From positions 50,406,001-50,470,000 of the forward strand of contig CM060734.1 in the NCBI GenBank assembly GCA_030704615.1: 64,000 nucleotides of DNA, read 5' to 3'. Shown one piece after another: positions 1-64,000 of this stretch (position 1 is its first letter; each line of letters begins with the position of its first letter). A program made the translations under genes and the position numbers. Below the pieces are notes generated by a model. That model saw nothing but the letters and a program-made list of their open reading frames with translations. It made no database searches and was not told the origin of the DNA. The stretch comes from Takakia lepidozioides (Eukaryota > Plantae > Bryophyta).

Positions 1-1045
1 TATTGTTATTAATTGTAATTTTCTTCCACAGCCTTGTTTATTGATGGGAGAGGATGAGACGTTGGATGTATATGGTTACACTCGTGTACATTATATGGGA
101 TATTGGTTTTCGAATGGATGGATGAAAAGAGATTCCGTCTCATTTCCCCAGAAAAAGTCACCCCTTTTCATATAAGAAGAATGAAAAAGACCTTTTTCTC
201 GAAGTGCCGTGGTGAAAAGGTTCCCGTTTAGTTGGGAACTTTGCACGCAAGGGAACGCGTCGAGATTGGTTCTCAACCTCCAATTCTCTGTGTGTGGGAC
301 CCTCTCACCCTCGCCTACCTCACAGTGCAGACTTTATCGCTGTTCTTCCATGATTTCTCGACTTTGTGGCGTAGGGAAGGCTCTGAATCTGCACTACAAT
401 CTTCCTTGTTGGCAGCTCTTCAATGGCACCGGGAGTCAGGAAGTTAGGGCTGTTTGAGAAAGTCGTGTATGACATTAGGGGCCTTCTCGGGAATGTTTGG
501 GCATTGAGAAACCTTCTGGGCAGAGCTTCTAAGTATCACCTTTCATGGTGAGAAGAGCTATCAGGGTGATAGTATCGGGTGAGGCTGCTTATCCTTAACG
601 GGGTAGTTATTCATAGCCCTCCAAGAGCCGAATGGGGAGATCCAGCCCGCTACAAGAATAAGCTAGAATGAGAGAGAGGAGAGAGAGCGCACCAAGAGAG
701 TCATGGACGACAATGGCTGCAATCAGATGCCATGTGGCGCGAGCAATGCAAGACGGTGACATTCCTGAACCGTCAGAGAGTGATTGAATCAAAAACCGTG
801 CAGTTCCACATAGGGCAGCGAGAGAATCCCCGTTAACTCAGCACAATATGCGAGTTCTTCAAAGAACGTCTGCAGCATACATTCAAATCTCCAACACGCA
901 ATGTCCAGCCTGAGTGTGTCCGCAACGCAAGACTCAAGGTTCTCGTCAAGGTCTTTAAATATAATTTTCCTATTGAGCACATTTCGCAGAATGCAAATCA
1001 ATGCTGCCAGTTCCATCACTCGGCTGCCATTACAATTAGCATAAA
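1..1045 (-). mobile_element. Probable decayed LINE 3' end; its continuation is displaced to 1859-2173 by an inversion
   Basis: The minus strand ends in AATAAA plus an A-rich tail near base 1. It carries a LINE ORF2-like C-terminal stretch (LAALICILRNVLNRKIIFKD). 1859-2173 (+) has a CSLC...HLFRD zinc-finger remnant that joins it once the inversion is undone. Degenerate. Confidence 0.4.
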
Positions 1046-4000
1046 TCCATTGCTCCCAAGGCATGGACTGCAGCTTGTACCCCGTAATTCATGTGTAAAA
1101 GCTCCAGATCAAGATTCCTGTCATGCAACAAACCAAAAAAAGACTTCTGATTAAGAAAGCAATTAGCAACGGCAGTATAATCCTCTGAAGAGATTGTTCA
1201 CAATCAGTCTCCCAAATCCCCCTACAAAAAAATGATGTAACAGTCCGGGTTAGAAAATTCGGTGTGGAAAAGACAACAGAAAAAGAAATAATCTCAAGAT
1301 GAGCGTAACAAGAACATTCATACGGACGATGGCTAACCTTTGTATGGAAGCGGAGGCAGACACTCCTGCAGGCTGCATTTTCACAAGCTCTAGGGCATCC
1401 CTAAGGTTGATGTCAGGAACAACGTCAAAAATAACCTACAAGTCATACATAGCACTCCCTTTAGTATCTCAGCTATGTGCATGAATTAGGTGTGAAGATA
1501 GTGAAGAATAGATCCCTCTGGTTTCTCACTTAAGATGAAGTAGACTGACATCCCCTACTTATATGGGGACCCTGAGTCTTAACATCCACATCTTAACACC
1601 CTAAACCAGCAGTTTTGCATATAGTTTATTCTGTGTTCAGAAATAAAGCTTGTGATGCTTGTGATGCACTGTTGACAGAGAGCCAAAGCTAGGTAAAGGC
1701 AATCTGAACGCATCCTTTCCTTTTCTAGGCAACAGAACAAACAGGTTTGAGCCAAAGCCCAAAGGAGAGCCCTATTGGCACTCACCCGAACAGGTGAATG
1801 CATGGTCAAACGTTCAAGGACAAGATTGGCCACAAATGGATCCGCAGGTGCCCCAGTACAGGAACTGAGTCTTGATCTTGTTAAGGAGAATTGAGACAGT
1901 GCGCGATTGTTGCAAGGAGAGCAAGGTGAAGACATCACTTGTCCTAGTGTGTCATTCAATCCAAGGATTCGCATGGATTCTATGTTCCTTGTGTTCTTAT
2001 GGACTTGCACACAATAATATGACAATAATATGTTGGAAAGACACTGTATCTTGAGCACCTTTTCAGAGACATGGAGGCATAGAGAGAGAGGGGGGGCACG
2101 GTGAATTATAACCCCCTGTCCCTGAATTTGAGTTGGAACGCTTGCTTTGTGAGTTCTTGGGCAACTTTGAAATTTAAGCACTGCTGATGAGTTTAAAACA
2201 GGAGAGCAGCAGAGAGGTGCAGCCTTCTTTCTTGAGGAGCTACATGAGCATTTGGAAGCAATCAGTACTCCTGTCCGTCGGGTATGATGGCCCGGTGTTT
2301 GGTTGTTTATGTATATTTCATGTAGTATATTCTTAACCACATCTATGGACAGTTGCACATATCTCGCTTATCACATCATTGGAATGCACCTAACCCAAGC
2401 TATAGATGTGCTTTGACTTCATAAAAGAGTAACCTTCTGTTTCAGCAGAGTCGGAATTGAACATTGGTTCACTTTTTGCACAGACCTGGAACTATGGCAC
2501 CAAATCAATTGCTCTTGTTTCCTTTTTTCTTGACTCAAACTGGGGCAGTTCCCTTGGGTTAGAGCTTCTTGTATAGGTTCAGTATCTGGCTAAACACCTT
2601 GCTGAACATGAACATATGGTACTTTTATGCAGGTCTGGATGATGAGCATGATAATGGCACTTCTACACATGGATAAATTAAGTGTCCAACCAGTGGCAAC
2701 TGAGGGGTCAACAGGCTTAGCGGCAAAACAGACCAAGAAGAATGGGGACATGGAAGCAGCAACCGGGGCTGGGGATTCAGAGAAGCTTACTGCTGTTGTG
2801 TTTGTGGGTAATATCCTGGCAATGCTATGTCAATGCCTTCCAGCTGTTGGACTGGAGCTTGAAGCAAGAAGCCCAGCATCAAGCAAAGGGGGCCTGGGCA
2901 GGAAAGGGAGCATAACTGGAATTGGATTCCCAGGGAGAGCAGGTAAGAAGGCCTGGGAGCAGAAAGCGGAGCTGTTGCATCAGTTTGTGGAGGATTGGGA
3001 ATGGCGCCTTGCTGTATTGCAGCGTTTGTCTCCAACTTCGCTGCGGCCATGGGAGTGGAGGGAAGCCTTGGCAGTCCTCCGTGCAGCTCCTTCTACCTTG
3101 CTTAACCTGTGTGTTCTCCAGAGTCCATTTGGCTCTTCTTGATGTTCAGTCTCTCTTCCCACCCTCTCTCTAAGGTGCTAGTGGATGTGTGGTTGATTGT
3201 TGCCGTGAGGATAAAGTAAAAGTTCCCTTATATCCAGGAACAGAAAGCTACCTCCTAAGATGGACGGGACAACCTGGTAGATTGAACTGTAGTAGTAAAC
3301 CCTCTCGGTGGAGCATCGCTTCTTCAGGTGGTCTGCATACTCCTGAAAACAGGGGCAGATTTGTTGTCTTTAGAGACGATCCGAAGTGCGGAGCGTCCTG
3401 CCTCCACGAGGCTTTCCGCCTTACTTCACGCTTGATTAGTTCTTTGGTTCTTCTATTACCTGTCCATGGGCACTTTGGTCTTCCTGTGGCTATATTAAAC
3501 TCCCTACAGTTTGATTTTTCTTCTGGTTTCAGTGGTTCTACCTGCTGGTATCCTTGCCCCATGGCCCTCCCCATTAAGTTTAAAGTATAAAGTTCATCTC
3601 TCTATTCCAAAGCCCCGCAGGGCCTTCTGTTTACGTAATGGAGCCCTTTCTCCTTCAGGTTTTTCTAGCAAACCTACTTCCCTCCCTGAGTTTTCTCTTC
3701 AGAGGAGATGGTTTCTGGTTACTCATGTGGTGTGTGGTGCAGGTGCGTGCAGCGGGCTCAATATGACCTTGGAGAAGAGGCCGTACACCGCTTTGGGTTG
3801 CCCCCAGAGGAGGCAGCCTCGCTGGAGCTCGCTGAATGGGTGGATGGTGCTGTAGCAAGAGCATCTGTATGCACTTTGACATACCCTGAGTTTGTGGTCA
3901 TTTAGTCAGTCTAGGAGCTTTTTGTTGGGTTTTTGGGTAAGTGCGAATAATTTCTGTACAGTGTCAGAATGTCAGACTTTCAATCCTCCCCTGGGGTACA

Positions 4001-7000
4001 GTTAGCTTGTGCTGCCATCTCCTCCATCTTCCCCATTACATACGGCCTCTTCTTCAATTGCTTGATGTCTGGGGAGGGAGCCACTCTTGGAAATGATTTT
4101 AACCCTTAGGACTATACCTACTGTTTGAACAACATGATCGGGATGCTGGTTTGCCATTGGTATTGACAGGTGGATGATGCAGTCTCTCGAGTTGCAGAGG
4201 GATCATCGAGCACAGATGAGGCTCTCAATTTTGCCGCCCTTCGTGCACCATTAGCGCCCCTTGCTAGTGTAAACCTGTTATACCGACTACCTCATAATTT
4301 TCTTATATATGATGAGTATGAAAGAGACACCATATTTTATGGTTGCTTCGGCAGCTTTTCTGAATATGTACTTTCTGTAGAGTTCTGCTGACCAGTATCC
4401 TACTAAGCATCTACATATTCATTGTATAGTATGGTTGTTGGGTAAGAGGTAGGAAGAGAGTCTCTCATGATGGGAAGTTGAAGAATTTCTTAGAACTGAC
4501 ATTGGCATGACCAATTTGTCTCAGGTCCTTCTCTGCCTTGATGTTGCAATGGCTTCTGCGAGGTCTGTCGACATGGTAAGGCACCTTCTGGATCGGGTAA
4601 TTTCTGCCCCAATATATTTTCAGTGGTGCGAGAGTAGATGCTTTGAACAAAAGACTTGAGCACTTCCTAGCTGACCAGTTGGCACTTCAATCCTAAGGTT
4701 TTAGTCTTGGTTCAATATGCTTACTTCATAAGGATGTCTAACACTGAGATTTGAAGGATATCACTGTGTGCTAAGTTGATAGAGAAGTGAAGGCCGATTT
4801 CATTCATGATTTCACCTTTTAGATGTCTTCTCTTGATTAGTGGGAGGCTGTTGGTTTTGGCCATGGCAACAGGCACGTCCCCTTCTTTCTCAGATCTCTC
4901 AATTAGGGTCAAGGGAACAAGGGCCGGAGCAGAGACAAGAGGCGTGCATTGTCTTGGTGGCCAAGCGCGTGATGCACCGCTTGCAGGAGCTTCTGGACCA
5001 GGTCCCTATCCTCTGTTCAGCTGCATCTTCGTTACTTTGCCCTTCTGTACGTGCTTCTCTCAGTGCTGGAATCAACCTAGTGTTCTCTGGTATGATATTT
5101 GTCAGGCCTTGTATTTTCACTACATGAACCATGTTGTGGATTGTCTTCTGATGTATGCATGTTCTAGGCAATTTCAGGCCAAGTTTAATACCCTGGTATG
5201 TGAAACCCCAGAAACAACTCTCGAAAGTTGTGTATATGGGGGGGCTCTACCTTCTAAGGGTGCTTTAATAGCCAACTTCACTGGAGTGGTAGTACATAAT
5301 GTGGCCAAAAAACATAATCCTCCTGGTTTTTTAGGTGGTATTTATTTCAAGAATGATTTCAATGATCTCTTCTTTTCTCTCCTGTTTCTTTCTCCTGCAA
5401 TTGCGTCTCTGTCCATTATCTGTCCTCATATGTGTTTGACGCAAGACAGTTAGAAGTATAGAGCGGTTGTTAAGCACTTGCGTAGAAGATGCATCAGTAC
5501 TCTATACATATACCATCCTATCAACCTGGATTTTGAGCTGGTCAGATCTATTACTTAGTTTCCACCTGGTTGCTTTTATATTTCACTGCTATCAGAGGCC
5601 GTGAACAGTAATGGATCTAAATGAAACTGCTGTAAGAGCAAGAAAGGGCCTCATTCTTATTGTTTCTGTCAGCAGGACAAGTCTGGGGCCTTGCAGTTGC
5701 TTTTATCAGGTGCGGATATGGTGACCCCTTCAGGCACTGATAGTATCCGGCAAGGACCAAGGCAGCGAGCGCTGGCCATTTTGCAGCAGACAATAGAGGA
5801 TGCCACTAATGGCAAGCGCCAGTTCTTAAGTGGTGAGTTCTATCCAAATGTTGTGGTCAGAAGTTACTACTGATCCGCTTAGCATGGTACAGGCCCCACA
5901 CATTCAGTTTCATTGCTCCCAGTCTAGCATATTTCTCCTACAGTCTTGTCCTGTCCTGTTTGCATGTCTGTCTAGTTGGGTTGCTTTCTAGGTTCTCTCA
6001 TTTGGTTATAATCTGGGTTCATTTGGATGGACAGATAAGTGACGCAATATGTGTCTCTTCTCTTCAGGAAAACTACACAACCTTGTAAGAGCTCTAGCGG
6101 ACGAGGAGGTTGATGATTGGACCACAAGCCCTCATGGAGAAAGACGGCCCTCACACCTAGCGGAGCATGGCCTTGGCCTGGGGCTTGGATTCAATGTCAC
6201 TTCAAAGACTACTTCAGTGAATGTGCCTAACACTTCCGGATTAGGAGGCTATTTTGGGGAGGGCACTCCTTCAATGGTTCCTAAAGGGACAGTGAAACGG
6301 TTTCTAGGGCCACTGACTAACAAACCGATGGCATCCCTATCAGCTTTCATCCTCTACATTGCAACTGTTGGTGATATTGTCGATGGCATTGACACAACTC
6401 ATGACTACAACTTCTTTGCACTTGTCTATGAGCGCCCCAATGATGTAGGCCTTTACCAATTCCCATCCTGTCGACCTGATAAAAGTTCCTTTGTTTCTAT
6501 CTTTCCTTTCCTCCACTGTCCCATAGGCCATCCAAACCTCCTGCGAACATCCTGAATTCTTTTATTTTTCTTTTGCCAGACGAGGAAACGTTTTTCGTAA
6601 CGTTTTTCATAACAAGTTTACCAAAGTCATGGGCAACTCTGTGTGGACCTCTTATATTCTCAAACACAGTACGATGCTCATGAGACAGGATACCATGTGA
6701 GAATTTGTCAGTATTCAGTTGTCATATGGCCCCCTTACTGAAGCTTAAATTTAAGATACCAAGCTAAGTGAAGGCCAGCCTGTTGTTGAAAACTTGATGC
6801 ATTTCCCCCCTAACAGGCATTGGCATTGGCATTTGTCTATGGGGATGCAGCAGTGCACATATATGCAGGCGTTGCTGCATCATTAGCTGAGAAAAAGAAG
6901 AGTAGTCACTTGACTGAGCTCTTGCGCAACATCAAGGGCACCATTGAAGATGACGACTGGGACCAGGTCTGGAGGAGCCTCTCTCTTACGGCAGTTTTAT

Positions 7001-7328
7001 AATCGAAACTTACGTTTTCTGAACTCCTATGTGTCTGTTAGGAAACTAGACCTGTCCTCAGTCTAGAGATATTGACAGGAAGCTTCTATTCACAAGCAGC
7101 AGTACAAAAGCATGACAGCTGAATAATACAGGACTTAGCTAGTACTAACAAGATGAGAGAACTGGAGCCTGGAAGCTCCCTTGCTCCCTACTACAAAGGA
7201 AAGCTAATAGAGTTGACTGTAGATGCTGGACTTCTCCTCCTCCTCCTCTCTGCAATCTACCAGGCTAGCACATCAAACTAGATGGTAGAAGAAGTGCTGG
7301 GCATTGCCTTAGCCTCTCCCTATATCCT
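1046..7328 (+). pseudogene. Rearranged partial duplicate of the spastizin/SPG15 gene (part of exon 7 to exon 16, plus exon 36)
   Basis: 1046-1858 is the reverse complement of 18456-19268. 2174-6596 matches 19270-23690, and 6605-7328 matches 37109-37830. Near-identical including introns, with only scattered SNPs/indels. No start or stop exons. Confidence 0.93.
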
Positions 7329-8097
7329 GCTCTTATATTTGTGGACGATTTCGCAGGCCTAGGTGGTATCCCATCCAATCTCCAGGAGCTGATTGATTGT
7401 GCAAAGAGGTTCTTTGACCTGTGGAGGCTAGAAGCTAATAATGTTAGTAAATGCACAGTGGTGACATTCAACAACCGTGGGAAGGGAGGAGGGAATGGAA
7501 ATGGACATGGGGTGACGAAGAGATTCATGCACTCCCTTCCTACACATATCTCGGTGTTGAGTTTTCCTCCAACTGTAACTGGGATGCGCATATACAAAAA
7601 GTGATTCAATCAGCTAAATGCAAAGCTTTGGGTGTCACTAAATTTTGTCCACTGGAGAGAAATTAAAAATTTTAACTCGGGGAGGGAAGCCTACCTTTGA
7701 ACTATAAACAGATGCAGAAAGGAAGAGGAGATTGTGATTGCACAATCTGCGGGCAGCATGAAGAAAATATCCACTGCCTGATACATTGTCCGGGATATTC
7801 TGACCCGGACGATCAAGAACATTGTCCCTGCACCTCTGTTCTTCAACTGTCAAAATCTTGACGCTGAGCCTAAAGCCCTCGCCCTCTTGGGGTCTAATTG
7901 CTGGACAGCTCACACACAGCCAGCTGATGCTTGTGTGAAGGGCTTTCTAGAGGATATCTAGAAAACTGGAACTAATTTGTCTTTATCAAGGTAGTCACAG
8001 GCCACAAAGGTAGTTTCTGCTCCCTTTTGTTCCGCCCACATTTGGGTGTGGGGTCTATGGCCACAAGGATATGGCAAACAATGTCTTATGAGTACAT
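7329..8097 (+). mobile_element. LINE family A fragment (RT C-terminus plus 3' end, internally deleted)
   Basis: FVDDFAGLG...LQELID...NVSKC...YTYLGVEFSSNCNWDAHI matches the RT region of the ORF at 26075-27295. Ends in the family terminus GGCAAACAATGTCTTATGAGTACAT. Confidence 0.85.
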
Positions 8098-8198
8098 TCT
8101 CTAGCCCTATGACCAGTCTATGCATAAGATAATTCTGCCGACATTCTTGTTTTGAGGCGACTGTTGAACTGTAGTCCAAGTGTGGCTGATGTGTGCAG

Positions 8199-9008
<810 letters not shown>

Positions 9009-10072
9009 TGTCACGTTCCTCATGCATCTGCAGATTTCTTACTACACAAGTATCTGATTCTCTAAGCTCATTATTCCGACACAACTATCTGATTCTCTTA
9101 AACGAAATTCTGATTCTCTTCTTAACATTTGTGTCAAAACTAGATATTGCCTGAACTATTAGAAATAGTACGGAATTTATGGATTCGGTGAAAAGTGCTA
9201 TCAATCCAGCAGCTCACCAGGTGATGGAAGCCCAGCAAGGACAAGGGTGGCTGCTTGAACAGGAGCTGTATGACCAAAAAGGAAAAAGGAGCCCAGTGAT
9301 TACTTCTTCTGTAGGTTGTGCACATACTGAACCAAATCCCATCACATTGGAAGACAATTGTGTCAGGCAGAAATTCCTCAAGTAAAGAAAGACAGTAGAC
9401 CCAAAGACGTTCTTGACATAATTGAAAGAAATTGGAAAAACCCACTCAGCATTCTCATTTCCTTAATGAAGCTGGTCTTCTGGTTCTCCGTTTAGAAAGA
9501 TGCTGGGCTGGGATCAACATGGAGTGACACACCCCCTGGAACTTCTGATGAGCAATATCCAACCAGCCATCACATCATGACAGTCACATAACACTCATTT
9601 CTGAACAATGCTAGCTCAATGCTTTATGGCAGTTTTAACAACCTCATAAAAGACTACAGGAATTTCAGCAATCCTTCAAGTAATGTCGTTGGGATTAAAA
9701 GAACAAAGCCAGCATGGACCTGGCAATATCGTGGGCTCAAGACCTGACCAAATGTGCAACAACAGACCTGGTTTGGGACTGGCTACCATGTCATACGATT
9801 GAGTTGCCATGGTATACACTGGTAGCACCAAAGACAGGTATGCTTTTGAAAAAGGAGAATTTCTTGTTGTTCCGCCCCGTCTGTACCGCTTTCCCTTTAA
9901 GGCCTTGTTCACATGAGGTGTGGAAGGATGTGTGCTGTTTGGATGCAGGTGAGGATAGGGATCTACAGTGTGTGCTGTATGGTGATAACCTGCGCGCAGA
10001 CTGCTCAGGACCTTCATGACAGTTATGTGAGATATTGTAAGTTTTGATGAGAAGAGCACTTCTGCAGGTTGT

Positions 10073-11227
10073 TGTACAACGGGATGGCATGGGTGCCATG
10101 GCAGGCTCATCAAAGTCGGAAACGACTGCACGCACAGATGGCTTGATCCTCCTATAGACCGCACGGTAGAGTCCGTCATCCTATCAAGCCGACACCTGGG
10201 CCACAGGGTAATAATATCAGATGTGTAGTAATATCATAGCCTTCCCGACGCTCCACTAGTAGGCTGTCTGGCATCACAGATAGGCCTCCTGTGCCTTGGA
10301 GAGCCAAAGCGAAACTTGATACTGAAGGCAAGGGGGTGCCTTTTCTGACGAGAGCTCTCTCGGTGGGAAGGACAACCTTGCTTGATCCAGATGGTAGGCT
10401 GCTGCCAGGGCCCAACCAACAGCCGATGTCCGAGATCACATCTATCTGGAGCATTACCCAAGGAGCATCACGGTTTTAGGGGCAGGTTGGCAATCACCAC
10501 ACACCCCAAGGTTCTTGATGGTATGGATACGCATCCCATCCCAGGCGGTGTGTGGGGATAGCCAACTTCCCCGAAAACTGCGATGCCTCGGGCTATTTGT
10601 AATTGTCAAAGCAATGGCCAGCTTCTGAATCCCCATGCGCCTCGTCACTACATACTGATCTACTCATTTCCGCCTAACAGCCGATCACAACTTTTAGGGC
10701 TACCTATGCTTCTTCCAAGGTTGGGATTGACTTGTGGGGGCCGCGCGAACGCGAGCCCCCTCTGCCACAAATTACGACGTGCGTGCCCTCCGTAGAGAGA
10801 CGCTAGGATCACCCCCACCGAAGTGCAATGGAGCGGGCTTTCCTAGGCCATCGACCTTGCTGATAATCGACAGACCCTGCCCAGGTAAGTATGGGAACCC
10901 TTGCACCGATCGCCTTTATATCTGCGGATACGTACCCACTTCGTGCCAAACGATATGGGATAATTCGGTAGAAAAATAATAGCCAAGTTGGACCATTGGG
11001 CTTGGTATATTTGGGCTACATTCTTCCTTTAGTACCGCGACAGGCGTTCACTCCCTGGATCAAACAAACGTCATTGCGGGCTGCTTGTGCACGGCCCTGC
11101 TTCCTTTGTTGGCTTCCCTTCGTACCGCTTGGAGCTTCCCGCGCAAGTATGGAATCCTTCGCCCATGATCTGAGCTCTCTCATCTTTCTTTCTCTCTTTC
11201 ATGTTCTACTTTCCTCTCTCCCCACGC
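10073..11227 (+). repeat. ~1.15-kb dispersed repeat, copy 1 (inverted partner at 43804-44970)
   Basis: Near-identical to the reverse complement of 43804-44970. Both copies begin at TGTACAACGGGATGG. Confidence 0.92.
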
Positions 11228-11789
11228 CAGTCCTCACTGGGAAGCTGCAATATTCGCTAAAATTGTGAGCAATTTCGTTTTAGACAACTCGGGCCAATCC
11301 TTAGCAGTATCCCATCTTTGCTGCAAGCGCTGCCTATTCCACAAGGTTATATTTGCTGCCCTCTTGAGTGCAACCTCCGCAGTTGCCAAGCCCTCCTTCA
11401 CGTGCAACCACACTGCCTTTGAAATGGATGATGAATGGATCGAACTGATGAATAGATTAACACCTTCCTCTGACACGTGCCCCCAGTAAAACATGGACAC
11501 TTACTGGTGACAGAGATGCTGCTGGCTGCTCTGTGTCTCTATGTCTTGAAAGGAGAGAGAGGATACCCGGGGGATCTGCGACACCCAACTGCAGCTCATG
11601 TAGTATTCTTCACTTTTTGTCTAGAAAGAAAGAAGGGTCTGTTTCTGCGTTTAGATTTTTAGTTCGCATATGCTCGTGATCTGGGCGCTGTCCAATTGTT
11701 CGAATAGTAGGCTCAATTCCAGCTTAAGTTTCGGTTTTCTTGCAATCAGATGTGGATTATTTTTTTCTGGCTTTCGTCTGAATCCAGAG

Positions 11790-14700
11790 ATGGAGGGCAA
11801 GGAGGAGAGATTACTTGGCCGTGCGATTACAAACCATCTTTTTCTCTCGCAATTTGAGCCATTCCGTGCATGTCTTCTCACTTTGAGTGACAGAAATCCG
11901 GTTCTTGCTCGTGACATTTATCAAGCAGTTATAAAGAAGGCATGGAATTTCAAGGGGGTGCTATGGTCGGACAGTGTGCCCTCGCCGTCACATCTAGCCT
12001 GGCTGTGTTTGCAAGAGCTGTCTGCTATGGAGGATAAAGTGTTGGAGAGGGAGCAACCATCGGATGGAGAAAGAGAGCACCAGGGGATTTCGCATCGCCG
12101 CCTTATTCATGATAGCATTGAATTCCTCTTGCTTGTAGAGTTTATGAGGGGGTCGGTGGGCGGAAATGGCGAGACGAGAGAGAAGAAGATGGGAGATGGT
12201 GCAGAATCGGGTAAGAACAACATGGATAATCCCAACAAATGTCGGATTTGCGGTTCTAGGGGTCGGAATTGGAACAATGGATGAGTGAATCTGCCAGTAC
12301 ACACTGAAAAAGCAGTATACCCTTTCTGTGTGCGTGTACATCTGAGAGTTATTGAGTAACGTTTGTGGCAGACAGCCACTGTGTATTGATTCCGCACAAA
12401 GATATCATGCCATGCAAGTCGGTGAATGAATTCGAGCACCCTGCATGTGTGTGCAAGCAATGAAAGTGCGTGAGTAGCAAGTACACCCTGTGATTTGATA
12501 TTCTAAATCACATCGGGGTTTTGGCTCCGTGCACAGAGTTTTTCTGGAACACTCCTTTTCTTGGTGGGCACCTGCTGGACCTTTCAAGGTTCAGGGTGGA
12601 GAGAAAGAGAACAACCAACCTTTCACTTCGATATTCGCTATCCAAGCCAGTAGATCAAACCTAAAACCCTGGTAGATAGGAGAATTATGTGAACCTAGCC
12701 CACTTTATATCTAATTTGTCCTCTCAACAGAGAGATCCTTCTTGTGTGCATTAGTGGGGTTTCTGTTGGTCCATCATGTACACTTAGCAGAGTTGCATAC
12801 CTGAATTGACAAGACATGATACTGTTAGTTTGTTTGATTTATTTTGCTGTTAGGAAATGACGTTCTTAGACGTTTGTGTTGGAAAAAACAATGAATATAG
12901 ATTGAAAAAATGTCACATTGCAATGTAAAATGGCATTAACAGGGGCTGGAGCACCTGAATCGGAGGAAGGAGCTGTGCTTTCCAAAGGTAGAGAGGTTGA
13001 CAGTGTTGAACGAAGGGAATGCGATACATTGGAAGAAGTTGAGAGAGATGGCCCACAATTCATTGAGGGTATCTCGGCAGTGGGCCTGGATAGACTGCAA
13101 AAATCTCTCAATTTTGTTGCACGGCATAAATTGGGAGGGGGAGACGAAGAACAGGAGGAGGAAAAGAGAGCGAGTGAGGGCCAGAATAGGGTGGCAGATA
13201 TAAAAGGCAGAGTGAATGTTAGTGAAAGTGAAGGAAGCAGGCTTCCAGGCACAGCATCACAAGGGATAGAGGAAGAGAAAGAGGGAGGAGTCAGACCTCT
13301 AGAAAGTTATGCCCTGTATGCACAATCTGTCATAGAAGCAGAGCGTGTAGATCAAATCTTCACAGAAATCGACAGAAAATGGGTGCGGAAGTTGACTCAC
13401 TGTCACCCAGAGTTACTGGATGCGTTGTCTCGAAACATTGCAAGGCATCAGCGGGGAGGTGGGCTAGCTGCCGAGTCTCCTTTGAGGACACCTGGGAGAT
13501 CCTTATCTGTGGAGTCTGAAAGAGACATAGGTGGGGAGGAAACTGAAACACCAGCAAGAGAGGAGAACAGTGGAGCTTCTGTTGATGGGGTGGCAGTCGC
13601 TTCTGTATTCACTGAACCCTTGAAGGTGGGCCTCTGTTCCTCCGTTCCTCTGGATTTTAGATTAGGATTGACAAGGACAGCAGATTGGGAAGGTTAATTC
13701 ATTTTGAGTTCCTGACAGATGCCGTGACCTGACCATCGTCTAAATTGGCCACAACATTGAGGTGGTATTGGGAAAATCAGTTCGGTTTGCATCTTGGTTT
13801 GTGTGTATATCTTTGCAGCGATGAACTCAGCTGTGGGTGAGGGAATCATCTTGCTACAGTGGGTACGTTAAGGGAAGAATAGGCACTGAAGATCTGCTCC
13901 CATAGTATCAGTTCACAATTATTGCAAACTGGTCTGAATCAGTAACCTGGGGAAGTTAGCATAAGGAACTGAAGGGGAGTTTTGACGTTGGAAATGGACT
14001 TGTTTGTAACATGGACAACTTCTCTGGGTCCTACAATTTTCTGTCTTGTTGGTGCAATGGTAAGACTGCACAGACCAACTGTAGCTTTTCAAATTTGGCT
14101 TTTATTATCTTCAAGCTGATCCAATTAGGTGGGACCTACTAGGAGCTGAGGCACAGTCAGTTCAGTGAGTTGTTTGCTAGTAACTGGTTCTGCCTTGCCA
14201 ACTTGCATTGGAGTTACTGCAGATGGATGTAGCCCTTCAGAAGGAAGCACAGCGTGCGCATCTTGAGCAGATCGTGGAAGATGTGAAGGCAGGCGAATTG
14301 GTGAAGGCACTGCATCATCTGCGGTTTCTTCATGAGAGTTTTGGAGTTACCGAAGCTGAGTGCTGGTCAGAATCTATTTTTTCTGTCCGTGATTGTCATT
14401 TGCAGGAAACAAGTTGTATTCTTGTTGTATGTTCACATCGTGGTTCTTCTTGCGAAGATTTGTGTGCTCAATGGGGTGTGCTTTGTCATTGATTGTGTTT
14501 CCTCAGCCTCATTTTACCCTTGTCTTTTGACCTTATTTTTTAATCTTTGGTCTCTATACATTTCCCTCTTTTTTCTTATTGTTCTTCACATTTTAATGCA
14601 CTCTGTAGTTTGGATTATCAGTGATTCAATTCAGCTGATTTTGAGGGAGGCCAAATCCATGGCGTGGGAGCAAGAAGCGTCTGTAGTGCCTGCCATATAT

Positions 14701-17700
14701 GAGTGTGTTGTGGCCTCTGGGAGCTCCATCCTTCCTTGGCTGGTTGAGGTATGTGTTTCTGGACTTGGAGCTCCTGTGCACAGATTAAACACAAATCATT
14801 GCCAGTAACATAACAAGAGGGTGCTGATGTGAAGAAGAATATATTGAACTTCCAGGAGATTGAAGGGGGAGAAAGAAAGGATCTTCATAACAGGGTACCC
14901 TAAGAAATGAAATGAAATGGTGCTTTATGACGTCCGCGGAAAGCTCATAGAGCTTATGGGACAAAATGGAAGAGAACACGAGAGAGGAAACAAAACCAGT
15001 TTCAAAGATAAAAACTATTGCTCGTGTGATTGTCTAAGGGTGAGTGCCTTGTGTAGGTAAGCTGCCAAGCATTTCTGATCTTCATAGTGGAAGACGTCAG
15101 TGAGAGATTGGGTTCCACGGAATAGACAGTGGAATCTCCTACGGATCTTATAGTATAGAGGGCAATACAAGAAGAAGTGTTCTTCAGTTTCAATTTCCTG
15201 GTTGCGCCCTGTGCAAGACATAGGGTCCTCCCGCCGTAGGTTTTCCCATCTGCCAGTCTCTATCCGTAGGTTGTGGGAGCCCACCCTGAACCCCCCCAAT
15301 GCCCTCAGGAGAGAAGGAGATAAAGATGCTGAAAGGTAATTGGGCTGCAAGATCCTATCATCTTGGAGAACCAAGAATGTTTCTCGATAGAAATGGAGCT
15401 TTGTCGTGAGATTGGGTAGCTTCCAAGTTCTCCTGACATGTAGTTCCATAAGTTCTCTTCGAATGAGTCTGTCGCGGTCTTGCTTGGATGTGATGTCCAC
15501 CCCTTCTGGATTCACTGGTAATAGTGAAGCAATAGAGAGTCCATTGCGCTCAAAGAAACTGTCCACTCGAGCATACCAGGATTGTTTGAAATCTGCATTT
15601 TTGAGCCTAATAGATGTTGCGAGGGCTCTGGCCACAAGCCCCTTGGGGGGAAGGGCTTGAATCCTATGCAAGAAAATTGTAAGCCGGAAGAGGGCCTCAG
15701 TTTGCAGTGGCACGCAGGCGAATTCTGCACTCAGTATGTGAGACGGAGTTGTGCCTCTGGCGCCAAGCATTGCTTGGAGGAAAGATGACTGCAATGGTTC
15801 CAGATTCTTTTCCCACCAGGAAACTGGGACCGCAGGTGCACAGAATTCACAACCAAAAGTGGCATTTGGGGTGACAACGCTGTCAAACAGCCACTTCTTG
15901 GTCGGTGGATGGCGCAGATGTATCTGTTTGCATTTGGCCTGAAGGCGGATGGAGGCTGCCTGGCCTTTTGTCAATCTGTCCAGGGCAGTTGCCGCAAACT
16001 GGAATTTGGGGGAGTGGATAACCAGACCCAGATACCGGTAGGATTTGACTATCTTAACCTCCCGATTGTTGAGGAAAAATGTGCAGTCGGCCTGCCCATC
16101 GAAAACCATGATCTTGGTTTTGCTAAGGTTGACTTGCAGCCCATAGTCTTTGGAGAACCGTTCCAGGATGTGGAGATGGCGTTGCAGGAAGACAGGACAT
16201 TGTGCCAAAAGGGTAACATCATCCGCGTAGAGGAGATCTGATTGTGTTGGTCCTCCATCCAATGGCACACCAACTCCACATCAAAGAAAAGAAATCAGTC
16301 ACGTACGACTGGAGAGCGTCAGACAAGCAGCTTTTGTTCGACATCACAACTGTCAAATCCGTAATGGTCAAACCCCTGAAACAAGGGTTCGACCCATACC
16401 TCCTAAGTGAGGACCAGAGCTATTATTAGAAGCGCAGAATGCTTATAATTCTATCTCCGTACAAAGAGGAAGTCTACCGCGCAGCAGCAGGCCCAGAGGG
16501 CCACAGTCGAGAGATGTGTGACAGAAGGATCTGTGTTCTTCAATTTGGGATCTACTTGGCATGGAAGGTTCTAGGAAGACTGCATTCAAAAACTTCAGTT
16601 TGGGATTGTGAGAGGGCACGGTTGAATGTTATAAAGTGATTTTCTGCCATTGTCTATGTATGAAACATTTTGGAGGACAAGTATTATGTAGATATGTATA
16701 TCGATACAGTCTCAACTTTATTTGCACCTGGATTCCACCAGTCTGTACAGGATGGTATGATTAAGGAAGAATTGGAGCGGAGCAAAACATCCCCAAATGA
16801 GCTCTTTCCACCACCATTAGAACAGCTTCATCAGCGGCTTCAGCAGTTGCGAACAGCAGGTCCTGCAGTCCCAGGAAGCATTCCATTGACAGAAACCTCA
16901 GCAATACGTGCATGTTTGCGAGAGTTGTTCCAATATGCTCGTGTTGAGGGAGCTCATGCACTGGATTTGGTGGTGAAGTCTGCACTCTCTTCTGTCAAGG
17001 ACCGTCAGCTCCAAAGAGCTGCTGATGTATGTGTCTGCCCACTTTCTGTCTTCATTGGACCAATGAATGTCTCCCCCTCGAAATTTGAGCATGAAAATGG
17101 GGTACCAAAGAGTGACATGAGACACAAAAATTATTCACGTGGTACTATGGAGAAGGTGTTGATGAAGTTAAATTGTTCACCACTTTGAGAGAAGCCATCT
17201 TTGAAAGCATGGAGTCATTGCAAATGTAAAACAAATGGAGAATGCCATCTACTATTGGGGTGGTCGAAGTGGTGGGTTTGATTTTGTTGTCACCTGAAGA
17301 AGCTGTCAAACTACAGAATTACTCTGTTCTGACAACCAAGGCATCTGAAGAGGATGTTAGCACCATGTTCACTGACATTCTTGCTGGCCTCGAGAAGGTT
17401 TTCAGTCTACTGTAAGGAAGAGGCTATGCGTGAAGTTAATATATCGTGCTTTGATTAAGTCACTGTCATTGTTCCATAGATTATGGCAATTGCAAGGTGT
17501 AGTATGCTCTGTAGTGGAAGTGTTTTGCGACTTCCTGCTTGAATCATTGCTGAGAGCTCTTAGAGCTCTGCAGCATCCCCAGAACCTAGCCACCAGAAAC
17601 AATTGGGCCCAAAGAAACCCAATCGATGCCCTTGCACGTCAAATTTGAGCAAGGATCAAACTGGAAATGGGTATTCCTGGGAAGGTCCTCACTTACTCAA

Positions 17701-20700
17701 AACCAGCTTAATTGGACTGGTTACCATATTTGCAAGAGTGCCTGGAATTGATTTCAGACCTGATTTGGCACACCCAGGCTTTTCTAATCCGTAACAGGAT
17801 TTGTCTTGCCCTCTTCTGAATTCAGGTGGTTGCCCCATTCCCGCGACTTCTGCCACTGATTGCCGTTATGGGTTGGGATGTCTTGGCTGGCCACACGGCA
17901 GCTCGGCGCCAATTGATGGACCTTTTCTGGAACAGCAGAGCAAAGGGAGGGGGCTTGCCACATGGAAAACCGGTTGAGGAGGTTTCTTTTTCTTTGACCT
18001 CTTTGACCTACAGTGTATTTGGACAAATGTGGATCATCTTATATTGGAAGATGGTGACTAGTGTGCTTGAATGGTTTTGGACGTAATGCTTTATTCTGTG
18101 ACAAAATTGTGGAATGATGGAATCTGAGCTATGAGCTCCAGCTTATTTGCTTCATTAACTCCTCTAAAGAAATGAGAGCGGGGATGGATTCTAGATTAAT
18201 CAGCCAGAGATCTTGAATATAACCTTTTCAGGCCGAAAAATCCCAACCCTGGACTGCAGTCTTACTGTCACAAACAGACCAACTCGGTGATCATGGTTTG
18301 GTGTTCCAGGTCTCTTGTGTGGAGCAACTGTGTGACCAGCTGTGCTACCGGTTAGAGCTCGCGTGCTTTGCTGCACACATGAACTCTACAATGGGTGGAC
18401 AGGCAGGCGGCGTCCAAATTTTCAGGAAGGGAATCCGACCGAACGAGGAAGATAATACTGGGGCACCTGCGGATCCATTTGTGGCCAATCTTGTCCTTGA
18501 ACGTTTGACCATGCATTCACCTGTTCGGGTGAGTGCCAATAGGGCTCTCCTTTGGGCTTTGGCTCAAACCTGTTTGTTCTGTTGCCTAGAAAAGGAAAGG
18601 ATGCGTTCAGATTGCCTTCACCTAGCTTTAGCTCTCTGTCAACAGTGCATCACAAGCATCACAAGCTTTATTTCTGAACACAGAATAAACTATATGCAAA
18701 ACTTCTGGTTTAGGGTGTTAAGATGTGGATGTTAAGACTCAGGGTCCCCATATAAGTAGGGGATGTCAGTCTACTTCATCTTAAGTGAGAAACCAGAGGG
18801 ATCTATTCTTCACTATCTTCACACCTAATTCATGCATATAGCTGAGGTACTAAAGGGAGTGCTATGTATGACTTGTAGGTTATTTTTGACGTTGTTCCTG
18901 ACATCAACCTTAGGGATGCCCTAGAGCTTGTGAAAATGCAGCCTGCAGGTGTGTCTGCCTCCGCTTCCATACAAAGGTTAGCCATCGTCCGTATGAATGT
19001 TCTTGTTACGCTCATCTTGAGATTATTTCTTTTTCTGTTGTCTTTTCCACACCGAATTTTCTAACCCGGACTGTTACATCATTTTTTTGTAGGGGGATTT
19101 GGGAGACTGATTGTGAACAATCTCTTCAGAGGATTGTACTGCCGTTGCTAATTGCTTTCTTAATCAGAAGTCTTTTTTTGGTTTGTTGCATGACAGGAAT
19201 CTTGATCTGGAGCTTTTACACATGAATTACGGGGTACAAGCTGCAGTCCATGCCTTGGGAGCAATGGAATTAAGCACTGCTGATGAGTTTAAAACAGGAG
19301 AGCAGCAGAGAGGTGCAGCCTTCTTTCTTGAGGAGCTACATGAGCATTTGGAAGCAATCAGTACTCCTGTCCGTCGGGTATGATGGCCCGGTGTTTGGTT
19401 GTTTATGTATATTTCATGTAGTATATTCTTAACCACATCTATATACAGTTGCACATATCTCGCTTAACACATCATTGGAATGCACCTAATCCAAGTTATA
19501 GATGTGCTTTGACTTCATAAAAGAGTAACCTTCTGTTTCAGCAGAGTCGGAATTGAACATTGGTTCACTTTTTGCACAGACCTGGAACTATGGCACCAAA
19601 TCAATTGTTCTTGTTTCCTTTTTTCTTGACTCAAACTGGGGCAGTTCCCTTGGGTTAGAGCTTCTTGTATAGGTTCAGTATCTGGCTAAACACCTTGCTG
19701 AACATGAACATATGGTACTTTTATGCAGGTCTGGATGATGAGCATGATAATGGCACTTCTACACATGGATGAATTAAGTGTCCAACCAGTGGCAACTGAG
19801 GGGTCAACAGGCTTAGCGGCAAAACAGACCAAGAATAATGGGGACATGGAAGCAGCAACAGGGGCTGGGGATTCAGAGAAGCTTACTGCTGTTGTGTTTG
19901 TGGGTAATATCCTGGCAATGCTATGTCAATGCCTTCCAGCTGTTGGACTGGAGCTTGAAGCAAGAAGCCCAGCATCAAGCAAAGGGGGCCTGGGCAGGAA
20001 AGGAAGCATAACTGGAATTGGATTCCCAGGGAGAGCAGGTAAGAAGGCCTGGGAGCAGAAAGCGGAGCTGTTGCATCAGTTTGTGGAGGATTGGGAATGG
20101 CGCCTTGCTGTATTGCAGCGTTTGTCTCCAACGTCGCTGCGGCCATGGGAGTGGAGGGAAGCCTTGGCAGTCCTCCGTGCAGCTCCTTCAACCTTGCTTA
20201 ACCTGTGTGTTCTCCAGAGTCCATTTGGCTCTTCTTGATGTTCAGTCTCTCTTCCCACCCTCTCTCTAAGGTGCTAGTGGATGTGTGGTTGATTGTTGCC
20301 GTGAGGATAAAGTAAAAGTTCCCTTATATCCAGGAACAGAAAGCTACCTCCTAAGATGGACGGGACAACCTGGTAGATTGAACTGTAGTAGTAAACCCTC
20401 TCGGTGGAGCATCGCTTCTTCAGGTGGTCTGCATACTCCTGAAAACAGGGGCAGATTTGTTGTCTTTAGAGACGATCCGAAGTGCGGAGCGTCCTGCCTC
20501 CACGAGGCTTTCCGCCTTACTTCACGCTTGATTAGTTCTTTGGTTCTTCTATTACCTGTCCATGGGCACTTTGGTCTTCCTGTGGCTATATTAAACTCCC
20601 TACAGTTTGATTTTTCTTCTGGTTTCAGTGGTTCTACCTGCTGGTATCCTTGCCCCATGGCCCTCCCCATTAAGTTTAAAGTATAAAGTTCATCTCTCTA

Positions 20701-23700
20701 TTCCAAAGCCCCGCAGGGCCTTCTGTTTACGTAATGGAGCCCTTTCTCCTTCAGGTTTTTCTAGCAAACCTACTTCCCTCCCTGAGTTTTCTCTTCAGAG
20801 GAGATGGTTTCTGGTTACTCATGTGGTGTGTGGTGCAGGTGCGTGCAGCGGGCTCAATATGACCTTGGAGAAGAGGCCGTACACCGCTTTGGGTTGCCCC
20901 CAGAGGAGGCAGCCTCGCTGGAGCTCGCTGAATGGGTGGATGGTGCTGTAGCAAGAGCATCTGTATGCACTTTGACATACCCTGAGTTTGTGGTCATTTA
21001 GTCAGTCTAGGAGCTTTTTGTTGGGTTTTTGGGTAAGTGCGAATAATTTCTGTACAGTGTCAGAATGTCAGACTTTCAATCCTCCCCTGGGGTACAGTTA
21101 GCTTGTGCTGCCATCTCCTCCATCTTCCCCATTACATACGGCCTCTTCTTCAATTGCTTGATGTCTGGGGAGGGAGCCACTCTTGGAAATGATTTTAACC
21201 CTTAGGACTATACCTACTGTTTGAACAACATGATCGGGATGCTGGTTTGCCATTGGTATTGACAGGTGGATGATGCAGTCTCTCGAGTTGCAGAGGGATC
21301 ATCGAGCACAGATGAGGCTCTCAATTTTGCCGCCCTTCGTGCACCATTAGCGCCCCTTGCTAGTGTAAACCTGTTATACCGACTACCTCATAATTTTCTT
21401 ATATATGATGAGTATGAAAGAGACACCATATTTTATGGTTGCTTCGGCAGCTTTTCTGAATATGTACTTTCTGTAGAGTTCTGCTGACCAGTATCCTACT
21501 AAGCATCTACATATTCATTGTATAGTATGGTTGTTGGGTAAGAGGTAGGAAGAGAGTCTCTCATGATGGGAAGTTGAAGAATTTCTTAGAACTGACATTG
21601 GCATGACCAATTTGTCTCAGGTCCTTCTCTGCCTTGATGTTGCAATGGCTTCTGCGAGGTCTGTCGACATGGCAAGGCACCTTCTGGATCGGGTAATTTC
21701 TGCCCCAATATATTTTCAGTGGTGCGAGAGTAGATGCTTTGAACAAAAGACTTGAGCACTTCCTAGCTGACCAGTTGGCACTTCAATCCTAAGGTTTTAG
21801 TCTTGGTTCAATATGCTTACTTCATAAGGATGTCTAACACTGAGATTTGAAGGATATCACTGTGTGCTAAGTTAATAGAGAAGTGAAGGCCGATTTCATT
21901 CATGATTTCACCTTTTAGATGTCTTCTCTTGATTAGTGGGAGGCTGTTGGTTTTGGCCATGGCAACAGGCACGTCCCTTCTTTCTCAGATCTCTCAATTA
22001 GGGTCAAGGGAACAAGGGCCGGAGCAGAGACAAGAGGCGTGCATTGTCTTGGTGGCCAAGCGCGTGATGCACCGCTTGCAGGAGCTTCTGGACCAGGTCC
22101 CTATCCTCTGTTCAGCTGCATCTTCGTTACTTTGCCCTTCTGTACGTGCTTCTCTCAGTGCTGGAATCAACCTAGTGTTCTCTGGTATGATATTTGTCAG
22201 GCCTTGTATTTTCACTACATGAACCATGTTGTGGATTGTCTTCTGATGTATGCATGTTCTAGGCAATTTCAGGCCAAGTTTAATACCCTGGTATGTGAAA
22301 CCCCAGAAACAACTCTCGAAAGTTGTGTATATGGGGGGGCTCTACCTTCTAAGGGTGCTTTAATAGCCAACTTCACTGGAGTGGTAGTACATAATGTGGC
22401 CAAAAAACATAATCCTCCTGGTTTTTTAGGTGGTATTTATTTCAAGAATGATTTCAATGATCTCTTCTTTTCTCTCCTGTTTCTTTCTCCTGCAATTGCG
22501 TCTCTGTCCATTATCTGTCCTCATATGTGTTTGACGCAAGACAGTTAGAAGTACAGAGCGGTTGTTAAGCACTTGCGTAGAAGATGCATCAGTACTCTAT
22601 ACATATACCATCCTATCAACCTGGATTTTGGCTGGTCAGATCTATTACTTAGTTTCCACCTGGTTGCTTTTATATTTCACTGCTATCAGAGGCTGTGAAC
22701 AGTAATGGATCTAAATGAAACTGCTGTAAGAGCAAGAAAGGGCCTCATTCTTATTGTTTCTGTCAGCAGGACAAGTCTGGGGCCTTGCAGTTGCTTTTAT
22801 CAGGTGCGGATATGGTGACCCCTTCAGGCACTGATAGTATCCGGCAAGGACCAAGGCAGCGAGCGCTGGCCATTTTGCAGCAGACAATAGAGGATGCCAC
22901 TAATGGCAAGCGCCAGTTCTTAAGTGGTGAGTTCTATCCAAATGTTGTGGTCAGAAGTTACTACTGATCCGCTTAGCATGGTACAGGCCCCACACATTCA
23001 GTTTCATTGCTCCCAGTCTAGCATATTTCTCCTACAGTCTTGTCCTGTCCTGTTTGCATGTCTGTCTAGTTGGGTTGCTTTCTAGGTTCTCTCATTTGGT
23101 TATAATCTGGGTTCATTTGGATGGACAGATAAGTGACGCAATATGTGTCTCTTCTCTTCAGGAAAACTACACAACCTTGTAAGAGCTCTAGCGGACGAGG
23201 AGGTTGATGATTGGACCACAAGCCCTCATGGAGAAAGACGGCCCTCACACCTAGCGGAGCATGGCCTTGGCCTGGGGCTTGGATTCAATGTCACTTCAAA
23301 GACTACTTCAGTGAATGTGCCTAACACTTCCGGATTAGGAGGCTATTTTGGGGAGGGCACTCCTTCAATGGTTCCTAAAGGGACAGTGAAACGGTTTCTA
23401 GGGCCACTGACTAACAAACCGATGGCATACCTATCAGCTTTCATCCTCTACATTGCCACTGTTGGTGATATTGTCGATGGCATTGACACAACTCATGACT
23501 ACAACTTCTTTGCACTTGTCTATGAGCGCCCCAATGATGTAGGCCTTTACCAATTCCCATCCTGTCGACCTGATAAAAGTTCCTTTGTTTCTATCTTTCC
23601 TTTCCTCCACTGTCCCATAGGCCATCCAAACCTCCTGTGAACATCCTGAATTCTTTTATTTTTCTTTTGCCAGACGAGGAAACGTTTTTCATTGTGCAAA

Positions 23701-26700
23701 TCCATCCCCATTAGCATTATTCTCTTTCCTAATGTGTCCTTGCCTGTTCCATTCAGGCACATCATCTGGTTCATCAATTGGTTTGCCATATTGTGTTTGT
23801 CAGTTCTTCTTGTCAATATGCTCCCCTATGTCTTATGTCTTATGTTTGATTCTGAATTGAATCAGAAGATTTTTGTCAAACAGCGAGGATGCTATACTGG
23901 AGACGACGTCAATGTCTTCCAGCACTCCAGTCTCTCCCTTGTTCATGAGTCCCTGCATTCAGTGGATAACAACCTCTGCTCTTTTGTTTTGCAGTTGTTG
24001 ACTAGGCTAGTGTTCGAGCGGGGAAGCGCAGATGCAGCTGGGAAAGTTGCAGATATAATGGGAGCGGATTTGGTGCACCAGGTATTTATTCCACCCTAGA
24101 GAGAATGCTTAATCATATCACTTCACTGGATAATGCATGTGTGCAACTGTCTGCAAGTTGGTAGGCAGTGTTGTTGAGTTAAATATTTTGAGCTTCTGAG
24201 AACAATGTTGCTGAGAGAAAAAGGAAAGTTAATGTCCTCCCAGTAGATATTCATTAGTTAGCTATTCAATTTTCGAGTATAGCTGCCTACAGGAAAGTCA
24301 TAGACCATTTGTTTAAGGAGTCGATGTACCCTCTTCCACATGCTTTCTTGCTTTTTGTTACCCATTCTCAAAGATTACATGCGTGGAGCACTAAACTAAA
24401 GCTCACAACCCAGGTGACTCTTCTAAAAACTAATAAATACTTTTGCAGGTAATCTCAGCATGTGTGCCCCCGGTCTACCCTCCCCGGAGAGGCAGGGGTT
24501 GGGCATGCATCCCACAACTCCCCACACGCACAGTGCAGCCTCCCAGCAGCCAACGGGGGGATGTCCACATCGTCGCTACGACCTCTCCAAATGAAGATGA
24601 GACAGAGCTATATCCTCTACAGATAGACGTCATAAAACACCTTGCCACACTGTCACCTGTGCGCGCCATTCTTGCCTGTGTATTTGGCCAAAGCCATTTC
24701 AGTACAAGCCCCAGGGATACCAGTGATGCAGATTCCAGCATCCCACAGTTGGCACAACAACAGCTGGATGCTGATCGGTCCTTTTTTGAATTTGCCTTAG
24801 AGCAGTCTGAGCGGTAGGTTGACTTTTGGGCCTTCTCTTTACAACATTGTTCTGTTAAGTTTATCATGGATCTATGATATTCTGTGCCATATCTCATGCC
24901 TAATTACTGAGCTTTGACCAGCTTGAAGGTCTGTTTATCCAATATATATCCAGTGTATCCAGAAAGAATCAACAAATACACTGCTTTCAGACCTTCAGTC
25001 CTTCCTCCTGCGGTCCACTTATTTCAGTTGATGCAAGGATGTCTTACATGTCCTACTGGTGACATTTCTGGTCTCTGCATGCTCTTAATAAACATGCTAA
25101 GCAGTGACGGACAATGGGGATTGCAGTTACTCAACGTTGAACCGGTGGATCCAACTGCAAGCAAATTTGCAACATTTGTCTGGTTTACCAACCTCCTCTC
25201 GACAGCTTAACGAGGACCCTAAGAAGGAAGAGGAGAGACGTGCTTCAGCAAAGCGGCCCCGTGCAGCAGAAGAGGATTCTGACTCATCTTCTGACAGTGA
25301 TGAGAAACATGTCTTGCTGGGAATGCCAGGCTTAGATGTGGGATGGACCCCCGAATTTTGCAGCCCACAGGCTCATGAAGGGGTGCCACCAGCATCCAAG
25401 GAAGCCAGGGGTCCAGAGCCAAGTACTCCTTTGTCCCTTTTATTTGACTGGGAGCACGAGGCCCCCTATGAAGATGCTGTTCAAAGGTAGGTGAAGTCCA
25501 TTTTTGTTTGTGCAACATCCCATTGCCATGACAATGGGAGTCAAACCCCATCTGTTTTTCAAGCTAAGACACAAGAGAAATGAAATGAAATGGTACTTTA
25601 TAATGTCTGCGGAAAGCTCTAAGAGCTTATCTTTCTTTCTTAGATAGAGGAGCTTTCCACGGACGGAAATGAACTGAAATGAATGAAATGGTGCTTAATA
25701 ACGTCTGCGGAAAGCTCAAAGAGCTTATGGAACAAAAAAATGGGAAAAAACAAGAGATTGTACTCATAAGACGTTGTTTGCCGTAGCCTTGTGGCCATTG
25801 ACCCCGCGCCCAGTTTGAGCGGGAACAAAAGGGACAGAACCTACCTCTGTCAGGGGCTGACGTTGGTAGTAAGACTTACCTTCATATAAAGAATTAATCC
25901 GGGTTTTCCAGATATCCTCTAGAAATCCCTTCACACAAGCATCAATCTGCTGTGTGTGATTTGCCCAAAAACTAGGCCTCAGGAGGGCCTGGGCTTTTGA
26001 CTCAGCCTCGAGACTTTCAAAGTTGGTAAATAGGGGTACAGGCACAATTCCCTTGATAGAGTTGAAGATTGTACTCATAAGACGTTGTTTGCCGTAGCCT
26101 TGTGGCCATTGACCCCGCGCCCAGTTTGAGCGGGAACAAAAGGGACAGAACCTACCTCTGTCAGGGGCTGACGTTGGTAGTAAGACTTACCTCCATATAA
26201 AGAATTAATCCGGGTTTTCCAGATATCCTCTAGAAATCCCTTCACACAAGCATCAATCTGCTGTGTGTGATTTGCCCAAAAACTAGGCCTCAGGAGGGCC
26301 TGGGCTTTTGGCTCAGCCTCGAGACTTTCAAAGTTGGTAAACAGGGGTACAGGCACAATTCCCTTAATAGATTTGAAGAGAGCGTCTCTTTGGTGAGAGA
26401 ACCCCGGACAGTGTATCAGAAAATGAATACTGTCTTCAGATTGCCCACACAACGGGCAATTGCACTCTCCCTTTCCTCTCTGCTTCTGTTTGCTGTTCAG
26501 AGGTAGGCTTCCTGCCCTGAGTTTAAATTTCAGTCTAGTGCCGAGAGTGGGTAGACCCTTGAGGTCATCCAAGATGTCCTCCCCCATGTCACAGACTGGA
26601 AACAAGTTCAGGGAAGTTTTCTGCCTAACTTCATTTTCATCAGACAATTTCATGGCAACAGACATGGCTGAGGACACTACAGCCTCTAAGTCAGATTTAT

Positions 26701-29700
26701 CCAGCAGGGTCAAGACTTGCGGATCCAGGTCCAGGTCCTTGAGGATCTCTTCTACTCTCTTCTGCCAGGACTTAGCCTGTTTGACAGGGCGGTCCTGTTT
26801 CCAAGATATAGAGTCGATTAACTTAGGATATCTGGTGTTGGGCATATGTTGCAGCTGACCCCACCATCTGACCTTGAATTCATCTCGTCGGGAGCTTAAG
26901 GACGGAATGCCAAACTCACCCCGAACAGCCACATTGGCTGTTTTGGAGCATGCTGACATACACTCCTTAAGCACCCCCACTTGAATGGATTCTAGAGACT
27001 TAGCCTGGTTGGAGTTATCAACCCATATAGCAGATCCGTACTCCAAAGCAGGTCTAATAACGCGGCAAAGCATGGTTTTCTTAACCTCAGAGTTGACCCC
27101 TCTGCAGTGGAAAAATTTAGTGAGCCCCAGAGCTTTGCGCTTGCCAGTTTGAACAACTTTCCGGATATGTGCATCCCAATTACAATTGGAGGAAAATTCA
27201 ACAGAAAATGGAGGAAAAAACAAGAGAAATGAAATGAAATGATATGGTGCTTTATAACAAAGAAAGAAAGAAGACAGACAGAAAGAAGAAGACACCAGAC
27301 ATAACCTGCGTATTGAAAAGCCTCTTCCTCTACTGAAGTTTTCCCTCTCTCAAAAGGGTGGGCTCTGCATGGAAATCGCCCATCTGTGCGTCTAGGGTCG
27401 TTAGTTGTTTGGTATTTTAAATGTGTTTGGCATGTACAAGGGAGCAAATGGCTATGAGACGAAATGATTTGAGCAGTCAAGGATTGCACAGTATGGAACT
27501 GTAGCTTGTATTAAGAAGTTCCAGATTTTGATCATGAATGCTGCCATGGATGCTCAGTTAGAGTGGCAACAATCCAGCCTGTCTTGTATGGCCTTATGAT
27601 CATGTACACTTGTCTATTTTCACGCTTGTTTAGGAAGTGCTTGAAGCAAGTTATATCAATGTGCTGATCGGCTGAACCTGGTACTGTGCGTTGCTGAATC
27701 ATTCATGCTTGATTGTGTTTAGAAATTCACAAAGCCGTTGTGTTACATTGCTAATCACGTGAAACTGGACATTATGGTGGTTCCAGATTGCTGGAGGAGG
27801 GAAAGCTTGTGGATGCATTGGCACTGGCTGACAGGTGGCTACGTGATGGGGCCTCTGACGGATTGCTTCAGTTACTGATTGAAAGAGGTGAGGAGAGTGG
27901 ATCACAGACTAGTACTCAATGGCAAGGTTACAGCGCTACACATCTGTATAGCAGCAGCTGGCAGTACTGTATTCGCATCCGCAACAAGAGCCTGGCAGCC
28001 ACTCTTGCCCTTAAGTACGTGTTCAGCACCAATCTACCGCAACACAACCGCATCTTAACACTGAATTCTTACAAGCTAGTAGACAACTTTTTAGCTCAAC
28101 AAGAATTTCCACCATCACAACTTTTTGGCAACATGAAAGGGCATGTGGTGTTTCTCTTGCATAGCTGAGACGGGCATGTTTTACAGATACTTGCATCGTT
28201 GGGAGCTGGATGCAGCAATTGATGTGCTCACAATGTGCAGCTGCCATCTATCCTCTGATGACCTCCTCTATAATGAGGTTCTTACCTCCCCTCCCTCCCA
28301 TGCAGGGTAATATCAATTTTGTTGCATGCATCTATGCTCACTTAGGAGTTCAAAGTACTGTAGACAGCTTGTGTAGTCTGAGTTTATTTTGAAGCTAAGT
28401 CACCTGAAAATCAAGGTGTAAGGGCATCCGTATCAATGGGCTAGGGCACCACTTTGCGTGAAGTCAAATGCTGATGGAGTGGGTGTATGCAGGTTGTGCG
28501 GAAGAGACAGACACTTCAGCAATATGGCCGCATTCAGCGGGCTGACAGTCGGTTCACCAATTGGCAGGAGGTGCAGCATTCTATTGCATGAATTATCTTT
28601 TTCTCTGGTGTACCCACTCAGTCCTTAGACCATTGGTTAAGTATCATTGCCCACAGAATGTCCGTACAGCGGGTAACATTTATGAAACAGGAACTTGCAA
28701 GGCACAACAAAGCAAGCAAGGATGTTTACATTCTTCCCCAGGTGGGAGGAGAGAAAAAGGAAGAAATAATGTTCAACACCAATGGGGAGGCTTAGAGGGC
28801 CTATGGACGCTGTAGAACAACAAAAGAAAGACCTATCAAGCCCTAAAAATTGTGGGACAGAAAAATGAAATGAAATGGTACTTTATAATGTCCGCGGAAA
28901 GCTCCTGGGACAAAAGGGAGAAACCAGAAAGAAGTGACAAAACCACAGCCAAAAGCAGCCCAGAAGCAACTACTGCTGAAGGACGGAGAGAATGTACTCC
29001 TATGACGTTGTTTGCCGTAGCCTGGCCATTGACCCTGCGCCCAGTTTGAGCGGAACACAAAGGGATGGAACCTACCTTTGTCAGGGGCTGACGCTGGTAG
29101 TAAGACTTACCTTGGAATAAACAATTGATCCGGGTTTTCCAGATATCCTCTAGAAATCCCTTTACACAAGCATCAACCTGCTGTGTGTGGTTTGCCCAAT
29201 AACTAGGCCCCAAAAGGGCCTGGGCTTTTGGACACAGAGAGAGAGAGAATGAACAAGCTTCCAAGAAAAGAACTGACTTGTTTCTGAATTGTTTTGATTA
29301 GGACACTACATGTCTAATCTTATGCAGGATCCGTGTTCTTGCTGATAAAGGTTGTCTGTTATTAGGAGCTTTTCACCCTGAAACAAGTCTTACACTGGCT
29401 TGCTCTTTACAGGTGGAAGCACTATGTCAAAGTGATCCTGAAGGGTTGGCTCTCCGGCTAGCAGGCAAGGGAGCTGTATCAGCTGCACTTGATGTAGCCG
29501 AATCATTCAATTTGTCCAATGATTTGCGGAGAGAATTACAGGGCAGGCAGCTGGTGAAGCTCTTGACCTCTGACCCAATCAGTGGAGGGGGGCCCGCTGG
29601 AGGCTTGCGCTTTCTAAACTCTTTACGGAAACCAGAGGATGCATTGCCTGTGGCTATGGCAGCAATGGAGCAGCTTCCAAATCTGCAATCAAAACAGCTC

Positions 29701-32700
29701 CTGGTAGTATTTGTCCTTCGTTTGCATGGATGCATGTTCCTCACATGCTGTATCTGCTGATGTTTATATGTACTGCTAACAGGAATGCAGCAGAAGATTT
29801 CAAAGTGGATCAACAGTTTTGCAGCTGGTGTTTCTTCCCTTCCCACTCCATGAAACCATTTATCCTTACAGACTTCCATATCATTCTTTGTATTCCTTGA
29901 TCCAGAACCGGAAGATTGACGAGTAAGGGTATCCTATGACAAAAGGTTTTTACGATTGTGTAGCATGGTCTTTTTTCATATCCTTAGTTAGCAAAAGTCT
30001 AGTGAGTTTTGTTAAGCATAGAATGTACTCATGAGACGTTGTTTGCCGTAGCCTTGTGGCCATTGACCCCGCGCCCAGTTCGAGCGGAAATTTTGTTAAG
30101 CATAGAGAAAAAATGGTTTAGGCTTCCCTCAAAACTGTAGAAATGGCAACCTCTTAAGACCTAGTGTCTCCAAATTTCCATTCGTGCACAATGTATTACA
30201 ATCTAACCACATTCAATAGGGGTCTATTACAGCTGTTGGATAATGTCGTCAATCAGAGATGCAATCTATGAAGAAGGTCAGAAACCGACTTGGCTGCATT
30301 TTCCCAATGACTTCAACTTGAGTGGACATTTGCATCTCTTGTTTGAGACAATGAGAGAATAGTTATAGGATTGCTTAATCCTGTAGGATTCTGCATGGCA
30401 GGTTCATTTCTTTCTGAAGCGGCGAGTTGGGACTTTGTCTGAGGAAGAGCATGCAAGGCTGGACCGGTTGGCTTTGGGCCTGCGTATGCTGGGAGCCCTC
30501 CCACTGCCATGGCAACAGCGCTGTTCTGCACTGCATGAGCATCCCCGTCTCATTCTTGAGACTCTCCTTATGTGGAAACAGCTTGGTGCTGCCTCTCAGG
30601 TAATGTGATCTTCTTTTCTTGGTCTAGTTTTTACTGTAAGAGTAAACAGGCGAATCCAGATCACAGCGAATATTGATATTTTAGACTGGAACCATGAGTC
30701 TCCCTTAAGACAGTTGGAAATATGATTACATCGATCTAATTCTATCATATGCTTTGAAAGGGCCAGAGGCAAATGTTCACCTTTCTAATCTACTAGCCAT
30801 ATTAACCAGAGGGGCAGCGTTCTTTTTGTGAAATTCTGATACTTTTTGTTGGTCAGGCATTGTTGGGATGTCTAAAAATGTCACATTTTTAGATTTTGCA
30901 TTTCATAACTTAATAGGAAATTAACAGGAAATTGTCCTTGTTGCAGCTTTTACAAGCATTTCCCTCTTTACGGGACGATCCGCTCATTATTGACTATGCT
31001 GCTAAAGCTCTGAGTCTCAGTAACAATGCACCTATGGAGCGCAGGCCACTTGTCACTACCCCAGCCACTGTGAAGCCCTCTGGCCATTTGACAACTTCAG
31101 CACGGTCGAACTTTAGCAGTGGACGTAACTCGTTGCAGCGCCGGGCATTTTCCTGGACTCAACGGGACAGTGGTAACAAAATCATTTATAAAGACACCAG
31201 CAACCGGAAACGGAAGCTCGGAACACTCCCACCTTCACAGAAAGCAGCATGGGAGGCAATGGCTGGGATACCTGAGGAGCGGCCACCAGCTGGACTGGGC
31301 AACCTTGACAATTATGAAAGGCCAGCCACGGTGACTATGGCAGAGGAGTGGGTGTTAACTGGGGACCCCAGTAAGGACGAGGCTGTTCGAAACTCACACC
31401 GCTATGAAAGTGCTCCCAGTATCATTCTATTTAAGGTGCAGAATATTTTGAGATGTCAAATTGCATATTATTTGGACAGTAAGTATGAGTGTATTGTACT
31501 CCATGTCTTTTGTCATTTTACTTCAATTAGCTTCTTGTAAAATATTGCATTATCTACATGGGAGAGCAAGCATTTCTGATGAGACCATTTTTCTACCCTT
31601 AATCCCAACCCTCTACAAATGCCTCCCTGCTAGTTGAGCAACATGTCTCAATGATCTCAAGCTGGATAGATTGAGACATGAATAGAGGCAAGGCTTCTAA
31701 CAAGCAATCTTCAGCCAATTAGTACAGTTGTGGCATCCCAAATCATACATGAGGGTGCAGATACTTCTTCCAATAGACGGAACGCACTTTGTGCTCCCCA
31801 GCTGTGCAAGCCTTTGTTGCACGATATGTTGCATTTCTAGTTTTTTCTCTTTGCACTGTTTAACCATAGTGAGTACTTAAATAACACTTTATGTGGTGAA
31901 GGAGCCTATCTATGAATGCAGGCAGGAGAGTGTGATTTCTATTCTGAAAATAATTGTATGGTTGTGGGTATTTTTGCAGGCTCTCCTGGAGTTGTGTTCT
32001 GAAGAAGCAGTGGCTGCCAATGCAGCAGTGGACGTGTGCATCACTCAAATAAAACATGTGCTCTCTTCCCGGCAGCTACCCCTCAATGCTTCTTCAGAAA
32101 GTATTGAACGAGCCTTCCATGCAATTGAGACATTTGTACAGGTAGCCTGCTGTCCATTCATTTGAGCTTCCAGTGCTGGAGGCAATTGTAACATGTGAGG
32201 TTCCACATCTGTTTTCTAGATAGATGCTTATTTAGTTAAAGGTCTTGTGCAAGCAGCAGAGCCAGAGAAATGAAATAAAAATGAAATGGTACTTTATAAC
32301 GTCCGCAGAAAGCTCAAAGAGCTTATGGGACAAAATGGAAAACAAATGAGAGAGAAACAACACCAGAGCCAAAAAACTACCGCTCGAGGGATTGTCTAAG
32401 GGTGAAGGCCTCGTGCAGGTAAGCTGCCAAGCATTTCTGATCCTCATAGTGGACGACTTCAAAGAGAGATTGAGTTCCGCGGAATAGACAGTGGGGCTGA
32501 GAGAAAGCAGGATACAAGAAATGAAATGAAGTGGGGCTCTCAACAAGCTGCCCAATAACTATCAACACCAAGAGATTCTCCAAGCTGGAAGAAGTAAACG
32601 GATTAGTCCACTGGAGGCCAAAGATTTACTGCATAATGATGCCTCATGAAAGAGAAATGAAATGAAATGGTGCTTTATAACGTCCGCGGAAAGCTCATAG

Positions 32701-35700
32701 AGCTTATGGGACAAAATGGAAGGAAGAACATGAGAGAAAATAGGAAAACCAGAGTCAGAGAAAAGAACTATTGTTCGAGTGATTGTCTAAGGGTGAATGC
32801 CTCGTGCAGGTAGGCTGCCAAACATCCAAAGAGACAAAAAAGAGCTTAATTACATCCACAGGAACTCTAGAGAGCCGAACAGACACAAATACAACAACAC
32901 AACCAAAGAATAACTCAACTCTCAGACATAGCACAAAGGCCAAGTGCCTCATGCAGGTACCTCTGCTGAGGTGGGGAATCTCTACTAAGATTCCAGTGGA
33001 GTTCCAGGATCTCATAGGATGCAGGACTGTGCTGAGATTATCCAAAGCCTTGGGAGGTGCGTGGAGAATTCCACACACAGGCAGGAAGGTATAATGATGG
33101 TTGTCTTGGATGATAAGGAACGTGTCTTGTAGAGTTGTCATTTGGATCTGAGCTGGTTCATTCGTCCCCAAGTCTGTTGGGAGGCTCAGAAGGTCTATGG
33201 TACCAAGAGGGGAGTTTGAGACGAGAGGACCTGCAAGTGAAATAGCAGACTGGTAGAAACAAAGTAATGTGTCCATCCTCTTGTTTGACAGGTTCTTTTG
33301 CATGGAAGAGCACAATTAAAGAAGATTTTAGGGGGTTCAGAAGCATCATCGAACAGCTCTGCAGTGGGTGAGGGTGACAGCAGTGAAGGTAAAGAGCACG
33401 CAGCCACACCAGCAACCTCCCCTGCAAGTTCAGGAAGTCCTGCTGAAGCAGAAAGCCAACTTTGCAATACAAGTCTTCCTGAAGTTTTAGCTCAAGCCGA
33501 TATCTGGCTGAACCGTATGGAGCTTCTCCAGAGTTTGTTGGGGTCTGGGGTGACAGCATCTCTTGATGACATGGTTGACAAGGGCTCCGCAGCCCTGCTC
33601 CGAGATCGACTCATTTTTAACGAACGTTACAGTATGGGTGTCTATACATGCACTAAATGCAAGGTAGGAAAGTTCTTACCTTCCTTGGTATATTTATATG
33701 CATGTATGAGTTAGTCAAAGCCTCAATTAAATGGGTCATTTGCGCAGATCATCACCTAAGTCTTTATGGTTTTTGGTATGCTGGTCCAGTTTACCTTTTA
33801 CATAAAGTCCAGTGCTTCTTTGACCACCTACAATCTCTCTAAGGGAATGCACCCATGTGGCAGTGTTTGGGTGCTTCTGGTGTACCCTTAGAAGGGTGGT
33901 CTGTCTTTCACCCAGCGCCCCTTGCCAACACATTCTAATATATTTTTAGATAAAGCTGCTTTGAGAATGACTTCCTTTGACTGGGCTGCAGATTGATGCT
34001 TTTCCGGTCTGGGAAGCATGGGGCCACGCACTACTTCGCATAGAGCACTATGCTCAGGCTAGAGTGAAGTTCAAGTAAGTGCTTTGTACATCCTCTGGAC
34101 CATACAGTTCTTGTATCCATCCTTTTTAATATCTTAAGAGTATAGTTGATTCTATCAAGTCTCACGTCGTCCATCAATTTGCTATCCTTATCTACAGCTT
34201 TGCTTGCAGGCAAACACTCAGATTACACGATGGGGATCCAGCGCCAGTTGTACGGCAGATAATTCAGACCATGGAAGGAGGCCCACCAGCAGATGTGTGT
34301 GCTGCACGCTCCTTGTATGTGTTCCACTCCCCATGCTATGATTTGTCTCACCCTGTGGATATTCTAGAGTCGTAAATAAGAACAAGGCAGTTTTTCATGC
34401 AGTATGAGAGCTGGCCATTACTGTCTGTTTGTGCTGCAGGTATGTGCATATGGCAAAGAGTGTATCATCCTCCTCGGATGATTCTCTCTCAGCAGACTCT
34501 TATTTGAATGTCCTATACATGCCCTCCTTCACAAAGCAGGAGAGGTCACGCCGATCATCGGAAGATTCAGCAGACAGCCATCAAGCCTTCACTGCCCACA
34601 TGGATGGAGATTTCACTTCTCGTAGTAATCTCGATGACATACGCTATGAAGAATGCGTTTATTATCTACAAGAGGTAAGTAATTGGCAATGATTCATCTG
34701 TAAGTTCATGAAAATTCCGTGCTCCTGAGGTTCTGCAGCAAACCTGGCTTGACAGTCACACTGCTTACAGATAGAGTGATGAGGAAGCAACTAATTGTGT
34801 GTGTTTGTGGATGGGGTGTCAGTATGCACGCCCGGACCTTCTACTCTTCATGTTCCGACATGGCCACTACAGCGACGCTTGCTCTCTTTTCTTCCCATCT
34901 GACAGTGTCCCACCCCCCCCGGCTCCATCTCCCTCCCTGACCCAGGCAGCAGTGACCTCTCCACAAAGACCAGACCCTCTAGCCACGGATTATGGCTCAT
35001 TGGATGAGCTCTGTGACCTTTGTGTTGCATATGGGGTTGTGGCTGTCCTTGAACGTGTCATAGCTGCTCGGAGCATTGGCTCAGGTAACCAGGAGTCTGT
35101 AGCCCAACATACAGCTGCTGGGCTCACACGGATCTGCACTTACTTTGAGACACATCGACATTTTAACCATCTGTACAGGTTCCAGGTCAGCACATTTGGT
35201 CTTAACATGCTTGGATCTGCTACATGACATTTTATATTTTTGAAAGGCAGATGTAACAAAATAATATTAATGGGGTAAGGAAGAATAAATTCCCTCTCAA
35301 TCTTGTTTGGGCAACCATTCTGTTCACAAGTACAACGCTTTGACCGAGTAGGTTCACCTCCCAGGTTGAATCTTTTCTTAACCTCACAAAAATCTAGATC
35401 CACGACCGCTCGTGTAGTGATGGAGTTGTCAATGAATGGGATGCCTGCGCAACGCTCAATATGAAGTGTGATTGGTTGTTGAATGTAGGTCTTGAAGAAA
35501 GACTATGTGGCAGCAGGGCTGTGCTGCATTCAGCTCTTCTTGAATTCCCCTAATCAGGACGAAGCCCTACGCCACTTGGAACGGGCAAAGGTTTGCTTTA
35601 TTTTTGTCTATCACATATAATTTTGACAGGATTGTAGAATTTTTTTTGTAGTGAACTAGGCTGTGAATTTGATCATTTCACTGAGTTAATGTGGCACATT

Positions 35701-38700
35701 GGTGTAAAAGCTGACCTTCTGACACACTGATTTTCCTGTCACTATCCTCCTGAAAATTGATCTCTTTTTCTCGTTTTCCCCTTTTTTCTGTTGCAAGGAA
35801 AAGGAAAAGGAGACAGAAGAAACATAAAGTGCAGCATAACCAGTGGGGGTGGTCAAGCTAACTACCTTCTGAGAAAAGGGCAGCCAGGAGTCTCTTTCTT
35901 TCTCTTGTAGTTCTCCTTCGTCTGACAGGCTCTCAGACTTCCCGTGGGGTGTAATAATTTTCCTTCCTCTTAGTCTCCCCCTGCTTTCAATTGAGAGCTC
36001 TGTTCCCTTGAACTGCTGGTTATAGGGCCACAAGGCTAAAACAAGAAATCTCATGAGTACAATTCACGCCAGAAGAGAACTTGAAAGGAATCAGATGTCC
36101 ATGGCAGGTGCACTTTGATGAAGGTTTATTAGCACGCCAGCAAGCAGGAGAGCAGCCCAAAGGTGTCACCAAGGCTGCTCGTGGAAAGCTACCCTCCCAG
36201 AAGCTTACTGAAGAGGAACTCATCAAATTCACTGCCCGAATCTCCATACAGGTGAGTTCACCTCATACACGGTGGAAGCATGCCAGCTTTTTGTTGATTG
36301 CTTGCCTTCCACCTCTCAAAGGCTCAATCTGATATTGGTGGAGATATGGTCGTGCAGATAGATGTAGTCCGCACATTTGGTGACAGCGAAGGGCCCCCAT
36401 GGAAGCATTCTCTGTTCGGGAATCCTAACGATGTGGACACTACCAAGTATGTGTGTCTCTTGATGTTGTTTTCTTCTCGTCTTTTTTTGTGGGTGGTTGA
36501 GCATGAACCAGGCTCTGTCGTTGCCGAGCCTGTTTGGATGCCAGCCTCTTATTGCATTCTCGTATTTGAAGATGTGGAAGTATAGAATTTTCCTTCAGAA
36601 GATTCTCTCCTCACTATGTAAAATATAAAACTTCCACTGTTGTTTGCCCATCAAATGAAGGTATCAGAATGTCATGGGGAACAGGGTGAGCAGTATATGT
36701 TACTGTCAAACCACTTGATTCAGGAGGAGTCCATTGTAGGGCATGGACGTAAGTTAACAGCCCCCTAGGTTAATGAACAAGATGGAGAACCACTAAAACT
36801 GCTGCAAGCTGAGGTTCATCTCTCTAATCTGTTTTTGCAGACGTAGATGTGAAGTTGGGGAGGCATTAGTGGAGAAGAACTTTGATCTGGCCTTTCAGAT
36901 CATCTATGACTTCAGCCTTCCTGGTATGCTATCAATCTTTTGCTTGATGCTCTGTACTGGGGTACCAAAACTGAAAATTGATTGACACTGTTGTTCAATT
37001 GTGGCAGTGAAGGATCTGTACAATCATCCCTCTAGGGACATTATGACCATGATCCCAAAATTCGTCATATATTCTTAGAGGTTTCTTTTGAAGAACAGAC
37101 TCATTAAATTTCATAACAAGTTTACCAAAATCATGGGCAACTCTGTGGTGGACCTCTTATATTCTCAAACATAGTACGATGCTCATGAGACAGGATACCA
37201 TGTGAGAATTTGTCAGTATTCAGTTGTCATATGGCCCCCTTACTGAAGCTTAAATTTAAGATACCAAGCTAAGTGAAGGCCAGCCTGTTGTTGAAAACTT
37301 GATGCATTACCCCCCTAACTGGCATTGGCATTGGCATTTGTCTATGGGGATGCAGCAGTGCACATATATGCAGGCGTTGCTGCATCATTAGCTGAGAAAA
37401 AGAAGAGTAGTCACTTGACTGAGCTCTTGCGCAACATCAAGGGCACCATTGAAGATGACGACTGGGACCAGGTCTGGAGGAGCCTCTCTCTTACTGCAGT
37501 TTTATAATCGAAACTTAGGTTTTCTGAACTCCTATGTGTCTGTTAGGAAACTAGACCTGTCCTCAGTCTAGAGATATTGACAGGAAGCTTCTATTCACAA
37601 GCAGCAGTACAAAAGCTTGACAGCTGAATAATACAGGAATTAGCTAGTACTAACAAGATGAGAGAACTGGAGCCTGGAAGCTCCCTTGCTCCCTACTACA
37701 AAGGAAAGCTAATAGAGTTGACTGTAGATGCTGGACTTCTCCTCCTCCTCGCTGCAATCTACTAGGCTAGCACATCAAACTAGATGGTAGAAGAAGTGCT
37801 GGGCATTGCCTCAGCCTCTCCCTATATCCTATTCAGGTTCTCTGGAACCTTCTGGCAGGAACCATCCCTAGCCGTGAAAAAACCCTAACAGTCCCAATGG
37901 TTAACTAAATCTGAGCTGACTTTTGACACTTCCACTCAGCAAGGATTGAGGTTTAACCCGATTAGTTGCATGCATCTAGAATGCCTTTCTTTAGATAGTG
38001 CCTTGGTGAGTGCATCGGCTGCCATGTCCTCAGTCTGACAGAAAACCAACTCAATCTGCAAACCAATATTTTCTCTAATGAAATGATGTTTGGTATCTAT
38101 GTGTTTGGTTCGTGGATTTTTGGAGCCAATGCTGCTCCTGTTATCAGCATGCATTTTTGCTGGTTGTTCTTGACTGAAGCCAAGTTCACCAAGAAGCCTT
38201 CGAATCCAAATGGCTTCTTTGGTTGCATGAGTTAGAGCCATATATGTACTCATAAAAGACGTTGTTTGCCGTAGCCTTGTGGCCATTGAGCCATATACTC
38301 TGACTGAGACAAAGATAGAGCAGTGCTCTGCTGTCTTTTGCTGCTCCAGCTCACAGCACCTCCACTCATTACAAAACAGTAGAAAACTAGACCTGTCTAA
38401 AATTCAGATACGCCCAGTACATGGGCCACCAGCGTAATCACACCTTCTGGCCCAACTCCTACCCATCCTCAGTCTAGAGATATTGACAGGAAGCTTCTAT
38501 TCACAGGCAGCAGTACAAAAGCTTGACAGCTGAATAATACAGGAATTAGCTAGTACGAACAAGATGAGAAAACTGGAGCCTGGAAGCTCCCTTGCTCCCT
38601 ACTACAAAGGAAAGCTAATAGAGTTGACTGTAGATGCTGGACTTCTCCTCCTCCTCTCTATAATCTACTAGGATTGCACATCAAACTAGATGGTAGAAGT

Positions 38701-40382
38701 GCTGGGCATTGCCTCAGCCTCTCCTATATCCTACACAGGTTCTCTGGAACCTTCTGGTGGAACCTTCTGGTAGGAACAATCCCTAGCCATCAAAAAACCT
38801 TAACAGTCCCAATGGTTACCTAAATCTGAGCTGACTTTCAACAGCGCTTGTCTGGTCCATGGGCACATGATTATGCTCCTGTTTTGCAGAACTGATCAGT
38901 CAGGAACAATTTGTTATGATGACTGGGTCCGCAATTAGTTTGCTCCTCTGGAAGGTTGAGTACCTTCCAGCTGTCAACTCACTATGTCAGGCATTTTTTG
39001 AGTCATTAGGTCGTGGTTGGGATATATGGGGAGTGTTCGATGCAAAGAAGGAGTCTGAGTACCTGGAGATCAGAATGATTGTTTGTTTTGGCATCACCGG
39101 TGTGCATGCTGCTTTGTGTGTCAAAGAATTTGTCAGACTTCTGGTACTTGAGACTTGCTAGATTGGGTACCGGTGTGTGGATGGAGCAGGTTTTGGGTGC
39201 TGCAATAAATGTGTATGCCAATCGGCACAGAGAACGCCCTGACCGGCTCATCGATATGCTCTCAAGTAGCCACAGGTATGTCACCTGCCATCTCTTCACT
39301 CCCATGGATAGGAATGTTGTTGGCTCGGCAGTTCCAGGTTTTAGTTTCCTCGTTCTGTGAATTGCTGCATACAGGAGGGGTTAGTATTCTGCAGGGACAA
39401 TGCTCTCCATGGTACATCGCAGCCAACATAAACAGGAAAGAGTACACCAATTCCCCTCTCTCCCTCTTCCCTTCTAGTGTCTGGGAGCTTTTTCCCAGCA
39501 CAAGGAGAGTGTTTTGACTGTTATTCAGATTTTGAAGGTATGTTGTGCTTATTGTGATGCGTGATTGTACAGGAAAGTGTTAGCATGTGTGATTTGTGGT
39601 CGCCTGAAGACTGCCTTCCAAATAGCTTCTCGCAGTGGTACTATGTCCGATGTACAATATGTCGCACACGTGGTAAACTATTTCACTCCTTTCCATCATT
39701 CATGTGGTGTTAAATTTAACCAAACTATCCAAGGAAACATATTTGTGCATGGTCATTGACAGACATGAGGGCAATGAGGATTGGACTCCTCTTCTTGTTA
39801 GAAGGTTTTCCTTCACACTGAATTACTAAACTGTGAGTTCTGACTTCTGGGAGGGAAAACTGCTCCAAGCTCCTTGCTATGTGAGCAAGTAGTAAGGAGA
39901 CGAGTTTGCAGTTTCCAGCAAGGACTTTTTTGGTGGAGATATCTTCCCAGATGGACACATAAACTTCCTGTGCAAATTGCACAGAAGACGTGGATTCACA
40001 AATCCACAATCTCTAGAATTAAAAGGGGCCCACTGGCAAGTGAATACACAACCTTGCCGGTGGTGATGGTTATGGACCTGGAGTCAAACAATCTGATTGC
40101 AGTGTAGCATTTCTGTAGACTTGGAAAACATTTTCAATTTTGAGATGCTTGTTCATTTCCAGGTAGTGGATGGGACAGTAGTAGGGGCTAACTGAAGTTT
40201 GATTTGATCAAGAATTCTCGCCTTGACATCTGACTACTAGTTGCTTCATGGAGTAGGAGAAAATTGTGGATTAGTCAGAGCCATATAAATGCGCTTTTGT
40301 GTGGATTTTGTGACAGGCACGACACTCAGGCTCACTGGCAGTGGAGGATTTGTGCAAGCAGTGGCTGGCCCACTCACACTAA
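11790..40382 (+). CDS. ZFYVE26: Spastizin / SPG15 (ZFYVE26) plant homologue, AP-5 complex-associated, ~39 exons
   Basis: The N-terminus (MEGKEERLLGRAITNHLFLSQFEPFRA), internal blocks (FVEDWEWRLAVLQRL, GIDTTHDYNFFALVYE, YSTLNRWIQLQANL) and C-terminus (DLCKQWLAHSH*) match the plant SPG15 family as I recall it. GT-AG exons read by eye: 11790-12210, 12943-13625, 14223-14365, 14622-14748, 16742-17026, 17826-17981, 18310-18528, 18879-18976, 19197-19377, 19729-20204, 20839-20962, 21266-21364, 21621-21692, 21969(or 21989)-22096, 22770-22926, 23162-23538, 23995-24081, 24449-24813, 25127-25486, 27787-28014, 28187-28277, 28493-28570, 29413-29703, 30402-30599, 30947-31435, 31980-32141, 33292-33663, 33992-34074, 34210-34314, 34440-34674, 34823-35185, 35489-35590, 36108-36251, 36358-36446, 36841-36923, 37356-37471, 39190-39275, 39573-39672, 40317-40382. 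The exon 2-3 region is the least certain. Confidence 0.9.
14904..16280 (-). mobile_element. 5'-truncated LINE family B (RTEX-like) in an intron
   Basis: ORF 15015-16268 contains LLYADD, VNLSKTKIMVF, YRYLGL, FRVGSHNLRIETGRW and ETEEHFFLYCPLY. The 3' tail has the hairpin AAGCTCtatGAGCTT and (CATTT)n. Confidence 0.92.
25577..25745 (-). repeat. Two LINE-B 3' tail remnants
   Basis: Repeats of ATAAGCTCTTTGAGCTTTCCGCAGAC...ACCATTTCATT on the minus strand. Confidence 0.8.
25759..27203 (-). mobile_element. LINE family A, 5'-truncated, with a tandem second copy of its last ~310 bp
   Basis: ORF 26075-27295 contains VIRPALEYGSAIW, LKFKLRAG and CPLCGQSEDSIHFLIHCP. 25759-26068 repeats 26070-26380. Approximate TSD AAAATGG..AAAAAACAAGAGA at both flanks. 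Confidence 0.92.
28862..29232 (-). mobile_element. LINE-A 3' fragment (28992-29232) adjoining a LINE-B tail (28862-28915)
   Basis: YWANHTQQVDACVKGFLEDIWKTRIN...ATANNV, plus a separate CATTT tail. Confidence 0.85.
30023..30090 (-). mobile_element. 68-bp LINE-A 3' stub with 16-bp TSD
   Basis: TTTTGTTAAGCATAGA at 30007-30022 and 30091-30106 flanks the family-A terminus. Confidence 0.9.
32266..33200 (-). mobile_element. Stack of 3-4 LINE-B-type 3' ends
   Basis: HYEDQKCLAAYLHEAFTLRQS recurs. CATTT tails at ~32266, ~32520 and ~32655. A diverged relative occupies 32830-33200. Confidence 0.82.
37541..38843 (-). mobile_element. Internally deleted Ty1/copia element (two LTRs plus RNase H fragment)
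   Basis: LTRs at 37541-37928 (TG...CA) and ~38380-38843. PPT-like GAGTGGAAG precedes the 3' LTR. The internal part reads YCFVMSGGAVSWSSKRQQSTALS...EYMAL...KEAIWIRRLLGELG...ADN...RTKHID...ADALTKAL. Confidence 0.88.
38245..38287 (-). mobile_element. 43-bp LINE-A stub nested in the copia RNase H
   Basis: TSD GAGCCATATA at 38235-38244 and 38288-38297. Confidence 0.85.
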
Positions 40383-40603
40383 ACTCACCACTTACAAGTT
40401 GTACATCAATTTTGTCATAACCTGTACCCCTTTCTCTGCTTCTGGAACTACATGCCAGCTTTCGTCAACATTTAGTCCCACATAACCGGCATTTGCGTAG
40501 GCTGCAGTAATTTCAAACTGAGTTTCTCATGCCCTGGTGCCCTGGCCCTCACTTCTGGAGGGTAGTGGGTATGCCCTCAATGTTGAGTATCGCACTTGCA
40601 TTC

Positions 40604-41832
40604 ACAGAAAAGAGCACAAACCTTTGCATTCGAGCACAATAGTTTGATATTTAAAATTGTTATCAAGATTAAATAGAATGTTCAGACTTCCACTGTGCGC
40701 TATCTTATGGAGTGACTTTTCAAACTGAATATTATGCTTTCCTCCTCAAGAGACAATGGAGTATAGCTTGTGATGCAGAGTATACCTTTTCACTGCCAGG
40801 TGCTATTAAACTGTTGGGTCCATGCTTGGTTGCCCGTGGCTTGGGATGCCCCATCTTGGGACGTCATCATTCCTCCATATATATTACTTGAAATTCTACT
40901 CTGTGGATGATTGGAAAGGCTCCCCATGAGGAGTTTTCTAAGACAAGTAACTCACTCAATTTGACTCCCATTTGGTCTCTGGTCTCTACTTTCCTTCCTT
41001 GGTCCCCCTTGGTCTTCTGGGACTCCGAGGGTGTGCCGTCCTTGTCTGGAAGGTTGGGATGACATCTTGGAGAATTGACTCACATTTGGCCTCTCTCTAC
41101 TGTTTGTTTAGGATATCTGGAAAACCCGGATCAATGTTTAATACGAAGGTAAGTCTTACTGCCAACGTCAGCCCCTGACAGAGGTAGGTTCTGTCCCTTT
41201 GTGTTCCGCTCAAACTGGGCGCGGGGTCAACGGCTACAAGGCTACGGCAAAAACCGTCTTATGAGTACATTCTCTACTGTTTGTTTTCTGTAATTCTGTG
41301 TTGTTCTGCTCGGCCACCCCTTAGGGACAGCAAATTTCTTTCTCTTCTGATGCTGCTACAGTGTTTGTGGCTGCCACTCCTCATTCTGAGCTGTCCCTGA
41401 TATATTGTGTGGAAACAGACCGCCATTACTTTATAGGGACCATAAATACGCGCAGTGCCATAGTTTATGCAGATTAAGCCAATTACAAGTTTCTCTTCTT
41501 GCCTGCGTTTGTCTTGTATGTCTTGAGTGAGAGATGGGGTTCTGCTAGAGGATATAATAGTTTTGTCCACTAGCACCTATGGGGCCCTGATGGAGGTAAG
41601 GTGGACTAGTCTGATTTGTGCTTTTTGGACAAATTCTGTGTTTGTAGTAAGGGCAGTTTATGTGCACTTGGAGCCGCGTCAGGTTGCTACCCTTTCACCC
41701 AGCTAGAAAGAGGATGAACATAAGTTGTGGAAACTTGTTAGGATCTCATTTCTGATTTTGTGGGTTTGTTTGAACTTCTTTGGAACAGCTGAGAAACAAG
41801 AGGCCCTTCGTGCTATCATGCTCCTGCTTTGT
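40604..41832 (+). repeat. Segmental duplicate, copy 1
   Basis: Direct copy at 44968-46037; partial inverted copy at ~42505-43105. Confidence 0.88.
41110..41270 (+). mobile_element. 161-bp LINE-A 3' stub with 16-bp TSD
   Basis: TCTCTACTGTTTGTTT at 41094-41109 and 41271-41286. The paralogous empty site is present at ~45457-45473. Confidence 0.92.
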
Positions 41833-42060
41833 CGGATCTGGGTCTGCTGTGGCCCACTGCACCCATGGTGGGAGCTGATATCTTTGGCTTCAACTTTGAT
41901 ACAACAGAGAAGCTTTGCATCCGGTGGACACAGGCGGAGGAGTTCATCCCTTCTCCAGAGATCAATATGATATGTGCAGTCCCCCACAGGAGTTCTATCG
42001 TTGGATGTCCGTCACTGAAATAGCCCGGTTGGTATTCTGGTGACGATACCCTCTCTTACA
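41789..42060 (+). pseudogene. GH31 alpha-glucosidase/alpha-xylosidase fragment
   Basis: LRNKRPFVLSCSCFVGSGSAVAHCT / PMVGADIFGFNFDTTEKLCIRWTQ / FSRDQYD...PQEFYRWMSV...RYPLL. Frameshifted, and the catalytic (W)TGDN segment is deleted. Confidence 0.8.
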
Positions 42061-42064
42061 CAAA

Positions 42065-42500
42065 GGCAAGCAATGTCTGGGCTAAATCTGTAGAATCCAT
42101 TCAGGTCGCGGTACTCAAAGAAAGCACGTCAGCTTGTTCTAGAACAGCTAATGTGGCTATTCGGGGCGAGTTTGGCATACTCCCTTAAGCTCTCGACGTG
42201 ATGAATTCAAGGTCAGATGGTGGGGTCAGTATCTGAATATTTCTCCAGAAGAATTGACCCCCTGGATGAAGCTGACCTGGAGGGGGTTGTGTCCAAAGCC
42301 ATTTCTGATGCCCAAAGACTCCGATGAAAATGAAGTTAGGCATAATACTTCCCTGAACTTGTTTCCAGTCTGTGCCATCTGGCGAGGACCGTAAGGAGGA
42401 TCTGAAGGGCTTACCTACCCTCAGAACTAGACTGAAATTTAAACTCGGGGTGGAAGCCGACCTTTGAACAATAGACAGAGTACTTGCCCGATGTGCGGGA
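42065..42500 (+). mobile_element. Decayed internal LINE-A fragment
   Basis: AKSVESIQV...ANVAIRGEFGI...RRDEFKVRWWGQ...LKFKL matches the ORF at 26075-27295. Confidence 0.75.
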
Positions 42501-42504
42501 AGAA

Positions 42505-43105
42505 TCTGCAGAAACCTGTTGCCCTGTTTCTGGAAACAACAATGGGTAGCCACAAACACTGTAGCAGCATCAGAAAAGAGACACAAATTTGCTGTCCCTG
42601 GGGGTGGCCAAGCAGAACAACACAGAACAACAGAAAACAAACAGTGGAGAGAGGCCAAATGTGAGTCAATTCTCCAAGATGTCATCCCAACTTCCAGACA
42701 AGGACTGCATGCACTCGGAGTCCCAGAAGACCAAGGGGGACCAATGAAGGACAATAGAGACCAAATGGGAGTCAAATTGATTGAGTTCCAAGTATCTTAG
42801 AAAACCCCTCATGGCGAGACTTTCCAATCATCCACAAATAGTAGAAATTTGAGTAATATGTATGGAGGATTGATGATGTCCCCAAGATGGGGGTATCGGG
42901 TCGCACAGCCAAGCATGGACCCAACATTTAATAGCACTTGGCAGTGAAAACCAGAAAAGCATAATGTTCACTTTGAAAAGTCTTTCCAAACGATAGTACT
43001 GTGGAAGTCTGAACATTCTATTGAATCTTGATAACAATTTTAAACATCAAACTATTTTGCTCGAATGCAAGTGTGGTTTCCGCTCTTTGTTGTAAATCCA
43101 AGTGT
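42505..43105 (-). repeat. Inverted, more diverged partial copy of 40604-41370
   Basis: Reverse-complement similarity; e.g. VGMTSWRIDSHLASL appears in ORFs at 40972(+), 42185(-) and 45337(+). Confidence 0.85.
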
Positions 43106-43744
43106 GATAGTCACTTCTTCCCACTGCAGTTGACTACCTTCAAAAATATGTGGCCCCATATATTGGCAGCAACCAAAGCATGTGTCTGATTGATTGCCAA
43201 CATGAAATTTAGATATCATTCACAGCACAGAAGGAAACATTTGAAGGGTATCTCTATTACAACTTCTTGAGTAGCTCACCTTGCTATTATGCTCGTCTCT
43301 CATCCACAGAAAAGATCATCAGCAGAATAAATTGTTCAGTCCAAGGAGGATCCAGGATAAGAGTTGTGACTGTGTACCAAATCTTACCAGGGCCTAGAAA
43401 CATGACGTACTTTTGGCCATTTGCATGTAGACGTCAACAAAAGGGCGTAACGTGTCTTCAGAGAGCTTATTGGGGTCAAGTATGAAGTCCTTATAGTCGT
43501 CCATGTAATCAATTTAAGTAGCCGAATCTTGACAATTGTGGAAGTGGCTGTATGCGCCTTCTGAAGGCTTGTGATGGTCTGTCTCTTCAATTTGGTTGGT
43601 GAGGCTCCATAAACTCAGACCAACTGGTTTCGAAGTCATAAGCCTTCCACGTATTGTACTTACAGTAGATTAGTTCTGAATGGCTATAGAGCCCAAATGG
43701 AGAAACAGGTACAGGCCTACATTGTGGCTAACCATTTCTGTGAG

Positions 43745-44970
43745 AGTACAAGAGAGAACGAACAAAAGAAAGCATTTGTTGGTGTGCATTGGTAGCTCAA
43801 ACAGCGTGGGAAGAGAGGAAAGTAGAACATGAAAGAGAGAGAGAAAGATGAGAGAGCTCAGCTCATGGGCGAAGGATTCCATACTTCCGCGGGAAGCTCC
43901 AAGCGGTACGAAGGGAAGCCAACAAAGGAAGCAGGGCCGTGCACAAGCAGCCCGCAATGACGTTTGTTTGATCCAGGGAGTGAACGCCGGTCGCGGTACT
44001 AAAGGAAGAACGTGCCCAAATATACCAAGCCCAATGGTCCAACTTGGCTATTATTTTTCTACCGAATTATCCCATATCGTTTGGCACGAAGTGGGTACGT
44101 ATCCGCAGATATAAAGGCGGTCGGTGCATGGGTTCCCATACTTACCTGGGCGGGGTCTATCGGTTATCAGCAAGGTCGATGGCCTAGGAGAGCCCGCTCC
44201 ATTGCACTTCGGTGGGGGTGATCCTAGCGTCTCTCTACGGAGGGCACGCACGTCGTAATTTGTGGCAGAGGGGGCTCGCGTTCGCGCGGCCCCCACAAGT
44301 CTATCCCAACCTTGGAAGAAGTATAGGTAGCGCTAAAAGTTATGATCGGCTGTCAGGCGGAAATGAGTTGATCAGACTGTAGTGACGAGATGGATGGGGG
44401 GATTCAGAAGCTGGCCATTGCTTTGACAATTACAAATAGCCCGAGGCATCGCAGTTTTCGGGGAAGTTGGCGATCCCCACACACCGCCTGGGATGGAATG
44501 CGTATCCATACCATCAAGAACTTTGGGGTGTGTGGTGATTGCCAACCTGCCCCTAAAACCGTGATGCTCCTTGGGTAATGCTCCAGATAGATGTGATCTC
44601 GGACATCGGCTGTTGGTTGGGCCCTGGCAGCAGCCTACCATCTGGATCAAGCAAGGTTGTCCTTCCCACCGAGAGAGCTCTCGTCAGAAAAAGGCACCCC
44701 CTTGCCTTCAGTATCAAGTTTCGCTTTGGCTCTCCAAGGCACAGGAGGCCTATCTGTGATGCCAGACAGCCTACTAGTGGAGCGTCGGGAAGGCTATGAT
44801 ATTACTACACATCTGATATTATTACCCTGTGGCCCAGGTGTCGGCTTGATAGGATGACGGACTCTACCGTGCGGTCTATAGGAGGATCACCTAGCGGCAA
44901 GCCATCTGTGCGTGCAGTCGTTTCCGACTTTGATGAGCCTGCCATGGCACCCATGCCATCCCGTTGTACA
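43745..44970 (-). repeat. ~1.2-kb dispersed repeat, copy 2, with a LINE-like 3' tail
   Basis: Reverse complement of 10073-11227. It continues with CCCACGCTGTTTGAGCTA...TTTCTTTTG, resembling the LINE-B tail. Confidence 0.88.
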
Positions 44971-46037
44971 GAAAAGAGCACAAACCACATTTGCATTCGA
45001 GCACAATAGTTTGATATTTAAAATTGTTATCAAGATTCAATAGAATGTTCAGACTTCCACTATGCGCTATCTTATGAAATGACTTTTCAAACTGAATATC
45101 ATGCTTTCTCCTCAAGAGACAATGGAGTATAGCTTGTGATGCAAGTATACCTTTTCACTGCCAGGTGCTATTAAACTGTTGGGTCCATGCTTGGTTGCCC
45201 GTGGCTTGGGATGCCCCCATCTTGGACGTCATCATTCCTCCATATGTATTACTTGAAATTCTACTCTGTGGATGATTGGAAAGGCTCCCCATGAGGAGTT
45301 TTCTAAGACATGTAACTCACTCAATTTGACTCCCATTTGGTCTCTGGTCTCTACTTTCCTTCCTTGGTCCCCCTTGGTCTTCTGGGACTCCAAGGGTATG
45401 CCGTCCTTGTCTGGAAGGTTGGGATGACATCTTGGAGAATTGAACCACATTTGGCCTCTCTCTACTGTTTGTTTTCTGTAATTCTGTGTTGTTCTGCTTG
45501 GCGACCCCTAGGGACAGCAAATTTGTTTCTCTCTTCTGATGCTGCTACAGTGTTTGTGGCTGCCGTTCCTCATTCTGGGCTGTCCCCTGACATATACTGC
45601 GGAAACAGACCGCCATTACTTTATAGGGACCATAAATATGCGCAATGCCATAGTTTAAGCAGATTAAGCCGAATACAAGTTTATCTCTTCTTGCCTGCAT
45701 TTGTCTTATGTCCTGAGTGAGAGATGGGGTTCTGTTAGAGGATATAATAGTTATGTCCACTAGCACCGATGGGGCCCTGATGGAGGTGGACTAGTCTGAT
45801 TTGTGCTTTTTGACAAATTCCGGGTTTGTAGTAAGGGCAGTTTATGTGCACTTGGAGCCGCGACAGGTTGCTACCCTTTCACATGAGTTGACTCTTTGGT
45901 GGACCCAGCTAGAAAGAGGATGAACATAAGTTGTGGAAACTTGTTAGGATCTCATTTCTGATTTTGTGGGTTTGTTTGAACTTCTTTGGAAAAGCTGAGA
46001 AACAAGAGGACCTTCGTGCTATCATGCTTCTGCTTTG
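44968..46037 (+). repeat. Segmental duplicate, copy 2 (lacks the LINE-A stub)
   Basis: Direct repeat of 40604-41832. Confidence 0.88.
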
Positions 46038-46677
46038 TCTACACAGACATTTGTCACAGACACAAGTCATTTGTTCTGGAGAACTGGGGAAGGTTTGCCT
46101 GCTGAGTGCCTCATGACCAAGCAATGTGAGTCAAACGTATACACAAAAAATTAGATGGAAGTAACTGACATGGTTTAACTGATGTCATGGTGAGGGAGTC
46201 TTGCGTATCCAACTCATGATGAATCAAGCAAACTAACTTGACTGCTATGGGATTAGATCTTGGTGAGATAAACGCTAGCTTTGACAACATTCATTAGAGT
46301 CAAGGGCTCTCTTTCAAGCGGTACCATGGGAAACGCACATACATGCCAAATTTGAAAAACTTATGCACACGGAAGCTCAAAAGAATCGTGCTCATTCAAA
46401 ATTGTATTCTCTTTCATCTTCAAACTTCGAAGAAGCCCCCCTTCACTAGTTATCTGCTCCAGTCAGGAGCAATCATGGGCTGACTTTCCTCCTATGAGCT
46501 CTTGGAAGATTGATATAGGCTCCGTACCCGGCCAAATGAATCATGATTCGTGGTGCCAGATGAAAAGCCTCAACAGTGCATCATAGCCAGTATTTCAGGA
46601 TCAATGGTGGATAAACGAAGTAGATACGCACGTCATGAAGCAATACACAGCTTGCACCTTTCCAGAAAATAATAGTT

Positions 46678-47900
46678 TCACCAGTAGTCCCCATAAGAAC
46701 GAACACCATCTGAACACCATCGAAGTGGTGAAAGTGGTTGGCATCCCGTACCACAATTGCTCGGCCAACAATCTTTGAGATGAACTTGGTGGCTGTGTGG
46801 CAGTCACCACACACCAGGCGAAGATTCTTGATCAGATGGAGACGCGTCCCAAGGGCCGTGCTGATCAGCCCAAAACCAATGGCCAGCTTCTCACTGTGGT
46901 GGCAGAGAGAAAACTCCTTCCCCACATCATACCCTGCCTCCTTCATCTGCCCAGACAATTGTCTCAGCTCAGCATGGATTTCCCCAATTTGGGGATGCAA
47001 TTGTCATCGACAACAAAGGTGTGCACCCTGTTGCCACCCTCAATGCATCAGCGACCTGGCTCCCTTCTAACCCCTCTGACTTCCATCATTTTTCACATCT
47101 TTGCAGTATCATCCCACCTGCCAGCTGCGGCATAGATGTTTGATAGCAACACATAAGTCGCAACATCCTGTTCATCCCACTTGAGAATAGATGTTGCCGC
47201 AGGTTCAGCCATCTTCACAGTGCCATGGATTCTGCAGGCACCTAGCAAGGCCTTCCACACCATAGCATCTGGTTTATTGGCATTGAATTAATAAGGTTCT
47301 CTGCCTCATCCAAATGCCCCGCACATCCAAGAAGGTCCACCATGCAGCCAAAGTGCTTTAATGTCAGAGTGACACCATGATCTTGACTCAGGCAATCAAA
47401 GTAGCGTTTCCTACATCCAGTAGGCCAACATGGCTGCAGGCAGAGAGAACACATATGAAGGTGATACTATCCGGCATCAAGCCTTCCGTTTGCATTCCTT
47501 CAAATAGTTGCAGTGCCTCTCTATGATAACCATGCTGGGCGTATCCTGAGATGCACAGCCCGGTATAGGTGGGCAGTTGTTGCTGGCACAAAATGAGATC
47601 TCCAAAAGCGTATATCTGCAAAGCCTCCATCCCACAACCATGCTGGGCGTATCCTGCAATCATCGCATTCCAGGACACCACATCTCGTTCAGCCATGTTG
47701 TCAAACATTCCCTTTGCATTCTCAATACTGCCGCATTTGGCATACATGTCCACCAGGCCAGTGCTCAGAATAACATCCGGTACCGTTCCCGCTTTGATGA
47801 TGTCACAAGGACCTCTTTGCCCTTTTCCAGCACTCCCAGGCTCGCCACATGCATTGCAAACACAAACGACAGGTTGGGCTTCAGACCTTCCCCTATCGGG
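46678..47900 (-). pseudogene. PLS-class PPR protein with E/E+/DYW deaminase domain, frameshifted
   Basis: LVDMYAKCGSIENA...RDVVSWNAMIAGYAQHG, CMVDLLG.AGHLDEA, YVLLSNIYAAAGRW, HSEKLAIGFGLIST, CGDCHTATKFISKIVGR and terminal GDYW*. Several frameshifts and stops. Confidence 0.92.
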
Positions 47901-47934
47901 CATAGGCAGTCCTCCCCTTACAGGAAAAGAAAGA

Positions 47935-48915
47935 GAATGAAATGAAATGGAACTTGTAACGTCCAAAGAAAGCTCAAAGAGCTTATGGGACAAAATGGGA
48001 AAAAACAAGAGAGAGAAAATAGTAACAGAAAATGGATTTTGTCTTCAAGCCGTCTGCACACCAGGCATTGACTTTCCTCTCTGCATCCGTTTATTGTCCA
48101 GAAGTAGACTTCCCACCCTGAGCTAAAATTACAGTAGTGCCAAGGCAGCCCTACACTCATCCATGTCACAAACTGGAAACCAGTTCAGGGTAACTTTTGT
48201 TCGGACATTCTGCACGCTTCCAACATGGCCTTAGACACGTCAGCTTCCAATCAGCTTCATCTTAGCAGGGCTATATTCAGGTACTCGAAAATCTCCTCTT
48301 CCCGTTCCGCCAGGGCTTCACCTACGGGGTTGGACTAGATGTTGGCAGATCCACTGCCTTTGTCTCCAGACACAATCAGGGGTTCAGGCAGCTGTCCATC
48401 CACGCATCCCAGACCCAGCCCAATTCTCTGAACCTTTTTTCTTGAAAGAACCTCCCTCTTCTCAGGCCTTCAGACATGCAGGAGCCAGTTCCCATTTCGG
48501 GCTTAGAATCCACAATGCTCCATTTGTAGTACTTCCACCCTTCCTCATCAGCTCCCACCCCTGACCACATGAACATAATGTACTCATAAGATGTTTTCCG
48601 TAGCCTTGTGGCCATAGACCGTGCGCCCAGTTGGGGCTGAACAAGAGGGAACAGACACTACATCTGTGAGGGTCTCACACTCCAGTTGTGGGACTTACCT
48701 TGATATAAACAATTAATTCAGGCTCTCCAGATTTCCTCTAGAAAGCTCTTCACACAAACGTCAATCGGCTGTGTGCGATCTGCCCAGCAATTAGACCCCA
48801 GCAGGACCAAGGCTTTATGTTCAGCCTCAAGATGTTGAAATTTGATGAACAGAGGTGCAGGGATTATGTACCTGATGGTCTTATCACTCTCTGATGAGAA
48901 TACCCCGGACATTGT
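47935..48915 (-). mobile_element. LINE-B tail (47935-48000) and LINE-A fragments (48100-48300, 48578-48915)
   Basis: CATTT tail; CWADRTQPIDVCVKSFLEEIW; terminus CTTATGAGTACAT. Confidence 0.75.
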
Positions 48916-48924
48916 AAGAGAAAA

Positions 48925-49215
48925 TGGATATCCAGCCTCCTTTAAATGCAAAGACAATCTCCTCAGCTCAGCATGTATTTTTTCAATTTTTGGATGTGAT
49001 TTGTCATCTACACAGAACGCATGCACCTGGTTCTCCACTTCAATGCAGCTGTGCCCTGGCTCCTTTCTCACACCTGCATCCTCCATCATCTTTCTTACCT
49101 TTGCTTGATGATCCCACCTCCCAGCAGCAGCGCACATATTGGATAGGAGCACATAAGATCCAGCATCTTCTGTATTGCACTTGAGAAGGCATTTTGCAGC
49201 TTGTTCGGCCCCAAA
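48925..49215 (-). pseudogene. Second PPR E/E+ domain fragment
   Basis: AEQAAKCLLKCNTEDAGSYVLLSNMCAAAGRWD...VRKEPGHSCIEVENQVHAF...HPKIEKIHAEL...KEAGY, cut off by LINE-A. Confidence 0.85.
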
Positions 49216-50275
49216 GCCCCCAGAAATCACAATATCACCAGCTTTGGAAATAAGATCCATGGCTGGGTTTGCATATATATAATCACTGAAGTATGGGTTG
49301 AAGGGAGGTGTGCGAAGCCTATCGCACATATGGGGCAGCAATCGTAGCATCGTAACTCCAATTTAGTACATGACATGAAGGGGTTCCCCTTTCACAACCC
49401 ACAACCTGCGGCAGCAGGAACAGGTCCTCCACCAGTCCCTAATACTCCTTTGCTTCCTTCTGCAGCCCGGACATTTGCAAGTCATTGACTTCCTTCGTCA
49501 GTGTTGTTTGGTCATGGTTAGTCCTAGCAACATGGACAGCAAGCACCACCAGAGCCCACTCTACAATCTCCAGACTGCAAACATAAGCTGGGTTAGCATC
49601 TGTGTAAGTCTGGACATGTTCGTTGTTCCACATCGTGTAGAGCCCAATGGAGCCCAAAACAACTTGCATGAATGTTGTTGAAAGCTCACTAGCACCCCTC
49701 AGTAAAGGACCTTGTCAAAATGTTGATGCTGTCGGATTTTCGAGCACAAACCTCTACCTTGGAGCACGGAGCAGAGCTGGCATGATCAAAGATCCTTCAC
49801 GATGGTAGGACAACCGCAATTGCAAGGTGTGGTTTTTTCTTAATGTACGATGTGAAGAAGTTTGTCCATCCTGCAAATGTGGGCTCTTGGCTCCTGTTAG
49901 TACCATGATTTGGTATTCTTCCTGATCTTTACAAGGTTCTTGGGAGAGTCAGCTTGGTCTTAGCAGGCCGTGTTTCAATCTCTGCCTGCTCAGCTGCACT
50001 GTGGTGGTTCTCACAGACCAATCCGACATTACCTGACTACAGACACAAGCAGCACACACAAGAGATCCTTTTGGGATGATGGTCGGTCACATCCTCCATG
50101 GGTCATGACACAAGGTCAAGGACAATGTGGTGAGGGCACATTCTTCTTCGACCTATTTCAGCGTGTGTTGCCCTCTCATCAAACTCGGCCTTGAGATGCA
50201 TATTGAATTCTGTAAGTTACGGTGGATCTATGGTGGTTTGGAGTGACTTTGACAAGTTACTGCCGATGTGGCAGC

Positions 50276-50620
50276 AGGAAAGTATCAAGAAACAGATAAC
50301 AGAGATGAGGAGAAGCTTTGGAATGAACACTTTTCCGACCCCAGTCAATGGTGGGACAATGGAGACAAAAAGGTCTACAGAGAGAAGCAGATGCAATTCA
50401 GAATTGGAACTTCTGTAATAAGTAGGGTTGGGGTGTTTGCTAGAAGAACTTCACGCCGTCAGTGTCAGCTGCTAGTAGCACGGCTGAGGATGTATTCATG
50501 ATTTGTACACAGGCAGGGATAGCTGAAGGATCAGGGATAGAGGTCCAGATTCATCCAAGAGGGTCGGATATCAAACACAAGATTACTTTTGATTCCCTGT
50601 GGATCAATAGCTACAACCCC
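50276..50620 (+). pseudogene. Two exons encoding an OSB-type PDF motif (orphan)
   Basis: KLWNEHFSDPSQWWDNGDKK | intron 50373-50548 | IHPRGSDIKHKITFDSLWINS matches the PDF-motif consensus LW..FF.NP.EWWDNR..K.NPR.PDFKHK.T...LW. Confidence 0.8.
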
Positions 50621-51124
50621 ACAACATGCCTCTACTCCTCACTTAGCTAGCTCCATTCATGTTTCACTACTTGTTCCATGCACTCTTACTTTTGATCTCA
50701 CGTGTTTGAATGTTGAGAACCGTCAGGTGATCTTCACCCCCGCAGCTCGGACAGCTCGGACAACTCGCATTCAAAACATGGCATCATCTTCTTTAGAATA
50801 ATGTTTGAATTTTGTGCTAGTTTTCTGCACCATTTGTAGCACTCAGGGTTTTTCCTATGGGATGTTTTGTCCTCCACCCAGCTTGCAGGGTGAGGTATTC
50901 TTCCATAGGTTTTTTCATCCCTTGTGTGCCGGGTGTATAGCTTGTTTTGGCTAGGCTTCATTTTTGTTCTCCCTGAGCACATCACTCGCAGGAGCTCGCA
51001 GTTTCTTGTGGCCCCACCAGGCTTCACATATGTGGAGCTAGGATTCATTCTCACCTTACTTTTCGACATTGTCAAGTTAAATAAGCACAGTGTGAAAATG
51101 ACTAGAATAAAGCTAGTTATTTGT

Positions 51125-51241
51125 ACTTAACACTTGGATTTAGGTCAAGTGTTAAGTCAGGTGTCAAGTTTAGTTTGACACCTGAACCGTCTTATCTTCA
51201 CGAGAGCGGCAGTCGCGCAGCTCGAGTTGAGCCTGCGCGAC
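51125..51241. other. Three closely spaced hairpins with perfect stems
   Basis: Stems 51125-36/51146-57 (12 bp), 51157-67/51175-85 (11 bp) and 51212-20/51233-41 (9 bp). Confidence 0.8.
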
Positions 51242-52488
51242 CGAGCTCCTTCATCGCTTTAGGACTGAGTGTGCTTATGATGGGAGTGTAGGTTGTTGTG
51301 GGGTGGAGTCCCCATAGCTTGGGGTGCCCCTAGCTCGACTTCTATTTTAAAGAGTGACAGCGATGGATTCATGTTGTTTCTGGTGTGAACAGTGTGTTCT
51401 TAGTTTTCTATCACTCGAGAGAGATGAGCCATCTAGTTTTCTAGTGCTAAGCTAGATATGATGTTTTTTTTAGCACTATTATAATATAACTTGGTAATCT
51501 ATGAGTCCAAGAGATATGTAGATCCCCACATTCTTCTATTTTCTCTGTGGGTTCTTGCACTGTTGGGGAAGTCGGGTCTTTTCGTCTGTCCAAGGCTCTC
51601 AACCACAAGTATGCGTCTCATTCAAGCTATGTTAGGGACTCAATCTTGGAGCTGACAGCCGCTGCCGTGTTTTTTAGGCTGTGAGCGAATCAGTTTGTAG
51701 TTTGCTGCGACGTCTTCAAAAGGGCCTGCGTCAGGTTGTACTTGTGTGGGAAATCTTGATCAATCTGCTTTGAGGTCCGTGGAGCAGCCCTAAGCAGTGG
51801 CGACAGGAGAGTTCTTGTCTGCCACATCCTTCCGCGGTGAGGAGATGGGGACGATGCAGAAGATTTTGTTGCAGGGAAGAGAATGGCGTAGCCAGACTGA
51901 ATGAAGCAGAGGAAGCGACGTGGAGGGGATGACATTGAGACGGCAGCAGAGGCTCAGCTGTGGAGGCAGTTCACATTAGCAACGTGGCTTTACCGAATAC
52001 AGCAGCTTTCTGGACAAGATGCTTGCGAGGTTGTAGGGGTCAGCTGCAAATGCTAAATGCTACTATGTTCACTTGCAGGTAGCTTCTGCGACAATCTAGT
52101 ACAAACAACATGCACAATTGTAGCAGAAGCATGGTCAGACGAGTTCTCCAGGAAAGCTCTAAAATGCACAGGACCATTTCTGCTCCGTCTAATGGGTATG
52201 CTGTGTCTGTTGCAGCAAAGCTGTGACAAGCAAATTGTAGGCAGATCACCTTCACCTGCATGTGGTTTCATGTGCTCTTTGGAGACTTGTGTCTCTGTTC
52301 CTTATGAAAGGGCTGTTGCTATGGATTGTGACTGGTGATGCTCAGTTGAGTAAAGGAACGAAGTTCACTCCTCCGATGTTTTTGTGTGCAACCTAGTCTG
52401 TAATTGGTGCCAACCTGGCTTAGGGGGCAGCTGGCTTGTAGCTGAGGTGAAGAGCCGGTTGAATGCGACCATTGGGGGCTCTACCCAC

Positions 52489-52917
52489 ATTCTCCATACA
52501 CTCAAGGGTCCCAGCAGTAACGGGCTCCACAATCAATGCGTCCTTGAGCTTTCCATCATCATCTTTTTGAAAGCAGTGAGCCAAGCCTAACACAATATAG
52601 TCATCGTCATTCCAGTCTAGGTCTTCTCCCACGGCAAAAGCCTTGGCAATCGCACAGGAAGGTTTTAGACTGTGCCTGGCAAGTTTAGAAAAACGGACAG
52701 AGGTTCCCGTCAGTGACGGCTCTACAAAAGGAGAGCGAGAAAGACGACTTCCTGTGGATGATGAAGCTGGCTCTCCCAAGTAACCCTCCGTCAAGTGAAC
52801 TGCATCTACTGGAGCTCGGCTCGACGAAGCCTTTGCTGACGATGCCTCTCTGTTGGAGATGGCGTCTACCGCCAAACCAGTTTTCAAAGCCTTCGAGTAA
52901 CCTGCTACAAACGCCAT
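52489..52917 (-). CDS. First exon of a probable plastid-targeted, cyanobacterial-type conserved hypothetical protein; later exons not found
   Basis: ATG at 52917. A Ser/Ala/Arg-rich transit-peptide-like N-terminus is followed by DDDYIVLGLAHCFQKDDDGKLKDALIVEPVTAGTLECMEN, then a GT donor at 52488. Confidence 0.6.
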
Positions 52918-53433
52918 CGAAACAGCTACAGCCAGAAAGCGAAGCGAAGAAGACAAAAGACGTTGATGAGTGTAGAAGGATAGCTTAGAAACTGATGGAA
53001 AAAGGCCGAGGTGGGCTGTCACAGGTATTTGCCATACAGGTGAGTGGGCTCCGTGAAGACCTCAAAAAAAAAAAAAAACATGCCGGCACCTGTGCACTGC
53101 ATAAAAGCAATGGAGAAGGGAGCAGTTTTTAATGGCGAGAAAGTTTTGGTGTTAAAAAAATAATTAAAAAAAAAACCATTTTGATCTAATTTAAATGATT
53201 TAGAGCCTAATTGGTCATAACTTTGTCAAATGAGCTCTGTTTGACTCAGTTTTTGTGGGGATGGCTGTAGAAAGGGGAAATCTACTTATCTAGACCTGGT
53301 TTTAGGTTTTTGGACTCTGCTACAAATCTATGGAATTTTTTTGAGTGTGAGGGTGCTATAAAAGATCCACAATCCTGTTTCTAGAACCTGTTCTGGTCTA
53401 CATGAGAGATAAATCTGGGGATGTACTCCTTGT

Positions 53434-54183
53434 ATGGTTGGGGGAAATGAGGACGTAATTGAAGGGCAGGTCTCTTCTCTTAGCCTGTGCACCCAAGGGG
53501 ACAAGATTTATGTTTCCCAAGGAACTCAGACTGATTTGAGTGAAGAACAGTTGGACGAGTTGATTGCATACTGGGAGTCAGGCATTAGCAGTAGACAACA
53601 GACTGCTGTAGTTGGCATTGAGGGCCTCAATATCGCCTTGGACAGTCAGAACTCTGTTGGAGCCAGCAGTTCTGCAGCTGTAGGTGAAATACAAAAGTGG
53701 GTGAAAGCTATGCTTGGGACACAGCCAAAGACAGCCCCGGAGACCAAGGTGTTTAGCCACAAGGCCGTGGTGTATTGAAGTAGAGGAGCAGGAGCTACAC
53801 AAGTTTGTGCAATCAGACAGCGTTGCAGCCGGACACGCTCTGCACAAGGCAACCACAAGCGGGGGTTCATTAGCGAGGACAAGTTTGTTTTGTTTGAAGG
53901 AGATGCAGTCATTCGCAATGAGGACACCCGCAACCGTCTCAAAACTTTCGAGTTGAGAGACTATCAGACCCTACCTTTGTTTTCTTTAGTGTTCAGTGAG
54001 CGGGAGATAGCAGAGTGTTGCTTTGTCTCTACCTGGCAGAAAGAGGAGGAGGGTTGGTTAGAGCGAGCTACTGTAGCTTGGGACAAGGTTAGTGGCAGGT
54101 TTCTGGACATAGATATACCTCCTACACCTTACCATCATGCAGAGCGAGGCACTTTGAGAGAAGTCTGGCAGTTGATAGCATAG
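53434..54183 (+). CDS. Unknown ~250-aa ORF upstream of gag, with one in-frame stop
   Basis: ORFs 53434-53778 and 53890-54183 are in the same frame, with only the TGA at 53776-53778 between them. Confidence 0.5.
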
Positions 54184-54703
54184 ATCAGGATTAGATCTTG
54201 CTTGGTCGGGCTTCTATTCTTCTCCTCCATCTCTTTACTATTTTCATTACTTTGCACTTGTAGTTGCCAAAGCCTCTCTTGGTGGAGGCCAGTCAGTCCG
54301 GGGTTTTGGGCTGGGATATTCTGCAGGATCAGCATTGCAGCTGGATTTTGGTGTGGGGGTGTAGATGTTTTGATTTCTCGTGTTTGGATCCCTCCCAACA
54401 TCTGCATGCTTGACTGTGCGCCATGTTGGTTTTGTGTGGGCGTTTGCTTTCATAGGGATTAGGCCGGATTTGATCACCGGTCAATCCTAGAGTATGTTGT
54501 CGGTGGTGAGGCTGGAGTGATGACCAGCAAGACCACCAGTGTTTGTTCTATGGTGAGGCTGGGTTGATGACCAGCCAACCATAGGAGTTCTTGCGGTGGA
54601 TGCAGGTGCAGGTGCCCTGAGCCATTGGGATATGACCCTTAAACTGCAACAGGTGCCCACCCGTGTCACTATTAGAATCAGTACTAGAGCCCTATAGTGT
54701 CAC

Positions 54704-56790
54704 GTGGAGGAGGTGCACATTGTGAATGTCATCACGGAGTTACCCAAGGGTTTTGAGGGGAGTACGGCTACAGGCAGTAACAGTGAGAGTGGGTTCACAA
54801 GACGAGGTATTCGGTTCAGACCACCTTCACCGCCACCCTCAACTACTGTAGAGTCAGACATAGACTCGGAGGCTTCATCAACAGGTGTGCAGTTTCATTC
54901 GCCATTGTTGTGGGACGACATGGAGGAGATGTATGGAGCTACCAAGGGGCTTCGTAGGTACTCTAGAGCTGTGGGCACAATCGAGTTGGATGACTTTATC
55001 CAGGAGTTTGATAGCTGGTGTGATTTGCAGCGGATGCGCAATCCACAGCTATTCACCCCATTCATGGCGTGGAAGGGACTGTTCCAGCATTTGGAAGGCC
55101 CGCCTATGGACGATTACCACGAGTTCAGGCGAGGACATGAAGCAGAAATTGAGGAGTGGAGGATGTATTGGTCACCTGACTACGTCTCCATTACTCGAGG
55201 CATGACGCGACCAGTAGCTGCATCAGTACCAATATCTCCCACTGCCAGCACTAGTAGTGGAGCAAGTAGTGCCGGTACTTCTGCAGGTGGTACCAGTTCA
55301 AAATGTGCTACTACTCCTCCTGCCACAACTACAACACATGTGCCTAGATTCAACCCGGTGGTGGAGTTCTTCCAAGAGTTGCGGAGGAACTACCAAGGTG
55401 TACGGACAGAGAAGCTGCGAAGTTTGCAAGACTTCCAGCGCAAACCCAGTGAGAGCTTGCGAGAGGCCTACACTCGTATGAGGCGCTTGCTAAGTGTGAC
55501 CCAAGGGGTTACTGAAGCTCAAGCAATCCAGTTCTGGTATGGAATTTTGGACAAGGAGCTCAGGAGAAGGGTGCGGGATGCAACCCTATTACAAGCAGCC
55601 CAACCCACATTAGCAGATGTGTTTCTGCTGGCTGAGCGGATTGAGCTCAACATGGTGGAGGAGCGAGTTGTTACCATTGGGTTTGGCAAGGACATGCCTG
55701 CACGAGGCGCAGCTGCCAGCCCACAGGTACAAGGGATTGCCCAACAGCGTGGTCAAGGGGGCAAGGTTTCCCAACCCAAGTTCCATGGAGCTTACAGGGG
55801 ACCTCAGGTGCAGAAGCCCGTGGCATCTTTTGCAGGCCAACAGTAACCAGGGGTGATATGTTGGACATGTGGAGGACCCCATGTCAAGAGAGATTGCCCA
55901 GAGACTGGCAAAAGGCCGGCACAAGCACAACATGCATAGTTGCAGTGTGGGCATTGTGGCAAGTATGGGCATAGAGATGCCCAGTGTTATGACTTGCATC
56001 ATGAGTTGCGCCCAGGCCAGTTCCAAGGGAACAATAGTGGCCGGGGGCGAGGTGGACCAGCCCAGAGAGGACGAGGTGGTCGAGCACGAGGTGCATGCCA
56101 AGGGCAAGCTCAACATGGCCAAGGACGCGGTGGTCAGGGTGTTGACCAAGGCATGGCCAACCGGCTTCAGCAGCTAGAGCAGAGGCTTGCTGCAATGGCT
56201 ATAGCTCAGGCGGTACCGGCTCCCAGGCGGGATGGTCCACCTCCTGCTCCTGAGGGAGGAGATATGGGAGGCATGGGATTCATGTGCGGAGCAGCACTAC
56301 CACTAGTGCAGGTGGAGTCTGCTGCAGCCGTGACTCAAGGAGCAGCACGAGTTCCTGAGCCACGAGGTGCAGAGGTGGAATTGGATCCACAGCGTGGGGA
56401 GGCAAGCTGTCAGGCGAGGCTTCCTCAGTCATTCACATTGGCGGAGACTGTGTCGACGCCATCCATGGCACCTAGTTCTCGCCTGACTGTTACCGAGGCG
56501 GAGGTTACTATGCCATTGGGGAGAGCTACACGTGCAGCACTGACACCTGCTACCAAGGCTAGTGCAGCCGGTGTGTTATTAGGGGCAGCCACCTTTGTGT
56601 GTCAAGCCCCACTGTTCTCGGCAACCATGATTGCGACACCGGGGGTAAGGCCAGCTGTAGTGTTCAGACTAGCAGCAACACTCTGTGAGAGTGGGGAGGT
56701 CACTTCATCTTCTGCGGAGTTACTGGAAGGTGTAGTGGCAGAGGGATCCTCAGATTTGAGGGTCAAGACTGCCATGGCAAGCTGCAGCTG
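54704..56790 (+). CDS. Gag with two zinc knuckles (premature stop at 55844-55846)
   Basis: FQRKPSESLREAYTRM...QFWYGILD.ELRRRV is retrotrans-gag-like. CWTCGGPHVKRDC and CGHCGKYGHRDAQC are followed by an RG-rich tract. Confidence 0.88.
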
Positions 56791-56795
56791 CCAGG

Positions 56796-57270
56796 TTGAC
56801 GGAGCTGCCAGCTAGGCCAGCCTTTGAACGCGCCATGGTGACACCTGGAGTTGTCTTGTTAGACAACCAGGATGGCATTTTCTCTTTGAGTGGACCAGCA
56901 GGCAAGAAGTATCGGCCACTGCGGGTCTTGCTGGACTCGGGAGCTCAGCCACTGATGTTGGGCAGAGCTGCTATTGCAAGTTTGGGCCTCATGGAGGCGG
57001 ATATGGAGCCTTATCCTTTCCAGATACAGACATCTCTGGGAGGATCAGAGCTGGCTCGGGGCATGACACGGCGTGAGTTGGCCATTGGACTACAAGCAGA
57101 TCATCATGTAGATGACTCAGTGATGCGAGCCAAGGCCATTGTGACACACGCGGTCTCTTACGATGTCCTCGTTGGTGGGGCAGTCACCCTGGACTTTTGG
57201 GAGGAGTCAGCATCCTACATGCCTGGATGGCAGTCAGGGGATGGTCATCGTGCACAGCTCCCTGTGACAT
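56796..57270 (+). CDS. Retroviral-like aspartic protease
   Basis: VLLDSGA (DSG at 56934-56942) ... YDVLVG. Confidence 0.88.
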
Positions 57271-57629
57271 TCATTGGGGGTATTGCGGCTGCCCAACGGG
57301 GCAAGATGCCAACACTAGCCGCCTTTACAGCTGCAGTTAGTTGGCCTGGAGAGTTGCTGGAAGGCAATGCCCATGCAGAGGATGTGCCACCTCCAGCAGA
57401 GCAGGATGACATGCATGGTATGGCGGAGTTGCCCGCCATGGTTGCTCACACTCCATTGTGGGGTACGAGCAAGGATTTGCAGCAGGTTGCTGATCGACGG
57501 GTGCAACAAGCCTGGGTAGAGGCTTTTGTACCGTCAGGAGAGGAGGAGAGTGCGGGTATTGCACCAAGACCACCTCAGTTGTCACCATTGGATACCACAC
57601 CTATTGTATGGCAGTATATGGATGAAGGC

Positions 57630-58580
57630 ATTTGCCTTCTGGACTTGTTTGGCGGGATCAGCACCGGATTGGCTGCTGTGCTACAGGCAGGTGTGTGGGT
57701 AAGGCGTTACCTGTATGTGGAGAGGGATGAGACTGCACGACGCGTCTCACTGCGCCATGTGGCTCAGTTGGTTTAAGCAGTACCCTGACTTGTTGCCTGA
57801 GTCTGCAGTTCGTGGATACCAACAAGCCTTGCCAGCAGACATTTCCTTGTTGGGGGCGCAAGATTTGGAGCAGGTTGGCTCCATTGATCTGATAGTGGCA
57901 GGTTGGCCCTGCCAAGGGCATTCATCAGCCGGGCATGACAATGGATTGCGAGACTCGAGGACGGGTCTGTTTTGGGAGATGGTGCGGGTTTTGCGCCACT
58001 TGCAGCTTCATCAAGCTGTATCCCCAGCATACATCTTGGAGAATGTGCCACTGATGGGTGATTCTCGGGCCAGGGTGATGGCCAGTGTGCATCAAGTCCA
58101 GTCGTGGCTTGGGTCAGCAATGCTGCTGGATGCAGCTGCAGTGGGATCACGGGCTCATCGTCCACGGCTTTGGTGGACTAACTTGATGCCACCCGCACTG
58201 CTCAAGCGTGCATTTGATGGGGTGCAGCGGCCAGCACACCTCACCGTGGATGGCATTTTGGACACAGGGATGCAGTCTCAACGTGTGAGACACAATGACC
58301 GTTCGCCTTTGGCAGTGGTCAACAGGGTGGGTCAACCACGAGCAACATTACCTACACTGCTCAGCTTCCCAGGATCCCATGCTTTTCGGGATGGTGGACC
58401 TAACCTCTTGTGGGATAGCCAGTTGCAACAGTTAGTGGAGCCTAATGCCGACGAGCGAGAGCGGGCTATGGGATTTTCCACTGGGACCACGGCGGTGCCT
58501 TCTCTTTCTGAGGCATCACGTCGTCAGGTGTTGGGGCAAGCAATGGATCTCAATTGCTTGACCTGGATTATCAGCTTGGC
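57630..58580 (+). CDS. C5 cytosine DNA methyltransferase catalytic domain (DNMT3/DRM-like) inside pol; 1-nt frameshift at ~57772
   Basis: Motif I LLDLFGGI, II YVERD, III ADI, IV DLIVAGWPCQG (PC at 57907-57912), V GLFWE, VI ILENV (ENV at 58039-58047), VIII AHRPRLWWTN, IX ERERAMGF, X RRQVLGQAM. Confidence 0.93.
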
Positions 58581-58878
58581 TATGGCTGAGCAACGTAGAG
58601 TGCGGAGTGCACTTCCTTTGACGGTCTCTCTGCCTACCGAGACGGTACAGGCAGCGAGTGGGGGCGAGCCGGTGAGGACCACGAGGTGTAGACATCCATG
58701 GCACACGTGGGAGGTGCTCGAGGTTCAGAGGGAGTTGGCAGCCAAGGCAGCTGTGATGGATGAGGTTGGGGATTCTTCTCGGGATGAGGAGGTTCTCAAT
58801 GATGAGATGATGGGGCAGGATGAGGCCTTGTCATTGACTGAGCAGGAAGGGAGTACTGCTCAAGAGGTTGCAGCATAG

Positions 58879-61800
58879 CAACCACGTGACGCGTTCTCTA
58901 CCTCTAAGCCCACTGGACTTAAGGTTGCAGTTACGGAGGACAATTGGGAGCCTGACATTGGACCCATTGTCACCGGAGGAGAGAGACGACGTATACGGCG
59001 GTTCCTGAGGGCTTACAGGAATTGCTTTGCCTTCAGTTTGAAGGACTTGGGAGCACTGAAGGGTCAAGAGATCCGTATTGAGTTGGCCACTGACACGCCA
59101 ATCTTTCGGAGACCCTATAGATACAGTGACATGGAGAGGTCTTTGATTCAGATGAGGACTCAAGATCTCTGGGAGGCAGGTTTGGTGGAGCTCTCTGGTG
59201 GAGAGTATGCTTCAGCCACAGTGATGCCAGCCAAGAAGGATGTCTATGGCAATTGGACGGAGAGACGTATGTGCGGTGATTACCGGCCTGTAAATCGTCA
59301 GACCAAGTCCGATAGGTATGCCATGCCGACACCAGAGGAGATCTTTGATGCCATTGGGCATTCCAAGGTCTTTAGCACGTTGGATTTACGATCCGGATAT
59401 CACCAGTTGCCGATCAAGGAGGCGGATAAGCAAAAGACGGCATTCTGGGGGATCAATGAGCACGGGAAGGATTGTCTATACCAGTGGCGGTTCTTACCAT
59501 TTGGGCTTAAAAACGCTCCCGCTGAGTTTCAAAGAGTCATGGACAGGATTCTAGCAGGGGTGGAGTTTGCTCGGTGCTACATAGATGACATCATCATCTT
59601 TAGTGCTACGGTAGAGGAGCATGAGAGACACCTTCAGGGGGTATTTGAGCGCTTAAGGACGCACGGATTGAAGTTACATCCGGGCAAGTGCAAGTTTTTC
59701 CACAACCAGATTGAGTATCTGGGTCACATGATATATCCTGGAGGATTGGGGGTACAGCAGACTAAGGTAGAGACCATTGCACAGGTTCCACGCCCCACGG
59801 ATGTGAGCCGAGTTCGAGCTTTTATGGGGTTAACAAACTATTACAGACGGTTTGTTAAGGGATTTAGTGCCATTGCAAAGGCTCTAACCAAGCTGACCAA
59901 GGTGGACCAGGAGTGGCAGTGGGAAGATGAGCAAGAACAAGCTTTTCAAGAGCTCAAGGCGAGGTTGACCTCGGCGCCCATCTTGAGACGACCTATCAGG
60001 GGGCGTCCTTTTCAGCTGCATACAGATTGGAGCATGCTGGGGCTTGGAGCGGTGCTCACACAGGTGGATGATGAGGGAAGAGAGTTCGTAGTGGCTTATG
60101 CTAGCCGCTCGAACAATGCTACAGAGTCTAAGTATAGCTCATATGAGGGAGAATGCTTAGCTGCAGTGTGGGTCGTGGCACACTTCAGGTGCTATCTATA
60201 CGGCAATCTCTTCACCCTTGTCACGGATCACCAACCACTCAAGTGGTTGATGGAGTCAGACAAGCTTACGGGGAAGCTTGCACGGTGGGCACTCATCCTT
60301 CAAGAGTATGACTTTCAGGTGGTGCATCGACCGGGTTTGGTCAATCGCAATGTAGATGGGTTGAGTCACAATCCATGCACGAGCCAGCAGGATGACACTG
60401 GAGCTCGGTGGCATGGTGAGACGGACGAGGAGATGGTGCCCGGATGGCATGCATCTGCATTTCTGTGTATCTTGGCAGCGGAAGGCCAGGTTGGACCTGC
60501 AACAGGGATGACTGTAGATCAAGTGTCTGAGGACCCTGAGGCCAGCAATGAGCAAGGTGGTGCCAAAGATATACATGAGGATTCAGTTGTGTTGGACTGC
60601 CTCAGCACTGGAGACACTGCAGCCACTGTGACTGCCAAGGAGAGGGATTGGATCCTACAACGAGCCAAGAGGTTCAAGTGGGAGAGGACACACCTGCTCC
60701 GAGTGTGGGAGGATGGTCGAGTGAGGATTGTGCCTCACCCAACACAGCGGGCACAGTTAGTGCGGCATGCCCACGAGGAGTTGGGGCATTTTGGGGTGCG
60801 ACGCACCCATAGCCTACTGCAGGGGCAGTATTGGTGGCGTGGTATGCACACAGAGGTGCAACAATTTGTGGCTAGGTGCATGGTGTGTGACAGGGTGCGT
60901 GCATCATTCAACGCCCCTACTCCACAATTGCACCCTCTTCCGATCATGGGATTGGGCTATATGTGGAGTCTTGACTTCGCAGGGCCGTTGCCACTGACCA
61001 TGCGTCACAACAAGTACGTGTTGGTGATGGTGGAGCACTTCTCCAAATGGATTGAGTTGGTTCCATTGTCTGATAAGGCTAGTGAGGGAGCTGCGTATGC
61101 ATTCTTGGATTGTGTGCTTAGCCGATTCGGTGCTCCAGCTGAGGTACTCACGGACCAAGGGAGAGAGTTCTTGGGGGAGTTTCAGGTTTTGTGTGACAAG
61201 GCCTTGATAGACCACCGCACCACTTCTCGGGATCATCCTGAGGCCGATGGCTTGGCAGAGAGAGTTGTTCAGACAGTAAAGAGGGGTTTGCGCAAGTATG
61301 GCTTGCAGAAGGGACACCTAGGAGATTGGGACCTTCAGTTACCCTGGTTAGCCATGGGCTACAGGTTCAGCAAGCAAGCATCACTTGCCTCCTTCTCACC
61401 ATACTTTCTTCTCTTTGGCCGAGAGCCGGATTTGCCTACATCCATTCGCAGAGAAGCTGCTACAGTTCTTAATCTTGACGATCCGGACGTGTGAGCACGT
61501 GCATGTGAGCAGCGTGCAGAGTTGTTCAAGAAAGTCATGCCCATGGCTTTCGAGAACTTTGCCATTGCACAACACCGTGATACGTTGAGGTATACTACCA
61601 TACGTGGTGGGGGCTATCGTCCTGGGGTTCGGAGATTCAACCCTGGTGACTATGTCTATCTGCAGCAGACTGCTCCTACGACCTTGGATGTGACTGCAGG
61701 ACGTGTTATTTTGAGGGTTCGAGAGGTCTTGCCCTCAGGCGTCTTGGTCTTGGAGGGTCGGGATGGTATAACTTGGAAGGACCATGTGCGTAATTGTGTG

Positions 61801-62013
61801 CCATGTCACCTTCCGAATGTCGATGGCAGGATTGACCCAAACCTGGCAGTGGTATCTGCAAGTTTGAGGTGCATGTTGTGTGGGTCTGCTAAAGGGGCAG
61901 CCACCATGCTGGTGTGTGATCGATGCTCTAGAGGTTGGCATATGGGATGCTTGACTCCACCTCTTGAGATGGTTCCGGATGGGGATTGGTTATGTCCACA
62001 ATGCATTGGATAG
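58879..62013 (+). CDS. RT - RNase H - integrase - PHD finger (premature stop at 61492-61494)
   Basis: RT: LDLRSGYHQ, LPFGLKNAPAEFQR, YIDD (59578-59589). RNase H: LHTDWS...ECLA...TDH. Integrase: H..GH...CMVC, SLDF, TDQG, GLAER. C4HC3 PHD finger at 61870-62004. Confidence 0.95.
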
Positions 62014-62389
62014 TGGGAGTGGATACAACCATGGAAGGCTAACAAGCAACGCAAGGCCCAGCTACATGAGACCTTGAATACACGAGGTCCTGGCTCAAGT
62101 TCACAGATTGCAAGACGGCGACTAACGATGGGGCTACTCTTGTACCCGGCCTCTTGGTCAATAGAGTTTGAGTACAATAAGGATAGTGATAGAGGACTTA
62201 GTACGGCTGTGGCTATTACATCTTGTAGCTATCTGGAGTTAGAGGGACCTATCCACCAGCTAGGGGGACAATTGTGGCAGACTACTTTATTGTGCATATA
62301 TGTGTGGTGTGGTTTGGACAGCGATGTAGTTGTGTAGCAATACGTATGCGCACGACAACATGGATGAATGGAGGAGGGATGCGCTCCGG

Positions 62390-62712
62390 ATGATTTAAGG
62401 GATCATAGGTAATCTTGAGCTTGAAATCCGGCCCTCTTGGATGAATCTGGACCCAAACTCTATCCCTGCTCCTTCAGCTATCCATGCCTCTGCACAGATC
62501 ATGTATACATCCTTGATAATAGCAGCTAACAATGACTGCCTAGATTTCTTCTAGCAAACACCCCAACTTATCACACTAGTTCCTATGCTGACTTGCGCTT
62601 CCAACAGGCATTCACCTTTTTGCCTCGATTGTTCCACCCTTGACTGCGGTCGGAAACGTGTTCATTCCAGAGCTTCTGCTCGTCTCTGTTATCTGTTTTT
62701 TGATACTTTCCT
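62390..62712 (-). pseudogene. PDF-motif exon pair, inverted copy
   Basis: KLWNEHVSDRSQGWNNRGKK | intron | IHPRGPDFKLKITYD. Introns are homologous to those at 50230-50600 and 62960-63290. Confidence 0.8.
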
Positions 62713-63005
62713 GTTGCCACATGGGCAGTAACAAATCAAAATCACTCCAAAACCACCATGGTTCCACCAAAGAGCTAACTTGTAGAGTTCAACATGAAAA
62801 TTTAGGGACGACTCTGATAACAGGGAAAAACAGGCTGAAATGTGTTGAAGAAGGTGCCTTCATTAGCAATGCTTTGTTCTATCAATTGTGCTGCTGCCGA
62901 TGCTGTTTCCAGTTGACCATCTACCCACACTGCAAGTTAGCTGGTTGAGTGAATCTACGATAGTTTGGAGTGACTTTGCCATGATATTGCCCAATGTGAC
63001 AACAG

Positions 63006-63885
63006 GAAAATATCCAGAAACAGGTAACAGAGACGAGGAGAAGTTGTGGAATGAATATTTTTCTGACCCCAGTCAATGGTGGGATAGCTGAGGCAAAAAG
63101 GTGAATGCCTATTTGATTACAGAGAGTAGCGGATGCTATTCAGCATAGGAACTAGTGTGATAAGCTGAGCTGGGTGTTTCCTAGAACAAATATAGGCTGT
63201 CATTGTCAGCTGCTAGCAGCAAGGCAAAGATGTATGCATGATTTGTGCAGAGGCAGTGATAGTTGAAGGAGCAGGGATAGAGTGTGGGCCTGCATGGGTA
63301 GATGGTCAACTGGAAGTGGCAGCTGCACTGGCACAGTTGATAAAATCAGGCAACTTCTGGAAGAGGATCAAGAGAGGGAGTCCACAATGCCTCTTCTGGC
63401 ACTTCTGGGCATGTGAAGATGCTTTGTGAGGCAGGCAGACTGAAGAGGCTCTACAGACTTTAAACCAAGGAGGCAATTCAGCATATTCAGATACGTATGT
63501 CTGTGTCTTGCATAAGTGCATCAAGATGAAAGGCCTGGAAGTTGGAAAGCAGGTGCACACTCACATTATCCAAAGCGGATTCACGCCAAATGTTTATCTA
63601 CTCAACACCAACATGTACGTTAAGTGCGGGAGCATCATGGATGCTCACCAAGTGTTCAACAGAATGCCTCAACGATCTTTGATCACGTGGTATATAACAT
63701 TGGCAGGATTTACCAAGCATGGGTGTGGTACGAATGCTTTGGAGACCTATGAGCAAATGATGCGCGAAGGGGTGAAGCCCAACCACATCAAATTTGTTTG
63801 TGTTTGCAATGCGTGTGCAAGCCAGGGAGCCTTGTTGGAAAAGGGGAAAGAGGTCCATGGTGACATCGTCAAAGCTGGTAATCCT
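63006..63885 (+). pseudogene. PDF-motif plus PLS-class PPR gene fragment
   Basis: KLWNEYFSDPSQWWDS*GKK | intron | ...PAWVDGQL... then YVCVLHKC...GKQVHTHIIQSG...MYVKCGSIMDAHQVFNRM...W...AGFTKHG...FVCVCNACASQGAL. Contains stops and a deletion. Confidence 0.8.
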
Positions 63886-64000
63886 GCAAAGATTGTTACT
63901 GAGTTGGTCCGGCCCCCAGAAAAAATCTCTGTCAGGGCATACTGGCCATGTGTGGCCCATTTAGACATCAATAAACAAGCATAAAGGGGAGCACAAACAG

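Follow-up and report, generated by a model that had tools for sequence, protein, structure and literature searches.

A PHD finger at the integrase end and a DNMT3-like methyltransferase in a Ty3/Gypsy family of green algae and bryophytes

Introduction

Chromoviruses are Ty3/Gypsy elements that carry a histone-reader fold, the chromodomain, at the C-terminus of their integrase (PMC6317226). PHD fingers have likewise been described as widespread in retrotransposons (PMC6673714; 10.1101/2021.11.30.470311), and Gypsy-7a_cRei and other Chlamydomonas elements are reported with a PHD in Gag-Pol, multi-part LTRs and a proposed avoidance of harmful insertion (PMC9940879, PMC8557442). As for enzymes that write rather than read, KnitGypsy-Dnmt3 of Klebsormidium nitens, published in 2018, is a Gypsy element with DIRS-like split repeats and an intronless DNMT3-like domain with its catalytic residues; methylation of cDNA was the role proposed for this enzyme, and its expression in yeast gave no visible activity, an outcome that the authors deem inconclusive (PMC5890265). 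EpiLTRs, or DAM-LTRs, bring a reader and one or more DNA methyltransferases together in a single LTR element (10.64898/2026.05.21.726589). A PHD in Gypsy, a DNMT in Gypsy, and a reader plus a writer in an LTR element are all already in print, separately.

Here we analyse a stretch of 64,000 nucleotides from Takakia lepidozioides (hereafter the window), in which an earlier note had placed a canonical PHD finger at the integrase end, in place of a chromodomain, within an element that also encodes a DNMT, and had likened the pair to the ADD-methyltransferase module of DNMT3.

Results

Element structure and decay

The window holds one copy of a Ty3/Gypsy element, with the following features:

53120 to 62357, forward strand: decayed Ty3/Gypsy element of a high-copy family (from contig depth, contig loose ends and the 3' end; 5' end approximate)
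54698 to 56815, forward strand: gag region (Retrotrans_gag with a CCHC-like knuckle; PF03732, E 4.5e-4), with stops at 55844 and 55937
56913 to 57131, forward strand: aspartic protease (LLDSG), in a different frame from gag (PF13975/PF13650 at E about 0.002, which does not reach the curated cut-offs)
57630 to 58590, forward strand: DNMT3-like C5 cytosine methyltransferase (PF00145, E 9.1e-14)
58876 to 58884, forward strand: in-frame stop TAG CAA CCA between ORF1 (Gag-PR-DNMT) and ORF2 (RT-RH-IN-PHD), kept in relatives
59263 to 60309, forward strand: reverse transcriptase and RNase H (PF00078, E 1.6e-32; PF17917, E 3.1e-35)
60739 to 61239, forward strand: integrase H2C2 zinc-binding domain and catalytic core (PF17921, E 1.3e-16; PF00665, E 1.6e-13)
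61492 to 61494, forward strand: premature stop that cuts the SH3-like domain and the PHD off the integrase core; relatives are open across this point
61618 to 61821, forward strand: SH3-like beta barrel, the integrase C-terminal domain (AlphaFold2 strands 53-103 and fold matches)
61870 to 62004, forward strand: C4HC3 PHD finger (PF00628, E 1.4e-11; score 44.7 bits, cut-off 24)
62260 to 62270, forward strand: purine-rich tract-like segment (from comparison with relatives)
62271 to 62357, forward strand: terminal repeat B of a split direct repeat (relatives read A...B-A-B)

Pfam domains give the Gag-PR-RT-RH-IN order of Ty3/Gypsy LTR retrotransposons, the family's integrase profile has Ty3-G Gag-Pol as its top PDB match (E 1.3e-32), and the window's RT falls with those of Calypogeia and Marchantia (FastTree support 0.99). 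Contig depth in a same-organism public run is 814 in bin 53100-53120 and jumps to 18,103 in bin 53121-53141; depth over 53120-62357 marks a high-copy repeat and its ends, and is not a copy number. Behind 62357 contig loose ends accumulate in same-organism public runs, and the 3' end, CACGACA, is the same as the ends of relatives. No pair of full direct LTRs was found in the window. Related loci carry split repeats: L011, L034 and L041 close with B-A-B at their 3' end, L008 reads A...B-A, and L017 and L018 stop after B. The window has B only, and some same-organism contigs extend past 62357 through a junction of B-A type (56 loose ends, at a low agreement of 0.46). A profile built from the relatives' 5' regions gave no match to the window's 5' end, and a target-site duplication could not be assigned to this copy; L017 has one of 4 bp. 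Flanking 4-mers fit NCGN, the Phygy target preference, or its decay products in 3/11 cases, and CpG depletion (0.48 versus 0.40) does not set the element apart.

This is a dead copy: relatives are open where it has three stops (55844, 55937, 61492) and where its frame changes, once near 56760-56815 and again near 57773. The gag region is 57-61% identical to the Marchantia ORF1 proteins P0079 and P0081, both open there, and the protease of relatives lies in the same frame as their gag. Within the DNMT, motif I is in the protease frame, while motifs IV (GWPCQG), VI (ENV), VIII (RxR), IX and X are in the next, with the change near 57773. As it stands, the copy has no capacity for an integrase-PHD protein.

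Upstream of gag, in the element's 5' region, lie two consecutive in-frame ORFs of 121 and 134 codons (53413-54183, forward strand), with neither a Pfam match nor a counterpart in the metagenome relatives. Several related loci share an 840-bp insert, near 3250-4130 in L007, L009 and L011 and at 6611-7431 in L034, which interrupts RT or the 3' region and is likely a small nested element. Elsewhere in the window, a 4.4-kb direct duplication (2174-6596 and 19270-23690, 99.5% identity), accompanied by an 820-bp inverted copy (1039-1858 and 18456-19275), is either a recent duplication or an assembly artefact. C-terminal fragments of LINE-like RT occur on the reverse strand at 15015-16280 and 26075-27349 (translations judged by eye). 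The element is flanked on either side by fragments of PPR-like genes and by a host segment that recurs in both orientations (47388-49362 on the reverse strand, 50131-50596 and 62399-63984). An ORF at 52420-53061 (reverse strand, ATG at 52917) is first-exon-like, with a transit-peptide-like start and no match in Pfam or Atlas.

The PHD finger and its distribution

The canonical C4HC3 finger that had been read from the letters is present at 61870-62004: the Cys4-His-Cys3 ligands, the Trp before Cys7 and the cross-brace fold are all found, by Pfam score and by comparison of an AlphaFold2 model with the PHD of ATXR5, its best fold match (Z 10.0, rmsd 1.4, 52 residues). Two codons later comes the stop at 62011-62013, and the finger is, as claimed, the last domain of the polyprotein by order; in this copy the stop at 61492-61494 severs it from the integrase core. 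The AlphaFold model (mean pLDDT 77) gives the order helix, SH3-like barrel, PHD. Fold matches of the barrel are middling, with the PFV intasome (4bac, Z 6.5) and the MLV integrase C-terminal domain (7jyz, Z 6.7) standing among many SH3/Tudor folds. Since the PHD directly follows the integrase barrel, it occupies the position that the chromodomain has in chromoviruses.

The claim of a PHD in place of a chromodomain holds as to this position, but there is no sign of a replacement: no chromodomain (PF00385) was found in the window, in match lists of 77, 51 and 120 proteins, or in Pfam scans of relatives. With no chromodomain in any near relative, a chromovirus with a swapped reader is improbable as the ancestry, and we rejected it.

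Could the finger be a one-off capture? Its recurrence across the family rules this out. All family searches used parts of the element without the PHD. With the 118 residues upstream of the finger as query, 77 proteins were recovered and PF00628 was present in 67 of them; the others mostly end too early or are frame shifted. Among 198 proteins anchored on the DNMT, a PHD follows the integrase in 45 of the 47 that have at least 200 residues past it (15 further integrase-bearing proteins were too short to score); one of the two misses, P0128, has a diverged finger and the other, P0184, has none. The RT-anchored search (120 proteins examined) gave 41/46. Hosts include Marchantia, Calypogeia, Sphagnum, Coleochaete, Closterium, Klebsormidium, Volvox, Pleodorina and Scenedesmus; some Closterium-side relatives (P0425, P0469) lack the PHD. 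The integrase-terminal PHD is a family-wide trait, shared by members in green algae, liverworts and mosses, and the co-occurrence of PHD and DNMT that the earlier note had proposed as a check is strong.

Histone-binding residues

In PHD fingers that read H3K4me3, the cage Trp lies two residues before the zinc His. The window has Gly there (G-W-H), which bears out the earlier reading, and across 124 family PHDs this residue is Gly in 109 and Trp in none. Considering that H3K4me3-reading PHDs have an aromatic cage with a conserved Trp (PMC5415848), neither the window's finger nor those of the family would be classed among them.

The closest solved relatives of the finger are readers of unmodified H3, namely KDM5A/B PHD1, ATXR5, BAZ2A/B, DPF3 and UHRF1. 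Aligned with KDM5A PHD1, the window keeps L309, D312, V330, P331, G333 and W335, which in KDM5A contact A1, R2 and T3, with D312 as the R2 anchor and W335, P331 and G333 as the A1 anchors (10.1101/715474); the ATXR5 PHD employs the same R2 and A1 anchors (PMC5499861). What the window retains is a Leu, the P-x-G-x-W of the H3 A1 pocket and the C-D for H3 R2. This R2-binding Asp after Cys3 is present in 118/124 family PHDs, and within the window's terminal-PHD group (n=20) the A1-pocket Pro is kept in 18, the Gly in 17 and the R2 Asp in 19.

The acidic residues tell a different story. Counterparts of KDM5A D292, E305, D306 and D315 are missing from the window, which has Ala-Ala at the acidic wall and Ser at the second R2 acid; its clade has Ser or Gln where KDM5A and ATXR5 carry the second R2 Asp. 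Acids of the wall, which concern K4, occur in 0/20 of the window's group versus 46/64 in the algal layout, and in a wider set in 7/33 PHDs outside the algal layout. In BAZ2A, neutralising the double acid lowers binding 17-fold (PMC5415848), while ATXR5, which has Pro/Ser at the acidic-wall positions, holds K4 via main-chain carbonyls alone and still prefers it unmethylated (PMC5499861). With the acidic K4 residues and the second R2 acid missing, K4me0 reading is less secure in the window's clade than in the algal members, for which the case for an H3 reader is stronger. The K4me0-type finger of the earlier note thus stands in part, through the missing cage Trp, the A1 pocket and the R2 Asp, and is weakened in this clade by the missing acids. 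Judged from these residues, the PHD is likely a reader of the free H3 tail, possibly a weak one, unable to select K4me3, and a preference for unmethylated K4 is plausible.

Constraint on the finger is modest: pN/pS between the window and eight decayed loci is 0.41 for the PHD, near the 0.48 of the RH-IN linker, and indicates weaker constraint than on the integrase core (0.16). Perhaps the streptophyte PHD has moved away from reading histones and now has a weak role or another one, for instance contact with DNA/RNA or another host protein via a more basic surface. The mean net charge (+0.75 in the terminal-PHD group versus -3.8 in the algal layout), the absent acidic wall and the Closterium-side losses are consistent with such a drift, and yet the A1 Pro and Gly and the R2 Asp are kept in nearly the whole group, and ATXR5 excludes K4me3 all the same with its Pro/Ser wall (PMC5499861). 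We regard this drift as unlikely, and continue with the PHD as a predicted reader of the free H3 tail.

The methyltransferase and the stop between the reading frames

The DNMT of the earlier note is borne out as a DNMT3-like C5 methyltransferase upstream, with DNMT3A as its top PDB match (E 9.1e-16). Counted by alignment column, its catalytic Cys is present in 178/182 family members and its Glu in 179/182. A regex count had given many dead DNMTs in the family, an artefact of Pro-to-Glu variation before the Cys that the column-based count exposed. Three proteins do keep, between RNase H and integrase, a DNMT that lacks both of these catalytic residues: P0034 (Pleodorina), P0038 (Volvox) and P0056. 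An IMG/VR search returned distant methyltransferase matches only (6 loci).

Two layouts exist, with the DNMT before RT in streptophytes and between RNase H and integrase in chlorophytes, and the PHD remains on the integrase whichever side the DNMT occupies. Trees of the 64 elements that have RT as well as DNMT, with six spliced gene models excluded, each split cleanly into 53 and 11 elements, with SH-aLRT of 93.6 for RT and 98.8 for DNMT; the Mantel correlation between the two (r 0.66) is inflated by kinship. As the trees are unrooted, one capture and one move of the DNMT is what we infer from them. In the chlorophyte layout (P0032, P0117, P0233, P0121), Pol reads RT-RH-DNMT3-like-IN-PHD-Tudor-like-DAM-like. 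The Tudor-like piece follows the PHD in 63/82 long algal tails (PF21743, E 6e-8 in P0117), and a methyltransferase-like piece is present in 47/82 (PF02086, E 0.0035 in P0032). Only 14 of these 47 tails have a DPxxGxG-like motif, most being degenerate, and 36 have the DNMT in the same protein; we read them as adenine methyltransferases (DAM) tentatively. A different reader-plus-two-writers arrangement is seen in P0259, a protein lacking both RT and integrase in which a PHD, a PCIF1-type domain and the DNMT of the family are joined.

PHD and DNMT are both encoded in one element, as had been claimed, but in the window's clade not in one ORF: the DNMT closes ORF1 proteins, ORF2 proteins open at RT, and the TAG at 58876 is kept in relatives, a conservation that rules out decay as its origin. 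Of the 25 junction-covering loci, taken from 38 related loci, 22 have TAR-CAR-YY at the stop that comes first when reading upstream from RT, most of the 25 being one family about 90% identical, and L029 lacking the signal; against this, the window's background is 10 of 1,400 stop-like triplets. The TMV-type readthrough signal is UAG-CAR-YYA (PMC2754532). The window's TAG CAA CCA fits this full consensus, with the first in-frame ATG 85 codons downstream. Full CAR-YYA occurs in only 3/25 loci; most have CAA CCC followed right away by an in-frame ATG, so reinitiation is possible there. Ten relatives of the window's layout, K. nitens P0076 included, have the DNMT fused in frame to RT. Considering its sequence context, the conserved stop is likely read through. 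Readthrough would yield DNMT at the level of Gag and integrase-PHD at a fraction of it, amounts that fit methylation of cDNA in the particle and not an ADD-like switch.

Discussion

What might a reader and a writer do in the same retrotransposon? The account we lean towards, with moderate confidence, is that the PHD at the integrase end tethers the integration complex via the free H3 tail, and that the DNMT serves the element separately. In intact members, the PHD would grip the free H3 tail of the nucleosome, with a predicted preference for unmethylated K4, and so help to choose insertion sites; the DNMT, probably translated together with Gag upstream of the putative readthrough stop, would methylate cDNA of the element itself and would not depend on the PHD to be switched on. 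If the PHD does target integration, plants own a second reader-guided integrase beside that of the chromoviruses, and a module of 45 residues offers a direct test of whether H3K4 methylation shapes where transposons land.

A PHD that binds H3 for integration efficiency, or for chromatin control after insertion, would leave the landing site unaffected. Insertion patterns of old copies can mirror selection (PMC6673714, PMC9940879), and the flanks of related loci carry no clear chromatin signal: the flank ORFs scanned, 26 of a longer list, include one PIF1 helicase and weak matches to PAZ and PsbL. The PHD-bearing Gypsy-7a_cRei of Chlamydomonas inserts between genes 2.6 times above chance (PMC9940879), an excess for which selection could account, and the window's copy lies ~200 bp from the ATG of the opposite-strand ORF at 52917, one case unlike promoter avoidance. 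Yet the finger stands at the integrase C-terminus, where chromoviruses have the chromodomain that directs their integration (via PMC6673714). A PHD without any part in targeting therefore strikes us as improbable, and we keep to the reading in which it tethers the integration complex.

The ADD of DNMT3A and DNMT3L, a GATA-like plus a PHD-like finger, regulates in cis the catalytic domain that it adjoins. Here too a K4me0-type reader and a DNMT3-like enzyme share one genetic unit and nearly always co-occur; in the algal layout DNMT, integrase and PHD even share one ORF (median 511 residues apart, 63 proteins), and the ATXR5 PHD touches its own SET domain (PMC5499861). A PHD that, by reading H3K4me0, directly guides the enzyme to the chromatin where the element inserts, or switches it on there, is the parallel drawn in the earlier note, and is nevertheless very doubtful: the DNMT3 reader is N-terminal and adjacent, whereas here a plain PHD sits on the integrase, 471-687 residues (algal) or ~1,090 codons (window's clade) downstream, in the latter past RT, RNase H, integrase and the conserved stop; it stays put while the DNMT moves; each is occasionally lost singly, with PHDs that lack a DNMT (P0064, P0062) or stand beside the three catalytically dead ones, and a DNMT without a PHD in P0184; and shared ancestry alone accounts for their co-occurrence.

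Where does such an element stand among known systems? It belongs to the KnitGypsy-Dnmt3 lineage, with which it shares the intronless DNMT3-like domain, the catalytic residues and the DIRS-like split repeats: the K. nitens proteins among our matches, P0076 (DNMT-RT-RH-IN) and P0467 (with PHD), fall on the window's side of the RT tree, and the window's DNMT is 44% identical to that of P0076. In KnitGypsy-Dnmt3 the DNMT lies within Pol, fused to RT, whereas in the window's clade it ends ORF1 at the conserved stop; the 2018 paper confines the capture to the lineage of K. nitens, but the homologues here span chlorophytes to liverworts and Sphagnum. A PHD is mentioned nowhere in its main and supplementary text, its domain drawings (Fig. 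4c) being outside this scope (PMC5890265). Such a range, with two layouts and congruent RT and DNMT trees, would shift the capture of DNMT3 from one alga to deep green-plant history. The conserved stop, in turn, would offer a first handle on the timing and amount of a retrotransposon DNMT, a matter that the 2018 paper left open, and it points to methylation of cDNA within the particle.

Chromoviruses differ in having a chromodomain as reader, where the window's family has a PHD, split repeats and an extra DNMT; in the portions of a plant LTR survey covered here, PHD and methyltransferase both go unmentioned (PMC6317226). Compared by description only, Gypsy-7a_cRei and its kin list no DNMT, and the position of their PHD may differ, as a legend puts it before INT (PMC9940879, PMC8557442). 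ATXR5, KDM5A/B PHD1 and BAZ2A/B share the fold, the missing cage Trp, the A1 pocket and the R2 Asp with our finger (PMC5499861, 10.1101/715474, PMC5415848). The window's clade differs in having neither the acidic wall nor the second R2 acid, and in the fusion of its PHD to integrase. REM1, too, is reportedly counted among the PHD-bearing Chlamydomonas elements.

Our literature search, with subscription papers, Repbase reports, figures and bioRxiv supplements outside its scope, met no account of a PHD-tipped integrase combined with a DNMT, nor of its two layouts, range or stop signal. It is tempting, if tentative, to see here an undescribed Ty3/Gypsy clade of green-plant age, with the PHD as a second type of histone-guided integrase tip and one DNMT3-like enzyme carried throughout. 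In streptophytes the enzyme would lie before RT; the land-plant clade would have it with Gag, upstream of a UAG readthrough signal, giving packaging at Gag level and pre-methylation of cDNA; in chlorophytes it would lie between RNase H and integrase and, with the Tudor-like and adenine-methyltransferase-like domains added, make two readers and two writers per Pol. EpiLTRs also combine a reader with DNA methyltransferases, and the portions of their description in the main text mention neither a PHD domain nor Tudor, Volvox or Chlamydomonas, supplements being outside this scope (10.64898/2026.05.21.726589). They pair a chromodomain with DAM and a DNMT4-sister enzyme, whereas the window pairs a PHD with a DNMT3-like enzyme and has neither DAM nor chromodomain; the algal Pol with its DAM-like tail would be their PHD-based parallel.
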